This document shows, in pieces, positions 1 to 64,000 of a stretch of DNA of 64,000 bases (position 1 is the stretch's first letter; the number at the start of each line of letters is the position of its first letter). The DNA comes from Eubacteriales bacterium. Its GTDB lineage: Bacteria; Bacillota; Clostridia; Oscillospirales; CAG-272. Location: contig JBGVRO010000010.1 of assembly GCA_045128515.1 (NCBI GenBank), forward strand, positions 4,489-68,488. Reading direction: 5' to 3'. A model generated the notes under the pieces. It made no database searches, was not told the DNA's origin, and saw nothing but the letters and a program-made list of their open reading frames with translations. The position numbers and the translations under genes are program-made.

Positions 1-1
1 T

Positions 2-2947
2 GCAGCAGTAAGCGGTGATACTATCACTCTTGTTAAGGACATTGAGGCTTCCAAGTACATCGATATTAAGACCGCTAATAACGGCGAGATCGGACGTACA
101 CTTGTTCTTGACCTTAACGGTCATACAATTTCTCCCGCAGAGGGATATAACTATAACACAGGCTATCCTCTCGTATTCGTTGGTATTAACCAGACTCTTA
201 CTATTAAGGGCGAGGGTACTATCACCGCAGACAAGAAGGTAACCGTTGGTGTATACGGCACTCTTACTGTTGAAAGCGGTAATATTGTAAACAACGGCAC
301 AACCGATGATGATGCCGCACTTGGAATTTACTACTGGAACAACGACCTTCCCAGCTACGAGGGTACCGTAGGCGGTACTGCTTACGTTAAGGGCGGTAAG
401 TTCGTAGGTACAGTTTACTGTGACGATCCCGACGCAGACGGCAAGGCTACTCTTGAGATCTCGGGCGGTAGCTTCACTCACGACGTATCCGACTTCTGCG
501 TAGAAGGATTTGACTGTACAATGAATCCCGACGGCAGCTTCGGTGTAGCAGATCACGTTCATATCTATAATCCTGTTGTAACTGCTCCCACATGTACTGC
601 GGATGGTTATACAACACATACATGTGCTTGCGGTAATACTTACATCGATAGTAAGGTTGCAGCTCTCGGTCACGACATCGTTGTTGACAAGGCATTTGAT
701 GCAACATGTACCGAGATTGGTCTCACTCGAGGTGAGCACTGTACAAGATGCGACCACAAGGTTGCGCAGGTGGTAATTCCTGCTAAGGGTCATACCGCAG
801 GTGCGGCTGCTACCTGTACCACAGCACAGATCTGTACTGTATGTAAGGTAGAGCTTGTCAAGGCTCTCGGTCACTCTCACAACGCAGTTGTAACTGCTCC
901 CACCTGTACCGAGGAAGGTTACACCACATACACCTGTCACTGTGGTGATAGCTACACTGCAAACAAGGTTGCAGCGCTCGGTCACTCCTATGACGCGGTT
1001 GTAACTGCTCCTACCTTTGATGCAAAGGGTTACACAACTCACACCTGTGCAAACTGTGGCGACAGCTACGTTGACAGCTACGTTGACGCACTTGTTGCAG
1101 TAGCACAGATCGGTGAAGTTAAGTACGAGACCGTTACCGAGGCTATCAATGCTTCTGTTGACGGTGACGTGATCAAGCTTCTTGCAGGTACTGTTGCAGA
1201 GGAGATCAAGGTTTCCGATTACATTAACAGATTCGGTGGCAAGAGCATCACTATCGAGGGTGCTGAAAATTACGGCACAACTCTTACCGGCGGTCTCTAC
1301 ATCGGTTATGATGACACTGTATCATACAACGGCTCTGTAACCGTTAAGGGTATTGCATTTGAGGGCAAGGGTCTTGCTCTTGTTGACCTTGAATGCGCAA
1401 GTGTTCTTGACTGTAAGTTCACTAATGTTGAGGGTGCTGCTATTCGCGTAATTTCCGACGGTAACACTCGTCTTGCTACTATTACGGGTAACGTTGTTAA
1501 CGGCGCAGAGATTGGTATCAGAGTTCGTAATGCTCTCGAGCTTCTTATCGATAACAACGAGATCAGCAATACTCAGCATAACTCCATTACTGTAGAACAG
1601 GGTTCTGCATATATCGCAAATACACAGCCTCTTACCATCACTAATAACACCCTTGCAAACTGGGGTCTTAGCGGTGAGGGTAGAGCAATCAGAGTTTCTC
1701 TCGGTAAGGTTTCTCTTGTGAGAAGCGGCAGCGCTTCTGTTGGCAAGAACGTTACTATTGCTAACAACACTCTTATTAACGAGAACGCTCCCGAGGAATT
1801 CATTAAGGTAACAGACGTTGATGCATCTATGGACGTTACTGTTAATGCTAACATTATGGTTGGTAACGTTCCCACAGGAAATGAGTATATCCTTCTTGAG
1901 GGTAACGGTGCTTCTGACGTTGATATTTCTAACAACCCCAGCGTTGCTGAAAACGAGCCTCATATCTTTGAGGGCTACTGGTGGATCGGTAATACCAACA
2001 CCGGTGTTAAGGCAACAGGCACAGGCATTGAGAGTGTAGAGCTTAATGCAGACGGCGAGCTTATCATCAACTTTACCGATGGCACAAACGTTAACCTTGG
2101 CAGCCTTAAGGGTGAACAGGGCGAACCCGGTGCTTCCGGTACTCCCGGTGCTCCCGGTGCAGACGGCATAGGTATCAAAAACGTTGAGATCGATGCTGAA
2201 GGTAATCTTGTAATCACATACACCGACGGTAAGTCTGTATCTCTTGGCAACATCAAGGGTGACAAGGGTGATCAGGGCGAAACCGGCGCAACCGGCAACG
2301 GCATTGCAAAGGTTGAGCTTAACGCAGACGGTGAGCTTATCATTAAATTCACCGATGGCACCTCCGTAAACCTTGGTAACATCAAGGGCGCAAATGGTGA
2401 AGATGGTGAAGATGGCAAGCCCGGTGCAGACGGTAAGGACGGTATTGGCGTTGAAAAGATCGAGATCGTGAACAACAATCTTGTGATCACTTATACCGAC
2501 GGCACTTCTGTAAACCTTGGCAACATCAAGGGCGCAGACGGTGAAAATGGCAAGGATGGCAACGGCATTGCAAAGATCGAGCGCGACGAAAACGACAACC
2601 TTATCATCACCTACACCAATGGTGAAACCGTAAATCTCGGCAACATCAAGGGTGATAAGGGCGACAAGGGCGAGGCTGGAAACGGCATTGCAAAGGTTGA
2701 GCTTAACGAAAAGGGCGAGCTTGTAATCACCTACACCAACGGTGAGAGCGTAAACCTTGGTAACCTTAAGGGTGACAAGGGTGACAAGGGTGACAAGGGC
2801 GATCAGGGTGAACCCGGTAAGGACGGACAGGATGCTAATATGGAGATCATCGTTATTTGCATCGGAATCGCAGCCCTTTGTATCATGACCACTATGGTTG
2901 CACTTTTGACTCGTAGAGGTCGTGGCGCTTGGTGGATCCTTAGATAA
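2..2947 (+). CDS. Large cell-surface protein, 5'-truncated by the window edge. It contains Cys-rich repeats, a beta-helix region, six beta-module/collagen-like repeats and a C-terminal TM anchor.
   Basis: The frame is open from nt 2, upstream of the ORF-track Met at 521. Repeats VVTAPTCT..GYTT.TC.CGDSY occur four times. A beta-helix-like NxxI/V-rich region follows. GIAKVELNADGELII.FTDGT.VNLGNIKG modules alternate with G-X-Y runs. The C-terminus is hydrophobic (IIVICIGIAALCIMTTMVALL) followed by RRGRG. Confidence 0.8.
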   Translation, partial: AAVSGDTITLVKDIEASKYIDIKTANNGEIGRTLVLDLNGHTISPAEGYNYNTGYPLVFVGINQTLTIKGEGTITADKKVTVGVYGTLTVESGNIVNNGTTDDDAALGIYYWNNDLPSYEGTVGGTAYVKGGKFVGTVYCDDPDADGKATLEISGGSFTHDVSDFCVEGFDCTMNPDGSFGVADHVHIYNPVVTAPTCTADGYTTHTCACGNTYIDSKVAALGHDIVVDKAFDATCTEIGLTRGEHCTRCDHKVAQVVIPAKGHTAGAAATCTTAQICTVCKVELVKALGHSHNAVVTAPTCTEEGYTTYTCHCGDSYTANKVAALGHSYDAVVTAPTFDAKGYTTHTCANCGDSYVDSYVDALVAVAQIGEVKYETVTEAINASVDGDVIKLLAGTVAEEIKVSDYINRFGGKSITIEGAENYGTTLTGGLYIGYDDTVSYNGSVTVKGIAFEGKGLALVDLECASVLDCKFTNVEGAAIRVISDGNTRLATITGNVVNGAEIGIRVRNALELLIDNNEISNTQHNSITVEQGSAYIANTQPLTITNNTLANWGLSGEGRAIRVSLGKVSLVRSGSASVGKNVTIANNTLINENAPEEFIKVTDVDASMDVTVNANIMVGNVPTGNEYILLEGNGASDVDISNNPSVAENEPHIFEGYWWIGNTNTGVKATGTGIESVELNADGELIINFTDGTNVNLGSLKGEQGEPGASGTPGAPGADGIGIKNVEIDAEGNLVITYTDGKSVSLGNIKGDKGDQGETGATGNGIAKVELNADGELIIKFTDGTSVNLGNIKGANGEDGEDGKPGADGKDGIGVEKIEIVNNNLVITYTDGTSVNLGNIKGADGENGKDGNGIAKIERDENDNLIITYTNGETVNLGNIKGDKGDKGEAGNGIAKVELNEKGELVITYTNGESVNLGNLKGDKGDKGDKGDQGEPGKDGQDANMEIIVICIGIAALCIMTTMVALLTRRGRGAWWILR
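2024..2832 (+). repeat. Six tandem coding repeats. Each is a ~29-aa beta-module followed by 4-7 collagen-like G-X-Y triplets.
   Basis: Read from the translation: GEQGEPGASGTPGAPGADG, GDKGDQGETGATGN, GANGEDGEDGKPGADGKDG, GADGENGKDGN, GDKGDKGEAGN, GDKGDKGDKGDQGEPGKDGQD. Each is preceded by the I..VE.....L.I.(F/Y)T(D/N)G..V.LG.(I/L)KG module. Confidence 0.85.
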
Positions 2948-2988
2948 TCACACCGTTATATAATCTAATAAACGGCTGATAAAGCTTT

Positions 2989-3025
2989 GGCGGACTCGGG
3001 TAATTCCGAGTCCGCCTTTAATTTT
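2989..3025. terminator. Intrinsic terminator between convergent genes
   Basis: ggcggactcgg-gtaatt-ccgagtccgcc (11-bp stem) followed by tttaatttt. Confidence 0.6.
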
Positions 3026-3043
3026 CTACCATTATATTATATA

Positions 3044-4276
3044 TTATTTATAGGAATATATCTCGCTTAGTCTGTTGTACTTTGCAACTCGCTCGCCACG
3101 ACAGGGCGCGCCTGCCTTAATAAATTCTGCACCTACGGCAACGGCAATATCGCTGATAGCGGAATCGTTAGTCTCGCCAGAACGGTGCGAAACGATAACC
3201 CTGTATCCCGACTCCTGTGCAACCGAAATGACCTTAAGCGTCTCACTTAAGCTACCTATCTGATTGGGCTTAATAAGAATAGCGTTTGCGGCAGACAGAC
3301 GTATTCCTTCTCTTAGCCTTCTTTCGTTGGTTACAAAGAAATCGTCGCCTACCAGCATTATTTTGTCCCCGAGAGCCTCTGTCAGCTTGACCCAACCGTC
3401 ATAATCGTCCTCGCTGACTCCGTCCTCAATGGATATTATGGGGTATTTCTCGCACAGATCCTTGTATCGCTCTATCAGTATATCAGCCGTAACCGTCTCA
3501 CCGCGCTTTGGCATACGGTATTTTCCGTCTACAAACCACTCGCTTGACGCTACGTCAAGGGCAATTCCAACCTTGTCAAGACTGTATCCCGTGTCGGTTA
3601 TTGCCTGACATAAAAGCTTTATCGCCTCCTCGTCCGACTCAAGGTCGGGTGTAAATCCACCCTCGTCACCTACACCTGTCGATAATCCCTTATCCTTTAA
3701 CAGTCTGCCGAGAGTGTGGTATATCTCGCTTCCTGCCTGAATCGCCTTCTCAAGCGTCAGACCGTGTGGCACGACCATAAACTCCTGTATATCCACGTTG
3801 TTTGTGGCGTGAGCACCGCCGTTAAGCAGATTAAACATAGGTGTGGGGGCTTTGCCCTTTTCCTTTTTACCGAGGTATTGGTAAAGCTCATGTCCCAATT
3901 CCTTTGCCGCAGCCCTTGCAACGGCAAGTGATACCGCAAGAATAGAGTTCGCTCCCAAATTCGACTTGTTTACACTTTGGTCAAGGGCGATCATTTTTCT
4001 GTCTATAGCTTCCTGATCGTTTGCCATAGCTCCAAGCAGGGCAGGGCGAATAATATCGTTTATATTTTTTACTGCGCCGAGCACTCCCTTGCCACCGTAT
4101 CTTGACCTGTCACCGTCACGCAGCTCGTGTGCCTCGTGTATTCCCGTAGATGCGCCCGAGGGTACAGAGGCTGTACCGACCGCTCCCGATTCGAGAATAA
4201 CGCACGCCTCTACCGTAGGATTTGATCGTGAATCAAGAATTTCGCGAGCAGAAATGTTTTTTATTCTATTTGTCAT
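3044..4276 (-). CDS. eno: Enolase (phosphopyruvate hydratase), short and divergent form (410 aa)
   Basis: N-terminus I..I.AREILDSRSNPTVE, SVPSGASTG.HEA.ELRDGD, and SHRSGETNDS near the C-terminus. Confidence 0.92.
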   Translation of the reverse strand: MTNRIKNISAREILDSRSNPTVEACVILESGAVGTASVPSGASTGIHEAHELRDGDRSRYGGKGVLGAVKNINDIIRPALLGAMANDQEAIDRKMIALDQSVNKSNLGANSILAVSLAVARAAAKELGHELYQYLGKKEKGKAPTPMFNLLNGGAHATNNVDIQEFMVVPHGLTLEKAIQAGSEIYHTLGRLLKDKGLSTGVGDEGGFTPDLESDEEAIKLLCQAITDTGYSLDKVGIALDVASSEWFVDGKYRMPKRGETVTADILIERYKDLCEKYPIISIEDGVSEDDYDGWVKLTEALGDKIMLVGDDFFVTNERRLREGIRLSAANAILIKPNQIGSLSETLKVISVAQESGYRVIVSHRSGETNDSAISDIAVAVGAEFIKAGAPCRGERVAKYNRLSEIYSYK

Positions 4277-4471
4277 CCTTCGATTTGACCTCCTTTTTTA
4301 TATATTTTAAACTAAATTTAATGTAAAAATTCGTATAAATTGTCAATACAATTTAAACAAACTGTTAATTTGATACCAAAAAGGTTGAAAAAATGTGTCT
4401 TAAGTGATAAAATACCCCATAGCTGACGGAAGTTCGACATTTTTATTCTGTCACACTTAAGGAGAGAAAAC

Positions 4472-5320
4472 ATGAAATACTATATACTCTATAATCCTCT
4501 TGCCGGTCACGGCAGTCATGACGAAAAGTTGAAATCGCTTAAATCCCATCTTGACGGAGAGTGTGTTGAATATTACGTAACCGATATTGCTGACTATCAG
4601 CAGCTTCTTTCTACACTTGAGGTAGATGACAAGATAGTTATATCCGGCGGTGACGGAACAATTAACAAATTCATTAACGCAGTTGATTCCGACAAGATTA
4701 CCAATGACGTGCTTTATTATGCATCGGGTAACGGTAACGATTTTCTCCACGATCTTGAAAAGGAGCCGGGTTGCGCACCCTTTAAGATCAATCAGTATCT
4801 TAAAAATCTCCCCACCGTTACAGTAAAGGGAAAGACCTATCGCTTTATTAACGGTATCGGATACGGCATTGATGGATACTGCTGTGAGGTTGGCGATCAG
4901 CTTAAGGCTGAAAATAAGAAGGTCGACTATACTATGATCGCAATAAAGGGTCTGCTCTTTGGCTTTAAGCCTACCAATGCAACCGTTACGGTTGACGGTA
5001 AGGAATATAGCTTTAAGAAGGTTTGGATCGCTCCTACTATGAATGGCAGATTCTACGGTGGTGGAATGATGCCTACACCCGAGCAGAACAGACTTGGTGA
5101 CGGTAGCGTGTCCTTTATGTGCTTCCACGGCTCAAGCAAGCTTAAGACACTTATGATATTCCCATCACTCTTTAAGGGAGAGCATGTAAAGCATACCGAG
5201 TGCATTACGATAGCTAAGGGTCGCAACGTAACCGTAACCTTTGACCGTCCCTGTGCATTGCAGATCGACGGTGAGACCGTGCTTGATGTAACAAGCTATA
5301 CTGTAAATGCTTCTAAATAA
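4472..5320 (+). CDS. Diacylglycerol/lipid kinase family protein (DAGK catalytic domain, YegS/BmrU-like)
   Basis: NPLAGHG near the N-terminus and the GGDGTIN motif. RBS aaggagag lies upstream of the ATG. Confidence 0.8.
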   Translation: MKYYILYNPLAGHGSHDEKLKSLKSHLDGECVEYYVTDIADYQQLLSTLEVDDKIVISGGDGTINKFINAVDSDKITNDVLYYASGNGNDFLHDLEKEPGCAPFKINQYLKNLPTVTVKGKTYRFINGIGYGIDGYCCEVGDQLKAENKKVDYTMIAIKGLLFGFKPTNATVTVDGKEYSFKKVWIAPTMNGRFYGGGMMPTPEQNRLGDGSVSFMCFHGSSKLKTLMIFPSLFKGEHVKHTECITIAKGRNVTVTFDRPCALQIDGETVLDVTSYTVNASK

Positions 5321-5324
5321 TATA

Positions 5325-5356
5325 AAAATGGTGACTCCTCGGAGTCACCATTTTTA
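5325..5356. terminator. Bidirectional intrinsic terminator
   Basis: aaaaatggtgactcc-tc-ggagtcaccattttt, a perfect palindrome flanked by A and T runs, between convergent genes. Confidence 0.65.
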
Positions 5357-6616
5357 TATACAACGGATAACCTCGCAGTAGGTGTAAAGCGAACCAAGGC
5401 AGCATATGCTTGATTTCTTTACATCGGCTTCCTTTATGGCAAGATCTATTGCCTCGTTTACCGATTCGCAGCAGGTTGCCTTGATACCCTTGCTCTCGAA
5501 TATATTGGCATATTCCATAGCCAAGAGGGCTCGCGGATTGGAGGGAGTAATTGTGTATACTCTTGATGCAATCTCGGATATGCTATCGGAGATTTTCTGA
5601 TAATCCTTATCCTTTAGCACTCCGCTTATAACGATCACCCTTTTCTCGGGGAAATATTGCTTAATGCTTTTAACCGCCGCTTCAATACCCTGCGGGTTGT
5701 GTGCGCCGTCAAAAATAACGGTTGGCTCTTTTTTTATGATCTCAAATCTTGCGGGCCACTTTGCATTAGCAAGCCCGACTCTGACCGATTCTTCATTTAT
5801 TTTGATGCCGCCTTGTCGGAGTATATCAACGGCATCCAGCGCAACAGATGCGTTTCTCGGCTGATAGTCGCCGAGAAGCGAGAGCTTTATGTCGTGCCTG
5901 CCTTTATAATTGAATGTCGTTCCTTCAAGCGTCATATCCTCAACAGAGAGGGAGGAATAGTCTGTTTTGTAAAGAATACTTTGCTTTTGATTAGCTTCTT
6001 TGGCTATTATTTCTTCTGCGACCTTGCTTTCACCGCCGAAAAGAACGGGGCAATTCTGCTTTATTATACCGGCTTTTTCTCCTGCAATCTGCTCGATGGT
6101 ATCACCGAGAAAGGCTGTATGATCTACCGAAATTCCGGTAATAATTGACAGAAGGGGAGATTCGATTATGTTGGTTGCATCAAGTCTGCCGCCCATACCT
6201 ACCTCAAGCACAACGATATCACACTTTTCGCGACTGAAATACTCAAAGGCAATGGCGGTGATGAGCTCAAATTCCGTAGGACTGTCCCCCATTTTGTCAG
6301 CCTCTTGCTTGACCTCTGCGGTAAGAGTCGCAAGATATTCGTTTGGAATATTTTCGCCGTTTATTCTAACTCTTTCGTTAAATTCGCGTACGTAGGGCGA
6401 GGTGTAAAGTCCAACCTTGTACCCTTCAGCCATCAGTATGCTTGCTAGCATAGAACAAACAGAGCCCTTGCCGTTAGTACCCGTAACGTGAATGAACTTT
6501 AGCTTCTTCTGCGGATCTCCGATCCTGTGACAAAGCTCGCTTATACGCTCAAGTCCCGGTTTGCAGAAAAAATTTGATACGCTGTGAATATAATTTAAGG
6601 CTTCGTCGTAGGTCAT
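5354..6616 (-). CDS. folC: Folylpolyglutamate synthase / dihydrofolate synthase (Mur-ligase family)
   Basis: P-loop HVTGTNGKGS and overall Mur-ligase layout. It overlaps the folT stop by 4 nt (ATGA). Confidence 0.88.
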   Translation of the reverse strand: MTYDEALNYIHSVSNFFCKPGLERISELCHRIGDPQKKLKFIHVTGTNGKGSVCSMLASILMAEGYKVGLYTSPYVREFNERVRINGENIPNEYLATLTAEVKQEADKMGDSPTEFELITAIAFEYFSREKCDIVVLEVGMGGRLDATNIIESPLLSIITGISVDHTAFLGDTIEQIAGEKAGIIKQNCPVLFGGESKVAEEIIAKEANQKQSILYKTDYSSLSVEDMTLEGTTFNYKGRHDIKLSLLGDYQPRNASVALDAVDILRQGGIKINEESVRVGLANAKWPARFEIIKKEPTVIFDGAHNPQGIEAAVKSIKQYFPEKRVIVISGVLKDKDYQKISDSISEIASRVYTITPSNPRALLAMEYANIFESKGIKATCCESVNEAIDLAIKEADVKKSSICCLGSLYTYCEVIRCI

Positions 6617-7155
6617 ATATCCTTACCTCCGAATTCCTTTATCTGCATACTTATGCCTTTGTTTTTCATAAGAATATAAATGATCGTGCCGTCAATAATT
6701 CCAACGATAAGATAATTTAACATGCGCCATAGCATCAGAACGGTGTAGGGCATATGATAAAAGTCCGCAAGGCCGATGGTTTTTATAAGCACGGATCCCA
6801 TAAGGTGAGCAGAAAAAACAACAATAGCCGTTTTAAGCCAAGAGGGAAGGGGAGTTTTCTTCAGTAAAAGATTTATACCACCGGATACTACACCGATAAC
6901 TGCTGCGCCTACTGTTACCCACGGAATTGGCATCCAACCTACCATTACACAGCCAACAAGGTCGGCAACAATGCCAACGGCAGCGCCTGCAACAGGGCCG
7001 AATGCAATTCCTGCGAAAATAATTGGCATACTCTCAAGGCTGAATCGCATAAACTCGCCCACGTTAATACCAAGGTATTTTCCGCAAACGATGCTTATCG
7101 CCGCAAGCATGGCAAGTGCAGCTACAAATTTTAGATTTTTTAATTGATTTTTCAT
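6613..7155 (-). CDS. folT: ECF transporter S component, folate family
   Basis: A 180-aa protein with multiple TM helices, placed directly behind a THF riboswitch and translationally coupled to folC. Confidence 0.75.
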   Translation of the reverse strand: MKNQLKNLKFVAALAMLAAISIVCGKYLGINVGEFMRFSLESMPIIFAGIAFGPVAGAAVGIVADLVGCVMVGWMPIPWVTVGAAVIGVVSGGINLLLKKTPLPSWLKTAIVVFSAHLMGSVLIKTIGLADFYHMPYTVLMLWRMLNYLIVGIIDGTIIYILMKNKGISMQIKEFGGKDI

Positions 7156-7228
7156 AAAAAAACACCTCCTAAGTACAGATTTACATCTCAGTACCTTGAA
7201 GGCTTGGGCGCAAAATGGCGCAAATATC

Positions 7229-7340
7229 CTATTAGGTAACAGTGGGATGCGGATGACACACCGCTTCGGATAATATCCTCCTTCGTCCGAGTGACAACTC
7301 CCCGTTCACTCAGCACTAAACGCGCGCCGTCCTACTCTGT
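7229..7340 (-). promoter_or_regulatory. THF (tetrahydrofolate) riboswitch
   Basis: The minus-strand RNA reads ACAGAGUAGGACGGCGCGCGUUUAGUGCUGAGUGAACGGGGAGUUGUCACUCGGACGAAGG...CGGUGUGUCAUCCGCAUCCCACUGU. It carries the THF-class blocks AGAGUAG, GCGCGUU.AGUG, GUGAA.GGG, GUCAC, ACGAAG and CAUCCGC, and sits in front of folT. Confidence 0.8.
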
Positions 7341-7353
7341 CATGTATGATAGC

Positions 7354-7382
7354 ATTATATCACAATATTTATGCTTTTTCAA
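7354..7382 (-). promoter_or_regulatory. Sigma-A type promoter for the riboswitch-folT-folC operon
   Basis: On the minus strand: TTGAAA, 17 nt, TATAAT (with an upstream TG), ending ~14 nt before the riboswitch. Confidence 0.55.
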
Positions 7383-7472
7383 TAGCAAAATTGCAAAATT
7401 ATACAAATAATATTTATTGTTCAGTAGTAAAATAAAAAAAGTGACGAAATTGATAAATATTTAGCAAATCTA

Positions 7473-7501
7473 TTGCATATTGGAAAAAAATGTGATACAA
7501 T
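7473..7501 (+). promoter_or_regulatory. Sigma-A type promoter for gap
   Basis: TTGCAT, 17 nt, TACAAT, with an upstream tgtga extended -10. Confidence 0.5.
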
Positions 7502-7578
7502 GTATTTTGGTATGGAAGGCAACTTTCATATTAAGTATGTATTTTATTAAATTTTTTATATTTTGGAGGATTACACCA

Positions 7579-8601
7579 ATGGCAAATGTAAAGGTTGCAA
7601 TTAACGGATTTGGCCGTATCGGACGTCTTGCTTTCAGACAGATGTTCGGCGCTGAGGGTTACGAGATCGTAGCTATCAACGACCTCACCAAGGCTTCTAT
7701 GCTCGCTCATCTTCTTAAGTACGACACTGCTCAGGGTCGTTACGACGGTCACACCGTTGTTGCTGATGACGAGGCTAACACTATCACTGTTGACGGCAAG
7801 GTTCTTAAGATCTATGCTGAGAAGGACGCTGTAAACTGCCCTTGGGGCGAGCTTGGCGTAGACGTTGTACTTGAGTGCACCGGCTTCTACTGCTCTAAGG
7901 AAAAGTCCATGGCTCACATTACCGCTGGCGCTAAGAAGGTTGTTATCTCTGCTCCCGCAGGCAACGACCTCAAGACCATCGTTTTCGGTACTAACCACGA
8001 AAATCTTACTGCAGATGACCAGATCATCTCTGCTGCATCCTGCACCACCAACTGCCTTGCTCCTATGGCAAAGGCTCTTAACGACTACGCTCCCATTCAG
8101 AGCGGTATCATGACCACCGTTCACGCTTACACCGGCGACCAGATGATTCTTGACGGTCCTCACAGAAAGGGTGACCTTCGCCGTGCTCGTGCAGGCGCCC
8201 AGAACATCGTTCCCAACTCTACCGGCGCTGCAAAGGCTATCGGCCTTGTAATTCCCGAGCTCAACGGCAAGCTTATCGGCTCTGCTCAGAGAGTTCCCAC
8301 CTGCACCGGTTCTACTACTATCCTTGTAGCAGTAGTTAAGGGTCAGAACGTAACTAAGGACGGCATCAACGCTGCAATGAAGGCTGCTTCTACCGAGTCC
8401 TACGGCTACAACGAGGATCAGATCGTTTCCTCCGACGTAATCGGTATCACCTACGGTTCTCTCTTCGATGCTACCCAGACCATGGTTGCTAAGATCGACG
8501 AGGATACCTATCAGGTACAGGTAGTTTCTTGGTACGATAACGAGAACTCCTACACCAGCCAGATGGTAAGAACAATCAAGTATTTCGCAGAGCTTGCTTA
8601 A
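7579..8601 (+). CDS. gap: Glyceraldehyde-3-phosphate dehydrogenase, type I
   Basis: [16 protein letters not shown] and the active site SCTTNCLAP. The start was moved to the ATG at 7579, preceded by RBS ggagga; the ORF-track start at 7480 adds an implausible leader. Confidence 0.93.
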
Positions 8602-8627
8602 TCTGACGAATTTATTTTGACAACACC

Positions 8628-8655
8628 AAAGGACTCGCTAAGGCGGGTCCTTTTT
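8628..8655 (+). terminator. Intrinsic terminator of gap
   Basis: ggactcgc-taag-gcgggtcc followed by ttttt. Confidence 0.7.
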
Positions 8656-8724
8656 GTCGCAGAAATTACCACTCGCCGTAGATTTATTGTTGCGTAAGAT
8701 AAAGCATAAATAATTGCACAGAAC

Positions 8725-8756
8725 AAAAAGACTCGCAGAAATGCGAGTCTTTTTTA
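8725..8756. terminator. Orphan terminator-like hairpin with no gene assigned
   Basis: aaaaagactcgca-gaaa-tgcgagtctttttt, a perfect 9-bp stem with flanking A and T runs. Confidence 0.5.
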
Positions 8757-8874
8757 ACGCCAAGCAATTCTATCGCAGTATTTTTATACAGCTTCAAGAA
8801 TTCCTTGCGTTTCTGAACAATTCTTTAAGCTTTCTCTTACGCAAGGTAAAATTGGATTATAATCAGCACATACA

Positions 8875-8904
8875 AAGAGGACTCGCTTCGGCGAGTCCTC
8901 TTTT
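8875..8904. terminator. Bidirectional terminator, serving the DUF2130 gene on the minus strand
   Basis: aaagaggactcgc-ttcg-gcgagtcctctttt, a perfect 10-bp stem. Confidence 0.65.
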
Positions 8905-8909
8905 CAACT

Positions 8910-10178
8910 TTATTTTTTTAATTCCTCAAATCTTTTTTTCATTGTGGGATTGCCTTTTGTTAACTGCTTGATTGTCAAATTTTGTGCCTTGTTATTCGCA
9001 AGTCGTAGATTGTTTTCGGAGGAGACTAGTGCTGCCTTTGTTTTCAGCAGGTGTGTAATGGTTTTGTCTATCTCCTCGATTGCCTCTTCGAATTTTTCGC
9101 TCGCTATTCTATAATTTCGTGCGAACTTATCCTTAAAGTCGTTCATATCCTCCTCAAAGTGAGAAATGTCGATATTCTGGCTTCTGACAACCGCTAACTC
9201 CTGTCTGTACTGAAGAGAATTTAGGGCGGCATTTCTTAGAAGTGTGATAATGGGAATAAAGAACTGAGGACGAATAACGTACATTTTTGGATATTTGTAG
9301 GAAACGTCCACAATTCCACTGTTGTAAAGCTCGTTATCCGACTCAAGCATAGAAACGAGAACGGCATATTCGCAGCCCTTTTCATTTCTGTCCTTGTCAA
9401 GCTCCTTGAAGAAGTCCTCATTTTTCTTCTTTGTGGCAGTTGCGTCAGCCTCGTTCTTCATCTCGAACATTATTGAAATAAACTCTGTGCCGTCTTCACC
9501 AAAGTCTTTAAAGATAAAGTCACCCTTGCTACCCGTTCTTGCATCGTTGTCCTTTTCAAAATATGCGCTCTGGAAGCCGGTGGCTCTCAGTCTGTTAAAT
9601 TCAATCTGGCAGTGCTGCTCCAGGGTTTCACCAAGCAATTTAGTAGACATTTTGGTCTTAAGATCTCTATAATACTCGATCTGCTCGTCCTTATCCTTAA
9701 GCTTTCTGTTATAGTCCTCAATCAGAGTCTGCTCCTTAAGTATGTAGCCCTGCTTTTCCTTTTCGAGCATTGCTGAAAGCTCTACGATCATCATTTCCTT
9801 TTCGGAAACGGCATCCTTTACCGACAACTCCTTATCCTTATCGCGAAGGGCGAGTTGATGCTTAAGGCTCTCAATCTCCTCATCTTTTTTCCTGAGTTTT
9901 TCTCTGTAATCACTCTCGGATTTGATAACTGCAATGTCGATATCCTTATCTTTCGATTCCTTCATAGACTCGATATCACGCCTAAGTTCTCTGATTTCCT
10001 GATCCTTTTTAAGCATTTCCTTGATGTGCTTTTCGGTGATTCTGCTTGTTTCAAGCTCTACCTTGATTTGAGTTTCTATTTCAAACTCCTTGTTTTTCAC
10101 CTGCTTTAATATCTCTGCGTATCCGCTTTCAGATACTTGAAAAACCTCACCACAGTTTGGGCATTTAATTTCATTCAT
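8910..10178 (-). CDS. DUF2130-family protein: N-terminal zinc ribbon, long coiled coil and a C-terminal PD-(D/E)xK-like (RmuC-like) domain
   Basis: [13 protein letters not shown] (a CxxC ribbon half), a ~170-aa K/E-rich heptad region, then [11 protein letters not shown]...[10 protein letters not shown] (D...E.K pattern). Confidence 0.75.
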
Positions 10179-10179
10179 A

Positions 10180-11295
10180 TTAGTTATCCTCCTTAATTAA
10201 TTTTCCGTAATCTACGAATATTCTTGCTATATCTTTACCCATAAGGTAGAAAATTGCTTCATAGGCAGCCCATTTTTTTGCCTCGGTTTTCGATTCGCAT
10301 ACATATTCTCCTGAGGTCTCGTAAATCCTGTCAATTGTGCAGGAGCACGTCCATTGAGGATTGCCTGACTGAGATTTTTTGCCTTCAGAAAAACGGTATT
10401 CAGGTTTTGGAATAATTCCTTTTTGCCACAACTCTTGGAGCTGATTTATTGCACGCTCGGGATCAATATTGCCTATAGCGTTCTTTATTTTTTCTGCCAT
10501 ATTGTTTGTTTTTCCGATAAACGCCATAGCTCTCTTCGCCGCCATTCTTCGTGCACCGGGTAAAGTTTTGCCGTAGCCGTACGCAAGATAGCTTAACATC
10601 TCGTATCCCAAGTCAATACACACGCCGTAATCAAGCTTTTCAAAATCTGTTGGTATTGACTCCACCTGCATAATCTTGCCGTGAGAGTCAAACCATTGCT
10701 TAAGCTCCTTTTCGTAGTCAGGCTCTGAGGGTAATCCCTCCTCAAGCACCCTGTCAACGTCAAGTAATCGAAGAATGATTTCCTCGAGGATGTTCATATT
10801 CCAGTTGCTGTCAATGGCAACTGCGCCAATAATTGCCTCAAAAAGGTCCTCCTTGACCGAGGCCTCGTTTTGTACGCCCCCTTCAATGTCACTTTTTCCC
10901 ATAATTAAGTAATCGTGGAATCCACATTTTTCGGTGGCTGCGGCAAGGGAAGAACGCTGTACCAGCGCTATTTTCAGTTCGCTAAGCTCTGATTCGTCAA
11001 GTTCACTTCTGAATTGATTTCTTTCAACGTATTTTTGACAATTTTGATCTGCTACTTTGAGATATGCCTCGATGATTTCGGGACTGATTTCTTTGCGCTT
11101 GTAGTATCCTGAGATGTGTTTTACAATTATCATACCAAGCGCACTGTCGCCGATAAATTCAAGCACCTCGTTGTTTTCGCCACCGTTTTCAGCGGTGTAG
11201 GAGCGTCTTGTAAACGCCTGCTCAAGGAGAGTTTTGTTGTTGAATTCGTATCCGAGCGTTTTTTCTACCTCGGAAAAGTTAGTTGCTTTTGTCAT
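10180..11295 (-). CDS. Atypical ribonuclease III-domain protein with two dsRBD-like modules
   Basis: RNase III signature [13 protein letters not shown] and [13 protein letters not shown]. Two C-terminal dsRBD-like segments follow (..[22 protein letters not shown] and ..[18 protein letters not shown]). The start was set at the ATG at 11295 behind aaggaggtgc. The stop lies 1 nt from the DUF2130 start. Confidence 0.78.
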
Positions 11296-11664
11296 AAAAA
11301 AAGCACCTCCTTGTAAATTTAAATTTACAGAAAGGCGCAAAAATAGACCCATTAATGGCACTTCACCCAATACGGGCTTATCAGTGCATCAATCGGTCTG
11401 ACGAAAAAAAACTATTCAAGATAATTCCGTCGCATTTATTGATTTCCCCGATGCGCTGTCGGTGAGAGCAATAAATCCAATAGTATTATTTTGACCAGTT
11501 TTCAAGGTCACGCCTTATCTGCTATTTTATGGTAGCACATTTTTTCGCGTTTGTCAATAGGATTTTAAAAAATCTTCAAGAAAAAATTTCGACTCTAATT
11601 GATTATAAAACGCTAGAAAGACTCGCATTTCTGCTGGTCTTTTTTTATTGTATGGTTTATATTC

Positions 11665-11693
11665 TTGACATTATTTTCCTTATGTGATAATAT
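11665..11693 (+). promoter_or_regulatory. Sigma-A type promoter
   Basis: TTGACA, 17 nt, TAATAT, upstream of the TVP38-family gene. Confidence 0.5.
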
Positions 11694-11724
11694 TGAATTA
11701 GATCAATACAAAGGTGAATTTGTT

Positions 11725-12444
11725 ATGAATAAGAAAATGAACGTTAAGGAGCTGATCAAAAGCTCGATACCCATATTGCTGTTTATTCTACTTATGGTGA
11801 TTCTTACGGTCGCGTTTTTGCCATACATACAGACACTTGCAACCGATGAGGGTAGGGAGCAATTTAAAACGTGGATCGACGGGCTTGGCTTTGGCGGTTG
11901 GCTTGTCACCCTTGGAATACAGCTTTTGCAAATATTCGTTGCCTTTATTCCCGGTGAACCGGTTGAGATTATGCTCGGATTCGTATGGGGCAAGTGGCTT
12001 GGCACTTTGACCTGCCTGCTTGGAATTTTTATAGGCACGGCAAGTATATATTTATTCGCTCGCAAGCTTGGAATAAAGTTCGTAAGACGGGTGGTTGGCA
12101 GTGACGATTTGGCAAAATATAAGTTTTTGTCGGACAAAAACAAGGTTGAGCTGACGGTATTTATCCTGTTCTTCATTCCCGGAACGCCGAAGGACGCCTT
12201 GACATACATAGCTCCCTTTGCGCCCATCCATCCGGTTAAGTATCTGCTGATAGCCACCTTTGCCCGAATTCCGTCGGTAATTACCTCTACAATTTTAGGC
12301 GATAGCGTTGCCGAGGGTGACTATATTACCTGTGTAATCGTCTTTGTTATAACCGCGCTTATATCGGTTTTGGGCATAATTTTCGGCAATAAATATATTG
12401 AGAAACGTCAAGGGAAATCGCGGGAAAAGGCGGATAATGTCTAA
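11725..12444 (+). CDS. TVP38/TMEM64 (DedA/SNARE-associated) family membrane protein
   Basis: Multi-TM protein with the family-typical F.PGEP......G...G and FIPGTPKD motifs. The start was chosen at the ATG at 11725 behind aaaggtgaa. Confidence 0.72.
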   Translation: MNKKMNVKELIKSSIPILLFILLMVILTVAFLPYIQTLATDEGREQFKTWIDGLGFGGWLVTLGIQLLQIFVAFIPGEPVEIMLGFVWGKWLGTLTCLLGIFIGTASIYLFARKLGIKFVRRVVGSDDLAKYKFLSDKNKVELTVFILFFIPGTPKDALTYIAPFAPIHPVKYLLIATFARIPSVITSTILGDSVAEGDYITCVIVFVITALISVLGIIFGNKYIEKRQGKSREKADNV

Positions 12445-12531
12445 AATGTAAACAAATGCTTTGAAAATTGTGCAACTTATACTATTCTGTTTTTCAAAAT
12501 TGTGCAGGTATACAAATCGTATGTTAATCTA

Positions 12532-12560
12532 TTGACAAGTTTAACAAAATATGCTAAACT
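12532..12560 (+). promoter_or_regulatory. Sigma-A type promoter of the flotillin leader
   Basis: TTGACA, 17 nt, TAAACT, with a TGc extended -10. Confidence 0.6.
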
Positions 12561-12566
12561 ATATAT

Positions 12567-12700
12567 ACCGAAAGGGAGTAGAACGTTGCCGTTTGGCAAT
12601 GAGTGTACATCGTCAGAACGGCAGCTCGAGATGCCCGATGTGCGCGATCAAAAGGATTTTTCAAGACTTTCAGTGTGTTCGCCACGCTGGAAGTCTTTTT
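12567..12700 (+). promoter_or_regulatory. Structured 5' leader or small RNA ending in an intrinsic terminator. It may be yybP-ykoY (Mn2+)-like.
   Basis: GAAAG-GGAGUAG near the 5' end and CAAGA-CUUUC near the 3' end. An internal stem pairs GUUGCCGUU with AACGGCAGC. The 15-bp terminator AAGACUUUCAGUGUG...CACGCUGGAAGUCUU plus UUUUU ends 66 nt before the flotillin ATG. Confidence 0.45.
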
Positions 12701-12766
12701 GCATAAAATCCCTCTTTCTTTCGTAAAATATGTATTAATTAAATAAAAATACAAGGAGGATATACT

Positions 12767-14167
12767 ATGCATCCCGTAGTATCAGTATTATTGTTTGTTT
12801 TGGCAGCCGGTGTATTTCTTTTAGTAGCCGGCTATCTGAAGGCGCCCCCCGACACCGCCTATATTATTTCGGGTCTGGGTAAAAAGCGCATACTTATCGG
12901 TAAGGCCGGCTGGAGAATGCCTTTCTTCACCCGTCTTGATAAGCTTTCGCTTGGCGTTATGCAGGTTGACGTAAAGACCAGTGAGGCAGTTCCCACCAAC
13001 GAGTTCATTAACGTAACCGTTGACGGTGTTGCTAACATCAAGATCTCTTCCGATCCCGAGCTTCTTAAGCGCGCGGCTGAGGCGCTTCTCGGCAAGACCA
13101 GAGGCGAGATGGTTACCCTTGTAACTCAGGTTCTTGAGGGTAATATGCGTGAGATTGTAGGTTCTGTTGGTCTTAAGGAAATGGTTCAGGACCGTCAGGG
13201 TGTTGCTAAGAAGATTACCGAGAACGTTGTTCCCGATATGGAAAAGCTTGGTATCGAGGTTGTAAACTTCAATATCCAGAACTTCAAGGACGGCGCAGGA
13301 ACTATCGAGAACATGGGTATTGATAACGTTGAGCAGATCAGAAAGAATGCTCAGATCGCAAAGGCAAATGCACAGCGTGATATTGCTATCGCTACCTCTC
13401 AGGCTCAGCAGGAGGCTAATGCCGTTAAGGTTGAGGCAGAGAAGATGATTGCCGAGCAGGACGCAGCTCTTGCAGTTCAGCAGGCAGAGATGAAGGTGCG
13501 CGCAGATACAAAGCGTGCAGAGGCAGACGCAGCCTACTCCATTCAGCAGGAGGAACAGCGTAAGACCATCGAGATTGCAAGAACCAATGCCGACATCGCT
13601 CGCCGTGAGAAAGAGGCAGAGCTTAAGGAGAAGGAAATTGCAATTAAGGAGCGCGAGCTTGATGCGGAGATCAAGAAGCAGGCAGACGCGCTTAAGTATC
13701 AGTCCGAAAGACGCGCAGAGGCAGAGCTTATTAAGCGCCAGCGCGAGGCAGATGCACGTGCATACGAGGCTATCAAGGAGGCTGAGGCTAAGAAGGCTGA
13801 GGCAGATGCTATCCGTTATGCAATGGAGCAGGAGGCTGAGGGTATCCGCGCTAAGGGTGTAGCCGAGGCAGAGGCTATTGAGAAGAAGGCAGAGGCACAG
13901 AAGAAGATGGGTGAGGCATCCGTCCTTGAAATGTACCTTACCGCACTTCCCGAGGTTGTTAAGAATGCTGCAGCTCCTCTCGCACAGACCGACAAGATCG
14001 TTATGTACGGCGACGGCAATTCTACCAAGCTCGTAGGCGACGTTATGACTTCTACCAGCCAGATCATGGAGGGTATGAAGGAGTCCACCGGTATTGATCT
14101 CGGTGCTCTCCTTGCAGGCTTCGTAGGCGGTAAGGCTGCTTCCTCGGGCGATAGACCTGTGGAATAA
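12767..14167 (+). CDS. Flotillin-family (SPFH/band-7) membrane-scaffold protein
   Basis: N-terminal TM, an SPFH core, then a long A/E/K/R-rich coiled region (..AEADAAYSIQQEEQRKTIEIA..) typical of FloT/YuaG-like proteins. Confidence 0.87.
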   Translation: MHPVVSVLLFVLAAGVFLLVAGYLKAPPDTAYIISGLGKKRILIGKAGWRMPFFTRLDKLSLGVMQVDVKTSEAVPTNEFINVTVDGVANIKISSDPELLKRAAEALLGKTRGEMVTLVTQVLEGNMREIVGSVGLKEMVQDRQGVAKKITENVVPDMEKLGIEVVNFNIQNFKDGAGTIENMGIDNVEQIRKNAQIAKANAQRDIAIATSQAQQEANAVKVEAEKMIAEQDAALAVQQAEMKVRADTKRAEADAAYSIQQEEQRKTIEIARTNADIARREKEAELKEKEIAIKERELDAEIKKQADALKYQSERRAEAELIKRQREADARAYEAIKEAEAKKAEADAIRYAMEQEAEGIRAKGVAEAEAIEKKAEAQKKMGEASVLEMYLTALPEVVKNAAAPLAQTDKIVMYGDGNSTKLVGDVMTSTSQIMEGMKESTGIDLGALLAGFVGGKAASSGDRPVE

Positions 14168-14233
14168 AGCTTTATTCGGTATTTAATATCTAATAATTTA
14201 TCTGTTGATTTTTCGATTAAGGAGGCTAAACTT

Positions 14234-15046
14234 ATGATGCGATTTTTCAGATCTATACTTTCAATCTGTCTTGTTATCTGCTTGATTATCGGCTTCCTGT
14301 TCTTATGGTTTGCCACATATAATTGCAATCCATGTGGAAAAGAATGGTATAACAATACCGCTCGTCCGAGCATTGCCTATCCGTTCCGCGAGCAATACGA
14401 TGGATCTTATTCCATAACGATAGATCGTGACGGAAACGTTTTGGTGATAATTGACGGCGAGGAGATTAAGGGTAAGGTTTCTATCGAAAAGGAGAATAGA
14501 ATACTAAATTCTACAACGACTTTAACCTTTGAATTCGAAAATGGAAAAACAGCAGAGGGCTATTGCTATTGGGACAATGATGGACGATCTATGGGCATCA
14601 AATATGAGTCCCAATGGTATCATTTTAGTAATAAAAGCGGTATGACCAAAGCAGAGGCTGATGAGTATAGAGCAGGGCTTATTTCATTTATGCGCGGTAT
14701 CTATGATGGCGAGGACTTCCCGACCAAGGATGAAATTTTAGATAGCAGCATACTTAAGGAATATACACACTTCAGTCAGATAGATCCCGGTCACGGCGGT
14801 CCTATAAGATATTACGTTCTTGAGAAGGCAACCGTTGAGAGCATTGATCTTGATGGTCACACCGTTACCTTGAACATTAACGGAGAAACCGAACAGTGCA
14901 AATTCGATGATAATCACTTTTATGTTGCTTGTATAGGTGACGGTGATTTCAGTAAGTTGACTGTTGATGATTCTCTCGTTGGCGAATGCCTTGTAGTCAG
15001 AGAATATTCTACGATACGCGACATTTACTTTTTTGACAATGAGTGA
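14234..15046 (+). CDS. Hypothetical membrane-anchored protein
   Basis: RBS aaggagg 7 nt upstream and an N-terminal TM (ILSICLVICLIIGFLFLWF). I recognise no motif. Confidence 0.55.
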   Translation: MMRFFRSILSICLVICLIIGFLFLWFATYNCNPCGKEWYNNTARPSIAYPFREQYDGSYSITIDRDGNVLVIIDGEEIKGKVSIEKENRILNSTTTLTFEFENGKTAEGYCYWDNDGRSMGIKYESQWYHFSNKSGMTKAEADEYRAGLISFMRGIYDGEDFPTKDEILDSSILKEYTHFSQIDPGHGGPIRYYVLEKATVESIDLDGHTVTLNINGETEQCKFDDNHFYVACIGDGDFSKLTVDDSLVGECLVVREYSTIRDIYFFDNE

Positions 15047-15052
15047 TTAAAT

Positions 15053-15093
15053 AAAAAGCGAAGATTCCACAAAAAGGAATCTTCGCTTTTTTG
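15053..15093. terminator. Bidirectional intrinsic terminator
   Basis: aaaaagcgaagattcc-acaaaaa-ggaatcttcgctttttt. Confidence 0.7.
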
Positions 15094-15138
15094 TTTGTTT
15101 TGGGTGAATGAATTAGATCTTTTTGTGGCTTGAACTGA

Positions 15139-15702
15139 TTACTTTTTCTTTACAGGCAACCAGATCTCGCCGTGCTCCATTGAGAGGTATACCTCGAGAT
15201 TGCAGTTAGCCGAAAGCTCGTATTCCTTAGAGTTCGGCAGCCATTCGCTCCATATCCATGTGTTAACTGTTTGCAATGCCTCGGGGCATTCGCCACTCCA
15301 AGGGAAAACTGCCCATGTTGCCGCATCAATAGTTTTTGTAACACAGCCGTCGGGAATATCCTTCCAAGGAAGGTACATATCGGCAATAAGATATTCAAAA
15401 CTTTCGCCGTCACCGTCAAGGCATACGCCAAACATACCTTCAATAATTTTGCCTCTGCCGTTTTCAAAGTGCTCGTCCCAGAAATTGGGAATCTCGGTAT
15501 AGGCAGTCTCGCCTGCAAATCGTTTGCCAAAGCCAACGACGGTAAATGCCGCCTTTTCAACAATTCTGTAATCCATAGTCTTTTCCTTACTTGATGTTTT
15601 ATTGATTTTTATAGGTGCAAATGTGCGAATATCCATTCCTCCCATTCTGTAGGCAGAGGGGGACGCACCGTGGAATTTGGTAAATGCCCTTGATTCGCTC
15701 AT
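15139..15702 (-). CDS. GyrI-like (AraC effector-binding) domain protein that keeps only the last helix of an AraC HTH
   Basis: The start was set at the ATG at 15702 behind gaggaggag. The N-terminus (F)TKFHGASPSAYR matches the end of AraC-type HTH domains. It is followed by MDYRIVEKAAFTVVGF...IPNFWDEHF, a GyrI-like fold signature. Confidence 0.68.
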   Translation of the reverse strand: MSESRAFTKFHGASPSAYRMGGMDIRTFAPIKINKTSSKEKTMDYRIVEKAAFTVVGFGKRFAGETAYTEIPNFWDEHFENGRGKIIEGMFGVCLDGDGESFEYLIADMYLPWKDIPDGCVTKTIDAATWAVFPWSGECPEALQTVNTWIWSEWLPNSKEYELSANCNLEVYLSMEHGEIWLPVKKK

Positions 15703-15815
15703 ATCACTCCTCCTCTCTAAGGCTATCTTATTATAGCATAGAAAAGTGATGCCGTCCCGACTTTTTGTGCTTTTATTGTAGCACACTTTGTATTCAAAAT
15801 CAACAAAAAATGTGA

Positions 15816-15850
15816 AATAATAAAGAAAATCCACCCAAATAGGTGGATTT
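15816..15850 (-). terminator. Intrinsic terminator of the enoate-reductase/AcnX operon
   Basis: On the minus strand: aaatccacc-tatttg-ggtggattt followed by tctttatt. Confidence 0.5.
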
Positions 15851-15857
15851 TCTGGTA

Positions 15858-15976
15858 TATGAATTGTCCTTCGGACATGAATTGAACCGTTGGTTCATGA
15901 ATTGCCTACGGCATGAATTGTGCGTTGCACATTAATTGACGGCAAAGCCGTCATGAATTGCACCTAGGGTGCATTA
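15858..15976 (-). repeat. Hairpin array A: six perfect variable hairpins joined by the constant linker CA-TGAAT-TG
   Basis: Plus strand: tatgaattg|tccttcgga|catgaattg|aaccgttggtt|catgaattg|cctacgg|catgaattg|tgcgttgca|cattaattg|acggcaaagccgt|catgaattg|cacctagggtg|cattatt. The array abuts the stop codon at 15977. Confidence 0.9.
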
Positions 15977-16420
15977 TTATTCTACAACAACTGTGCCATC
16001 TTCCAGAACGGTGATGGTCATGCCGTTCTGAACGTACTCAAGGAACTCGTCACCAAGGTTGTCGATAACGGGCATCTTGATGCCGTCAAGCCAAACGGAC
16101 GCGAGAATAGAGCCTGCTGCAGCAAGGCTGTCGATAGACTTTGAGAAGAGCATACATGCGGGCTGACGCTCCATAGCGCATGCACAGTAGAGTACAAGAC
16201 CGCCTGTGGTAGAGCCGATTGTCTGGGGGAGACAGAGAGCAGAGCCTGCAAGAGGAAGCTTGTAGATCTCGGGGTTAGACTGGTCGGAGCACTTTACCTG
16301 CTTGTCACCGAACTGAAGACCCATCTGCATAGATGCAAGGGTGTTAAATCCGCCGTGAGTAACTACTGCGGTAGCCTTTGCGGTACCGGGAGTGATAATT
16401 CTACCTTTAAACTGACGCAT
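15977..16420 (-). CDS. Aconitase X swivel-domain subunit (DUF126)
   Basis: A 147-aa protein with GRIITPG.A.A...THGGFN and CLPQTIGSTTG motifs, immediately downstream of the DUF521 subunit. Confidence 0.78.
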   Translation of the reverse strand: MRQFKGRIITPGTAKATAVVTHGGFNTLASMQMGLQFGDKQVKCSDQSNPEIYKLPLAGSALCLPQTIGSTTGGLVLYCACAMERQPACMLFSKSIDSLAAAGSILASVWLDGIKMPVIDNLGDEFLEYVQNGMTITVLEDGTVVVE

Positions 16421-16422
16421 TA

Positions 16423-17697
16423 TTACTTACCTCCTTTTGTAATTGCAACGAGAATCTCGTCGTCGGAAAGATACTTTGCAGAGGTGTATGTACGAAGCTT
16501 GTTAGAGGATGTAATAACAGGCATAGTCTTGCAAAGAGGGTTATTCATATACATAAGAGGGCAGATGTAGGATGTGATAACACCGCACTTCTTAAGTCTC
16601 TCAGCATACTCGGTCTTGTTGAATACCTCAAGCACGCCGGGAGCTGCTGTAAATACGGTAGGAATAACAACCTTGGAGTTACCTGCTGCCTTAAGGCCTG
16701 CCTCAACCTTGTCTGTCCAGCTCTTAAGCTGCTCAAGGCTCATATGGGGACAACCCATGAAGCAAAGCTTGGGGGTAGCATCGGGATTCTTCCAGATAAC
16801 AGGGTAGGAGTCCTTTACTCTCTGAAGCTCTGCATCGTCGATAACGTAAACCTGCGCGCCCTCAGCAATAAGAGACTCGCCGTGAAGCTTTGCCTCGGGG
16901 GTGAGGTCGTGAATGTGGTAAAGACCAACTGCGCCGTTGGATGCAGTCGCAGCGCCAAAGTCCTTAAGATATGTGCAAGCAGCATCGTCAAGCTCGTTGC
17001 CAAGATACTGGTTAAGGCCGTAAACGTAGGGAACGTCCTCCATAACCTTCATACCGATAGCACTACCGAGAAGCTGTGCATCAGGCTTCTTTGTGGTCTC
17101 AACCTTGATGATCCAGGTAGCCTTTCTACCCTCATCGGTAAGAAGACCGAAGTTAGGAACGTAGCCTGCAATAGAACCCATGATATCCATAATACCCGAG
17201 TTTCTGTTACATCTTGCACCGAGAACAGAGTTCGCGTATACTACGGCAGAGGACTCGGACCAAGAGAGAATGTCACCCATCTTGGGCTTGTTACCAACCT
17301 CGTCCATGTAGCAGGTACAGGTGAAGGCATTCTTATCCATAAGACCAAGCTTGTCCAGCTGAACCTCATAGGTTGCCTGCTTGGTGTACATGAATTTGTC
17401 GAATACGAAATTCTGAAGGAAGTTTGCAGGAACGTTTTTGTCTACGGGACGGGGGTCCATGGAGAACTTCTGTCCGCTTGTAACGCCTGCGTCAATGAGT
17501 CTCTGCATAAGGTCATAAACAGGAGCCATAACCTTAAGACCAAAGCTTGTTACCAGGTGGTTATATTCGCTTGTTACAGCTACAAGACTGTCGGCGCCAA
17601 ATGTCTCGCCGTACATAACGAGGGTCTTCATAACCTTCGCCATGGTTTCGCCATGCTTGCCGTCAAGCATTTCCTGCTGGTGAGCAGTAAGTTGCAT
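16423..17697 (-). CDS. Aconitase X catalytic subunit (DUF521)
   Basis: A 424-aa protein beginning L...Q..MLDG..GE, with Cys-containing segments (CNRNSG, GCPHMS) typical of the AcnX large subunit. It is paired with the DUF126 subunit. Confidence 0.8.
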   Translation of the reverse strand: MQLTAHQQEMLDGKHGETMAKVMKTLVMYGETFGADSLVAVTSEYNHLVTSFGLKVMAPVYDLMQRLIDAGVTSGQKFSMDPRPVDKNVPANFLQNFVFDKFMYTKQATYEVQLDKLGLMDKNAFTCTCYMDEVGNKPKMGDILSWSESSAVVYANSVLGARCNRNSGIMDIMGSIAGYVPNFGLLTDEGRKATWIIKVETTKKPDAQLLGSAIGMKVMEDVPYVYGLNQYLGNELDDAACTYLKDFGAATASNGAVGLYHIHDLTPEAKLHGESLIAEGAQVYVIDDAELQRVKDSYPVIWKNPDATPKLCFMGCPHMSLEQLKSWTDKVEAGLKAAGNSKVVIPTVFTAAPGVLEVFNKTEYAERLKKCGVITSYICPLMYMNNPLCKTMPVITSSNKLRTYTSAKYLSDDEILVAITKGGK

Positions 17698-17737
17698 AAT
17701 ATTTCTCCTTTTTGTAAAGTGAAGTTGTCATATTGAC

Positions 17738-17851
17738 GTTTGCATAAGCAAACATTTCATCCGCCTTGGCGGATTTCATCCTGTATTACAGGATTTCATT
17801 CGGGCATTTGCCCGAATTTCATTGTATGAAGATCGTTTAGATCTTCATACA
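17738..17851 (-). repeat. Hairpin array C: five perfect hairpins joined by AT-TTC-AT linkers
   Basis: gtttgc-ataa-gcaaac | atccgcc-tt-ggcggat | atcctgt-att-acaggat | attcgggc-attt-gcccgaat | tgtatgaagatc-gttta-gatcttcataca. The last stem is built from the final four codons and the stop of the enoate-reductase gene. Confidence 0.88.
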
Positions 17852-19906
17852 AACGTCCCATGCGCCCCAGATAACCGTTCTGAGGTTGCCAACGTTCTGC
17901 GCGTCACCGATGATGTGAACGTGCTTAGACTTCTTTGCGATGGGTGCGGGGTTGTAACCAACAGAGAGAACTACGGAGTCGCAAGAAATTTCACTTGTAT
18001 TTCCGTTCTTGTCTGCGATAACAACAGCGCCGTCCTTGATCTCCTTAACGCCTGTTTCAAGATGTACAGCCACCTTGTTTGCGTTGAAGAAGTCACGAAG
18101 GTAGGAGGTGTTTGCAAGACAAATACCGGGAGTTGTGATAAGGTCGTCCTGCATTTCAACAACGACAGGCTCCTTGCCCTGAAGGTAGAGATCGTATGCG
18201 ATCTCACAGCCTGTAAGACCGCCGCCGATAACTACTACCTTGTTGCCAACGGTCTTGTTGCCGAGAAGGTAATCAACAGCCTCAACAGACTTTTCTACAC
18301 CGGGAATAGGAATTCTCTTTGCCTTAGCACCGGTAGCAATAATAATTTCATCAGCCTTGATAGCCGAAATATCCTTAATCTCGGTATTAAGCTTAACCTC
18401 GATAGGAAGCTTCTGTACCTCTCTGATATACCATGCGATAAGCTCGCGGTCCTTCTCCTTGAAGGAGGGAGCAGCAGCTGCTACGAATACACCGCCAAGC
18501 TTGTCGGTCTTTTCGTAAATGGTAACCTTGTGTCCGCGCTTTGTAAGGAGAATTGCTGCCTCCATACCGCCGATACCACCACCGATAACCGCAACGTTTT
18601 TAGCCTTCTTTGCAGGCTTCACGTAGTACTTCTTGGACTGCATGGTCTCGGGATTAAGCGCACAGCGTGCAAGACCCATAGTGTCGGTAAGGTCCTGGGT
18701 GTTGTAGTGACCCTTGGAGGAGGAGAAGTTGAAGCAGCCTGCATGACAGCAGATACAGGGACGGATGTCCTCGATTCTGTCCTCAATAAGCTTGGTAACC
18801 CACTCTCCGTCTGCAAGGAACTGTCTTGCAATACCAACACCGTCGATTCTGCCTTCAGCAACGGCCTTAGCACCAACGTCAGGCTCCATACGGCCTGCAC
18901 ATACTACGGGGATGTCAACGAACTTCTTGATGTGAGCAACGTCGTCAAGGTTACAGTTCTGGGGCATGTACATCGGGGGATGTGCCCAGTACCAGGAGTC
19001 ATATGTACCGTTGTCTGCGTTAAGCATATCATAGCCTGCGTCCTGAAGATACTTTGCAGCTCTCTCGGACTCTTCCATGTTACGACCAACCTCGATGTAC
19101 TTCTCACCGGGAACGGCACCCTCGCGGAAGCCCTTCATCTTGGACTCTACCGAGTAACGGAGAGAAACGGGGAAGTCCTCGCCACACTCAGCCTTGATTG
19201 CCTTAACAACCTCTGCTGCAAAGCGGTATCTGTTCTCAAAGCTGCCACCGTATTCGTCGGTACGCTTGTTGAAGAACTCGATTGCGAACTGGTCAAGAAG
19301 ATAACCCTCATGTACTGCGTGTACCTCAACACCGTCAACACCTGCGTCGCGGCAGAGCTTTGCGGTCTTTGCAAATGCCTCGATGATCTCGTGAATCTGG
19401 TGCTTGGTCATTTCGGGACAGATGATGTCGGGTGCCCAACGAGCAGGCTGCTCGGAGGGAGATGCAAGCTCGTGGCTTGTATCAAGAATGGGCTTAAGAA
19501 TTGCTCTTGTAAACTTGTTCTTATGGAGAGGGCCTATAAGCTCGGTGATCGCCCAGGAGCGTCCCATACCTGCGGTAAGCTGAATGAAGAGCTTTGCGCC
19601 TGTCTTGTGGATCTCGTCCATAAATTCCTTAAGTTCCTCGAACATCTTGGGATTCTGCCAGAGCCACTTGCCCCAGAAGGTATCTCTAAGGGGAGCGATA
19701 CCGGGGATGATAAGACCTACGTTATTGTTTGCTCTCTCAAGGAAAAGCTTTGCAGCCTCCTTGTCAAAGCCACAGCCGGTCAGCTCAAACCAACCAAACA
19801 GCGACGTACCGCCCATAGGACACATAACGATACGGTTTTTGATCTCTACGTTGCCTATTTTCCAAGGGGTAAACAGGGCTTCGTACTTAGGATCTATGTT
19901 TGCCAT
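17837..19906 (-). CDS. 2-enoate reductase / 2,4-dienoyl-CoA-reductase-like flavoprotein (OYE FMN domain, 4Fe-4S, FAD/NAD(P) domain)
   Basis: N-terminal OYE-like segment (I.NRIVM.PMG), the Cys cluster CICCHAGC and the dinucleotide fold VAVIGGGIGGMEAA. Confidence 0.85.
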   Translation of the reverse strand: MANIDPKYEALFTPWKIGNVEIKNRIVMCPMGGTSLFGWFELTGCGFDKEAAKLFLERANNNVGLIIPGIAPLRDTFWGKWLWQNPKMFEELKEFMDEIHKTGAKLFIQLTAGMGRSWAITELIGPLHKNKFTRAILKPILDTSHELASPSEQPARWAPDIICPEMTKHQIHEIIEAFAKTAKLCRDAGVDGVEVHAVHEGYLLDQFAIEFFNKRTDEYGGSFENRYRFAAEVVKAIKAECGEDFPVSLRYSVESKMKGFREGAVPGEKYIEVGRNMEESERAAKYLQDAGYDMLNADNGTYDSWYWAHPPMYMPQNCNLDDVAHIKKFVDIPVVCAGRMEPDVGAKAVAEGRIDGVGIARQFLADGEWVTKLIEDRIEDIRPCICCHAGCFNFSSSKGHYNTQDLTDTMGLARCALNPETMQSKKYYVKPAKKAKNVAVIGGGIGGMEAAILLTKRGHKVTIYEKTDKLGGVFVAAAAPSFKEKDRELIAWYIREVQKLPIEVKLNTEIKDISAIKADEIIIATGAKAKRIPIPGVEKSVEAVDYLLGNKTVGNKVVVIGGGLTGCEIAYDLYLQGKEPVVVEMQDDLITTPGICLANTSYLRDFFNANKVAVHLETGVKEIKDGAVVIADKNGNTSEISCDSVVLSVGYNPAPIAKKSKHVHIIGDAQNVGNLRTVIWGAWDVCMKI

Positions 19907-20118
19907 AGTAAAAATCCTTTCTTTTTATTTTATTTTACTCAATCGTAAACATTATACAGAAAAAAAGGCATATTGTCAACTATTTCACAATTATTTTTAT
20001 TTATTTTACACAAAATAATAAAATATTTGTAAAAAAGAATTTTTATCTCTTTTTTATATTGCAAAGCATTACAAAATGTGATATTATGTTAAGTAACTTG
20101 TATTTTGTAAAGGAGGCG

Positions 20119-21900
20119 ATGGGGTTGATTTTCGGCAAACACATTAACAGATACTACTTCAAATATGCCCATATGCTTTTACTTGGCATTCTGGCGCTTC
20201 TTTTGGTTGACTTTCTTCAGCTTAAGATTCCCGAATTTTACGGCATGGTCGTTAACGGCATTGCCTATGGAGAGGTTGAGGTAGACGGTGTTGTACACAC
20301 TTTTGATCTTGCCTTTCTTCTTGATAAGATCTGCGGTCCTATGCTCTATATTATAGTTGCAATGGCATTTTGCAGATTCCTCTGGCGTGTATGCTTCTTC
20401 GGTGCAGGCATAAGAGTTGAGACCGATATTCGCTCCAGAATGTTTAATCACTCAAAGCATCTCTCTCAGCAGTTCTACCACAAGAACAAGGTTGGTAATA
20501 TGATGTCATACTACATCAACGACCTTGAGACGATTCAGTCCTGCTTTGGCGACGGCGCGCTTATGTTCTTCGACGCGCTTTTGCTTGGTGGTATCGCTGT
20601 GTTCAAGATGTTCAGAATGAATCCTCTTCTCACAGTATTCACCCTGATTCCTATGGCGCTTCTTCTTACCATTGGAACCATCGTTGGTCAGTATATGACT
20701 AAAAAATGGGAGATAAGACAGGAGGCGTTCTCGGCACTTTCGGATTTCTCGCAGGAGAACTTTTCAGGTATCGCGGTAATTAAGGCGTTCGTTAAGGAGT
20801 TCCGCGAGCTTCTTGCATTCCGTAAGCTTAACAAGGATAATGAAAAGGCTAACGTTGAGTATACGAGAGCCTCGGTCCTTCTTCATATCTGCGTTACTCT
20901 GTTCGTTGAGTCGGTTATCTGCGTAATTCTTGGTTATGGCGGTTATCTTGTGTATAACGACGTATTTGATGCAGGTGATCTTGTAGAGTATATCGGTTAT
21001 TTCAACTCTATCGTTTGGCCGGTTATGGCTGTGTCGCAGCTTATTGAGATGGCATCCCGCGGCAAGGCTTCGCTTAAGCGTGTCGGCGAGTTGCTTGATA
21101 CACCCATTGACGTTAAGGATAGAGAGGGCGTTACTCCTATCGAATCTGTGAAGGGCGACATTGAATTCAAGAGCCTTACCTTCCGTTATCCCGATGCAGA
21201 TTACGATGCTCTGAGTGACGTATCGTTTAAGATCAACGCAGGTGAGAATGTAGGTATTATTGGTAAAACAGGCTCCGGAAAGACAACTATTGTTGACATA
21301 TTACTCAGAATTTACAACATTCCCGATGGAACCGTGTTCGTTGACGGAATAGACGTTAATGATATTTCTATTGAATCACTGCGTCGAGGATGCGCCTACG
21401 TTCCACAGGACAACTTCCTCTTCAGCGATACTATCGAAAATAACATCGCCTTTGGCGCAGAGGAATATGATATTGCAGAGGTTGAGCGCTTCGCCGAACT
21501 TTCTGACGTACACGGCAATATTTCGCAGTTCACCGACGGATATCAGACGGTCCTTGGCGAGAGGGGCGTTACCGTTTCGGGTGGACAAAAGCAGCGTATT
21601 TCTATTGCACGTGCTCTTATGAAGCAGGCATCTATACTTATTCTTGACGACTCGGTAAGTGCGGTCGATACCGAAACCGAGCGTACAATTATCTCTAACC
21701 TTCGTGAAACTCGCAAGGGTAAGACCACTATCCTTATCGCTCACCGTGTTTCCACCGTTGAAAAGATGGATAAAATCATCTTCGTTGAGGACGGCAGAAT
21801 TCTTGCCGTTGGTTCTCACGAGGAGCTGCTTGAAAAATCCCCCGAATACAGAACCACGGTTGAGCTTCAAAAGCTTGATGAAGAAAAGGAGGGCGAATAA
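20119..21900 (+). CDS. ABC exporter, fused permease/ATPase subunit A
   Basis: Six-TM domain, Walker A GKTGSGKTT, signature VSGGQKQR and Walker B ILILDDS. Confidence 0.88.
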   Translation: MGLIFGKHINRYYFKYAHMLLLGILALLLVDFLQLKIPEFYGMVVNGIAYGEVEVDGVVHTFDLAFLLDKICGPMLYIIVAMAFCRFLWRVCFFGAGIRVETDIRSRMFNHSKHLSQQFYHKNKVGNMMSYYINDLETIQSCFGDGALMFFDALLLGGIAVFKMFRMNPLLTVFTLIPMALLLTIGTIVGQYMTKKWEIRQEAFSALSDFSQENFSGIAVIKAFVKEFRELLAFRKLNKDNEKANVEYTRASVLLHICVTLFVESVICVILGYGGYLVYNDVFDAGDLVEYIGYFNSIVWPVMAVSQLIEMASRGKASLKRVGELLDTPIDVKDREGVTPIESVKGDIEFKSLTFRYPDADYDALSDVSFKINAGENVGIIGKTGSGKTTIVDILLRIYNIPDGTVFVDGIDVNDISIESLRRGCAYVPQDNFLFSDTIENNIAFGAEEYDIAEVERFAELSDVHGNISQFTDGYQTVLGERGVTVSGGQKQRISIARALMKQASILILDDSVSAVDTETERTIISNLRETRKGKTTILIAHRVSTVEKMDKIIFVEDGRILAVGSHEELLEKSPEYRTTVELQKLDEEKEGE

Positions 21901-23792
21901 TGAAACTCGGTGAAATTTATCCTCTCCTTGTCATAGGCGGTATTATAGGTCTGTTTTCTGTTGTTTTCATAGTTGCGTATGCTACTATGAAGAATAAAAA
22001 GGAGGCTATCGGCTTTGACCGACATATGAAGGACTCAGAGATAGTTGTCCGCCTTCTCAGATATGCCAAGCCCTATTTACCTCAGTTCCTTCTCGTAGGC
22101 TTTATTATGCTCATTTCCATTGCCTACGATATTATCGCACCTATTATTATGGGTGATATCATCAAAATGGTGCAGCAGGACTTTGAGATGAACAAGCTGC
22201 TTTCCTTCATCATTTTGTATGCATCTATTCTTATCGTTTCTCTTATCGCAACCTATCTTCAGTCACTGATCCTTCAGCGCATCGGTCAGAAGATACTCTC
22301 CTCCATTCGTGAGAACGTGTTCAGCCATATCGAGAGTCTCTCACACGGTCAGCTTAATGCGATCCCCGTAGGTAAGCTTGTTACCAGAGTTTGTAACGAT
22401 ACCGGTGCGATCTCTATGATGTTTACCAATCTTTTGGTTAACCTTATAAAGAATTGCTTTATTATCGTAGGTGTGTTCGTTGCAATGCTTTGCCTCAATT
22501 ACGCGCTTACTCTTATGGTGCTTTGCTTCGTTCCCTTTATTGTACTATTTACAGTAATATTCCGCAAATTCTCCCGTAAGGCATACCGTAGCGTTAAGGA
22601 TGCCACCACAGACATCAACACATTTCTTTCCGAGAATCTCTCGGGTATGAAGATTACCCAGGTGTTTAACCGCGAGGAACGTAAGGCGGCTGAATTTGAG
22701 GAGAAGAACCAGCGTCTCGGTAATGCAAAGCGTAAGCAGATCTTCGTGTTCGGTATATTCCGTCCCATGGTCTTTATGCTTTATATTTCCTCGGTATTGA
22801 CTCTGTTCTATCTCTGTTCTGTTGGCAAGATCAACAACGTTGAGATGCTTGGACAGTTTATAGATTCGGCGACTCTCGTTTCCTTCTATATGTTCATATC
22901 CAAGTTCTTTAACCCGATTCAGAACCTTGCTGAACAGTTCAACTGGATGCAGTCTGCTCTGGCCTCTGCAGAAAAGATATTTACCATTCTTGATATGAAG
23001 CCCGAGATCGTGGACGAGCCCGATGCTATCGAGCTTGATCATGTAGAGGGTAATATTGAGTTTAAGAACGTTTGGTTTGCGTATAACGAGGGCGAGTGGG
23101 TGCTCCGCGACGTATCCTTTAAGGTGAATGCTAACGATACAGTTGCCTTTGTCGGTTCGACAGGATCGGGCAAGACCACCATTCTTTCGCTTATCTGCCG
23201 TAATTACGATATTCAGAAGGGCGAGATCCTTATCGACGGTATTAACATCAAGAAGATCAAGATCTCATCTCTTCGCCGTCACTTCGGTCAGATGCTGCAG
23301 GACGTATTCCTCTTCTCAGGTACGATTCGTTCTAATATCGTTCTTCGTGATGATAGCATCAGCGACGAGGAGGTTCTTAAGACCTGTGATTACGTAAACG
23401 CAACTCACTTTATCTCCAAGCTTACGAAGGGGCTTGACGAGGAGGTTCGTGAGAGAGGTAATAACTTCTCCGCAGGACAGCGTCAGCTGCTTTCCTTCGC
23501 AAGAACCATCGTGCATAAGCCTGCGGTTATGATCCTTGACGAGGCAACCGCTAATATTGATACCGAAACCGAGCTTCTCATTCAGGATTCGCTTGAAAAA
23601 ATGATGAACATCGGTACAATGCTTATAGTTGCTCACCGTTTGTCTACCATTCAGCACGCGGATAAGATCATAGTTCTGTCCCACGGCGAGATAGTAGAGC
23701 AGGGCAACCACGACGAGCTGCTTAAGCTCCGCGGCAGATATTACGATCTGTATATGCTGCAGTTTAAGAAGGATCAGCTTAATAAAGTATGA
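21900..23792 (+). CDS. ABC exporter, fused permease/ATPase subunit B
   Basis: Walker A GSTGSGKTT, signature FSAGQRQL and Walker B VMILDEAT. The ATGA start/stop overlap with subunit A suggests a heterodimer. Confidence 0.9.
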   Translation: MKLGEIYPLLVIGGIIGLFSVVFIVAYATMKNKKEAIGFDRHMKDSEIVVRLLRYAKPYLPQFLLVGFIMLISIAYDIIAPIIMGDIIKMVQQDFEMNKLLSFIILYASILIVSLIATYLQSLILQRIGQKILSSIRENVFSHIESLSHGQLNAIPVGKLVTRVCNDTGAISMMFTNLLVNLIKNCFIIVGVFVAMLCLNYALTLMVLCFVPFIVLFTVIFRKFSRKAYRSVKDATTDINTFLSENLSGMKITQVFNREERKAAEFEEKNQRLGNAKRKQIFVFGIFRPMVFMLYISSVLTLFYLCSVGKINNVEMLGQFIDSATLVSFYMFISKFFNPIQNLAEQFNWMQSALASAEKIFTILDMKPEIVDEPDAIELDHVEGNIEFKNVWFAYNEGEWVLRDVSFKVNANDTVAFVGSTGSGKTTILSLICRNYDIQKGEILIDGINIKKIKISSLRRHFGQMLQDVFLFSGTIRSNIVLRDDSISDEEVLKTCDYVNATHFISKLTKGLDEEVRERGNNFSAGQRQLLSFARTIVHKPAVMILDEATANIDTETELLIQDSLEKMMNIGTMLIVAHRLSTIQHADKIIVLSHGEIVEQGNHDELLKLRGRYYDLYMLQFKKDQLNKV

Positions 23793-23799
23793 TTTATTT

Positions 23800-23832
23800 T
23801 TCCGCACCGAGAAATCGGTGCGGATTTTTTTG
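23800..23832 (+). terminator. Intrinsic terminator
   Basis: tccgcaccga-gaaa-tcggtgcgga followed by ttttttt. Confidence 0.78.
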
Positions 23833-23923
23833 CGTTTTCTATTTACTTTTAAATATTTATATGGTATAATACAAAATGGTGTAATTTGCGCCGATTTTTG
23901 TTGTGGATGGAGGTTTAGATGTA

Positions 23924-24631
23924 ATGAGAATAGATAAGCTTTTGTCCGAGCTTGGCATCGCCTCGCGTAAGGAGGCGGCTAAGGTTGCGAAATCGGGTGG
24001 AATCATCATAGACGGCATAGCCGTAAGAGATGTGTCAAAGCATATCGACCCCGAAAAATCCAAGGTGATCTATCTCGGTCGGGAGATAGTGTATCAAAAG
24101 TACACCTACGTTATGCTGAACAAGCCTACGGGATACGTCAGCGCAACAGATGACAAGAGTTTGCCCTACGTTACCGAGCTTTTGCCCGAGGAACTGAGAC
24201 GACGTGAGCTTTTCCCGGTGGGACGTCTTGACCGCGATACGGTTGGTCTTATGATACTTACCAACAACGGTGTTCTCGCTCATTCGCTTTTATCCCCCAA
24301 GCACCACGTAACAAAAGAGTATTATTTCACTGCTGCCGAGCCTGTAAGGGAAGGCGCAGAGGAGAATTTTAAGGATGGTGTGACCCTTGCCGATGGGTAT
24401 GAATGTAAGCCTGCTGAGCTATATCTCTCCGAGGATAGACGAGAGGGAAGAATTGTGCTTACCGAGGGTAAATATCACCAGATAAAGCGTATGATAGCAG
24501 CGCAGGATAACCGTGTTACAAGCCTTGAGCGAATTTCCTTTGGTGGAATTTTGCTTGATCGAACACTTGCTCGCGGTGAGTGGCGCTATCTTACTAAAGA
24601 AGAAATTATTATCCTTGAGATGCAAGGATAA
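23924..24631 (+). CDS. rsuA: Pseudouridine synthase, RsuA/RluB family, with an S4 domain
   Basis: S4 domain MRIDKLLSELGIASRKEA and the catalytic motif GRLDRDTVGL. The start was set at the ATG at 23924 behind ggaggt. Confidence 0.85.
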   Translation: MRIDKLLSELGIASRKEAAKVAKSGGIIIDGIAVRDVSKHIDPEKSKVIYLGREIVYQKYTYVMLNKPTGYVSATDDKSLPYVTELLPEELRRRELFPVGRLDRDTVGLMILTNNGVLAHSLLSPKHHVTKEYYFTAAEPVREGAEENFKDGVTLADGYECKPAELYLSEDRREGRIVLTEGKYHQIKRMIAAQDNRVTSLERISFGGILLDRTLARGEWRYLTKEEIIILEMQG

Positions 24632-24634
24632 TAA

Positions 24635-24823
24635 TGTTTCGCAAAGCGAAACAATTCATGCACGAAGTGCAATTCATGGCGATAGCCAATTCATGCCATA
24701 GGCAATTCATAAAAGAATGAATTGAAGCCACAGGCTTCATGAATTGAGATCTTTGATCTCATGAATTGATGCTACACATCATGAATTGAAACCATGTTTC
24801 ATGATTTGAAGGCACAGCCTTCA
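24635..24823 (+). repeat. Hairpin array B: ten perfect hairpins. The same linker as array A is present in both orientations, flipping at a central 8-bp palindrome.
   Basis: Four units use CAATTCATG linkers. A central caattcat-aaaaga-atgaattg follows, then five units use CATGAATTG linkers. The array fills the gap from 4 nt after the rsuA stop to the tex RBS. Confidence 0.9.
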
Positions 24824-24848
24824 TTAACAATATAAGGAGAAAAAACAA

Positions 24849-27038
24849 ATGGACATTTTAAAGACTCTTGCTGAGGAATTTAAAATCAAGGAAGAGCAGG
24901 TTAAGGAAACCGTTGCTCTTATCGACGAGGGAAACACCATTCCCTTCATTTCACGTTACCGTAAGGAGGTTACAGGCGGTCTTGATGACGCTACCCTTCG
25001 TGACCTTAACGATAGACTTAACTACCTTCGCAAGATGGAGGAAAGACGCGAGGAGATCTCTAATCTCATAGACGCACAGGGAAAGCTTACTCCCGAGATC
25101 ACCTTTGCCCTTAACAATGCAAAGACTCTTGTAGAGCTTGAGGATATTTATCTTCCTTACAGACCCAAGAGAAAGACCAGAGCATCTGTTGCGCGTGACA
25201 AGGGACTTGAGCCTCTTGCTAATTACATTATGGAGCAGAAGGACGTATACGATCCCGAGATCGCCGTATATGCTGAGCAGTTTATCGTTATTTCCGATGA
25301 AAAGGATAAGGCTGTTCCTACCGTAGAGGCGGCTCTGCAGGGCGCAAGCGATATTATCGCCGAGGATATTTCCAACAATGCCGAGATCAGAAAGATGCTC
25401 CGTGAGTTCACTATGAGAAACGGCAGCCTTTCCTCTAAGGGTACAACCGAGGAAACAAGCGTATATGAAAATTACTACGACTTCTCCGAGCCTATCAAAA
25501 AGCTTAAGGGACACCGCGTTCTTGCTATCAACCGTGGCGAGAAGGAAGAATTCCTTAAGGTTGCGGTTACCCTGCCCGAGGAGGACGGCATAGCGCAGAT
25601 CGTTGCTAAGGTCGTTACCAACAAGCAGTCTCCTGCACTTTCTTACCTTATGGCAACCATTCGCGATGCATACGACAGACTTCTGTTCCCTGCAATCGAG
25701 CGTGAGGTTCGTACTACACTCTTCGACGATGCTTGCGAGGGTGCGCTTAAGGTATTCTCCGAGAACCTTCGTAACCTTCTTCTTGCAGCTCCCATTAAGG
25801 GCAAGACCGTTCTTGGTTACGACCCCGGTTATGCTCACGGCTGTAAGCTTGCAGTAGTTGATAAGACAGGCAAGGTGCTTGACACCGCCGTTATTTACCC
25901 CGTAAAGCCCAGAGAGGATATTGAGAGATCCAAGGCCGTTGTACTTCGCCTTATTAAGAAGCATAACGTTGATATTATTTCTATCGGTAACGGTACCGCA
26001 TCCCGTGAGAGCGAGGCGTTTATTGCAGAGCACGTTATCCGTGACGCAAGCTGTCCCAAGACTGTAAAGTATACTATCGTTTCCGAGGCGGGCGCTTCGG
26101 TTTATTCTGCATCTAAGGTTGCAACCGAGGAATTCCCCGACTTTGACGTAATGCAGAGATCTGCTATTTCTATTGCAAGAAGAATTCAGGATCCCCTTGC
26201 AGAGCTTGTTAAGATCGAGCCTAAGGCTATCGGTGTTGGTCAGTATCAGCACGATATGAAGCAGGCAAGACTTACCGAGGCTCTCGGTGGCGTAGTTGAG
26301 GGCTGTGTAAACGGTGTTGGTGTTGACGTTAACACTGCATCCTACTCTCTCCTTTCTTACGTATCGGGTATCAATACCACCGTTGCAAAGAATATCGTTA
26401 AGTATAGAGAAGAGCATGGAGAGTTCAAGACCCGTGCGCAGATCCTTAAGGTTCCGAAGCTTGGTGACAAGGCGTTCACACAGTGCGCAGGCTTCCTTCG
26501 TATCCACGACGGTAAGCAGGTGTTTGACTCCACCGGCGTTCATCCCGAGTCCTATGCAATCGCAGAGGATCTTCTTAAGCGTTTCGGCTTCTCTACCGAG
26601 GACGTAAAAAATAATAATCTCGCTCTCCTTCGCTTCAAGGCAGAGCAGTACGGCATCGCCAAGCTTGCTCGCGAGCTTGGCTGTGGTGAGCCTACTCTTG
26701 AGGACATTATCTCCGAGCTTGAGAAGCCCGGAAGAGATATCCGTGACGATGCTCCCGCACCTATCCTTTCCACCGACGTTCTCGACATCAATGATCTTAA
26801 GCCTGATATGCAGCTTAAGGGTACGGTTAGAAACGTTGTTGATTTCGGTTGCTTCGTTGATATCGGAGTTCACCACGACGGCCTTCTTCACATCTCCGAG
26901 ATGAGCGATAAGTTTATTAAGCACCCCTCCGAGATGTTCAAGACAGGCGACGTAATCGAGGTTCGTATCAAGGACGTTGACGTTAAAAAGCATAGAATTT
27001 CTCTTACCCGTAAGGGAATGAATACCTCTAAGGGTTAA
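24849..27038 (+). CDS. tex: Tex-like transcription accessory protein (YqgF/HhH/S1 domains)
   Basis: N-terminus ..TIPFISRYRKE.TGGLD and a C-terminal S1 domain (G.V.NVVDFG.FVDIG...DGL.HIS). Confidence 0.93.
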   Translation: MDILKTLAEEFKIKEEQVKETVALIDEGNTIPFISRYRKEVTGGLDDATLRDLNDRLNYLRKMEERREEISNLIDAQGKLTPEITFALNNAKTLVELEDIYLPYRPKRKTRASVARDKGLEPLANYIMEQKDVYDPEIAVYAEQFIVISDEKDKAVPTVEAALQGASDIIAEDISNNAEIRKMLREFTMRNGSLSSKGTTEETSVYENYYDFSEPIKKLKGHRVLAINRGEKEEFLKVAVTLPEEDGIAQIVAKVVTNKQSPALSYLMATIRDAYDRLLFPAIEREVRTTLFDDACEGALKVFSENLRNLLLAAPIKGKTVLGYDPGYAHGCKLAVVDKTGKVLDTAVIYPVKPREDIERSKAVVLRLIKKHNVDIISIGNGTASRESEAFIAEHVIRDASCPKTVKYTIVSEAGASVYSASKVATEEFPDFDVMQRSAISIARRIQDPLAELVKIEPKAIGVGQYQHDMKQARLTEALGGVVEGCVNGVGVDVNTASYSLLSYVSGINTTVAKNIVKYREEHGEFKTRAQILKVPKLGDKAFTQCAGFLRIHDGKQVFDSTGVHPESYAIAEDLLKRFGFSTEDVKNNNLALLRFKAEQYGIAKLARELGCGEPTLEDIISELEKPGRDIRDDAPAPILSTDVLDINDLKPDMQLKGTVRNVVDFGCFVDIGVHHDGLLHISEMSDKFIKHPSEMFKTGDVIEVRIKDVDVKKHRISLTRKGMNTSKG

Positions 27039-27051
27039 TTTTCCTGTTGCA

Positions 27052-27086
27052 TAAAAAAGGACGAGTGAAAACTCGTCCTTTTTTTG
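27052..27086. terminator. Bidirectional intrinsic terminator
   Basis: aaaaaaggacgagt-gaaa-actcgtccttttttt. Confidence 0.78.
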
Positions 27087-27097
27087 TGAATTAATGA

Positions 27098-29278
27098 TTA
27101 TTTCCATATGGTAGGCTTCCCGAGTTGGCTATAGTACCAGTATCTTCCATCACCCTCGGGCTTGGATTCACTGTAATAATATCTTTTGAAGACGTACTCA
27201 AACTCGGTGTTAAGGCTATCGATGGTTATACTGTCCCAGCTTTCGGGAGTACCATTGTAAAAGATGCGTGTAAATTGCGCGCAATGCTGAAAGGCACCCT
27301 TGCCAATTTTGGATATTCCACTTCCAAGAATAATAGTATTTATTTTGTTGCATTCGTTAAACGCATTTTCTTCAATAGTAGTTACGCTGTCCGGAATAGA
27401 CAGATTGCAAAGCGAATAGCAAAAGGCAAAGGCATTTTTACCAATAGTCTCGACTCCCTCGGATATGATCACTGTATCAAGATAAGCACCGCAATATATA
27501 AATGCCCCTTCGGGAATGTGCTTAAGTCCTGAACCAACGGTTACCTTCTCCAAATAATAACAAGAAGCAAACGCCCACATGCCCATAGAGGTAACTGTGT
27601 CGGGAATGGTTAATTCTACAAATCCACCGTCCATAAAGGCAAATTCACCGATAGATACCACGCTTTCCGAAAGATTAAGCTTTTGAAGCTCAACACAACC
27701 GGCAAAGGCGTAGTCGCCTATATCTGTCGGACCGAGAATGTTTACACTTTGAAGCTGTTTGCAATCGCGGAAGGCAGCGTGGCCGATATTGGTCAAAGTG
27801 GTGGGAAGGGTAACGCTCTTTATAGAGTCCATTCCGTAGAAGGCATAGTCGAGAATAACCTTTACACCCTCGGGGATGATAAGCTCTCCGTTACTCTTGC
27901 CGCTGGGATAACAGATAAGGGAATAGAGATCCTTTGTATATATCACACCGTCGATAGATGTGAAATTAGGGTTATCGGTATGTGCGGTTATTTTTTCAAG
28001 TTGGTAGCAGTTATTAAATGCGCGATCACCTATGGTAGCAAAGCTTTTTCCAAGAGAAACACTCTTTAGATTGTCGTTGCTGTCAAAGCAATTTTCTCCT
28101 ATGCTGACAAGACTGTCTGGAAATACAACGGCGGAAATATTGCAATCTCTGAATGCGCCGTTTCCAATGGATACAAGGCCTTCGCAAAATTCTACTGTTC
28201 CAAGGTTAAAGCAATAATTAAAGGTATTATCCTTTATCTCGGCAATCGAGCTACCAAACTTAATTGCTTTTATGCGGTTACAGTGATAGAACGCGTTGCT
28301 GCCAACATAAGTAACGCTGTCGGGTATTGTCGAAATTGTTATACTCTCGCACTCATTGAAGGCATTATCGCCAATATACTCAATTTGTTCCGGAAGAGAT
28401 GAAATTTCGAGAATAAAGTTGCGGTAGAAGGCGTTGCTTCCGATGTAGGTTGCGTTTTCCATGTGCCACACGTATCTAAGATAGGGGCACTCGGAGAATG
28501 CGTTATTTCCAATATAGCTTATATTATCTGTAAGTGAGATAGAGTAAAGCTTACTGTTATTATTGAAAACACCGTCGGAGATATGAGTGACAGGTACGCC
28601 TTCGTACTCGGGCAAAATTCTTACTCGTCCGTTGCTTCCGGTATATTCGGTAACGATAGCGTAGCTTCCATCGGTGGATAATTCGTATATTACACCTTCG
28701 GTGTAAACCACCTTTGTTCCGCATACGGTACAGATTCCTGTCTCATCCTCTATATGCTCTATGCGATCGTTAGATTGTCCACAGTTTTTGCATAAGTTCC
28801 AATGAGCATTACCGTCGCATGTGTATTCCTCAGCATACGCGTGTTGTGCGAGGAATCTTTCATATTCAAGCTTGATTTCACCACAGTCGCTACAGGTCAT
28901 AGTCTTATATCCGAGCTCTGTGCATGTGGAGTACTTGTAGTCTGTTCTCTTGAAATTGTGACTCTTTACGTCGGTCACCATCTCCTTATGACCGCAATTA
29001 TGGCAGGTCTTGGAGTAGATCCAGTCGATACAGCTGTCGCCTTCTTCCTGACTCTCATATACAGTCTGGCCGTAGAGATGATTGGCGGTGGGGATGCTCT
29101 CGCTTTCCAATATTTTATTGCAGTGTATGCATTTCTTGGTCTGAAGACCCTCGATAGAACAGGTCGCTTCCTTTTCAATTCTCCATTCTCCGGGCTCACA
29201 GCTGTGGTTGTTACAGGAGCAGAGAAGGAGAATAAGGAATAAACAGGTCATTATGATAAAAAATAATTTATGTTTCAT
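27098..29278 (-). CDS. BspA-type leucine-rich-repeat lipoprotein with an N-terminal Cys-rich module
   Basis: The start is at MKHKLFF. The signal has a lipobox (LLLCSC). Cys pairs are present (CIHCNK, CHNCGH, CSDCGE). About 20 repeats of ..I(G/E).(N/Y)AF..C..L..I.IP.SV follow. Confidence 0.8.
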   Translation of the reverse strand: MKHKLFFIIMTCLFLILLLCSCNNHSCEPGEWRIEKEATCSIEGLQTKKCIHCNKILESESIPTANHLYGQTVYESQEEGDSCIDWIYSKTCHNCGHKEMVTDVKSHNFKRTDYKYSTCTELGYKTMTCSDCGEIKLEYERFLAQHAYAEEYTCDGNAHWNLCKNCGQSNDRIEHIEDETGICTVCGTKVVYTEGVIYELSTDGSYAIVTEYTGSNGRVRILPEYEGVPVTHISDGVFNNNSKLYSISLTDNISYIGNNAFSECPYLRYVWHMENATYIGSNAFYRNFILEISSLPEQIEYIGDNAFNECESITISTIPDSVTYVGSNAFYHCNRIKAIKFGSSIAEIKDNTFNYCFNLGTVEFCEGLVSIGNGAFRDCNISAVVFPDSLVSIGENCFDSNDNLKSVSLGKSFATIGDRAFNNCYQLEKITAHTDNPNFTSIDGVIYTKDLYSLICYPSGKSNGELIIPEGVKVILDYAFYGMDSIKSVTLPTTLTNIGHAAFRDCKQLQSVNILGPTDIGDYAFAGCVELQKLNLSESVVSIGEFAFMDGGFVELTIPDTVTSMGMWAFASCYYLEKVTVGSGLKHIPEGAFIYCGAYLDTVIISEGVETIGKNAFAFCYSLCNLSIPDSVTTIEENAFNECNKINTIILGSGISKIGKGAFQHCAQFTRIFYNGTPESWDSITIDSLNTEFEYVFKRYYYSESKPEGDGRYWYYSQLGKPTIWK

Positions 29279-29340
29279 ATCGAACCCCCTTATTGTTTTA
29301 ATTATACAGGTTCGAAGCAAAAAAGTCAACCGTGATAATA

Positions 29341-29373
29341 AAAAAAGAGGACTCCGTTGGAGTCCTCTTTTTT
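29341..29373 (-). terminator. Intrinsic terminator (symmetrical)
   Basis: aaaaaagaggactcc-gtt-ggagtcctctttttt. Confidence 0.7.
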
Positions 29374-29399
29374 GCGGTTTGTAAAACTGACTTTACAAA

Positions 29400-30926
29400 T
29401 TAGATAACTATGAAGCTACAGCTACCTGCAGGAATTTTGTATTCGCCTGCGGAAACTGTGTCACCGTCAAGGCAGGGAAGTGCATTGTTCTCACCGAGAG
29501 TGAGAGGTCTGCCGTTAAGGTACATAACCTTGTTTCTCATATTGCCGTTGCCGGAAAGAGTGTAAACGGTCGCATCCTTGGGAAGGTTAACGGTAGTTTC
29601 ATCGGTAAGAGAGTTGTTTACTACGAGATAGCAGTAACCATCCTTGCCGTCCTTACGGGAGTGAGCGTAAACGTGTGCGCCCTCGGTCTGGGGAGCTTCA
29701 GCGCGATAGCAGGTGTTGCCCATAAGACGCTGCCAGAGCAGAACTGCAAAGTAGTTGGGTCTTGGATCGAAGGAGCCGTGCTGAAGGAAGCCGTAGTCGG
29801 AGGAAGCAAGGGTGTTGTGGAAGATAACACCGTCGGTGAGAGTACAGAAGCTGCCAAGCTCGTTGAGAGTTCTGAGTACGTCAAGGTAGGTGGATGCCCA
29901 TGTGTCTCCGCCTCCGCCTGCGTCACCCGACTCGGTAACCCACATCTCGCCGCCGGGAACGTACTTATCACGTGCGGGAATGTTCATATAGCAGATGCCG
30001 GGAGCAACCTGAAGATATGCATCGGTGTGAGCTGCCTCTGCAGGCCAGTGACCGGTAGGCATCATGCCTGCAAGTCTCTCGGAAATTCCGTTGTAGTAGT
30101 GGTAGGAATATACGTCCATCTTTACCTGATGACCGCGCATAAGGTCGTGAACTGTACCCATGGTCATCATATTGCCGATGCCCGAGCCCATCTTTGCCAT
30201 AGGAGACTCCTCAATAGAGGTGTCGGTCATACCTGTGTTACAGGGACCTACGATAAGGCAGTTGGGATAGTTCTCTCTTACCCAAGCGTTTGCAATATCC
30301 TGGTCACGAACGTAATCCTCAAAGGTGTAGCCAACGGGTGCGCCGGAGATCTGAAGCATGTTAGGCTCGTTCATGAACTCGAATGCATCGATAGAGCCGC
30401 CAAGCTCCTCGGTAAGAGCAAAGAGCTTTTTGATCTGTGTAAGGTCAAGGGGTGCGCCGTCCTTATGGTCGCCTGCGCAGTTAGATGCGGAAACAAGAAG
30501 CTTGCCACCAACAGTCTTTACAAAATTAACGATATTTGCCCACTGCTCGCGGGTAAGCACGCTCTGGTATCCCTCGGGTGCCTTGCCACCGGTAGTGCCG
30601 TCGAAATCATAGTATGTCTTGGTTGCCCAAGTGCCGGATACTCTTACCCAAACAGGTCCAAGCTCCTTTGCAAGAGAGATAAGCTTTTCGTTGGTAGTAT
30701 CAATGGGGGGATAGTACTGCATAAGGCCTGCCATTGCGGTGTGATTCTGGAAACCGCCCTCAAGCTTTGGGAACTCCTCTGTACCTGCGATCTGTCCCTC
30801 GGTATATGCCTTCCAGAAGGTACCGCCGGTAACCTCTGTCATCTCTACGTTGTAGGACATAAGTCGGGGATTAATGCTGCGGATAGCCTGAAGCCCGTCA
30901 GCCTTAAATTCAAGATAATGTGCCAC
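29400..30926 (-). CDS. Clan GH-A glycoside hydrolase, GH79-like (beta-glucuronidase/heparanase family), cytoplasmic
   Basis: A (beta/alpha)8-type FEFMNEPN acid/base motif, a later WVTESG-type nucleophile segment (MWVTESGDAGGGG) and a C-terminal beta-sandwich. There is no signal peptide. The family assignment is from memory only. Confidence 0.55.
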   Translation of the reverse strand: MAHYLEFKADGLQAIRSINPRLMSYNVEMTEVTGGTFWKAYTEGQIAGTEEFPKLEGGFQNHTAMAGLMQYYPPIDTTNEKLISLAKELGPVWVRVSGTWATKTYYDFDGTTGGKAPEGYQSVLTREQWANIVNFVKTVGGKLLVSASNCAGDHKDGAPLDLTQIKKLFALTEELGGSIDAFEFMNEPNMLQISGAPVGYTFEDYVRDQDIANAWVRENYPNCLIVGPCNTGMTDTSIEESPMAKMGSGIGNMMTMGTVHDLMRGHQVKMDVYSYHYYNGISERLAGMMPTGHWPAEAAHTDAYLQVAPGICYMNIPARDKYVPGGEMWVTESGDAGGGGDTWASTYLDVLRTLNELGSFCTLTDGVIFHNTLASSDYGFLQHGSFDPRPNYFAVLLWQRLMGNTCYRAEAPQTEGAHVYAHSRKDGKDGYCYLVVNNSLTDETTVNLPKDATVYTLSGNGNMRNKVMYLNGRPLTLGENNALPCLDGDTVSAGEYKIPAGSCSFIVI

Positions 30927-31001
30927 GTGTATTTTCTCCTTTATTTTGTTTTTATTTTATCACAAATATTATAATACATTACCGTCTAAATGTCAACGAT
31001 A

Positions 31002-31036
31002 AAAAAGAAATCCGCCTCAAAAGAAGCGGATTTCAG
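31002..31036 (-). terminator. Intrinsic terminator
   Basis: On the minus strand: gaaatccgc-ttcttttgag-gcggatttc followed by tttttt. Confidence 0.55.
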
Positions 31037-31051
31037 AGAATATACTAATTA

Positions 31052-33511
31052 TTACTTGAAGTTAAGAGTGTTGAGAACCTTGGTTCCGTCCTCAAGAACT
31101 ACTGCAAGAACACAGCCTCTGTAGTTGTCCTTCTTGTCGTTCCAGTTACAGGGTGCAACCTCAATGGTGATCTCCTGACCTGCATATGCCTTAAGCCAGC
31201 TGTACTGAGCCGCGCCGGAGCAGTAGAGCTGAAGCTCAACGCCGTTATAGGTGATCTTAAGGTTGGTGTAGTATGCGGTTTCAACAACCTCAACAACGCA
31301 CTTAACAACGTAAACCTCGGTAGAGTGACTTTCTTCAACACTAAGCGCCTTGATGTCTGCGAGAGTCTTATCAGTGATAAACTTCTCGGTAGAATACTCG
31401 TGGTTGCCATAGTAGTTTGCAACGATCTCGCCGTTAACGATAGCATCCTGACCGTATGTGGTGTAGGTGTCATCCTTAATGAAGCGCTCTCTCATACCCT
31501 TCACAACGATCTCGTGTCCGATTGCAAGACCGTTAAATGCGTCCTCGCTAACAAGAACCGCGATCATAGAGCCGTCCTCGCCGAAGAGATAGAAGCCCAT
31601 ACGGTTTACAAGAGAGGGACCTACGATACCGCGAACTACAACGTCGGTATCCTTGGGAGTTGCGATAGCATCAGCAACGGTGATAGCCTCGATCTCTGCA
31701 TTTTCTTCGATTGTAACGTCAACAGACTGGCTGTATGTCTTTCCGTTGTAAGAGCCGGTTACGGTGACAGTAGCAGTACCTGCATTCTTACCGTGGAAGG
31801 TAACGGTGTTCTCGCTCTCGGTAAAGTAAACTACGTTCTCGTCAGAGGAGCTATAGCTAAGGGTTGCGCCCTCGAAGCCGAGAAGCTCGGAGGAAACAAC
31901 GGTCTGAAGTTCGATTGCGGGGTCGCCGGTGTAGCTGGAAATGAAGCCGGTAAGTCCGTGGTACTTAACTGCGTACTCAGCAGCGTTCTCGGTATTGAAG
32001 GTGTAACCCTCGTCGATAACCTCGATAGGAAGGAATCTCCATACGCAACCGGATGCAGAGGATTTTGCATTGATTGCAACAATGTAAACGGTGCAGAACT
32101 TGCCGTCAAACTCGTCAAGCCAGCTGAAGTCACCGCCGTTGCACTGAGTGTAGGTGTAAGATCCGGTAACGCCGTCAATATCGTCGAAGTAGTAGTTGAT
32201 AAAGCCTGTGCCGTCTACCCTCTTCACAAGTGCGGTTACCTTGAAGATCTTGTTGGTGATGTTCTCGGATACGGGAGTATCCATAATTTCCTTAACAGTG
32301 GTCTCTTCGATCCAGGACTTATCAAATGCGCTGTTGCCATTGTCGTTGGAAATAAGAAGTGCACTGTCAAGCTGGCACGCGCCCTTGTAACCGTATTTTT
32401 CAGCATTGCTCATTTCGGTTTCAAGAATCCAGGATGCCTTTTCGCCGGCAACTGTAATGGTGTTACCAACATTGACCTGACCCGCAACGTCACCGTCGTA
32501 TACGTAGATAGAGGATGTGCCGTCAACAAGAATTACACCGCTGGGCTTTTTGCCGGTTGCGTATGTGATCTGTGCAACAACGCCACTGATCTTGATCTTT
32601 GCGCCAAGCTCAGCCTCTCTTGCGTTTGCAATGGTCATATCAGCATACTCGGAGGGATCGATCTCAACCTCGTTGTGCTTGAACTCAACAACCCAAGCGC
32701 TCTTTACCTGGTTTGTTCCGTTATGATTATTAAGAGTACAGTAGAGAAGAACCTCGTCACCCTTCACAGGTCTCTCGGTCATATCTGCATAGCCAACAGT
32801 ACCGTCGCTGTTCTTGGTGTTGTATACGAGAAGCTCGCCGGTCTCGTCTGCAATGTACATTTCACCGTATGCAGGATTGCTTACTTTGGTGATAGTAGCG
32901 CGAATATAGTAGCGCTGAGCTGTCTCCTCGGTGTTAACCTTACAGATTTCAATAGCCTCTGCAATGGTGATAACCTTTATGGGAGCCTCAACAGCCTCGA
33001 ACTCAACGAGAGTTGCGGACTTGATGTACCATGCGCCATCAGTCTTTGCCAATACGCAATGAAGAAGAACCTTGTCAGCTTCGTCGGGCTTTTCGCTCAA
33101 CTTCTTGTAGGATTCGCCATCCTCGGAGTAAACTGCCTCAACTCTGATAGATCCGGTTGCATCCTCGATGATCATCTCACCGGTAGAGCTGCTAACAAGC
33201 TCCTTAACGGTTGCCTCTACGTAGCAGAGCTGGGAGAAGATAGTTCCGTCGGGATGCGTAGTGCCGAGTGCCTTATCCATATCAAGATCAGAAATAGAAG
33301 TCTTGATAATGCTGTCGCAGTCGTAGCACTTGCCGTCAATAACGTTTGCATGCTGACATGCGGGAGTCTCGTCACCACCATCGGGTGTGTTGCCCTGTTC
33401 GCCACCGAAAATGTCCTCAAGGAAGGGGAGCTGGTCACAAGAGACGATGCTCAAAGACATTACGACGAGAAGCAGGATAACTAACAAACGAGAAAGTAAG
33501 CTTTTGTTCAT
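31052..33511 (-). CDS. Large lipoprotein with repeated OB-fold-like modules and an Ig-like (Big_2-like) domain
   Basis: Lipobox LSIVSC. At least four modules of the type Y(V/I).AT(V/I)....GEM.I.D.TG...V; TATVTVTGSYNGKTYSQSVDVTI is Ig-like. Confidence 0.65.
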   Translation of the reverse strand: MNKSLLSRLLVILLLVVMSLSIVSCDQLPFLEDIFGGEQGNTPDGGDETPACQHANVIDGKCYDCDSIIKTSISDLDMDKALGTTHPDGTIFSQLCYVEATVKELVSSSTGEMIIEDATGSIRVEAVYSEDGESYKKLSEKPDEADKVLLHCVLAKTDGAWYIKSATLVEFEAVEAPIKVITIAEAIEICKVNTEETAQRYYIRATITKVSNPAYGEMYIADETGELLVYNTKNSDGTVGYADMTERPVKGDEVLLYCTLNNHNGTNQVKSAWVVEFKHNEVEIDPSEYADMTIANAREAELGAKIKISGVVAQITYATGKKPSGVILVDGTSSIYVYDGDVAGQVNVGNTITVAGEKASWILETEMSNAEKYGYKGACQLDSALLISNDNGNSAFDKSWIEETTVKEIMDTPVSENITNKIFKVTALVKRVDGTGFINYYFDDIDGVTGSYTYTQCNGGDFSWLDEFDGKFCTVYIVAINAKSSASGCVWRFLPIEVIDEGYTFNTENAAEYAVKYHGLTGFISSYTGDPAIELQTVVSSELLGFEGATLSYSSSDENVVYFTESENTVTFHGKNAGTATVTVTGSYNGKTYSQSVDVTIEENAEIEAITVADAIATPKDTDVVVRGIVGPSLVNRMGFYLFGEDGSMIAVLVSEDAFNGLAIGHEIVVKGMRERFIKDDTYTTYGQDAIVNGEIVANYYGNHEYSTEKFITDKTLADIKALSVEESHSTEVYVVKCVVEVVETAYYTNLKITYNGVELQLYCSGAAQYSWLKAYAGQEITIEVAPCNWNDKKDNYRGCVLAVVLEDGTKVLNTLNFK

Positions 33512-33640
33512 TGGTCTGTCCTCTTTTCTTTATTTAATTTTCGACTAAAAAATTTTCAGCCATTATAATTCTAACATCTCATTCGGCAAATGTCAACAAA
33601 AAATTACAACTAATAATTAATAAATTATCATCTATTTATC

Positions 33641-33669
33641 TTGATAAATATTGTGGAATATGCTATAAT
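33641..33669 (+). promoter_or_regulatory. Sigma-A type promoter of the sugar ABC operon
   Basis: TTGATA, 17 nt, TATAAT. Confidence 0.55.
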
Positions 33670-33724
33670 TAGTCAAAAGTTATAAATTTTGGGATTGGTT
33701 TTTAATCGAAAGGAATATAGGATT

Positions 33725-34615
33725 ATGGAAAAAAACAACTGGAGAGCCTGGCTATACCTGTTGCCGGCAATAATTTTCCTTGGGGTATTTATGGTATACC
33801 CCCTTGTTGACGTGCTTATATATTCCTTTGAGGAAGGGTTCAATTCTGCATCGCAGACCTTCTTTGGCATTGGTTTTTACAACTTTGAATACATTCTTCG
33901 TGATCCCTACTTTATGCAGGCGGTTAAGAATACCTTCATTCTCGTATTCATCACCGTTCCTCTTTCCACCGGTCTATCACTGCTTATTTCTATCGGATTA
34001 AGCTCTATAGATAAGCTGCGTGAGCTTTTCCAGACCATATATTTCCTGCCTTACGTTACAAATACCCTTGCAGTCGGCTTAGTATTCATGATACTCTTTA
34101 AGCCTACCGTGTACAATGACGGTCTTGTTAATGCCTTTCTTGCAATATTCGGTGTTTCACCCATTGATTTTATTGACGGACCCTATTGGGCAAAAATGCT
34201 TGTACTTTGTCTTTATACCATATGGGTCGTAATGCCATTCAAGGTGCTTATTTTTACAAGTGCAATCGCATCTGTTCCGAAGGCCTATTACGATGCGGCG
34301 CGTGTTGACGGAGCAACAGATAAGAGAATGCTCCTTAAGATTACGTTACCCATCATATCTCCCACTATTTTCTATCTGGTTATTACCGGCTTTATCGGTG
34401 CTTTTAAGGCATACAGCGATGCGGTGGCTCTCTTTGGTACAGACCTTAATGCATCGGGTATGAACACCATCGTTGGCTACGTGTACGATATGCTTTACGG
34501 TGACGGCGGAGGATATCCCTCCTTTGCAGCTGCGGCGGCGATCATTCTCTTTGCCATCGTGCTTACTATCACATGCATCAATCTTCTTGTAAGCAAGAAA
34601 AGAGTTCACTACTAA
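33725..34615 (+). CDS. Carbohydrate ABC transporter permease (MalF/UgpA type)
   Basis: Six TM helices and an EAA-like loop (YDAARVDGA....L.KITLP). The start was set at MEKNNWRAW. Confidence 0.87.
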   Translation: MEKNNWRAWLYLLPAIIFLGVFMVYPLVDVLIYSFEEGFNSASQTFFGIGFYNFEYILRDPYFMQAVKNTFILVFITVPLSTGLSLLISIGLSSIDKLRELFQTIYFLPYVTNTLAVGLVFMILFKPTVYNDGLVNAFLAIFGVSPIDFIDGPYWAKMLVLCLYTIWVVMPFKVLIFTSAIASVPKAYYDAARVDGATDKRMLLKITLPIISPTIFYLVITGFIGAFKAYSDAVALFGTDLNASGMNTIVGYVYDMLYGDGGGYPSFAAAAAIILFAIVLTITCINLLVSKKRVHY

Positions 34616-34632
34616 GAAAGGAGGCAGATCCT

Positions 34633-35508
34633 ATGAAATCCTCTATTGATTTTTCCGAAACACGGGAAAAACAGCAGCTTCGTAAGAAGATTACTAAGAT
34701 TATAACATACGTTTTGCTCGGTATATGGGCGCTGGTTGTTATTTTCCCATTTTATTGGATGATTTTAAGCTCTTTTAAGAGCTACGGTGAATATAACGGC
34801 GAAGCTGTTCCGCAGTTTATTGCCACAAATCCCACCTTTGAAAACTACGTAATAGCATTTACCTCCGTTCCTCTGCTTGATTATTTTATCAATACACTGA
34901 TCTTTACTGTTACAACCACAGCGCTTATGATGATAATCATTATCCCTGCGGCATTTGCCTTTGCAAGAATGAACTTCAAGGGAAAAAATATCCTTTTCGT
35001 TCTGTTTTTATCGCTTATGATGATACCGAACGAGCTTGTAATAATTACGAATTTCGTTACCATCACAAACCTTGATTTAAGGAACACCTTTACAGGTCTT
35101 ATCCTTCCTTCTGTCACATCGGTATTTTATATCTATCTTTTGAAGGAGAACTTTGCGCAGATCCCTGACGAGCTTTATCTTGCCGCAAAAATTGACGGTA
35201 CTTGCGATTTTAAATATATGATGAATGTCATGGTGCCTATTTGCAAGCCAACCCTCGTCACAATAACCATACTTAAGGTGATTGAGTGCTGGAACTCCTA
35301 CGTTTGGCCCAGACTTATAACCGACAAGGAAGCGTATTTCCTTCTTTCAAACGGTATTCAGAAAATACGCGAGAGTGGATTCGGCAGAGAGAACGTTCCT
35401 GCTATGATGGCTGCGGTTGTAGTTATCTCATTGCCTCTTATAATTCTGTTTATCGCGTTCCGTAAAAAAATTATGGAAGGCGTGGCTCAGGGAGGTACAA
35501 AGGGATGA
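34633..35508 (+). CDS. Carbohydrate ABC transporter permease (MalG/UgpE type)
   Basis: EAA loop LYLAAKIDG and an RBS aaggagg upstream of the ATG at 34633. Confidence 0.87.
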   Translation: MKSSIDFSETREKQQLRKKITKIITYVLLGIWALVVIFPFYWMILSSFKSYGEYNGEAVPQFIATNPTFENYVIAFTSVPLLDYFINTLIFTVTTTALMMIIIIPAAFAFARMNFKGKNILFVLFLSLMMIPNELVIITNFVTITNLDLRNTFTGLILPSVTSVFYIYLLKENFAQIPDELYLAAKIDGTCDFKYMMNVMVPICKPTLVTITILKVIECWNSYVWPRLITDKEAYFLLSNGIQKIRESGFGRENVPAMMAAVVVISLPLIILFIAFRKKIMEGVAQGGTKG

Positions 35509-37121
35509 AAATGTCAATTAAAGTTGTCATATCCGTGGTTTTGTTGCTATCGATTGCCTTTTCTCTTGCCTCTTGTCACGGAAAAATGACGGAGAAAAGT
35601 GAAAATACAGCCACCGATTATTCGGGTGCTATGACCGAATTCGTTCCACCTGAAAGCTTTGATACTACGAAGAATTATTCTATCACCTTCTGGGCAAAGA
35701 GCGATAGTAACAAGCTACAGACTGCGGTTTATACCAAGGCGGTGGAGGATTTTGAAAGACTCTATCCAAATATCGACGTCACTCTTGTGATTGAAACCGA
35801 TTATCAGAGAATATATCAAAACGTTATCACCAACATTCAGACGGGCACTACTCCCAACGTTTGTATAACCTATCCCGACCATATGGCGACCTACCTTACG
35901 GGTGACAGCCTTATCGTTCCCCTTGAGGGACTTATGAAGGATGACAAATACGGTCTTGGCGGTAGCGCGCTTCTATTTGACGGACCTGATTCGGGTGAGA
36001 TCAGCCCCGAGTTCCTTGGTGAATGCGTTATTAACGGTTATCAGTACGGTCTTCCCTTTATGAGAAGCACAGAGGCTTGTTACGTTAACAAGACCTACGT
36101 TGAGGCTCTTGGCTACGATCTTCCGGAAAAGCTTACATGGGAATTTATCTGGGAGGTCTCTATTGCCGCCGCCAATGAAAAAAATCCCGACGGTACTTAC
36201 AAGGCAAACGGTCAGAGGGTTCTTTTACCATTCATCTACAAATCCACCGACAATATGATGATACAGATGCTTCGTCAGGCGGGTGGAGAGTATTCTAACG
36301 ATCAGGGCGATATTCTTGCTTTTAATCCTACAGCCGAAGAGATACTTCTTGATATTGCAAAGGCTGCCGAGCAGAACGCCTTCTATACCTTCAAAAACGT
36401 TTCTTATCCCGGCAATTACTTTAATGCCGGTCGGTGCATATTCGCTATCGACTCTACTGCAGGCGCAACCTGGATGGGATCAAACTCGCCTCAGAGCGAT
36501 ATTCCCGAATCCAGCAAGGTTGATTTTGAAACCGTGGTTATGGAAATTCCCCAGTATGATACAGACAATCCTCAGATGATTTCTCAGGGCCCCTCGATAT
36601 GCATATTTAATAAGGCGGATAAGGGCGAGGTTCTTGCCTCTTGGCTGTTTACTCAGTATCTGCTTACCAACGAGGTTCAGATCACCTATTCGCAGAGCGA
36701 GGGTTATCTTCCCGTGACTCTTAAGGCACAGCAGAGCACGGAGTTCACCGACTATCTTTCTCGTGCAGGCGAAGATAACGATACCTATTACGACGTTAAG
36801 ATCGCGGCAACCAAGCTGCTTATGGATAACACCGATAACACCTTCATCACTCCTGTTTTCAACGGTTCTCTCTCCCTTCGTAATGCAGCGGGAGGTATGA
36901 TAGAGGATGTTGCAGATGCCGTGAGAGTAGGGAAGAGCATAACACCCTCTTACATCAACAGTCTTTATCGAAAAATGGCATCGCTTTGGAGACTTGACGT
37001 TCCGCTCGGATCATTCCCGATCTCGGCAACGATCCTGCTCGTCAGCCTTGCCGCGGTGTATATCGGTCTCGGAGCATACCTCTTGATTACTTATCTTAAA
37101 AGAAAAAAGCCAAAGGTCTAA
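35505..37121 (+). CDS. Extracellular solute-binding lipoprotein (sugar ABC) with an additional C-terminal TM helix
   Basis: Lipobox SLASC, an SBP family-1-like body and the C-terminus FPISATILLVSLAAVYIGLGAYLLITYLKRKKPKV. The start overlaps the permease stop (GATGA). Confidence 0.82.
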   Translation: MKMSIKVVISVVLLLSIAFSLASCHGKMTEKSENTATDYSGAMTEFVPPESFDTTKNYSITFWAKSDSNKLQTAVYTKAVEDFERLYPNIDVTLVIETDYQRIYQNVITNIQTGTTPNVCITYPDHMATYLTGDSLIVPLEGLMKDDKYGLGGSALLFDGPDSGEISPEFLGECVINGYQYGLPFMRSTEACYVNKTYVEALGYDLPEKLTWEFIWEVSIAAANEKNPDGTYKANGQRVLLPFIYKSTDNMMIQMLRQAGGEYSNDQGDILAFNPTAEEILLDIAKAAEQNAFYTFKNVSYPGNYFNAGRCIFAIDSTAGATWMGSNSPQSDIPESSKVDFETVVMEIPQYDTDNPQMISQGPSICIFNKADKGEVLASWLFTQYLLTNEVQITYSQSEGYLPVTLKAQQSTEFTDYLSRAGEDNDTYYDVKIAATKLLMDNTDNTFITPVFNGSLSLRNAAGGMIEDVADAVRVGKSITPSYINSLYRKMASLWRLDVPLGSFPISATILLVSLAAVYIGLGAYLLITYLKRKKPKV

Positions 37122-37140
37122 TAAAAAAAGTATTTTTGTC

Positions 37141-37168
37141 TTGACTTTATAAGGAAAATGTGTATAAT
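37141..37168 (+). promoter_or_regulatory. Sigma-A type promoter
   Basis: TTGACT, 16 nt, TATAAT, with an upstream TG. Confidence 0.45.
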
Positions 37169-37217
37169 ATTTCTTGTAGCATAAAATATTTTGCTTATTT
37201 AAAAAGGAGAAATTGTA

Positions 37218-37901
37218 ATGAAAAGAATTGTTTCTTTGTTGGTTTTGGTAGTTCTTCTTGTTTCGCTTGTTTCTTGCAACAAGTCTATGAGCTACAAAGA
37301 GTACTGCGACGCTGCTATGGACGCAGAGGTTACCGTTGATATGTATGTTCAGGATCATCAGTCCTGGTGGGACAACAAGATCACCGTTTACGCGGCTGAT
37401 AAGGATGGCGCTTATTTCCTTTACGAGATGGCTTGCTCCGAGGAGGATGCGGCAAAGCTTACTCCCGGTACTAAGATCAGAGTTACCGGTACTAAGGGTG
37501 CGTATGCAGGCGAGATTGAGATCATGAACGCTACCTTCGAGTTCATTGGTAAGGATACCTACGTTGCTCCTGCAAAGGACGTTACCTCTCTTGTTGGCAA
37601 GGACGCTCTTGCTGACGATATGAACAAGCTTGTATCTCTTAAGGGTATGACCGTTGTTGCTACAGAGGACGGTGCTGCGTTTGAGTATCAGGGCGGCATT
37701 CGCGGCAAGGACATTTACTTCACACTTTCCAACGGCACTGACACCATTAGCTGCTGCATTGAGTCCTACCTTACCGGCGCAGACTCCGACGTTTACAAGG
37801 CTGTTGAGGCGCTTAAGGTTGGTGATACTGTTGACGTAGAGGGCTTCCTTTATTGGTACAACGGTGCAAATCCTCACATCACTAAGGTAGAGGTTAAGTA
37901 A
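37218..37901 (+). CDS. Small lipoprotein with two OB-fold-like modules, related to the modules of the 819-aa lipoprotein
   Basis: Lipobox LVSC. The segments KIRVTGTKGAYAGEIEIMNATFEFI and VGDTVDVEGFLYWYNGANPHI resemble the 31052-33511 repeats. Confidence 0.62.
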   Translation: MKRIVSLLVLVVLLVSLVSCNKSMSYKEYCDAAMDAEVTVDMYVQDHQSWWDNKITVYAADKDGAYFLYEMACSEEDAAKLTPGTKIRVTGTKGAYAGEIEIMNATFEFIGKDTYVAPAKDVTSLVGKDALADDMNKLVSLKGMTVVATEDGAAFEYQGGIRGKDIYFTLSNGTDTISCCIESYLTGADSDVYKAVEALKVGDTVDVEGFLYWYNGANPHITKVEVK

Positions 37902-37914
37902 TTTTTTCTAAAAT

Positions 37915-37946
37915 AAAAAAAGAACCCGAATCGGGTTCTTTTTTTA
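37915..37946. terminator. Bidirectional intrinsic terminator
   Basis: aaaaaaagaacccg-aat-cgggttcttttttt. Confidence 0.78.
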
Positions 37947-37950
37947 TCGT

Positions 37951-38625
37951 TTAGTTTGTTTGTTCGGAATCTTCGTTTGTAGCTTCCGCACTCTGCTGTG
38001 GAGCAGAGGGCTTTTTACCCTTTCTGTTGAAGGTCTTTTCCGCTACTTCAATAATTTTAACCATTACGGGGCTGAGCACGATGCTCATTCCTATCTCGAA
38101 CAGGAAGTTACCGAATGCAAGAGCGGTGAATACCGCCATGCCGGACACGTTAAGCTGAAGCAGGTCGGCAATTTCGTTTGCGTAAGGCATAAAGAATATG
38201 ATACAACCAAGCAGGAAAATGCCAGTATTGACTATGGGACATACGATTGCAGATGTAATAACGGCTACAGTACGGTTGTGCTTTTCAAGCAGACGATTTA
38301 CGTAGCCTGCAACAAATCCGCAGCCTGCACCCTTTACCACCACCGTGATGATCGTACCTATAATGTTAAATATGAAGAAGAGATTTGCCCCACCTGTGAT
38401 CATGACCACAAGTCCGAATACAAGTCCAAGCCATGCTCCTATAACGGGTCCGCAAAGCACCGCGCCTATGACGATGGGTATAAGACCTATAGCGGTAGAG
38501 AAGGGACCAAAGAAGGTGGTGTATGTAGCCAAACATTGAAATACTATAACAAGAGAGGTCATAAGCGCTGACATAACCAGGGTCTTAGTTGACATTACTT
38601 GCTTTTTTGCGTTTCCGATATTCAT
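37951..38625 (-). CDS. ECF-transporter S-component-like membrane protein, substrate unknown
   Basis: About six TM helices, small size (224 aa) and Gly-rich helices like RibU/FolT-type S components. The start is at the ATG at 38625 behind gaggagt. The call rests only on overall resemblance. Confidence 0.5.
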   Translation of the reverse strand: MNIGNAKKQVMSTKTLVMSALMTSLVIVFQCLATYTTFFGPFSTAIGLIPIVIGAVLCGPVIGAWLGLVFGLVVMITGGANLFFIFNIIGTIITVVVKGAGCGFVAGYVNRLLEKHNRTVAVITSAIVCPIVNTGIFLLGCIIFFMPYANEIADLLQLNVSGMAVFTALAFGNFLFEIGMSIVLSPVMVKIIEVAEKTFNRKGKKPSAPQQSAEATNEDSEQTN

Positions 38626-38725
38626 AATATTACTCCTCTGCATTGCTAACCGCAGGTTATGCAAAGCATAAATTGTTCAAAAATGATCTGTTTTTTGAGC
38701 TTGGTATATTATAGCACAATAAAAT

Positions 38726-38762
38726 AAAAAAGTCAAATGTTTCTTTCACATTTGACTTTTTT
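38726..38762. terminator. Bidirectional intrinsic terminator
   Basis: aaaaaagtcaaatgt-ttctttc-acatttgactttttt. Confidence 0.72.
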
Positions 38763-38767
38763 GATAT

Positions 38768-39640
38768 TTAATTAAATTTTACCGATCCTGCCCACTTTAA
38801 AATGTCATCAGAATACTTTTTAGCGGACTTGGTTTCTACTATAAAATCTATCATCCAAAAACTGTTTCCGTTTTTATAAACATAGGCGTAATGTGTAAAG
38901 GACTCTCCACTTTCGTAAACGTAATATGTTAGATCGCCGTTAGTAATCACTGGGCTGTTTGTCATAAGTTTAGCATAATCTGCCTCGGTAAGGTGTGCAT
39001 TAGCACTATCTTCCATTCCTTCGTCTGTCGAAACAAATACAGCAACATTTTTTGAGCCGTAAACAGCATAATATCCAATATCGTGTTGTGTCTCAAATCC
39101 TTCGTTAAGCGTGATACTCATAGGTCCTGCAGTAAAGACCTTCTCACGCGACTCTAAGCCTGACATAACTCCCGCCATGCCAAAGTAACCTACCAAAACA
39201 CCTACGATTGCAGCGGCAATAATTACGAAAACGCCCTTACCGGTGCTCTTTTTTCTGTTGGCAGTCATATTAACGTCATTATCGTTGAAGCGAAAGGCGT
39301 TGCCTGCCATAGGATTGAATTTATTCTTTCCCGAGAGTGAGATATCCTCATCGCCTGCTTTAATGGGGTAACAGTCGTTGCAGAAATCCTTGCTTGCCTT
39401 GTCGGCAATAACGAAGATCATAGCAGCATCGTTACCGATCTCGAAGGTAGCCTCTTCACCGTTCTTGATCTCGCCAAGCTTACGGCAGCTTATCTTTTCA
39501 ACCTTCTTCTCGCCGGTCTCTGTGTCAACGGTGTGAAGGGGCATTTCCAGCTCGTTTGACTGAAAGTCGGAAATGTATACTTGCATTTTTGCGGCACAGC
39601 CAACGAAGCTTTTTTCTCTCTTTATACTAAGTTTTCTCAT
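38768..39640 (-). CDS. Hypothetical single-pass membrane protein, last gene of the TIR/PP2C operon
   Basis: RBS ggagg, a central TM (VFVIIAAAIVGVLVGYFGMAGV), a ~130-aa N-terminal domain and a ~135-aa C-terminal domain. Confidence 0.6.
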   Translation of the reverse strand: MRKLSIKREKSFVGCAAKMQVYISDFQSNELEMPLHTVDTETGEKKVEKISCRKLGEIKNGEEATFEIGNDAAMIFVIADKASKDFCNDCYPIKAGDEDISLSGKNKFNPMAGNAFRFNDNDVNMTANRKKSTGKGVFVIIAAAIVGVLVGYFGMAGVMSGLESREKVFTAGPMSITLNEGFETQHDIGYYAVYGSKNVAVFVSTDEGMEDSANAHLTEADYAKLMTNSPVITNGDLTYYVYESGESFTHYAYVYKNGNSFWMIDFIVETKSAKKYSDDILKWAGSVKFN

Positions 39641-39666
39641 TTTGAAGCCTCCAAATGTTGTTTTGT

Positions 39667-40473
39667 TTAGAACTGAAGCTTGATTAACGTTTTATCATCG
39701 GCATAGCTTGCGAAGGGCGGAGCATCGTATATTCCGGAGTCTGCGATTATTTCTTCGGGACTCTTGGTTATAAGATCAACAGCCTTTTCGTACTTAAGAT
39801 AATCGGCTATACCGTCGCTGGCGAGGAAGAGAAGATCACCCTCGCGAAGGTCTATTAAAGCGTACTGAACTCCGTCCATAACCACCTCGTCACCGTTAAA
39901 CACGGTGTATGACAGATGATTTTCGGGGTGGTTACAGTATAAGGCATACCGTTCGCTCTTGGTTGCCTTACAGAGATCGACAGCCTTGACGGTCAGCTCT
40001 CTGCCGAAAATGATCTTGGAGTTGTAACGTATCAGAAGACCGATACAGTCACCAACACAGAGATAATGCAGAGTTTTGCCGCGCAATATGGATATGATTC
40101 CAAGTGTAGAGGGGAAGAAGCTCCATTCCGCGGCGTTTTTTTTGCTACGGTATCTGCGTATCTCCTCATTCGCGATTTTTACAGCATTTTCAAGGATTTT
40201 TCTGGGATCAGGCTCGGACAGATGGTCACAAATATAGGTGTAGACCTCCTTGAGAAAAATATCTCCAACATCGCCTGCGGCACTCTCATAGGGAGCAGCC
40301 TCGTATTCATCGTGAGGTCTGGTCACTCCGTCTAAAACTATGAAAATACCGCGCTCCTTATCAACGAGAAGCCTGTCTTCGTTTGGCTTATCAAGCCCTC
40401 TGCCGTGGGGCTTGGTCGCATATTCTACGTAAAGGGCGTTTTTCATTAATAACATCGCTAAATCAATCTCCAA
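39667..40473 (-). CDS. PP2C-family (PPM) Ser/Thr phosphatase
   Basis: Motifs NEDRLLV, FIVLDGVT, VGDCIG, LFLASDGI and DDKTLI. The start is uncertain: the ATG at 40473 overlaps the upstream gene by 11 nt, and an alternative ATG lies at 40455. Confidence 0.75.
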   Translation of the reverse strand: MEIDLAMLLMKNALYVEYATKPHGRGLDKPNEDRLLVDKERGIFIVLDGVTRPHDEYEAAPYESAAGDVGDIFLKEVYTYICDHLSEPDPRKILENAVKIANEEIRRYRSKKNAAEWSFFPSTLGIISILRGKTLHYLCVGDCIGLLIRYNSKIIFGRELTVKAVDLCKATKSERYALYCNHPENHLSYTVFNGDEVVMDGVQYALIDLREGDLLFLASDGIADYLKYEKAVDLITKSPEEIIADSGIYDAPPFASYADDKTLIKLQF

Positions 40474-41962
40474 TGATTATTTCTGAGAACTTGTTTGTAA
40501 TCGAGTTAACAAGGGTGTCAATATGGGTAATATCCGAGTCACCCTTCTCGGGGAATTTGTGAGTGAATACCTCGCTGTCATCAAAGAAGTTGAGGAATGT
40601 CTTCATATTTTTTCCGGATAAGTAATAATTCTTCGGATCAACCGCGTGTCTTTCAACCAAAAGGTCTGATAGCATTTTTGAGGGAGGGATATTTCCTTCA
40701 AGGTTAACGAAGAAATGCTCCTTTTTATACTCCTCGGTGATCTTTATCTCCTCGCACACCGATTCGGTAGACATAACTCGCTTGCTTAAATAGAATACAA
40801 CGCCTTGGCAATCCTCGCTGCCGATACCCTTGGCGATCTGACCCTTCCAGTCTAATCCCTGAGTCAGTCTTTCGTCATATCTGAAGGGAACCTTGCGCTT
40901 GTAAAGCTCGATAAGATCACAGTATACCGACTTAAAGTCCTTTGAGGAATAGCAAACGAAGAAGAACTTATCTCCACGGCGTAAGTCGGGAAGGGGAGGG
41001 AGGATCGATGCCGAAACACAGTGATCCTGGTCGGATGCCTCTAAAATTGCCTTTTTACGTCTTTCAAGCTCCTCTAAGCTAGCGGGGAATCTGGGCGACG
41101 CCTTTCTGTCGATAACGTCATCCATATATTCCTTAAATTCCTCGTATTTTGCTCTCTCCTTTTCAAGATAGCGATTTCTGTTGTAATAAATATTGTAAAG
41201 ATATACGTCAGCCTGCTCGTCGATAAGCGCCGTAGCCTCGTCCCTTGCATCTATAAGCTGTTCTGTGTTCATTCCCTCACGTACTGCGGATAAGAAGGTC
41301 AACTGCGCTTTAAGGAAATAATATTTGGGATATGCGGGATTGAATGCTATTGCTCGGTCTATATATTGCTTTGCAAGTGCGATGTCATTGCCTTTGAGAG
41401 AGGGCTCTCTCTTTCTGAGCATAATGCATACAGTGGATGCGTACGAGATCAAAAGTCCTACGTTCTCGACCCCTCTGCTGCCAAGCACATTGATGGCAAG
41501 TTTGTCACAGGAAAGCGCTTTCTTAAAATTGTCAACTCGCTTAAAATATCGGGAATACACCTCGAAATGTAAAGCAAAGTTTCCAAAAATGTCATATTTT
41601 GCCGAAGTAAGGCTTAAAAGCCCTTCTTGGTTATCCTCTTTTTTGTAGATAAGTGAGAGGGCATAATAGGCTGCAAAGTAGATGTTTTCCTTGGCGTCAT
41701 AGTCAGCGTCAGCCTCTGCAAGTGAAAGTATTTCCTCAAGGCATAAAGAAAGCTCCTTAGGCGCGGTTTCAACAAAAACGTCCATCGCTAAGGTAAAATC
41801 GTATTTCTCAACGGTAAATTCATCGGTGATGATTCGAAGCACTTGGCAGATCGGATCAATTCGTCCATCTTCATCACTCCAATCGATGTTTAAGGAGGTA
41901 ATAGTTTTCCTTACGAATGCCTTTACGTCATCCTGCAATCTCTGATTGTTACTCATAGCCAC
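40463..41962 (-). CDS. TPR-like helical-repeat protein with a C-terminal TIR-like domain
   Basis: The N-terminal ~300 aa are helical repeats. Residues ~335-470 read FFFVCYSSKDFKSVYCDLIELYKRKVPFRYDERLTQGLDWKGQIAKGI..CQGVVFYLSKRVMSTESVCEEI. This matches the bacterial TIR pattern (F.SYS.KD....L...L......D.....G..W...I...I.....V..S......S.W...E). Confidence 0.62.
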   Translation of the reverse strand: MAMSNNQRLQDDVKAFVRKTITSLNIDWSDEDGRIDPICQVLRIITDEFTVEKYDFTLAMDVFVETAPKELSLCLEEILSLAEADADYDAKENIYFAAYYALSLIYKKEDNQEGLLSLTSAKYDIFGNFALHFEVYSRYFKRVDNFKKALSCDKLAINVLGSRGVENVGLLISYASTVCIMLRKREPSLKGNDIALAKQYIDRAIAFNPAYPKYYFLKAQLTFLSAVREGMNTEQLIDARDEATALIDEQADVYLYNIYYNRNRYLEKERAKYEEFKEYMDDVIDRKASPRFPASLEELERRKKAILEASDQDHCVSASILPPLPDLRRGDKFFFVCYSSKDFKSVYCDLIELYKRKVPFRYDERLTQGLDWKGQIAKGIGSEDCQGVVFYLSKRVMSTESVCEEIKITEEYKKEHFFVNLEGNIPPSKMLSDLLVERHAVDPKNYYLSGKNMKTFLNFFDDSEVFTHKFPEKGDSDITHIDTLVNSITNKFSEIIIGD

Positions 41963-41985
41963 CTCTCAAAGTCTTAATCACAGTA

Positions 41986-42014
41986 ATTATATCACTTATA
42001 TGTCGAATTGTCAA
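41986..42014 (-). promoter_or_regulatory. Consensus sigma-A promoter of the TIR/PP2C operon
   Basis: On the minus strand: TTGACA, 17 nt, TATAAT (both hexamers perfect), ending ~24 nt upstream of the ATG. Confidence 0.65.
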
Positions 42015-42026
42015 CTTTTTTGTTAA

Positions 42027-42064
42027 ATGAAAAACAGCAACCGAGAAAAAACTCGATTGCTGTC
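42027..42064 (-). terminator. Intrinsic terminator of the protease gene
   Basis: On the minus strand: acagcaatcgag-tttttt-ctcggttgctgt followed by ttttc. Confidence 0.6.
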
Positions 42065-42079
42065 AGCTTGTATTTTGCT

Positions 42080-43078
42080 TTAGTTGTAAACGTATGTATT
42101 CAAAAACTCCCATATTTTCTCTGCGGGAATAGCATAACTGATATCGTTGTCACCGGTCGAGCCCGCATAATTAACGCCCACAACGTCAAGGTTACTGTTG
42201 AGCAATGGACCGCCGCTTGATCCTCCCTTGATGTCGGCATTGTGTCTTATTACGTCAAAGGTTACGTTGCTTTCATTTTTAGGTGTATCGTCAAGAGTTA
42301 TGGCCTTGTATTCCTTTACTTTACCAAAGGTAATAGTATTAGTCTGTCCGTCGGGTGTGCCGAGGGAAATTACGTCATCCTGAAGATGGGGATTTGTTCT
42401 CAAAATTTCAAGAGGCTTTACCTCTGTGCTACCCGATTTGAAGTAAATGCAGGCTAAATCGTAGTCCGCAGACTTCGCTTCTTTATTTTTGCTCGGGTTG
42501 GTGTAAAGCTGTGCTGTGTACTGATTTCCCTTGTAATCGGTAACCCTGATCCTCATTTTGTCATATCCGGACGGCCCTTCCACTACGTGGCAATTTGTCA
42601 GTATGTAGTAATATCCGTCGTTTTCGCTGATGCAGAAGCCGGATCCGAGATACCAACCGGTCTTGTCGGTTTCTATCATTCCCCAAAGGACCTCATTGTA
42701 ATACTGGCACTCGATCTTAACGATGCTTTTCATAGCATTTTGAGAAATTTCATTGGTGATCTTCCCGGCATCAAGCTCAAACTTTGCATATAAGGTCAGA
42801 TCCGAGTGTACCTCCTCCGAAAAGTCGTATCTCTCGGTGCACGCATAGTTGGAGAACCAACCGAGAAAAACATAGTTTTTCTTTACAGGATCAGCGGGCA
42901 TTGAAACCCTGTCGCCGTCATTGACGTAAATCACGCTTGAGTTGTTAGCGTTGTATACGAAGGCTACCTCCCAGCTACCCTTGGGGCGGTCTGACGCACC
43001 GTCATTTTTGCCACAGGATATCATCAGGCAACAAACGAGGCAGCTAAGGATCAAAAGCAAAAGGAACTGTTTCTTCAT
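42080..43078 (-). CDS. Trypsin-like (S1) serine protease lipoprotein with a Listeria-Bacteroides repeat
   Basis: Lipobox LMISCG. The repeat is Y.FLGWF.........DF...V..DLTLYAKF. The catalytic triad contexts are TNCHVV (His), DLACIYF (Asp) and GGSSGGPL (Ser). Confidence 0.8.
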   Translation of the reverse strand: MKKQFLLLLILSCLVCCLMISCGKNDGASDRPKGSWEVAFVYNANNSSVIYVNDGDRVSMPADPVKKNYVFLGWFSNYACTERYDFSEEVHSDLTLYAKFELDAGKITNEISQNAMKSIVKIECQYYNEVLWGMIETDKTGWYLGSGFCISENDGYYYILTNCHVVEGPSGYDKMRIRVTDYKGNQYTAQLYTNPSKNKEAKSADYDLACIYFKSGSTEVKPLEILRTNPHLQDDVISLGTPDGQTNTITFGKVKEYKAITLDDTPKNESNVTFDVIRHNADIKGGSSGGPLLNSNLDVVGVNYAGSTGDNDISYAIPAEKIWEFLNTYVYN

Positions 43079-43372
43079 TCGTCTCTCCTTCCATGAGTGA
43101 AATAAGGCGATATATCTCGCAATGTTAGTTTATTGAATTATAACACAAAATTCGAAAAATATCAACAAAAAACTGTAGTTTATACAAAAAAGTAACACCA
43201 CGGACGAATGTTAACAAAAAATTAACATTTTGATTTTTTTAATTATAATATGTCAATTAAGGGGTAAAGTTATTTACTAAAAGCAACATTATTCCTTTTT
43301 TTGTGCTATCATATAAATCCACGTATATTTATATGCGCGTGAAAATATTACTTAAGAAATGGAGGTGAGTTC

Positions 43373-43981
43373 ATGTTCGGTAGCATAAAGGAAGTATGGG
43401 GCGGTGAGATGAAGAAGATCACAATGTCTATTATGATAATTTTTCTTTGCCTTACGTCTGTTGTCGGCGTTACTTGGGCGTTGTTTACACACAGCAACGA
43501 CGGCAAGATCGGTATAAATACAACCAGCGGCTATATTGACATGGATATCGTTGATACGAATGGGGACTCACTTGTTGATAAGGTTCTTGAATTTGAATCC
43601 GGTGTCGACAACAGAGAAACGATTTACTTTGAACCTGGCGCAACCTTCCATACCCAGGGCTTTAAGGTTGTGAACAACGGTAATATAAATGTTAATTACC
43701 GTGTTTACATCAGTAACGATGAGACTGAAAACATGGAGTCATTCAACAAGGCGTTCGAGCTTTGGATCTGCGAGGATCTGAGCAAGATAAACGAGGCGAA
43801 GAAGATAACCGAGTTTGAGGGAACTCTCGGTCCTGAGGAAAGCGGCAAGGTTTACTATCTTGTAATCAGGATGAAGGAAAGCGCAGGCAATGAATTCCAA
43901 AACAAGGTTTACAGCGGTATCGGAATAACCGTGTACGCAGTACAGGGTAACGTTAATATAAACAGCATTCCGCACGATTAA
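43373..43981 (+). CDS. TasA/camelysin-like small subunit with a SipW-class signal peptide
   Basis: ..IIFLCLTSVVGVTWALFTHSNDG...TSGYIDMDI, and the domain-closing motif AGNEFQNKVYSGIGITVYAVQ. RBS ggaggtga. Confidence 0.8.
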   Translation: MFGSIKEVWGGEMKKITMSIMIIFLCLTSVVGVTWALFTHSNDGKIGINTTSGYIDMDIVDTNGDSLVDKVLEFESGVDNRETIYFEPGATFHTQGFKVVNNGNINVNYRVYISNDETENMESFNKAFELWICEDLSKINEAKKITEFEGTLGPEESGKVYYLVIRMKESAGNEFQNKVYSGIGITVYAVQGNVNINSIPHD

Positions 43982-43990
43982 GGAGTTTGT

Positions 43991-45202
43991 ATGGAAATAA
44001 AAAACAATAAAGTACTTAACATCATACTCAAGGTTGTAACGGGCTTACTGATAGCATTCACCGTATTCATTATGATCTTCACCGTCGTATCGGTTACCAC
44101 CCTTGACAAAAATGACCGTAACCTTTTCGGTTTCAGATTCTACATAGTACAGACCGACTCAATGAGTCCCTCTGAAAACAATGCTCATCTCGACGTTCAT
44201 TTCAGCGCAGGTGACATCGTTGTTATCAAGAACGTTAAGAATCCTACTAAGCTTGAGGCAGGAGATATCATTGCTTTTATCTCGACTAACAAGGTAAGCT
44301 ACGGCGAGACCGTAACGCATATGATCCGTAAGCCTACGGTTGATAAGGATGGCAGAACCTGTTACGTTACTTACGGTACTAACACTAATACTGATGATGA
44401 AGCGTGCGTGTATCCCGAGTACGTAATCGGCGAGTACGCAGGCAAGCTTCCCGGTGTCGGACACTTCTTCGCATTCGTTAAGTCCACCCCCGGTTACATC
44501 TGCTGTATTTTGATTCCTTTCCTGCTTCTCATACTTTATAACGGCGCTGACGTAATCCGCCTGTTCAGAAAGTACAAGAAGGAGCAGACCGCTATACTCG
44601 ATGCCGAAAAGGCTGAGATCGCCGCAGAGAGAGCGCGTAATGAGGAAATGCTTCGCGAGCTTCTTGCTCTTAAGAATCAGCTCGCAGGTAATGCTCCTGC
44701 CGAGGCACAGCCCACAGCGACTGCCGAAGCACCTGTCACAGAGACAGCGCCTGTCGTAGAAGCGGCTCCCACGGTTGAGGAGAAGCCCATGACAGAGGAG
44801 GAGATCGCTGCTCAGAAGAAGGCTGAAGCTGCTCGCAAGCGTAAGGAAACCCTCGCTCGCAAGAAGGCAGAGGCAGAGGCGGCAAAGCTCGCTGAGGAGG
44901 AGGCTGCACGTAAGGCTGCCGAGGAAGAGGCACAGCGTCTTGCTGATGAGGCTGCCGCACAGAAGAAGGCTGAGGCTGCTCGTAAGCGCAAGGAAACTCT
45001 TGCTCGTAAGAAGGCAGAAGCTGAGGAAGAGGCGGCACGTGTTGCTGCTGAAGAAGAGGCACAGCGCCTTGCTGATGAAGCTGCCGCACAGAAGAAGGCT
45101 GAAGCTGCTCGCAAGCGTAAGGAAACCCTCGCTCGCAAGAAGGCAGAGGCAGAGGCGGCAAAGGCTGCTGAAAACAATCCCGACGACAAGTCGGACACTT
45201 AA
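43991..45202 (+). CDS. sipW: Archaeal/ER-type (S26B, SipW-like) signal peptidase I with a ~210-aa Ala/Glu/Lys-rich C-terminal tail
   Basis: N-terminal TM, the Ser box VQTDSMSP, GDIVVI and GDIIAF boxes, the His box VTHMI and a second TM (YICCILIPFLLLILY). Three tail repeats of AAQKKAEAARKRKETLARKKAEAE follow. Confidence 0.8.
   Translation: MEIKNNKVLNIILKVVTGLLIAFTVFIMIFTVVSVTTLDKNDRNLFGFRFYIVQTDSMSPSENNAHLDVHFSAGDIVVIKNVKNPTKLEAGDIIAFISTNKVSYGETVTHMIRKPTVDKDGRTCYVTYGTNTNTDDEACVYPEYVIGEYAGKLPGVGHFFAFVKSTPGYICCILIPFLLLILYNGADVIRLFRKYKKEQTAILDAEKAEIAAERARNEEMLRELLALKNQLAGNAPAEAQPTATAEAPVTETAPVVEAAPTVEEKPMTEEEIAAQKKAEAARKRKETLARKKAEAEAAKLAEEEAARKAAEEEAQRLADEAAAQKKAEAARKRKETLARKKAEAEEEAARVAAEEEAQRLADEAAAQKKAEAARKRKETLARKKAEAEAAKAAENNPDDKSDT
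44807..45165 (+). repeat. Three tandem coding repeats (periods 144 and 129 bp) in the SipW tail
   Basis: Copies begin at 44807, 44951 and 45080. The first and third are nearly identical at the DNA level (gaagaaggctgaagctgctcgcaagcgtaaggaaaccctcgctcgcaagaaggcagaggcagaggcggcaaag). Confidence 0.85.
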
Positions 45203-45278
45203 TTTTGTTCTATCCGCTTCGGCGTTTAGATATTGTTTAGTTATTGGTCTTTAAAAATATAAAAAGGAGGAAAAAATT

Positions 45279-47252
45279 ATGACCAATTTAAAGGCAACTA
45301 AGAAGGCGTTGGTAAGCAGCGTTCTCGCGCTTGTTATGTGCTTTACAATGCTTCTTGGTACAACATTTGCATGGTTCACCGATTCTGTAACCAGCGCAAA
45401 TAACGTAATTCAGACCGGTACCCTCGACGTAGGATTCCAGTGGGCTGAAGGTAATGAAGATCCTTCTACCGCTACTTGGAACGATGTTGAAGGTGCACTC
45501 TTCAACTATGCTAACTGGGAGCCCGGTTATGCAGTAGCAAAGCATCTCAAGATTTCCAACAATGGTTCTCTTGGCCTTAACTACAAGGTTCGTATCTTCG
45601 CAAACGGCGTTGTTAGCGACCTTGCTGAGGTAATCGACGTTTACGTTGTAGCAGGTGCTGTTGATGCAATGGATCGTAACACTCTTGCAGGTCTTGAGCC
45701 CGTTGGTACTCTTACTCAGGTTCTTCTTGCAAGCGGCGCAGACGATGCTGAGAACGAAGCTGACATGGGCTATGATGTTAGCGAGCTTATCAAGGGTTCT
45801 CTTGATGTTGACGCAGACGATCACGTTTACACTCTCGTTCTTAAGATGAATGAGAACGCAGGTAACGAGTATCAGGATATGGATCTCGGCTGTACCTTCT
45901 CCGTTCAGCTCCTTGCAACTCAGATGGCAGCAGAAGAGGATAGCTTCGACAATCAGTACGATGCAGTTGTTCCCAACGAGGAAATTCCTGCAGCACTTGT
46001 AAGACCTCTTGATAATCTCTCTGTTGTAGTTGGCGAGCACGTTGATTACGGCGATATGAGTGGTAATCTTACTCTTGACACAGGCTACAAGTTCCAGCCT
46101 ACCGCATCGCTTGAGGATAATGAGAAGTCTCTGTACAGACATTGGATAGCAGATTACGTTGTCTATGCTGATGCAGACGTTCCCGCAAATTCCATGGCAC
46201 TTGCAGGTTACTACAAGTTATTCTGCGAAGGATTTAACGACGGTAACTGGATAGCACTTAGAGCTGAGGAAGATATCGCGGCAGGAACAGAGATTCGTCT
46301 TGTAGAGGCAATGGGCGGAGGAGATATTTTTGTATCTTACAAGGATATTTGCCAGTGGGGTGCTGACGGATATGGATTCCAGTGTGGCGCAGTTGACCTG
46401 ACCGGCGAGAACATGGGTACTACCATCACTGTTGAGCTTCGTATTTACGAGACAACAGCTGATTGGACTGATTCCCGCGCTTCCAGCGAAGAGACCGGCA
46501 ACTACATCACAATCGGCAAGTTCGAGTACACCTTTGGTGTTAACACCGCAGAGAAGCTTGAGTATGCTCTCACCAACAGTGGCGAGTACAAGCTCACCTC
46601 TGACATCGAGCTTGATGCAGACGATACTATCACCGTTCCTGCAGATGTAACTACCGTTATTGACCTTAACGGCTATACTATTACTGCAGTTTCCGATGAT
46701 GCAGACGAGAACGATGACGGCAAGCTCACTTCCGCTGATAACGAGGTTGCAATCGACGTGAGAGGTAATCTCACTGTTAAGAACGGAACAATCACCATGG
46801 AGCATAAGTCTGACAACTTTGGTTGGAACGCATGCACCGAGGTGTTCTACGTTGCATTTAACGGAACTCTGAATGTTGACAATGCAGTTATTGCAAACCT
46901 TGGCGGATCCGACATGGCGTATGCGATTGACATTGTAAACGCAACTAACGCAACCGTAAACGTAACTAATTCCACTCTCAAGTCCACATATATCCCCGTT
47001 CGTGTATTCAACAATGGCACCGGTATGAACCACGTAACCATTAAGAATACCAAGCTTGACGGTGTAAGCCGTGCTTTCTGGGTACATATTTATTCCAATG
47101 CGGATAACAGCGGCAAGGGAATTAAGGATGCAACTCTGGATCTTGATATCTACGGAAACGGCAATACCTTTATTGCAAAAGATCCCGCAAGAATCATTGA
47201 GTTTGGATTTACGGACGAAATCAACTTCGACGCAAACGGCAACCAGATTTAA
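45279..47252 (+). CDS. TasA-like N-terminal domain fused to a beta-helix passenger (657 aa)
   Basis: Signal ..LVMCFTMLLGTTFAWFTDSVTSANNVIQTGTLDV and domain end AGNEYQDMDLGCTFSVQLLATQ. The C-terminal half is rich in beta-helix-like N.T(V/I).N repeats. Confidence 0.8.
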   Translation: MTNLKATKKALVSSVLALVMCFTMLLGTTFAWFTDSVTSANNVIQTGTLDVGFQWAEGNEDPSTATWNDVEGALFNYANWEPGYAVAKHLKISNNGSLGLNYKVRIFANGVVSDLAEVIDVYVVAGAVDAMDRNTLAGLEPVGTLTQVLLASGADDAENEADMGYDVSELIKGSLDVDADDHVYTLVLKMNENAGNEYQDMDLGCTFSVQLLATQMAAEEDSFDNQYDAVVPNEEIPAALVRPLDNLSVVVGEHVDYGDMSGNLTLDTGYKFQPTASLEDNEKSLYRHWIADYVVYADADVPANSMALAGYYKLFCEGFNDGNWIALRAEEDIAAGTEIRLVEAMGGGDIFVSYKDICQWGADGYGFQCGAVDLTGENMGTTITVELRIYETTADWTDSRASSEETGNYITIGKFEYTFGVNTAEKLEYALTNSGEYKLTSDIELDADDTITVPADVTTVIDLNGYTITAVSDDADENDDGKLTSADNEVAIDVRGNLTVKNGTITMEHKSDNFGWNACTEVFYVAFNGTLNVDNAVIANLGGSDMAYAIDIVNATNATVNVTNSTLKSTYIPVRVFNNGTGMNHVTIKNTKLDGVSRAFWVHIYSNADNSGKGIKDATLDLDIYGNGNTFIAKDPARIIEFGFTDEINFDANGNQI

Positions 47253-47275
47253 TTAGGATCTTGTCGTAATTTGTC

Positions 47276-47297
47276 CCCAAGCCCCTCGGGGCTTGGG
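47276..47297 (+). other. GC-rich stem-loop without a U-tract, just after the 657-aa gene
   Basis: cccaagcccc-tc-ggggcttggg (10-bp stem). Confidence 0.6.
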
Positions 47298-47365
47298 CGG
47301 CAACAAAAGGGCATGAAGATTCCCTATATATAATATTAATGTAGCTTCCTGCCTTTTTGTTGTCG
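47298..47365 (+). other. Long-range 16-bp stem enclosing a 36-nt AT-rich loop, immediately upstream of the giant gene
   Basis: cggcaacaaaagggca (47298-47313) pairs with tgcctttttgttgtcg (47350-47365), with 14 Watson-Crick and 2 G-U pairs. Confidence 0.55.
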
Positions 47366-47400
47366 CAAATATAAAAAACATTTGAAAGGATTCACCGACA

Positions 47401-50400
47401 ATGAACCCCACCCAAAAATCATTTCTGACAAGCATCGTTGCTTTGGTGCTCTGCCTTACCATGTTCCTCGGCACAACATTTGCATGGTTCACCGACATTG
47501 TGGTAAGCGGCGGCAACATTATCCAGTCCGGTAAGCTCGATGCCGAGATGTATTGGTCTGACGAGTACCTTGCCTCCACCGACAGCGGTTGGACACAGGT
47601 TAAGGACAACAAGCCAATATTCACCTACGATAACTGGGAGCCCGGCTATACTGAAATTAAGTATATTAAGGTAGCAAATGCCGGCAACCTTAACTTCAAG
47701 TGGAAGCTTTCCATTGAGGCAGAGGGCAAGGTAACAGACCTCTCCGACGTTATCGACGTTTATTACGTTAATCCCGTAAACGGTGAGCTTACTAAACAGG
47801 CTCTTGCAGCACGCACTCCTGACGGAAAACTCACTGACGTTCTTGCAAACAAGACCGCTACCGAGGGCGATCAGCTTACTCCCGGCGGATCTGTTGTTCT
47901 CGCAATCGCGTTCCAGATGGATAAGCTTGCAGGCAACGAGTATCAAGAAAAGTCCCTTTGTGATAAGGGCTTCTCGCTTAAGCTCCTTGCAACTCAGGCA
48001 ACAGGCGAAAACGACAGCTTTGACGATCAGTACGACAAGGAGTCCGAATGGCCCGAAATTCCTTCCGCAGGAAACAACGCATCTGCTGACGTTCCTACCG
48101 ATGCGAACGGTGTTGTTACAACCGAAACTACCATTACCGGCAACGGTATGAGCGCAACCGTTCCTGCAGGTACTCAGCTTACCCAGGGCACAAACAAGCT
48201 GACTCTCAGCGTTAACAACGTAGAGGACAGCAAGGCAAACGTAACTCTTGCTGAAGGCGAGGAGCTTCGTGCTCTTGACGTACATATCTCCGGCGTAGCC
48301 GAGGGTAACACCACTCCTATTGCCGTAACTCTTACCGAGGCATTGCCCAAGGGTCTTAATATCGGTAACTACACCCTCCACCACGTAGAGGATGGACAGA
48401 CCGTTCCGATGACTCTGCTTGCCGACGGCGCAACTCCCGTACACAACAACTTCACCTACGATCCCGTAACAGGTGACGTAACCCTCTATATGGCATCCTT
48501 CTCGGAGGTTGACCTTATTGCAGAGCCTGCAAAGTGGGAGGGTAAAAGAGATTACTCTTGGTACACAAATGCTGTTGCTCCTGTTGACGGTGAGGCTGTA
48601 ACCGAGTACGTAATCGCAAACGCAGACCAGCTTGCAGCCTTCAGCGCAATCGTTGGTGGAATGGACGGTCAGACTCGCGACTCTTTCGTAGGTAAGACCG
48701 TAAAGCTCGTTGCCGACATCAACCTTGGCGACAAGGAAAGCGAAAATAACCCCGAAGTTATCTTCTATCCCATCGGCTACTACAACTCCGAGGGAACTTA
48801 TGAAAGAACTAACACCGCCATTACCTCCGGACTTAGAATCTTCGAGGGTACATTTGACGGTAACGGTCACACCGTTTCTAACTTCTACCACAACACATGG
48901 GAGATGAAGGGTGACCACGACTGGTATTCACCTGAAGAACAGTATTACCGCGACGGTATGGGTCTGTTCGGTCGTGTTTACAAGGGTACTGTAAAGAACC
49001 TTACTGTAAAGAACTTCTCCTCTGACGGTGAGATCGCAACCACAGGCGTTATCGCTGCTTATGCAGACGGCGCAACATTTGAAAACATCGCAATCTTCAA
49101 CTGTAATCCTCGCGTTTACAACATCGGTAACGGTGGTATTGTAGGCTGCGTTGGTTGGTATGCAAAGGATGCTGGTTTAACAACTACCTTTAAGAATATT
49201 ACAGTTGATAATTCTAACAAGATCTCCGCACTTTGGGGCTCTTATGACGTAGCTTGCGGCGGTATCGTTGGTCAGTACTATCCTACCAGCGGTCAGACCT
49301 CTGCAGGTACTCCCAAGAACGCAGGTATCTCCTTCGAGAACTGCCACGTTTCCGCAGTTATGGACGTTTATAACGACGTTTGCGCAAACTATCAGTACTA
49401 TGCTTACCGTTACACCGGTATGCTTATCGGTTCCGTTCGTGAGAATGTAACTATTGACGGTCACTCCTACCCCAAGATGGACGGCATCACAGCAAAAGAT
49501 TGCACCGTTCACTTCGGCACATGGAATGATTACTACTATTGTGAGATTATCGATAATACCACAGCATCTTATACCCACGATTATCAGATGAGCCGTCTTA
49601 CCGAGATCAAGGCCATCGATGGCACAACCATCACCTATCTCGACGGCACAACAGGTACCGTTCCTGCATCCGGCAGAGCCAACTACGTTATCGTTGACTA
49701 CACCAAGGGACACGGCACCGAGAACGCAACCTGCTATCACTTTAAGGATGGAGCAGTTTGGACTCACGATATGGGCGGTGCTCATGACGGCACCGACGGC
49801 GGAAAGATAATTGACGAGAACGGTGACGGTAAACCCGACCTCAGAGAAGATAAGCAGCACATCTACCTCGAATTCAACAACCTCGTAACCGGCTACGGCT
49901 GGGGTGTAACATCTAGAGGATTCAATAACCTCAACGGTGTTACTAATCTTGATATTCAGCAGGGCGAACAGGAATCTTCCGTTGAAAAGTTTGAGGATGC
50001 AGGATATACTCCTAAGGATTACAGACCTGGTGAAACAATCACGATCGGAGATCTCTTTAATGTAAAGGGTAATGCTGTTATCAACGGCAAGTCTGTATAT
50101 GTTTCTGTTTCTCCTGTAACTGAGGACGATAAGGTAAGCGCTACCTTCCAGCTCGATCCTGATGATTGGACAAAGAGCACTATCACCTTCGCGGCTGACT
50201 CTACCGGTACCGCAAAGGTAACTATTACAGATTATATCTTCTGTACTCCTACTACAATCTACCTTAACGAGGAAGAAGCAAAAACAAAGTTTACTGCAAA
50301 TAGTGTTTCTGCACAGGAAGCATATACACAGATTACTCTTAGCACCATCTTTGGTGTTAAGAACGGTGCAACAATCGGTAATGTTACCGCGACTGTAACT

Positions 50401-53295
50401 GATCCTAACGGAAACAAGATTACAGTTACCGGAACAAGCTCCGATTGGACATCCAAGACAATAGATCTCATTAAGGAAGGTAAATGGACAGTTTCTATTG
50501 TTGACGACGATAAGTATTGCGCAGCAACTGAAGCAACCTTCACTGTAGATAAGGTTGATAAGTTTACTAAGAAGTTTGATAAGAACTTCCTCTATCGTGT
50601 AGGTAACGAAAATACTGTTGATATCGGTTACATCTTTGGTGAAATCGAAACAGTGGTTGGACTTTCCTCTGTAAATGTTTCTATTACCAATGTTGCAGGA
50701 AATGCAAGCGGAAACTTTACTGCTAACACTTCCGACTGGACAAAGGGAACAATTCAGTTCACCGGCACAGGTGTTGTTAAGGTGACTATTAGTGCTGATG
50801 GAGCAAATCCGATTGATATCAATCTTGAGGTTATTGATGCAACCAACCTTACAAGTGCAACCGGCACAACCACCGGTGGAAACTTTGTACTTGTTAAGGA
50901 CGTTAACACAGCCACTTATGTGAACTATTGGAACTGTACTATTTACGGTAACGGATTCACTTATTCGCTTAATGGTGCTCCCACTGATTATAATTCAAAG
51001 CAGGGACACGGTATTCTCATTACAAAGAATGCAACACTTGATAATCTTGTAATTGTTGGTGATGTATACAATTCTTATGGTGCTTACACAAATCAGAATT
51101 GTTACAATACGGCAGTTGACGTAGTTGGAGATACCACAATTCAGAATTGTTATATCGCTAACTGTGCAGCTCCTGTCAAGGCTCGTAGCAACGTTACAAT
51201 TAAGAACTCCACTTTGTATGGTGGAACAGTGGCGAACCTTCTTATAATGTCCGGTACTGCAACCCTTGAAAATGTAACCACCGCTAACTATGATGATGGC
51301 AGAGCGCTCGTTGGTATGGGTATAGTAATCCACTCCGATGCTACTGAAACTGCAAAGCTTGTTCTTAACGGAACCCTCACACAGTACAATTTCATTAGCG
51401 AGAGTAAAGTTCCTACAGATACATACGCAAAGAATCTTCATGACGCGATGTTTGGTAGTAATTGCAGTCAGTATCAGTTCGGCACATCACCTAATCGCTA
51501 TGTTAATACCGGTATTATCTCCTTAACATCTACATTCAACGGAGAGGATATTACCGATAACGCTAATACAGGTTATGTTGGTAAGTCTGTTTCTGCAAGT
51601 GGTTTCAATGGATATGTTTATACACAACTGAATACAAGCGGATCAGTAAATAACAATTATCCCGAGTATAAGCCTACCACTCAGGGAGCTGTTCCTCCTA
51701 GCTATTCTTTCGATTACACTAACAAGAACTATATAGCTAAGACAGAGGGCTCTAACGACTACTGTTACGAAGAGAATGGTAGAGTTAATATCTCCGTGGA
51801 TCAGGGCGATACTTTCAATTGGGATACATCTATTCTTACAATTGGCAAGGGTATAACAAGCTACACTGTTTCAATGAATGGCACCGACTACACAGGAAAG
51901 TCTATCGCATTCAACACAGCTGGTGATTACATTGTAACGTATATTTACACAGATGAGAATAACTACAAGCTTGATGAAAACGGTAATATAACTACATACA
52001 GTGTAACTCACACAAAGACAGTTAATATTACTGTTGCCGTAGTTGAAGCGACTACCAAGCATGCAGAGTTTACTTTTGGTAGCTCCAATACAGCTTCCAC
52101 AACCGTAACAGTCGGAAATAACACCTACGTTATGCCTAATGTGAGTGGCACGTCTAGTACTATTGGAAGCACTACGGTTAGTGGTCAGACTATATACTAT
52201 CCTATTGTAGAAATCATCATGTCTGACGGAAAGACTAGCCATACGAGCGGTTGGTACGCTTATTTCCCTGTATTTAGCGGCGCGGTGACTATTACCGATT
52301 ACGCTAATAACGGAACAGGCGATAAGATGACACCTTACGATGGTTCTACAACTACTATGCCTAGCGATCTTTCGATAGTTGGTGATCCTACACAGCTCTT
52401 TAAGTATCAGTCGTCTTCTGCGGCAGGCAGCACGCCTGTTGTTAAGAACAACAAACTCGTATATAGTTCCGCTAAAATTGAGGCAAAGCGTAGCGAATAT
52501 AACACTGTAATTCAGTATAGCTACACCGATAACGCTGGTGCAACTTACTACTATTATATTGGCTATCATGCACCTGCACAGTCGTACACAAGTTGCGTCA
52601 CCCCCGACACTCTTGTAACTCTTGCAGATGGTACTCAAGTACGTGTTGATTCTTTGACTGGTAATGAAATGTTGCTTGTGTGGAATCATCAGACTGGTGC
52701 TTTGGAGAGCGTTCCAGTAGCATACATTGTAGATCATGAAGGCGTTGTTTCTGAACAAGAAATTATCCGTCTGAATTTTGCTAACGGCAAAACGGTAAAA
52801 ATCATTGGGGAACACGTATTCTTTGATGCAACGCTCAACAAGTACGTTGCAATCACCTCCGAAAATGCAGAGTCATTTATCGGTCACAAGTTTGCCGCTC
52901 TTGATGCTAACAGCGAAACCTTGGAAATGGTTGATTTGATTTCTGTTGAAAGAGAAGTTAAGGAAACCACTGTTTATGAGGTAGTTTCCTACAAGCATTT
53001 GACATGCTTCACCGAGGGAATCCTTTCTACTTCTGCTTACCTTGATCCCTTGCTCAATACATTCGATATTGATGCGGATACAATGGCATACGATGCAGAG
53101 CTTGTACAGAAGGATATTGAAACCTACGGACTTTACACTTATGCAGATTTTGAAGACCTGATTTCTGAGGAAGCATTTGAACTTTACAATGCTGCATATC
53201 TTAAGATTGCAATTGGCAAGGGATATATCACTTGGGATGACATTCTCGAAATGATAGATATCTACTTTGATGTAGAAGTTCAGCCTATTCAGTAA
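47401..53295 (+). CDS. Giant (1964 aa) TasA-like-domain protein with GLUG/beta-helix and Ig-like passengers and a C-terminal Hint domain plus an ~87-aa tail
   Basis: Signal ..LVLCLTMFLGTTFAWFTDIVVSGGNIIQSGKLDA and domain end AGNEYQEKSLCDKGFSLKLLATQ. FEGTFDGNGHTVSN is a GLUG-type repeat. There are three ..DWTK.TI.F...G.AKVTI modules. The Hint domain starts at Cys1732. Confidence 0.82.
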   Translation: MNPTQKSFLTSIVALVLCLTMFLGTTFAWFTDIVVSGGNIIQSGKLDAEMYWSDEYLASTDSGWTQVKDNKPIFTYDNWEPGYTEIKYIKVANAGNLNFKWKLSIEAEGKVTDLSDVIDVYYVNPVNGELTKQALAARTPDGKLTDVLANKTATEGDQLTPGGSVVLAIAFQMDKLAGNEYQEKSLCDKGFSLKLLATQATGENDSFDDQYDKESEWPEIPSAGNNASADVPTDANGVVTTETTITGNGMSATVPAGTQLTQGTNKLTLSVNNVEDSKANVTLAEGEELRALDVHISGVAEGNTTPIAVTLTEALPKGLNIGNYTLHHVEDGQTVPMTLLADGATPVHNNFTYDPVTGDVTLYMASFSEVDLIAEPAKWEGKRDYSWYTNAVAPVDGEAVTEYVIANADQLAAFSAIVGGMDGQTRDSFVGKTVKLVADINLGDKESENNPEVIFYPIGYYNSEGTYERTNTAITSGLRIFEGTFDGNGHTVSNFYHNTWEMKGDHDWYSPEEQYYRDGMGLFGRVYKGTVKNLTVKNFSSDGEIATTGVIAAYADGATFENIAIFNCNPRVYNIGNGGIVGCVGWYAKDAGLTTTFKNITVDNSNKISALWGSYDVACGGIVGQYYPTSGQTSAGTPKNAGISFENCHVSAVMDVYNDVCANYQYYAYRYTGMLIGSVRENVTIDGHSYPKMDGITAKDCTVHFGTWNDYYYCEIIDNTTASYTHDYQMSRLTEIKAIDGTTITYLDGTTGTVPASGRANYVIVDYTKGHGTENATCYHFKDGAVWTHDMGGAHDGTDGGKIIDENGDGKPDLREDKQHIYLEFNNLVTGYGWGVTSRGFNNLNGVTNLDIQQGEQESSVEKFEDAGYTPKDYRPGETITIGDLFNVKGNAVINGKSVYVSVSPVTEDDKVSATFQLDPDDWTKSTITFAADSTGTAKVTITDYIFCTPTTIYLNEEEAKTKFTANSVSAQEAYTQITLSTIFGVKNGATIGNVTATVTDPNGNKITVTGTSSDWTSKTIDLIKEGKWTVSIVDDDKYCAATEATFTVDKVDKFTKKFDKNFLYRVGNENTVDIGYIFGEIETVVGLSSVNVSITNVAGNASGNFTANTSDWTKGTIQFTGTGVVKVTISADGANPIDINLEVIDATNLTSATGTTTGGNFVLVKDVNTATYVNYWNCTIYGNGFTYSLNGAPTDYNSKQGHGILITKNATLDNLVIVGDVYNSYGAYTNQNCYNTAVDVVGDTTIQNCYIANCAAPVKARSNVTIKNSTLYGGTVANLLIMSGTATLENVTTANYDDGRALVGMGIVIHSDATETAKLVLNGTLTQYNFISESKVPTDTYAKNLHDAMFGSNCSQYQFGTSPNRYVNTGIISLTSTFNGEDITDNANTGYVGKSVSASGFNGYVYTQLNTSGSVNNNYPEYKPTTQGAVPPSYSFDYTNKNYIAKTEGSNDYCYEENGRVNISVDQGDTFNWDTSILTIGKGITSYTVSMNGTDYTGKSIAFNTAGDYIVTYIYTDENNYKLDENGNITTYSVTHTKTVNITVAVVEATTKHAEFTFGSSNTASTTVTVGNNTYVMPNVSGTSSTIGSTTVSGQTIYYPIVEIIMSDGKTSHTSGWYAYFPVFSGAVTITDYANNGTGDKMTPYDGSTTTMPSDLSIVGDPTQLFKYQSSSAAGSTPVVKNNKLVYSSAKIEAKRSEYNTVIQYSYTDNAGATYYYYIGYHAPAQSYTSCVTPDTLVTLADGTQVRVDSLTGNEMLLVWNHQTGALESVPVAYIVDHEGVVSEQEIIRLNFANGKTVKIIGEHVFFDATLNKYVAITSENAESFIGHKFAALDANSETLEMVDLISVEREVKETTVYEVVSYKHLTCFTEGILSTSAYLDPLLNTFDIDADTMAYDAELVQKDIETYGLYTYADFEDLISEEAFELYNAAYLKIAIGKGYITWDDILEMIDIYFDVEVQPIQ
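52594..53033 (+). other. Hint (hedgehog/intein-like, BIL-type) domain inside the 1964-aa CDS
   Basis: Block A C-VTPDTLVTLADGTQVRVDSL, block B-like KIIGEHVFF and a block F/G-like segment TTVYEVVSYKHLTCFTEGILSTS. The terminal His-Asn and a +1 nucleophile context are absent. Confidence 0.7.
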
Positions 53296-53305
53296 TTAAA
53301 ATTAC

Positions 53306-53331
53306 CCCCCCCGACCTTCGGGTCGGGTGGG
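53306..53331 (+). other. GC-rich stem-loop without a U-tract, just after the giant gene
   Basis: cccccccgacc-ttcg-ggtcgggtggg (11-bp stem with one mismatch). Confidence 0.55.
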
Positions 53332-53395
53332 ATTACCCCCAAAAATAAACGGAATTGATGAAAAGACGAAATAAAACGAAAGGAGGTTATTCGTT

Positions 53396-53920
53396 GTGAG
53401 CTTTTTTGAAAAACTCAAAAAGCCTGAGGAGGCTGAGGATGAAGTCGTTACCGACAAGGCATTTATGCGTGGCATAATTACATCATTCTTTGCAATCGCT
53501 ATGTGTATTATTATGCTGGGCGCTTCTACTTACGCCTGGTTTACCACTTCTATTCAGAGCACTCAGACAATATCCTCTGCCGTTTATGTTTTAAGTATTA
53601 AGGTCGATGGTGGCGGTGAGATACTTAGTCCCACAACGTATAAAGGTAACGACGTCTACACCCTTGAGGGAGGTAAGACCTATACCGTAACCGTAACCGC
53701 CGTCGAGGAGGGTACTACCGGTAACACAGGCTACATAAAGCTTGAGATCGGTGACCAAAGCTTTGTTTCAGATCAGATTGACCGTGGAAAAACGATCACC
53801 TTCACCCTTACGTTTACCGAGGAAACCGAGGTAACGATTGTTGAGGGCTGGGGAACGTCCAGCGCCGAGGTCAGAACGATCCATAACAATGGCAAATACG
53901 ATAACAATAACCTAAAGTAA
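53396..53920 (+). CDS. TasA-like small subunit (174 aa) with a SipW-class signal peptide
   Basis: GTG start 8 nt after aggagg; ..FFAIAMCIIMLGASTYAWFTTSIQSTQTISS. Confidence 0.72.
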   Translation: MSFFEKLKKPEEAEDEVVTDKAFMRGIITSFFAIAMCIIMLGASTYAWFTTSIQSTQTISSAVYVLSIKVDGGGEILSPTTYKGNDVYTLEGGKTYTVTVTAVEEGTTGNTGYIKLEIGDQSFVSDQIDRGKTITFTLTFTEETEVTIVEGWGTSSAEVRTIHNNGKYDNNNLK

Positions 53921-53985
53921 CTTACAAATAATTCGAGAGGAGGTTTTTAGTCATAAACGTATTATTTAAAAGAGTATTACTCGTT

Positions 53986-54447
53986 GTGCTCAGTATATTG
54001 ATCCTTGTCGGTGTTGGACTGATGATATGGATGCTTTTGGCAGATCATGGTGGCGAGGCGATCAAGGTACGCGTTGACGTTGACATTGCGGTCGAAGCAG
54101 GTATCAATGACGTAGTAATCGTTCCCGGATATAAAAATGAATATCACCTGAAGGTGACGGCAGATAAGCCGGATGAGTATGATTTGACCTTCTCCTTCGT
54201 AGAACAGGGCAACACAGCAAACGCCCTGAAGGATAACCTCTACATCCTCATCGAGCATGACGGTGTAGTGTACTGCGATGCAAAGCTCTCCGAGCTTTAT
54301 GAGGGCGGTCCGACAATGACCCTTCAGCTTAAGCGACTTGTGGCGCAGGACGTTAAGGTTATCTATTATATCCCCGAAGAAGTTGGCAATGAAATTAAGG
54401 GCGACGAAATTGATTTCGGATTGTTTATCACTGCCCGAGAAAAGTGA
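53986..54447 (+). CDS. Divergent TasA-like small protein with an N-terminal TM and no AxFTD motif; start uncertain
   Basis: The frame is open from 53932. A GTG at 53986 would begin inside the TM helix. The C-terminal motif EVGNEIKGDEIDFGLFITA parallels the AGNEYQ...ATQ ends of its neighbours. Confidence 0.55.
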   Translation: MLSILILVGVGLMIWMLLADHGGEAIKVRVDVDIAVEAGINDVVIVPGYKNEYHLKVTADKPDEYDLTFSFVEQGNTANALKDNLYILIEHDGVVYCDAKLSELYEGGPTMTLQLKRLVAQDVKVIYYIPEEVGNEIKGDEIDFGLFITAREK

Positions 54448-54454
54448 GAAATTT

Positions 54455-55249
54455 ATGGACAAAAATTTACTTAAAAAGATCGGGGATATTGCAGCTAACG
54501 TTGTAATGTACATTTTCCTTGCCGTGTGCATTCTGTCAGTTATTATGACCGTGTTCGGCAAGAGAGATGCGGACGGCACCGTCGAGATCTTCGGACATCA
54601 GATGCGAATCGTAGTTTCCGACTCAATGGCAAAGTCCGAGTTTACCGACGTTTCGGATTACAAAATTAAGCATATTCCCATTAACACTATGGTGTTTATC
54701 AAGCTTGTGCCTGATGATCCCGTCCTGGCGGATCAGTGGTATGACGATATTGAGATCGGTGACGTTCTCACCTTCCGTTACGTATACACAAATCAGGTTA
54801 CGATAACCCACCGTGTTGTTGATATTAAAGAAAAGGATACCGGCGGCTACCTCATTTATCTTGAGGGAGATAACAAAAATTCGGACTCCGAGCTGCTTAA
54901 GCAGACGATCGATACCTCGATCCCCAACAGCACCAATTACGTAATTGGTAAGGTCGTTGCAACGAATTTCCTGTTCGGTTTATTCCTTAGCATTATTAGA
55001 AAGCCTATTGGCGCAATTTGTATTATCATTCTTCCTTGTTTCATCATTATTCTGATCGAGGTGCTTAAGATCGTGCGTGTGCTTAACGCCGACAAAAAGC
55101 AGCAGAATCAGGACGAAATGGCGAAAAAGGAAAGCGAGCTTGAGGAGCTTCGTCGTCAGCTTGCAGCTCTGCAGAACGCACAGCCTGCTGAAAATTCTGA
55201 TGAGCCGACACCTGCAAGTGAATCTAACGAAGATAATAAGGAGGTATAA
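54455..55249 (+). CDS. sipW: Second SipW-like (S26B) signal peptidase I
   Basis: N-terminal TM, Ser box VVSDSMAKS, GDVLTF, His box ITHRVVDI, GDNKNSD, a second TM and an acidic/coiled tail. The start is at the ATG at 54455 (MDKNLLKK). Confidence 0.8.
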   Translation: MDKNLLKKIGDIAANVVMYIFLAVCILSVIMTVFGKRDADGTVEIFGHQMRIVVSDSMAKSEFTDVSDYKIKHIPINTMVFIKLVPDDPVLADQWYDDIEIGDVLTFRYVYTNQVTITHRVVDIKEKDTGGYLIYLEGDNKNSDSELLKQTIDTSIPNSTNYVIGKVVATNFLFGLFLSIIRKPIGAICIIILPCFIIILIEVLKIVRVLNADKKQQNQDEMAKKESELEELRRQLAALQNAQPAENSDEPTPASESNEDNKEV

Positions 55250-55822
55250 ATGTACACTTTTATTATCATATTCTTGATTATAGCCACTATTTTCGCTATC
55301 GGAACGCTTATTTACGTTGTTGCCGATACTATCCTCGATCTCTTCAGAAAGAAGCCTGAGGAAGAAGAAAAGGTGGTTGAACAGCCCCCTGTTGTTGTGG
55401 TTGTTCCTGAACCCGAGCCTGAACCTGAGCCTGAGCCTGAGCCCGAACCCGAGCCCGAGCCTATACCCGTACCCGTAGTTATTCCTGTTCTTGAGGTAGA
55501 GCAGATCGACGCGGTTGAGGCAGATGCTATGATTCCTGACGAGGTTGCAATGGGATCTGTCCGCTACGAAAGCGGTGCAGGACACGGTAAGAAGGGTGAA
55601 ATTAACATCGGTGTTATTGACCAGCACTTTGAAGATGGCGAGGTCATCACCATTCAGGCACTTAAAAATAAAAATCTTATCAGCAGAAAGGATTGCCGCA
55701 TAAAGGTACTTGCCCACGGCATCCTTAGAAAGAGCTTCACCGTTAAGGCTGAAGCATTCTCGGTCGAGGCAATTAAGATGATCGAGCTTATGGGCGGTAC
55801 AGTAATAATTTTAGTTGATTGA
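55250..55822 (+). CDS. Membrane-anchored protein: N-terminal TM, (EP)n linker and a domain homologous to the C-terminal half of ribosomal protein uL15
   Basis: TM FIIIFLIIATIFAIGTLIYVVA followed by RKK, then (PE)x10. The segment KKGEINIGVIDQHFEDGEVITIQALKNKNLISRKDCRIKVLAHGILRKSFTVKAEAFSVEAIKMIELMGGTVIIL follows. It aligns with B. subtilis RplO ..[73 protein letters not shown]. Confidence 0.75.
   Translation: MYTFIIIFLIIATIFAIGTLIYVVADTILDLFRKKPEEEEKVVEQPPVVVVVPEPEPEPEPEPEPEPEPEPIPVPVVIPVLEVEQIDAVEADAMIPDEVAMGSVRYESGAGHGKKGEINIGVIDQHFEDGEVITIQALKNKNLISRKDCRIKVLAHGILRKSFTVKAEAFSVEAIKMIELMGGTVIILVD
55406..55476 (+). repeat. Hexanucleotide (GAR-CCY) coding microsatellite encoding (EP)n
   Basis: cctgaacccgagcctgaacctgagcctgagcctgagcccgaacccgagcccgagcct... 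Confidence 0.85.
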
Positions 55823-55878
55823 TATTATTGCAATAATGCAATATTTCAATATTCAACTGTTTGAAAGGAGGACAAACA

Positions 55879-56544
55879 GTGAGCCACATTAAAACAAAAA
55901 GAGCATTGCTGGTTTCCAGCGCAATAATCCTTTTGTGTATGACGATCATCGTTGGCGCTACGTACTCTCTGTTTACAGACCGCTTCTCGGTGGGCAACCA
56001 TCTTGTAGCAGGCGAGCTTGAGATTTCGCTGCAGAGAACACGCCTTGCATATATGTCTCTTGACGATGCAGGCTATCTTAGCGAAACCGTAAATAACACA
56101 GTGTATGATTTCACCGACAGAACGTCAAACAACATCTTCGGATTAGACGCAGGCAATATCAGAATTGCTCCCGGTAGTTACTTCGAGGCTGACCTTCGTG
56201 TTATCAACGATAATGCCGAGAATGCCAATTACTACTCAAACGTAGCGTTTACATACGATGTTACGTTCGTTCTTTTGGAAGGTAACCCCTACCTCGCTAA
56301 TCAGATGCAGGTAACCGTTATCGACCACTTGGGCAACGAAAAATCCATGCGACTTGACGAAGCCGTTAATGGACACGTTTTTGAGGCAGGCACTCTTGAA
56401 GCAGGCGAGATCGGTCAGAACTTTACCGTACGAGTTGAGTTCCTTGACGACGTAAACTACCCCGACGAGTTTGACAACGACCTGGCAAAGGGCGGAGAGC
56501 TTATCTTCGACCTTGTTGTATCCGCTGTTCAGGCGACCAAGTAA
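55879..56544 (+). CDS. TasA-like small subunit (221 aa) with a SipW-class signal peptide
   Basis: GTG start 6 nt after aaggagga; ..IILLCMTIIVGATYSLFTDRFSVGNHLVAGELEI. Domain end DNDLAKGGELIFDLVVSAVQ. Confidence 0.75.
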   Translation: MSHIKTKRALLVSSAIILLCMTIIVGATYSLFTDRFSVGNHLVAGELEISLQRTRLAYMSLDDAGYLSETVNNTVYDFTDRTSNNIFGLDAGNIRIAPGSYFEADLRVINDNAENANYYSNVAFTYDVTFVLLEGNPYLANQMQVTVIDHLGNEKSMRLDEAVNGHVFEAGTLEAGEIGQNFTVRVEFLDDVNYPDEFDNDLAKGGELIFDLVVSAVQATK

Positions 56545-56665
56545 TTGTCGATTTGTCATAGCACATCCCAATTAACAACAGGCCGTGATTTTGGACTTTG
56601 GTCACGGTTTGCAACCTAAAATTCCATGTTCGAACATATAAACTTTAGAAAGGTAGAAAAAGACA

Positions 56666-58648
56666 ATGAAAAAGAAAGTTTTAATGTCCTCGATCGTGAC
56701 AATCGTTCTTTGTCTCACATTGATCGCAGGATCCACATTCGCACTTTTCACTGACAAGAATGAGATCAACATTGCAGTTACATCCGGTAAGGTTGATATG
56801 ACAGCGAAGCTCGATGGCCTTACAGCTTACTCTGTAAGACCTGCTACAGTAGCTGAACAGGTTGCTGCAGAGAGAGGCGAGCTCACTCTTATTGAGGATG
56901 AGTTCAACGGCCTCTATGTATATGAGGAAAAGACTAATGGCGTGTTCGCTAACGGCGGAACCGCTACTCTTAATGACAAAGGAAACACTTTGGAATTGAA
57001 TCTCGTTACCCCCGGTGACAAGGTTGCTTTTGATATCGTTGGTACCAACGAGAGCGACGTTACCACCCAGTATCGTTATATCATCGAGTGCGTTGGCGGT
57101 CAGACTCTTATGAGTGGCCTTCTCGTTACTATCAATGGTGTTACTTATGATTACCTCGGCTCCTATACATCTCCTTGGATGACTCTTGAGCCTACCGATA
57201 AGGTTATCGACAATGTTCCTGTTGTTATCGAACTTCCTGTTAAGGCAGGTAACGATTACCAGATGCAGAAGACTGCGATCAAGGTTACTGTTGAGGCAGT
57301 TCAGGGCAATGCTGATGTTGCTGACAACAGTGTTCCTCTGGTTGAATACCTTAACGGTGTTACCGTTGAAATGGGCGACAAGCCCGTTTCCAAGGTTGGT
57401 GTTGTTAATACCAGCAATCTTGACCTTAATAACGGCACCATCGAGGTTGACTATGTTGGCTTCCAGAACTATGGCGAAGCTACTCTCACCAATGTTGAAA
57501 TTAAGGGCGGTACCTCCGGTACAGTTGCTTACGGATACGCACTTAACGCATACGCAGGTTCCAATACCGTTTTGAACAACGTTATCGTTGACTCCAACAA
57601 CGGCGGTGTCTCGGTTTCTGATGGCGGTCAGTTGACCTTCAATAGCGGTTCCGTAGAGGTTGACTCTAAGAGCACTTCCGGTCGTTATCTCTTCTACGTT
57701 GTAGGTGAGGATACTGTTGCTACAATCAATGGTGGTAACTTCGACTTTAACAAGACTCAGAACCAGAAGAGAGCTTACGCTTACGTAGGTGAGGGCGCAA
57801 CCCTTATCATCAACGGCGGTACATTCGGTACTGCATCCAGCAGAAGCGGTTATACCGCAGGTCTCCTTGGTGAGGGTGATATCATCATCACCGGTGGTAC
57901 CTTCGGCTTCAATCCTACCACTTGGGTAGCAAACGGTTGTAAGGTTGAAAAGATTGGTAAGAACTGGGTAGTTTCTTCTGACAATGCAACCTTGAATGAA
58001 GCAATTCAGAACGGCGATAAGGAGATTACTCTTGGTGCAGGTAGCTTCACTATGCCTGCTACTACCGGTGACGTAACCATTACCGGTAATGAGAATACCG
58101 TAATCACTATCAACAAGCCCACCGCTAACAATGTTACCATTAAGGGCGTTACCGTTGTTGGTTCCGGCAACTACACCGGTATTCAGCACAGCGACAAGGT
58201 TGTTTACGAGAACTGCGTAATTAAGGGCGTTCAGTTCCTCTATGCAAACGAGGTTGAATTTATTAACTGTGTAATTGATTTGACCGCAAAGGCAGATTAC
58301 ATCTGGACATACGGTGCTAAGAATGTTACCTTCGATGGCTGTACATTCAACACCGCAGGTAAGGCTCTTCTTATCTACTCTGAAGATAAGGGCCTTGAGA
58401 CAGTTGTAACTGTTAAGAACTGCACATTCAATGCTACCGCAAGCGCTCTTGCAAGCGGAGCAACTGCTGCAGCTATTGAGATCGACAGTAGTCTTTCTAC
58501 TAACGGTCACTACACTTTGATTACTGAGAACAATACCGTTGACTCCGACTTCTCCGGCGAATGGAGAATCAAGAAGTCCGGTACTGACAATACCACTGTT
58601 AATGGCGTTATTTATAACGCAATTACCATCGACGGTGTACAGCAGTAA
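56666..58648 (+). CDS. TasA-like N-terminal domain fused to a beta-helix passenger (660 aa)
   Basis: MKKKVLMSSIVTIVLCLTLIAGSTFALFTDKNEINIAVTSGKVDM and domain end AGNDYQMQKTAIKVTVEAVQ. Beta-helix-like repeats follow. Confidence 0.8.
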   Translation: MKKKVLMSSIVTIVLCLTLIAGSTFALFTDKNEINIAVTSGKVDMTAKLDGLTAYSVRPATVAEQVAAERGELTLIEDEFNGLYVYEEKTNGVFANGGTATLNDKGNTLELNLVTPGDKVAFDIVGTNESDVTTQYRYIIECVGGQTLMSGLLVTINGVTYDYLGSYTSPWMTLEPTDKVIDNVPVVIELPVKAGNDYQMQKTAIKVTVEAVQGNADVADNSVPLVEYLNGVTVEMGDKPVSKVGVVNTSNLDLNNGTIEVDYVGFQNYGEATLTNVEIKGGTSGTVAYGYALNAYAGSNTVLNNVIVDSNNGGVSVSDGGQLTFNSGSVEVDSKSTSGRYLFYVVGEDTVATINGGNFDFNKTQNQKRAYAYVGEGATLIINGGTFGTASSRSGYTAGLLGEGDIIITGGTFGFNPTTWVANGCKVEKIGKNWVVSSDNATLNEAIQNGDKEITLGAGSFTMPATTGDVTITGNENTVITINKPTANNVTIKGVTVVGSGNYTGIQHSDKVVYENCVIKGVQFLYANEVEFINCVIDLTAKADYIWTYGAKNVTFDGCTFNTAGKALLIYSEDKGLETVVTVKNCTFNATASALASGATAAAIEIDSSLSTNGHYTLITENNTVDSDFSGEWRIKKSGTDNTTVNGVIYNAITIDGVQQ

Positions 58649-58717
58649 TTTTTAGCGACTAATTCTAAACAATTCTCGACACTGCCTACACTCTTGTAGG
58701 CAGTGCGGAAAAACATT

Positions 58718-58750
58718 AAAAAACACTCCCACCTCCGGGAGTGTTTTTTG
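58718..58750 (+). terminator. Intrinsic terminator of the plus-strand TasA/SipW operon
   Basis: aaaaaacactccc-acctcc-gggagtgtttttt. Confidence 0.7.
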
Positions 58751-58811
58751 TTGTATAACGAAAACCACGCGAAGCCAAGGCGGTGTAAAATAGACTATGC
58801 CCGAAACTGAA

Positions 58812-58840
58812 ATACCCCCCGTAAAAACGGGGGGTATAGT
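58812..58840 (-). terminator. Terminator-like hairpin downstream of the 1121-aa gene
   Basis: atacccccc-gtaaaaac-ggggggtat. On the minus strand it is followed by ttcagtttc. Confidence 0.5.
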
Positions 58841-58841
58841 T

Positions 58842-64000: not shown

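Follow-up and report, generated by a model that had tools for sequence, protein, structure and literature searches.

A C-terminal Hint domain in a giant secreted protein

The whole stretch of DNA analysed, referred to below as the window, is 64 kb long and carries on its forward strand a gene (47401..53295, stop codon included) that, from the list of open reading frames and its translation, encodes a giant secreted protein of 1964 amino acids. The protein begins with a putative SipW-type signal peptide region (47401..47538, forward strand; ...LGTTFAWFTD), followed by a probable TasA/camelysin-like N-terminal domain. This N-terminus scores below the cut-offs of both TIGR04088 cognate_SipW (15.9 bits vs 19) and Peptidase_M73 (PF12389; 20.9 bits vs 22.5), and the near-identical N-terminus of a 1121-residue paralogue, encoded on the reverse strand (58842-62207), exceeds both (27.4 and 31.4 bits, respectively). 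The paralogue is 48% identical to residues 1-835 of the larger protein, and the similarity between the two ends at approximately residue 835. As the initial annotation had pointed out, the inverted paralogue lacks the C-terminal module described below, and our search of the 64-kb window found no second copy of either its Hint domain or its tail. Orthologues of the 1964-residue protein in four other loci (L009-L012) carry modules 73-79% identical to that of the window protein.

Two genes for SipW-type signal peptidases provide context on the same strand. One (43991..45202) exceeds the TIGR02228 cut-off (56 bits vs 51.85) and matches NF046067 with E=1.3e-23. The other (54455..55249; mechanical ORF start 54338) matches NF046067 SipW (E=1.6e-14) and TIGR02228 (E=4e-10), with both matches under the curated cut-offs.

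Residues 1732-1878 (52594..53034, forward strand) form a genuine Hint fold with blocks A, B and F/G and without a terminal His-Asn, as established by profile matches to PDB sequences, AlphaFold and Foldseek. The initial annotation had placed a Hint domain at this position, and the peptides it quoted are identical to the translation of 52594-53295; its assignment of blocks A, B and F/G is likewise confirmed by a profile alignment to the bacterial intein-like (BIL)-type domain BIL2. In that alignment Cys1732 (codon at 52594..52596), the predicted nucleophile in the block A peptide CVTPDTLVTLADGTQVRVDSL, falls opposite residue 1 of BIL2 and of inteins, which would make Ser1731-Cys1732 the scissile bond. 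The block B peptide KIIGEHVFF contains His1805 (52813..52815), and its EHVFF stretch lies opposite BIL2 HRFYD, with the two His residues aligned. The block F/G peptide of the protein is TTVYEVVSYKHLTCFTEGILSTS, within which YKHLTCFTEGILST lies opposite BIL2 NNHNFFANGVLAH; here Thr1877-Ser1878 (53029..53034) stand where an intein would have its penultimate His and terminal Asn, and the alignment to BIL2 ends in ...GVLAH.

Taken as a single sequence, the domain scores under the relevant thresholds, with 20-24 bits against PF01079 Hint (23.9 bits in the Pfam search; gathering cut-off 29.7) and 20.1 bits against TIGR01445 (curated cut-off 24.5). The match is nonetheless well beyond chance. Among 83 homologues that span ~90% of the Hint-tail module, 42 match Pfam Hint (E<0.01; best 8e-9), and a profile of the family covers the entire Hint domain in comparison with the BIL2 structures 6Y75/6TMM (E=3e-4); hedgehog and DnaB inteins are also matched, more weakly than BIL2. 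The AlphaFold model of Hint plus tail (pLDDT 91.9, pTM 0.88) retrieves, using Foldseek, BIL2, the RecA/DnaB/DnaE mini-inteins, hedgehog 1AT0 and the Clostridium thermocellum BIL 2LWY with probability 1.0 and a TM-score to target of ~0.8. The Foldseek search returned 63 PDB matches with E<=1e-3, and every one of the best 50 of these is an intein, a BIL domain or a hedgehog protein (best TM-scores to target 0.7-0.83); hedgehog 6TYY is a strong fold match as well.

Conserved catalytic residues and an obligate tail

Across the family, the nucleophilic Cys is present in 295/295 aligned modules and is Hint residue 1 in 194/195 proteins, and the block B His is found in 302/303 modules. Asp1809 (281/303) and His1829 (277/303) are also widely conserved. 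The residues needed for an N-terminal thioester, which the initial annotation had recognised in the window protein, are thus under strong selection. In the block B TxxH motif, Ile or Val stands in place of Thr. The residue at the -1 position is small (Ser, Gly or Thr) in ~70% of members, the linker is rich in Ser, Thr and Gly, and no endonuclease domain is present.

The C-terminal half of intein chemistry is missing. At the intein-Asn position the residues are Pro (166), Ser and Thr (57 each) or Asp (12), and an exhaustive count of 82 family members found no Asn there; the penultimate-His position holds Met, Thr, Ile or Val. The lack of a terminal Asn in the window protein and in the family alignment excludes classical splicing and Asn-driven C-terminal cleavage, in agreement with the initial annotation. 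We found neither cleavage chemistry nor a conserved motif at the Hint-tail junction. Hint domains without a terminal Asn, such as those of hedgehog and B-type BIL domains, keep N-terminal thioester formation and cleavage (PMC7765530, PMC2362128).

The acidic helical tail noted previously is a conserved region of 86 amino acids (residues 1879-1964, AYLDPLL...VQPIQ; 53035..53292, forward strand), predicted to fold as a beta-hairpin followed by four helices. Its near-invariant residues are D1905, Y1909, G1910, T1913, Y1914, F1926, K1935, K1940, G1941 and T1944, with Lys found at position 1940 in 299/303 modules and at position 1935 in 289/303. The tail is about as conserved as the Hint domain itself, with a mean pairwise identity of 49% vs 47% and a single residue in >=90% of sequences at 14/75 vs 19/143 columns. 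It has a median pI of 4.05, a net charge of -10 and no hydrophobic run longer than 7 residues, and no relatives were found in Pfam, PDB sequences, PDB folds or BFVD folds.

The tail is predicted to pack rigidly on the Hint domain. Its pLDDT is >95 in the full model, compared with 85.6 for the tail by itself, and values stay at ~96-97 across the junction of the two-domain model. The first ~10 residues of the tail reach a pLDDT of only 61 without the Hint domain vs ~97 in the full model, and this dependence argues for integration of the two parts. Coupling is obligate and the cassette is always C-terminal: a Hint domain precedes the tail in 217/218 assessable proteins, the gap between them is 2-10 residues, the tail ends 0-15 residues before the stop codon, and it forms the extreme C-terminus in 150/150 proteins among the matches listed.

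Distribution of the cassette and its possible function

A search for tail homologues, as recommended in the initial annotation, recovered 2,230 clusters at 50% identity with a tail-only profile, and a genome scan located 462 cassette loci in species-representative genomes, almost all of them from uncultured gut or rumen Clostridia. Named relatives are annotated as nothing beyond "hypothetical protein", and we found no paper on the Hint-tail cassette in the searchable literature. The family, carried by thousands of surface proteins of uncultured gut Clostridia, appears not to have been described before. The passengers ahead of the cassette are mutually unrelated. They include TasA/SipW giants, type IV pilin-like proteins encoded in a PilB/PilT/PilC operon, subtilases, LRR/Flg_new adhesins, a lipoprotein, and one phage head-region protein that has an intact cassette, lacks a signal peptide and is encoded directly after terminase and portal. 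A TasA/SipW-type N-terminus occurs in ~20/90 cassette-bearing proteins, about a quarter. The cassette is not restricted to TasA/SipW systems, contrary to the initial annotation's treatment of the module as a feature of such a system. Several copies may be found per genome, some in tandem, with the same tail on all tandem paralogues, and no conserved partner gene was found among the neighbours. The cassette is therefore autonomous and independent of context.

We tentatively propose, with a little less than even confidence, that residues 1732-1964 act as an autoprocessing cassette in which a Hint domain and its obligate accessory tail detach the passenger via a thioester, with water narrowly favoured as the nucleophile. 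The precursor would be exported via its SipW-type signal peptide. In the folded Hint domain Cys1732, helped by His1805, would attack the carbonyl of Ser1731, and an N-to-S acyl shift would generate a thioester at the last peptide bond of the passenger. Lacking a C-terminal His-Asn, the domain would be incapable of splicing or of cleaving at its own C-terminal end, and the tail would stay on the Hint domain. Resolution of the thioester would then part the 1731-residue passenger from a 233-residue Hint-tail fragment, with the tail serving as a built-in subdomain beside the active site that controls this step by nucleophile activation or timing. If the nucleophile is water, the cassette would be a self-removing C-terminal pro-domain. 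The fold, the conserved catalytic residues, the missing Asn, the obligate Hint-tail coupling and the distribution of the cassette are direct observations. The thioester and its scission are inferred from the kinship with inteins, BIL domains and hedgehog, and which nucleophile is used and what the tail does are more uncertain still. The replacement of the block B Thr by Ile or Val counts against this proposal, and it is not obvious why plain hydrolysis should call for an accessory domain of 86 residues with invariant polar positions; a sister Hint clade makes do with a short, different tail. Simple loss of the cassette would moreover leave the sampled adhesin-type passengers with no other recognised wall anchor by which to stay on the cell.

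Cleavage with transfer, as in the hedgehog Hog domain, we regard as possible though rather unlikely. Here the tail would be an adduct-recognition region that brings in a specific nucleophile, and the C-terminus of the passenger would be joined to an acceptor as the Hint-tail fragment leaves; the acceptor might be a cell-wall or lipid precursor, and a residue of a fibre subunit or of a docking receptor, or else a target surface, could also serve. The cassette would then be a self-contained equivalent of sortase anchoring. It occupies the C-terminal site of the usual Gram-positive sorting signal, no recognised anchor domain was found in 30 sampled passengers (subtilases, LRR/Flg_new adhesins and giant fibre proteins being among the passenger types), and a crude regular-expression search for LPXTG-type C-termini over 1.36 Mb of flanking DNA came back empty. 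The multiple and sometimes tandem copies per genome, the obligate Hint-tail coupling and the near-invariant polar tail residues K1940, K1935, D1905, Y1909 and T1944 are all consistent with such a role. The layout resembles that of Hog, in which the Hint domain is joined by a helical accessory region of ~97 residues that lies next to the active site and lacks a PDB homologue (PMC7906309, PMC2362128), and in the top match, BIL2 (Tetrahymena BUBL locus), the epsilon-amine of a Lys resolves the thioester (PMC8616854). The covalent ligation suggested in the initial annotation by analogy with hedgehog is possible, and the combination of a Hint domain with an accessory domain fits it. However, the type IV pilin-like hosts and the signal-less phage protein cannot have a common cell-wall acceptor, which argues against a universal acceptor in the cell envelope. 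The tail is acidic and soluble and has no membrane-binding character, unlike a sterol-recognition region, and the cassette has no conserved partner gene nearby. In at least one genome a sortase gene lies directly beside a cassette gene, so the cassette is not simply a substitute for an absent sortase.

The tail could instead be a handle for retention or assembly that docks or oligomerises and thereby holds or nucleates the precursor, after which Hint hydrolysis would shed the mature passenger, much as with dockerins or the self-cleaving chaperone domains at the C-termini of phage tail spikes. The tail, a small, acidic, helical module, ends diverse secreted proteins in Clostridia of gut and rumen and lacks a fixed neighbour gene, which is a dockerin-like distribution, and many passengers are long, repeat-rich or beta-helical. 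We consider this improbable, as true docking modules would not be confined to one partner, whereas the tail was found neither on other domains nor, with the single exception noted above, without a Hint domain; it also has no Pfam dockerin or Peptidase_S74 match and no fold relative, and Hint plus tail are modelled as a compact monomeric unit. Another reading is an internal isopeptide, with K1940 or K1935 attacking the thioester and the passenger passing from the main chain to a side chain of the tail, to yield a branched, uncleaved protein in which Cys1732 is a free N-terminus. Both lysines are highly conserved, and residue 1 of a Hint fold adjoins the beginning of the C-terminal flank. BIL2 offers a precedent for a Lys isopeptide (PMC8616854), but the BUBL intein is afterwards excised via its own Asn, which is impossible here, and the branched product has no evident benefit; we judge this outcome very unlikely. 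Slightly more doubtful still is that the Hint domain is dead and serves purely as a structural or binding domain. The window protein does fall under the Pfam and NCBIfam curated cut-offs and lacks the block B Thr and block G His-Asn, yet the essential invariance of the Cys and the block B His over ~300 modules so divergent that their mean pairwise identity is 47% is hard to explain without catalysis. We give least credence to a polymorphic-toxin cassette, the first option of the initial annotation, in which a pre-toxin Hint frees the tail as a toxin or small effector. Such domains do stand directly before the C-terminal toxin domain in large secreted proteins, phage MuF-type carriers among them (PMC3482391), and one cassette lies on a protein from a phage head-gene region. 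Against release, the Hint-tail junction has no Asn or other cleavage chemistry, and the tail is obligately fused to its Hint domain, with rigid packing of the two predicted. Over the 2,230 clusters the tail is uniform, not polymorphic, and tandem paralogues all have the same one; downstream, no conserved immunity-like gene was found. Pfam PT-HINT does not match the window protein, and classical PT-HINT proteins, which end in HN-C, come up only at E ~1e-4.

Comparison with known Hint and anchoring systems

The window protein has the horseshoe-like beta-fold, the block A nucleophile and the block B His of the Hint superfamily. It is not a class 1 intein, as Thr1877-Ser1878 stand in place of His-Asn and are followed by a conserved tail and a stop codon rather than by a continuation of the host protein. 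PT-HINT domains resemble the cassette in their place towards the C-terminal end of very large proteins, secreted or on the surface, and in their proposed autoproteolytic cut (PMC3482391). Unlike the cassette, however, they retain His-Asn and a +1 nucleophile (e.g. P0277, ...LVHNC) and precede hypervariable toxin domains with paired immunity genes, whereas the C-terminal domain of the cassette is invariant and has no immunity gene; with no PF07591 match, a uniform tail and no conserved downstream gene, the cassette does not belong to this group.

With sortase and LPXTG signals the cassette shares a functional analogy only. Sortase works in trans, recognising a short motif ahead of a membrane anchor, whereas in the cassette a folded domain contributes the Cys in cis, and any transfer to an acceptor is hypothetical. 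Common to both are a C-terminal element on many unrelated surface proteins per genome and chemistry via a thioester at the new C-terminus of the passenger (for sortase see also PMC8225981), putative in the case of the cassette.

BIL domains are non-mobile, self-cleaving Hint domains in variable secreted bacterial proteins, and BIL2 is the best PDB match to the cassette by both profile and fold. Assignment to the A-type fails for want of its conserved terminal His-Asn. B-type BIL domains also lack the intein C-terminal motif (PMC7765530), but the window protein has no match to their Pfam model (Hint_2, PF13403) at E<=1; a distant relative (P0263) has a precomputed PF13403 match, and the phage member aligns with Hint_2 in block A only, at 23.2 bits, below the cut-off of 28.4. 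No BIL type with an obligate conserved C-terminal accessory domain is described in the reviews PMC7765530 and PMC2362128.

In contrast to hedgehog Hog, the cassette is bacterial, its tail is acidic, soluble and not membrane-associated, with no sequence match beyond its own family, and the Thr of TxxH is not conserved. To our knowledge, no sterol is expected in the cassette hosts. The score of the window protein below the PF01079 cut-off (20-24 vs 29.7 bits) and the low pI of the tail set it apart from a Hog domain with a hydrophobic sterol-recognition region. Nevertheless, PF01079 is the best-scoring Pfam model for the cassette, and like Hog the cassette is a C-terminal pair, comprising a ~150-residue Hint domain that starts at the nucleophilic Cys and then a ~90-residue helical accessory region without a PDB homologue, with no terminal Asn, such that the N-terminal bond alone would be broken.

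Catalytic core and C-terminal tail of the cassette

Translation of the window yielded a 1964-codon ORF at 47401..53295 (+), and the peptides quoted in the initial annotation match the translation of 52594-53295 exactly. The encoded protein ends in a Hint domain (residues 1732-1878, 52594-53034) and a tail (residues 1879-1964, 53035-53292), together referred to as the cassette. On this strand, the block A peptide CVTPDTLVTLADGTQVRVDSL begins at Cys1732, the block B peptide KIIGEHVFF contains His1805, and the blocks F/G peptide TTVYEVVSYKHLTCFTEGILSTS precedes the tail, which spans 86 residues up to the stop codon. Taken alone, the window protein scored 23.9 bits against Pfam PF01079 (curated cut-off 29.7) and 20.1 bits against TIGR01445 (curated cut-off 24.5), and a phmmer search with its last 281 aa found nothing relevant among PDB sequences. 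This single-sequence evidence was thus suggestive, and a family profile was needed.

A search with the last 251 residues identified 83 homologous proteins (~90% query coverage, 35-81% identity), 42 of which matched Pfam Hint, the best at 8e-9. The profile of these 83 homologues aligned to BIL2 of the Tetrahymena BUBL1 locus (6Y75/6TMM) across the full Hint length (E=3e-4), with weaker alignments to hedgehog and DnaB inteins. An AlphaFold model of the cassette computed from the homologue alignment (pLDDT 91.9, pTM 0.88) was matched by Foldseek to BIL2, RecA/DnaB/DnaE mini-inteins, hedgehog 1AT0 and 6TYY, and the Clostridium thermocellum BIL 2LWY, all with probability 1.0 and a TM-score to the target of ~0.8. 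Profile, model and Foldseek matches bear out the Hint domain proposed in the initial annotation, and with both the fold and the catalytic residues found, the domain belongs to the Hint superfamily. Of the profile types that the annotation had named (Hint, intein and PT-HINT), the window protein itself matches the Hint and intein models below their curated cut-offs and has no PT-HINT match. The alignment to BIL2 also upheld the assignment of EHVFF to block B and of YKHLTCFTEGILST to blocks F/G, and placed Thr1877 and Ser1878 at the intein His-Asn positions.

Conservation was counted in 303 non-redundant modules (Hint plus tail) pooled over all searches. The nucleophile Cys1732 is present in 295/295 modules and the block B His1805 in 302/303, followed by Asp1809 (281/303), His1829 (277/303) and the block F His1866 (246/303). 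The near-invariance of the catalytic Cys and His points to strong purifying selection on the residues of the N-to-S acyl shift. Ser, Gly or Thr precedes the catalytic Cys in about 70% of cases, and the linker upstream is Ser/Thr/Gly-rich. At the position of the intein terminal Asn we found Pro in 166 modules, Ser in 57, Thr in 57 and Asp in 12, and an exhaustive count of the 83-member alignment found no Asn there. The Asn-cyclisation machinery, and with it that for splicing or C-terminal cleavage, is thus missing family-wide. Block F holds a second Cys (Cys1869; window 52990-53004, residues 1864-1868 through Cys1869), which is found at alignment position 155 or 156 in 63 of 82 modules and might form a redox-switch pair together with the catalytic Cys.

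In the AlphaFold model of the full cassette, the tail forms a beta-hairpin and four helices with pLDDT above 95. Modelled alone it adopts a similar fold (pLDDT 85.6), its first ~10 residues being confidently modelled only with the Hint domain present. When 1.84 billion representative proteins were searched with a profile of the tail alone, 2,230 matched at E<=1e-3, these being clusters at 50% identity, and 1,906 at E<=1e-10. Among the matches listed, the tail is the extreme C-terminus in 150/150. Fragments from short contigs are frequent among the database relatives; in 217 of the 218 retrieved proteins long enough to judge, a Hint domain directly precedes the tail, 2-10 residues away, and this domain begins with Cys in 194/195. 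Conservation of the tail matches that of the Hint domain: mean pairwise identity is 49% and 47%, and a single residue accounts for >=90% of sequences at 14/75 and 19/143 columns, respectively. Near-invariant tail residues include D1905, Y1909, G1910, T1913, Y1914, K1935, K1940, G1941 and T1944.

The tail had no match in Pfam or NCBIfam, its profile matched no PDB sequence, and Foldseek returned no hits in the PDB and only noise in BFVD. The tail is acidic (median pI 4.05, net charge -10) and 16% aromatic, and contains no hydrophobic segment. Reading its "VGKGxxT" motif as a helix-hairpin-helix or P-loop was dropped for want of any supporting model and because of the strong acidity of the domain. 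A mutual-information analysis of 303 sequences (effective ~198; average-product correction) was dominated by subfamily signal and coupled the tail helix at ~1928-1932 only weakly to Hint blocks F/G.

Hosts and genomic contexts

With each GTDB species represented by one genome, the genome scan identified 462 cassette loci. The best 80 of these 462 derive essentially all from MAGs of uncultured gut or rumen Clostridia, with labels that include Clostridia, Eubacteriales, Oscillospiraceae, Christensenella-like, Coproplasma, Faecalimonas and Subdoligranulum CAG:314. The distance from the cassette end to the stop codon was 0-15 residues in every one of about 90 host ORFs, whose products vary in length from about 300 to >3,500 aa. 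At some loci, cassette genes are arranged in tandem as pairs or triplets. One such array (L056) comprises three genes (2-3901, 4283-9364 and 9368-12607), each with its own Hint-tail end, and L061, L068 and L088 likewise contain two or three large cassette-terminated genes.

The proteins preceding the cassette are diverse. A TasA/SipW-type N-terminus like that of the window protein is found in only about 20/90 hosts, so the cassette is not a speciality of such systems, for which the initial annotation had considered either of its proposed modes of action new, and the window locus is one cassette context among many. Some hosts are type IV pilin-like proteins. One of them (P0013) scores above the prepilin-domain cut-off and lies within a PilB/PilT/PilC operon; the hosts at L027 and L030 resemble it, and two further pilin-like proteins occur among 30 surveyed hosts. 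Other hosts include subtilases, BspA-type LRR proteins with Flg_new repeats, beta-helix proteins and one lipoprotein. No recognised wall-anchor domain was found in the 30 diverse hosts surveyed. All-against-all ORF clustering of 83 loci revealed no consistently adjacent gene family, with only SipW and small TasA-like proteins recurring, at about 16 loci; an apparent 54-locus neighbour family consisted of antisense shadow ORFs of the cassette itself.

Only three viral contigs out of 2.9 million, all closely related, contain the cassette (L089, L090 and L091, from IMG/VR). The phage host gene (L090 4381-6684, +) directly follows terminase small, terminase large and portal, and encodes a 767-aa protein without a signal peptide, rich in coiled coil and low-complexity sequence, with an intact cassette at its end. 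L089 and L091 encode this protein as well. A phage origin or a tail-spike chaperone was rejected given so few viral contigs and a host located in the head region rather than in a tail spike. A divergent stand-alone member of 285 aa occurs in an Atopobiaceae MAG (P0076; L002 10001-10858, +). It has only about 50 residues before the catalytic Cys, its leader holds LSDEFLEKVAGG, resembling a double-glycine leader, and its tail is the most divergent seen, with IGEIPY where others have YGLYTY. Among the relatives, the few with a source name are called "hypothetical protein", the NCBI-derived database entry for the window protein has no product name, and no description of the cassette was found in the literature searched.

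The fibre locus of the window encodes two SipW-type signal peptidases, and SipW-type signal peptides are carried by at least seven of its proteins. The first peptidase (43991-45202, +) passes the TIGR02228 cut-off and has an Ala/Glu/Lys-rich C-terminal extension of about 200 residues; the second lies at 54455-55249 (+). Together with the 1964-aa protein, six further SipW-signal proteins (43373-43981, 45279-47252, 53396-53920, 55861-56544 and 56666-58648 on the forward strand; 58842-62207 on the reverse) form an unusually large TasA-type gene cluster. These six range from 174 to 1121 aa, with signals of the form …AWFT, ALFT or SLFT and in some cases TasA/camelysin-like N-termini, and none has an LPXTG motif. 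Inside this locus, 55250-55822 (+) encodes a 190-aa protein with a membrane helix at its N-terminus, an (EP)n repeat and, at its C-terminus, a domain matching ribosomal protein uL15 (PF00828 E=7e-14; TIGR01071 E=3.9e-12), an unusual site for a ribosomal-protein fold. Just upstream of the fibre locus, 42080-43078 (-) encodes a trypsin-like protease that is secreted and contains a Flg_new repeat (PF13365 E=4e-23; PF09479 E=2e-13).

A crude regex search of 1.36 Mb of DNA flanking cassette loci found no LPXTG C-termini. A genuine sortase gene (PF04203, E=5.7e-11) is present in an Oscillospiraceae MAG (L046 6107-6898, +), immediately downstream of a gene for a cassette-bearing TasA-like giant, which counters the general statement that the cassette replaces sortase.

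Predicted self-processing and resolution of the thioester

Hint domains that have the block A Cys and block B His but no terminal Asn convert the upstream peptide bond to a thioester and support bond breakage only (PMC7765530, PMC2362128). On the basis of this chemistry, with Cys and His kept and the Asn missing, we conclude that Ser1731-Cys1732 is the probable self-processing site, flanked by ...APAQSYTS, which ends at Ser1731, and then CVTPDTLVTLADGTQVR. Scission there would separate the 1731-residue passenger from a 233-residue Hint-tail fragment in which the tail would remain attached to the Hint domain. The initial annotation had proposed release of the tail as a small effector, for which we find no support: the Hint-tail junction has neither cleavage chemistry nor a conserved motif, the tail is never found apart from Hint and is uniform rather than polymorphic, and no immunity-like neighbour gene is conserved. 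A toxin cassette accounts for a smaller share of the probability.

The termini of Hint domains meet at the active site. The tail would thus start there, is predicted to pack rigidly on the Hint domain, and probably places its conserved residues near Cys1732; it would most plausibly act on the later step, in which the thioester is resolved. Our default reading, favoured tentatively and at somewhat less than an even chance, is hydrolysis, with the cassette serving as a self-removing pro-domain. Hydrolysis fits the indifference of the cassette to its context, which extends to pilin-like hosts and a non-secreted phage host. Transfer of the passenger to an acceptor picked by the tail is possible, though we consider it less likely, and through it the covalent ligation raised in the initial annotation is possible also. 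The layout is hedgehog-like, the human sterol-recognition region being about 97 residues, helical, beside the active site and lacking homologues in the PDB (PMC7906309), and BIL2 provides a precedent for thioester aminolysis by lysine (PMC8616854). Invariant polar residues in the tail and adhesin-type passengers without any other anchor fit transfer as well. An acceptor in the cell envelope could not serve all hosts. Less probability falls to a docking or chaperone role that ends in timed shedding, to an internal isopeptide to a tail lysine and to a dead Hint.

It is less likely, but conceivable, that the cassette is a bacterial counterpart of the hedgehog Hog domain, a "sortase in cis". If so, its orphan-fold tail would select the acceptor, be it a wall or lipid precursor, a lysine of a fibre subunit or docking receptor, or a target surface, and the thioester would join the C-termini of giant adhesins, enzymes or fibre subunits to it covalently, without ATP or a separate enzyme, in thousands of proteins of uncultured gut Clostridia. 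Among uncultured Clostridia of Christensenellales- and Oscillospiraceae-like type, the cassette is the mark of a whole class of proteins, comprising giant surface proteins, enzymes and fibre subunits. For hosts now annotated as "hypothetical", the mature C-terminus would be wrong by 233 residues, and a compact self-cleaving or self-ligating tag that works extracellularly would be of interest for protein engineering.

Relation to known Hint families

Hint domains occur in four main guises: inteins, hedgehog Hog domains, BIL domains and pre-toxin Hint. The cassette differs from inteins in that it has no His-Asn, C-extein or endonuclease, from A-type BIL domains in having no His-Asn, and from B-type BIL domains (Hint_2), whose model it does not match. 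Unlike PT-HINT, it has an invariant C-terminal domain and no immunity gene, and gives no model match. It is likewise not a member of the Hog family, as it scores below the Pfam cut-off and its accessory region is unrelated and non-hydrophobic. In a Hint-only profile search the cassette Hints formed their own clade, with a sister clade that carries a different, shorter tail, and classical PT-HINT proteins were reached only at E about 1e-4. Members of the sister clade (P0268, P0269 and P0270) have …GYHRIYN… where the cassette has EHGFFD, end in …NGILTSC[KR]LSNKY…, and have tails of about 40 residues without the YGLYTY and GKG motifs.

In the literature searched, hedgehog alone among the Hint guises has a dedicated accessory region that steers the thioester to a chosen nucleophile. 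The cassette represents a large bacterial family with the two-part logic of Hog, and therefore makes it a testable question whether bacterial Hint chemistry is used beyond self-cleavage. It is best described as a bacterial system built like Hog, with an orphan-fold accessory domain joined to its Hint domain.

Follow-up and report, generated by a model that had tools for sequence, protein, structure and literature searches.

A uL15 C-terminal-domain homologue with a transmembrane helix, encoded beside a predicted SipW-type signal peptidase in gut Clostridia

The gene between sipW2 and a tasA-like gene

We analyzed a stretch of 64 kb of DNA (the window) from an Eubacteriales bacterium, in which a gene that we call uL15C lies between sipW2, encoding a predicted signal peptidase of the Sec11/SipW type, and a gene for a TasA/camelysin-like protein (Table 1). 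The 190-aa frame had been described as starting right behind the second sipW stop. Indeed, the TAA of sipW2 (55247-55249) directly adjoins the uL15C start codon at 55250.

Table 1. Features of the export locus and of the uL15C gene (window coordinates)
Feature	Coordinates	Strand	Remarks
Second export module	43373..53920	+	gene order conserved in related loci
Small TasA-like gene	43373-43981	+	second export module
sipW1	43991-45202	+	second export module
657-aa substrate	45279-47252	+	second export module
1964-aa substrate	47401-53295	+	second export module
174-aa gene	53396-53920	+	second export module
Small gene, 153 aa	53986..54447	+	N-terminal hydrophobic segment (residues 1-19); upstream of sipW2; first gene of the conserved four-gene core
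sipW2, predicted Sec11/SipW-type signal peptidase	54455..55249	+	probable start; SDSM, THR and GDN motifs; a TM at either end; coiled-coil tail in the cytoplasm
Shine-Dalgarno AAGGAGG	55238..55244	+	strong; within the 3' end of sipW2, ATG 5 nt downstream; read from the sequence
uL15C gene	55250..55822	+	ATG-initiated, 190 aa; single-pass membrane protein with cytoplasmic uL15C-like module (predicted)
TM helix, residues 2-24	55253..55321	+	hydropathy 2.84
Basic cluster R33-K34-K35	55346..55354	+	directly after the TM; positive-inside signal
Acidic Pro-rich linker, residues 36-85	55355..55504	+	disordered, pLDDT about 50; 4 K/R, 16 D/E
(PE)x9 plus P, P53-P71	55406..55462	+	imperfect hexanucleotide array; TRF period 6, 9.5 copies, 82% matches
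Acidic helical hairpin and beta-strand, residues 86-116	55505..55597	+	family-specific; IDAvEADamIpDevAm...E..GaG.G
uL15 C-terminal-domain homologue (PF00828), residues 117-186	55598..55807	+	Pfam, NCBIfam, PDB profile search, Foldseek
TasA/camelysin-like protein	55879..56544	+	likely start; PF12389 24.9 bits, above gathering cutoff; SipW-type signal peptide (..GATYSLFTD); last gene of the core
660-aa SipW-type substrate	56666..58648	+	TasA-like N-terminus; PF12389 29.1 bits; TIGR04088 17.1 bits (cutoff 19)

The true start of sipW2 is probably 54455 rather than 54338. Its product is homologous to the NF046067 and TIGR02228 models but scored below the cutoff of each, with 53 bits for the former (cutoff 190) and 39 bits for the latter (cutoff 51.85). 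It aligned with human SEC11A around the catalytic His and Asp at E = 0.004, and its three motifs are conserved in the consensus of 34 SipW2 orthologues. The 153-aa gene has a homologue at the same position in at least 30 loci and gave no Pfam match and no meaningful NCBIfam match; it may be TasA-like, judging only by its C-terminal GNE... motif. Downstream, the TasA/camelysin-like gene likely begins with the GTG at 55879, which follows a ribosome-binding site at 55864-55871. The PF12389 gathering cutoff was exceeded by the proteins encoded at 45279, 55861 (likely start 55879), 56666 and 58842 (minus strand), and the protein at 47401 fell just under it (20.9 versus 22.5). The ..TFAWFTD motif of SipW-type signal peptides is present among the TasA-like neighbors, and hydropathy showed no C-terminal TM in the SipW-type substrates of the window, including the 660-aa protein. 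A conserved coiled-coil tail on the cytoplasmic side is common to SipW1 and SipW2. The sipW1 module is without a uL15C gene of its own, which counts against reading uL15C as a SipW accessory.

The linkage of uL15C to SipW/TasA-type loci, proposed in the preliminary description, is conserved. The order small TasA-like gene, sipW, uL15C and tasA-like gene is kept in 34 loci from uncultured gut Clostridia, each of these distinct loci having a SipW2 orthologue directly upstream of the uL15C gene. Stop and start codons of the two genes overlap by 4 nt in 20 of the 34, and the gap is at most 20 nt in 7 more. Because the uL15C proteins of SipW-linked loci are only 36-54% identical, this synteny is not trivial. 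At the sipW2/uL15C junction of the window we found no terminator-like hairpin with a T-run, the strongest such hairpins being located after 58648. In 5 loci TM-only paralogues sit between sipW2 and the uL15C gene which, taken with the conserved TM helix of uL15C itself, suggests a specific intramembrane contact.

A diverged relative of the uL15 C-terminal domain

The architecture of the 190-aa protein is common to more than 260 metagenomic relatives. The AlphaFold model has a helix at residues 2-33 (pLDDT about 95), and within it the TM sequence is unusually conserved, with F8, A12, A16, Y22, V23 and D26 invariant or nearly so in the family alignment. The linker that follows differs in length among the homologues. 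It had been described as a (PE)x10 spacer encoded by a hexanucleotide microsatellite; the hexanucleotide repeat is there, if imperfect according to TRF, but the count is (PE)x9 plus P. Residues 86-190 are folded (pLDDT 89-95) and open with helices 88-94 and 97-102 and a strand at 105-108, a region in which A88, A91, D92, A100, E107 and G113 are invariant. This acidic hairpin is not present in true uL15 and is kept in every architecture in which the module occurs. Hairpin and linker are strongly acidic, and the pI of the module is 5.6.

The remainder of the folded part matched Pfam family PF00828 (Ribosomal_L27A) with 52.5 bits (E = 7e-14; gathering cutoff 21.5), covering the profile end to end (positions 1-72 of 72). 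Searching PDB sequences with the family profile returned uL15 chains and, weakly, L18e, and nothing else; the best match was Enterococcus faecalis uL15 (6o8w_M, chain residues 75-143, E = 1.3e-12). Foldseek with the AlphaFold model likewise placed only uL15 chains at the top, with an rmsd of 1.0-1.5 A over 69-72 residues. The domain is a genuine homologue of the uL15 C-terminal domain, with a similarity far above chance. The relationship had thus been recognized correctly from the letters, but its extent had not: instead of about 85 aa, the portion defined by Pfam comprises about 70 aa, nested in a conserved module of about 105 aa made up of hairpin and uL15C. The uL15 signature IKVLADG.LTK.LT.KA..(F/Y)S..A...IE..GG is kept, including Lys residues in common with E. 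faecalis uL15. The core contains 10 K/R and 10 D/E, exactly as residues 75-143 of the E. faecalis protein do, so that electrostatics neither supports nor excludes RNA binding. K176-M177, part of a KMI motif, replaces the uL15 residues at that place; this exchange is specific to the paralogue, and the binding surface may have changed with it.

True RplO differs from this protein in several respects, in line with the preliminary description. The equivalog model TIGR01071 (rplO_bact) gave 46.2 bits, under its cutoff of 77.95, and was matched at positions 74-143 of 144 only. The Gly/Arg/Lys-rich N-terminal extension of uL15, about 70 aa long, is missing, and residues 1-85 form the TM helix and the acidic Pro-rich linker. 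The gene lies outside the spc operon (rpmD-rplO-secY), here and in the 34 related loci, which were covered to 10 kb on either side and contain no spc operon. That it could nevertheless be the real rplO of the genome, or a piece of that gene wrongly split or annotated, is suggested by the automated names of its relatives, 'ribosomal protein L15' or 'L18E'. We regard this as effectively refuted by argument and give it a negligible probability, since the equivalog score is below the cutoff and reflects the C-terminal half alone, and the gene has its own Shine-Dalgarno sequence, ATG, TM helix and PE linker, conserved throughout the relatives. Moreover, one MAG (assembly JAFVUB01) has two uL15C copies (L008 and L025). 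A second uL15-like sequence was not found anywhere in the 64-kb window. The best matches are to uL15 of Firmicutes, which is consistent with a duplication of the 3' half of the host lineage's own rplO, and uL15C may accordingly be viewed as a copy of that protein's globular C-terminal domain which has since diverged. The preliminary description knew of no characterized example, and in our literature search no account of a uL15-like membrane protein outside the ribosome came up.

Topology and distribution of the hairpin-uL15C module

The preliminary description had placed everything behind the TM helix in the cytoplasm on account of the RKK cluster, and charge statistics across the family back this location. 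Among 109 representatives, the 12 aa before the last TM contain on average 0.9 K/R and the 12 aa after it 3.4, and the excess behind the TM is found in 93 of them. The protein of the window follows the rule, having no basic n-region ahead of its helix. Forty-six type I proteins with a signal peptide and only one TM show the same succession of TM, basic cluster, acidic linker and module, which predicts that the module is inside the cell. The tail of SipW2 after its last TM is basic and coiled-coil and would therefore lie on the same side as the uL15C module.

The module is widespread, with 464 clusters matching the window protein at E<=1e-10. Its motif, DA.EAD...D..A ... N.. ... K.LA.G ... S..A.KMI.L.GG, makes up the very end of the protein, preceded by a TM with its basic cluster, and in the alignment of all architectures 14 columns are invariant and 11 nearly so. 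We propose this combination of hairpin and uL15C as a new family of cytoplasmic tail modules of Firmicutes membrane proteins. In 46 of 149 representatives it closes the C-terminus of type I proteins (signal peptide and one TM), among them giant surface proteins of 900-3655 aa. An unannotated domain (model pLDDT 90) often precedes the module, and the tails of 56 of the 149 have 1-3 copies of it. For this domain there was no Pfam match even at E<=10, no PDB sequence match with single sequence or profile, and no homologue in a word-index search. Foldseek with its AlphaFold model gave a weak match to folds of the YdhG/DUF1801 and YjbR kind, with a best E of 7e-3 and a target-normalized TM-score of 0.5-0.6; such folds are annotated elsewhere as possibly nucleic-acid-binding.

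The preliminary description had suggested a specific role next to the signal peptidases, such as recruiting ribosomes or mRNA for co-translational export. The module is not specific to secretion loci. It also occurs in stand-alone TM proteins in unrelated contexts, on giant surface proteins with ordinary signal peptides, and in soluble proteins without TM and without signal peptide; the more distant module-bearing proteins are not linked to a SipW operon. Its presence in TM proteins with unrelated neighbors indicates a general role not tied to SipW. Around the non-SipW members we found no recurrent partner, their neighbors being glycosidases, GDSL lipases, aconitase-X-like genes, an SDR, and other Flg_new proteins. 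Soluble members lie directly upstream of rpsL-rpsG-fusA-tuf in three Bacilli MAGs, an adjacency confined to a few related MAGs and lost in L045. When the module profile served as query, the relatives recovered were once more chiefly of the short family, and their only labels were the automated 'L15/L18E'. A phage origin was rejected, as there was 1 match in 2.9 million viral contigs.

A possible docking module beside SipW2

We infer that the uL15C protein is an accessory or adaptor subunit of SipW2. It would span the membrane once, N-out/C-in, with the module of about 105 aa at its cytoplasmic end, and would be made together with SipW2, since the two genes abut or overlap within one operon. 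Most likely it would reside beside SipW2 through its conserved TM helix, the flexible linker of about 50 residues holding the docking module below the site at which TasA-like fibers or adhesins are exported. In giant type I surface proteins the module would act in cis, as the end of the cytoplasmic tail; SipW substrates, once released from the membrane, can have no tail of this kind, and in this operon it would therefore come in trans. By homology the partner could be the ribosome or RNA, and the module would then ensure that very long secreted proteins are translated at the membrane. As a whole this explanation is tentative, plausible but short of probable.

Homology suggests the ribosome or RNA as a candidate partner, and the co-occurring YdhG/YjbR-like domain and the rpsL-adjacent soluble members hint at a link to nucleic acids or translation. 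The acidic hairpin and linker count against RNA binding. True uL15 depends on its N-terminal extension, which penetrates 23S rRNA; the uL15 site in the mature 50S subunit is already filled by uL15, and its position is away from the exit tunnel. A broader version would see in the gut Firmicutes a family of membrane-anchored ribosome or RNA receptors. Their tails, made from a duplicated uL15 C-terminal domain and in many cases accompanied by YjbR/YdhG-like domains, would keep ribosomes, pre-50S particles or long mRNAs at the membrane, in cis on giant type I adhesins and in trans, through the SipW-coupled 190-aa protein, for giant TasA-like substrates that do not stay there. The family would be a bacterial counterpart of ER ribosome receptors, joined to a Sec11-type signal peptidase. 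We consider this wider proposal doubtful.

It is also possible, if on the unlikely side, that the uL15C fold has been exapted as a protein-binding or oligomerizing cytoplasmic module, which clusters or localizes membrane proteins, SipW2 here and giant adhesins elsewhere, or recruits a non-ribosomal cytoplasmic factor, and makes no contact with RNA or ribosomes. The acidic hairpin and the KMI motif, invariant in all architectures, argue for a new binding surface. The overall acidity of the module also favors this reading; many unrelated ectodomains and contexts are what would be expected of a generic docking or clustering tag, and the coiled-coil tails of SipW1 and SipW2 offer possible partners. 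Yet the uL15 signature residues and the shared lysines are kept at 45-50% identity in very divergent proteins, the domain that accompanies the module has a YjbR/YdhG-like fold, annotated elsewhere as possibly nucleic-acid-binding, and no conserved candidate protein partner is encoded next to the non-SipW members.

Two further readings dispense with a cytoplasmic partner. The module might be a passive folded stopper on the cytoplasmic side that steadies anchoring or resists extraction under mechanical load and binds no specific ligand, the protein of the window being a vestigial derivative without ectodomain. A plug would need neither the invariant and near-invariant columns of the module nor its conserved extra hairpin, nor tight translational coupling to sipW2 in at least 20 divergent loci, and soluble, TM-less members exist; so although in the giant adhesin-like proteins the module always forms the C-terminal end and follows a single TM, and the short form resembles one of these minus its ectodomain, we judge this improbable. 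Alternatively, the domain could be extracellular, a TonB- or TapA-like anchor whose (PE)n stretch spans the wall and whose globular end nucleates or anchors TasA-like fibers. The RKK behind the TM, the absence of a basic n-region before it, the same layout in the 46 signal-peptide-bearing type I proteins and the existence of soluble relatives without signal peptide make this very improbable. The gene does lie between sipW and the tasA-like gene, a plausible place for an assembly factor, and the succession of TM, (EP)n and globular domain is like that of TonB; NCBIfam TonB models match the PE stretch, but their scores of 21 and 20 bits lie far below the 265 and 315 required, and the matches, at residues 34-91, cover only the low-complexity PE repeat.

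If the module proposed to dock below SipW2 does bind ribosomes or RNA, it would be the first membrane tether in bacteria derived from a ribosomal protein and would provide a testable mechanism for the export of proteins of about 1000-3600 aa and TasA-like fibers by uncultured gut Clostridia. Even with a protein partner, it would be undescribed biology of the Gram-positive envelope that a domain from a ribosomal protein had been put to new use, both as a cytoplasmic tail shared by hundreds of surface-protein families and as a conserved accessory to a Sec11-type peptidase. There is a practical side as well. Some marker sets for genome quality count PF00828 among their single-copy families, and multi-copy PF00828 paralogues labeled 'ribosomal protein L15/L18e' could inflate contamination estimates of Firmicutes MAGs and mislead operon-based annotation.

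Among known proteins, RplO/uL15 is homologous to uL15C over the entire Pfam domain and has the signature K[IV]LA.G.L.K.LT[IV]KA..[FY]S..A...IE..GG, the fold and the charge balance in common with it, whereas uL15C has a TM, an acidic Pro-rich linker and an acidic hairpin in place of the Gly/Arg-rich extension, is encoded outside the ribosomal operon, can be multi-copy, and belongs to a module that is also fused to giant surface proteins. TonB resembles it in having a single N-terminal TM, a rigid or extended Pro-Glu repeat spacer ((EP)n/(KP)n in TonB) and a small C-terminal globular domain, but this domain is unrelated and the predicted side of the membrane is the opposite one. Only functional analogies connect the protein with SPCS1/SPC12 and SPCS2/SPC25, accessory subunits found beside the Sec11-type catalytic subunit in the eukaryotic signal peptidase complex, which are likewise small and membrane-bound with a cytosolic domain, and with ER ribosome receptors such as p180, a membrane protein holding ribosomes at the translocation site; topology and domain type differ in each case.

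The locus as a whole is closest to the tapA-sipW-tasA operon of Bacillus subtilis, sipW-bsaA of Clostridium perfringens and sipW-tasA/calY of Bacillus cereus, in which a dedicated Sec11-type peptidase is flanked, like the predicted one here, by TasA/camelysin proteins with SipW-type signal peptides, with a small accessory gene upstream and the major subunit downstream. To our knowledge, none of these described operons includes a uL15-like gene, and our searches brought up none. The locus studied here differs from them in its two SipW modules, in substrates of 650-1960 aa, in the long coiled-coil tails of its SipW proteins, and in the insertion of uL15C, which separates the tasA-like gene from sipW2.

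Architecture of the uL15C protein and its relation to uL15

The uL15C gene starts with an ATG preceded five bases upstream by AAGGAGG, and its first base is the one following the TAA of the upstream SipW-like gene, as stated in the preliminary description. The 190-aa sequence also agrees with the layout proposed there: a TM helix, an RKK cluster, an acidic spacer and a C-terminal domain. The hexanucleotide repeat behind the spacer exists, but it encodes (PE)x9 plus P and not (PE)x10. In the AlphaFold model residues 90-190 have a pLDDT of 89-95, and residues 86-116 (DA.EAD...D..A) form an acidic helix-turn-helix and a strand N-terminal to the uL15C core. This hairpin and strand, which with the core make up a module of ~105 aa, are kept in all architectures and are missing from uL15.

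Positions of features in the window and in related loci and proteins (L0xx, fetched loci; P0xxx, representative proteins matching the module)
Feature	Position	Strand	Details
uL15C gene	55250..55822	+	190 aa
Hydrophobic helix of uL15C protein	residues 2-24
Basic cluster	R33-K34-K35		after the hydrophobic helix
Acidic Pro-rich linker	residues 36-85
Folded part	C-terminal region
Imperfect hexanucleotide array	55406-55462		codes (PE)x9 plus P; TRF: 9.5 copies, 82% matches
BspA-type leucine-rich-repeat surface protein	27098-29329	-	742 aa; LRR_5, E=9e-111
498-aa protein	40463-41962	-	just upstream of export locus; weak TIR_2 match, E=1.6e-3
Trypsin-like serine protease	42080-43078	-	just upstream of export locus; fused to Listeria-Bacteroides (Flg_new) repeat
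SipW1	43991-45202	+	cytoplasmic tail of ~200 aa, residues ~200-403
Giant SipW-type substrate	47401-53295	+	1964 aa; C-terminal Hint-like module, residues ~1723-1859
TM-only paralogues between sipW2 and uL15C gene	L005:7738-8004, L010:262-525, L011:3448-3711, L019:8582-8845, L024:9992-10270		87-92 aa
Soluble members, Bacilli/Mollicutes MAGs	L043:5977-6921, L044:9578-10348, L048:9719-10351, L054:6001-6663		gmk-(rpoZ)-M32 arrangement conserved
Further carrier of ~150-aa domain	L035:79-1785
Tandem uL15C modules in cytoplasmic tail of P0155	residues ~300-370 and 446-516		523 aa; two Pfam stretches

The C-terminal domain resembles uL15 with solid statistics. Residues 117-186 span all 72 positions of the PF00828 profile and score 52.5 bits (cutoff 21.5; E=7e-14). 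A PDB search with a profile of 49 family members returned uL15 chains only; the best were from Firmicutes, led by 6o8w_M of E. faecalis (E=1.3e-12 over chain residues 75-143). Every top Foldseek match of the AlphaFold model was uL15, with chains superposing at 1.0-1.5 Å over ~70 residues. The homology proposed earlier thus stands, over ~70 aa instead of ~85 aa.

Public labels of the relatives read 'ribosomal protein L15/L18E' or hypothetical and nothing else, and no second uL15-like sequence occurs elsewhere within the 64-kb window. The rplO equivalog model is matched by the C-terminal half of the protein alone, at 46 bits against a cutoff of 78. The Gly/Arg-rich extension is absent, as previously noted, and residues 1-85 are TM helix and acidic linker instead. 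Exactly the same architecture recurs in >260 metagenomic relatives of 165-230 aa, and one MAG assembly (JAFVUB01) holds two uL15C copies. Because of the subthreshold equivalog score, the N-terminal part and the like-built relatives, we rejected a true or mis-split rplO, a reading that is hardly credible.

Linkage to SipW2 and the export locus

Scanning one genome for each GTDB species, we obtained 44 loci, all from uncultured animal-gut MAGs labeled Clostridia, Eubacteriales, Oscillospiraceae or Faecousia, plus a few Bacilli and Mollicutes. Comparing the locus proteins of the window with every ORF of the fetched loci gave a conserved order: a small 153-aa-type gene, the gene for the predicted signal peptidase SipW2, the uL15C gene and a 227-aa TasA-like gene, followed by a small camelysin-like gene, a 202-aa-type gene, the gene for the second peptidase, SipW1, and the large camelysin-like substrates. 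The two halves have changed places in the window, where the uL15C gene still lies within an unbroken four-gene core.

A SipW2 orthologue lies directly upstream of the uL15C gene in 34 distinct loci, so the linkage to SipW/TasA-like loci raised in the preliminary description is conserved. Stop and start overlap by 4 nt in 20 of the 34, and the gap is ≤20 nt in 7 more. In a further five, a gap of ~270 nt contains a short ORF encoding a copy of the uL15C TM helix without the domain; the tails of these TM-only paralogues differ from the uL15C protein and consist of either another TM or an acidic repeat. The TM helix sequence is conserved solely within the SipW-linked family. Since the uL15C proteins of the SipW2-linked loci share just 36-54% identity with that of the window, close kinship does not account for the synteny.

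SipW2 resembles Sec11/SipW-type peptidases, though it scores 53 bits with the NCBIfam SipW model and 39 bits with the archaeal-type model for SPase I, under the curated cutoff of each. Its match to human SEC11A (E=0.004) covers the catalytic His and Asp, and the SDSM, THR and GDN motifs are kept in the 34 orthologues. In all SipW1 and SipW2 orthologues the last TM leads into a tail that is basic and coiled-coil. The SipW1 tail in the window contains three K/A/E-rich repeats of ~40 aa (AAQKKAEAARKRKETLARKKAEAE...), which in composition are like the K/A/E repeats found N-terminal to the module in soluble proteins of Bacilli (L043, L044, L045, L048).

Neighbouring proteins of the locus have PF12389 N-termini with ..TFAWFTD-type signal peptides, and hydropathy revealed no C-terminal TM in the PF12389-type SipW substrates of the window. 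The Hint-like end of the giant substrate (Pfam Hint E=5.6e-4, under the gathering cutoff; segment starting 'CVTPDTLVTLADGT') suggests, from sequence, an intein/hedgehog-type autoprocessing or ligation domain on a TasA-signal protein. Elsewhere the window encodes enolase, a Mur ligase, flotillin and ABC transporters which, with the BspA-type protein, indicate an ordinary bacterial chromosomal context.

A widespread tail module of surface proteins

Residues 85-190 matched 1722 of 1.84 billion representative proteins at E≤1e-3 (464 at E≤1e-10), all from metagenomes or MAGs; viral contigs almost lack the module, with one locus among 2.9 million. A simple hydropathy script sorted the best 149 of the 1722 matches into 46 type I membrane proteins (N-terminal classical signal peptide, large ectodomain, one TM), 40 proteins without a TM, 31 with one TM and no recognisable signal peptide (many of them fragments), 25 short N-terminal-TM proteins like that of the window and 7 with several hydrophobic segments.

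Type I carriers range from 900 to 3655 aa, some with extracellular Listeria-Bacteroides repeats. A very hydrophobic TM lies 100-600 residues from their end, and the module closes the chain, with a median of 4 residues following it. Right after the TM the sequence is basic and then passes into a linker that is acidic or Pro-rich, as in "..IFSKRNDDDDKPEPP.." and "..VILKKKKKVEPEPEPEPD.."; the window protein shows the same layout. Across 109 representatives the K/R mean is 0.9 in the 12 residues ahead of the last TM and 3.4 in the 12 that follow it, the count being higher after the TM in 93 and lower in 4. By type I topology and the positive-inside rule, the module is most probably cytoplasmic; these hydropathy and charge statistics lend independent support to the topology first proposed. 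The finding is larger than first reported, because the uL15C protein belongs to a widespread, uncharacterised family of predicted cytoplasmic tail modules of Firmicutes surface proteins.

TM-linker-module proteins with another TM sequence have unrelated neighbours (glycosidase and GDSL-lipase genes; aconitase-X-like genes). Soluble members have K/A/E-rich repeats and an N-terminus that is basic; their genes come after gmk-(rpoZ)-M32 carboxypeptidase, opposite which lies an RqcH/NFACT gene, and in three Bacilli MAGs they are ~100-240 nt upstream of rpsL-rpsG-fusA-tuf. Four proteins of 150-210 aa (P0133, P0135, P0231, P0243) join a partial module to the N-terminal part of unrelated enzymes, by eye like Mini-RNase III, NUDIX, PfkB kinase and Maf, and are probably assembly or gene-calling chimeras.

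Between TM and module, 56 of the 149 representatives (P0122, P0140, P0189 and 53 others) carry 1-3 copies of an unannotated ~150-aa domain with the pattern VRYR.SF.SRLIQ...IKN.LLSYKGVKAR.SW...VKGK.L.VYLALDP.EY...KYHF.D.SD...VPM..KVKSDRALKYALELI, which gave no Pfam match and no PDB sequence match. Its AlphaFold model (pLDDT 90.5) is weakly like YdhG/DUF1801 and YjbR (best E=7e-3, TM-score 0.5-0.6 on target). YjbR has a putative DNA-binding 'double-wing' motif.

Possible role and comparison with known systems

A non-ribosomal membrane-anchored module, tight operon linkage to SipW2 and TM-only paralogues in five loci point to a coupling in which the uL15C protein would associate with SipW2 in the membrane and present the module beneath the export site. 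Because the type I giants carry their own tail and the SipW substrates have no C-terminal anchor, the tail may act in cis on the former and in trans for the latter.

Tentatively, we read the uL15C protein as an adaptor that would engage RNA or the ribosome, with the choice of partner as the weak step. The module's sole homologue is an rRNA-bound domain, the uL15 signature is retained with the shared lysines, the charge balance is unchanged from uL15, the fold of the companion ~150-aa domain may bind nucleic acid, and a few soluble members adjoin the str operon. However, mature ribosomes already have the uL15 site filled, the module lacks the extension that anchors uL15, the elements added to the core are acidic, the invariant KMI is specific to the paralogue, and many contexts of the module have no translation link. 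A purely protein-docking module is somewhat less likely, and a passive stopper is improbable. An extracellular TonB/TapA-like anchor is very unlikely; the K/R bias puts the module in the cytoplasm, and the likeness to TonB is confined to layout and a low-complexity repeat.

A full-text literature search turned up no publication on uL15-like membrane proteins that are not ribosomal, in agreement with the earlier statement that no characterised example is known, and no equivalent of the uL15C gene in described SipW operons. To our knowledge these operons have none. Eukaryotic signal-peptidase accessory subunits and ER ribosome receptors would offer a functional analogy alone. The uL15C domain belongs to the PF00828 superfamily, yet none of the RplO-defining tests applied to it identifies it as such. 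The locus of the window is of the tapA-sipW-tasA kind, a variant with two peptidases, giant substrates and an added uL15C gene.
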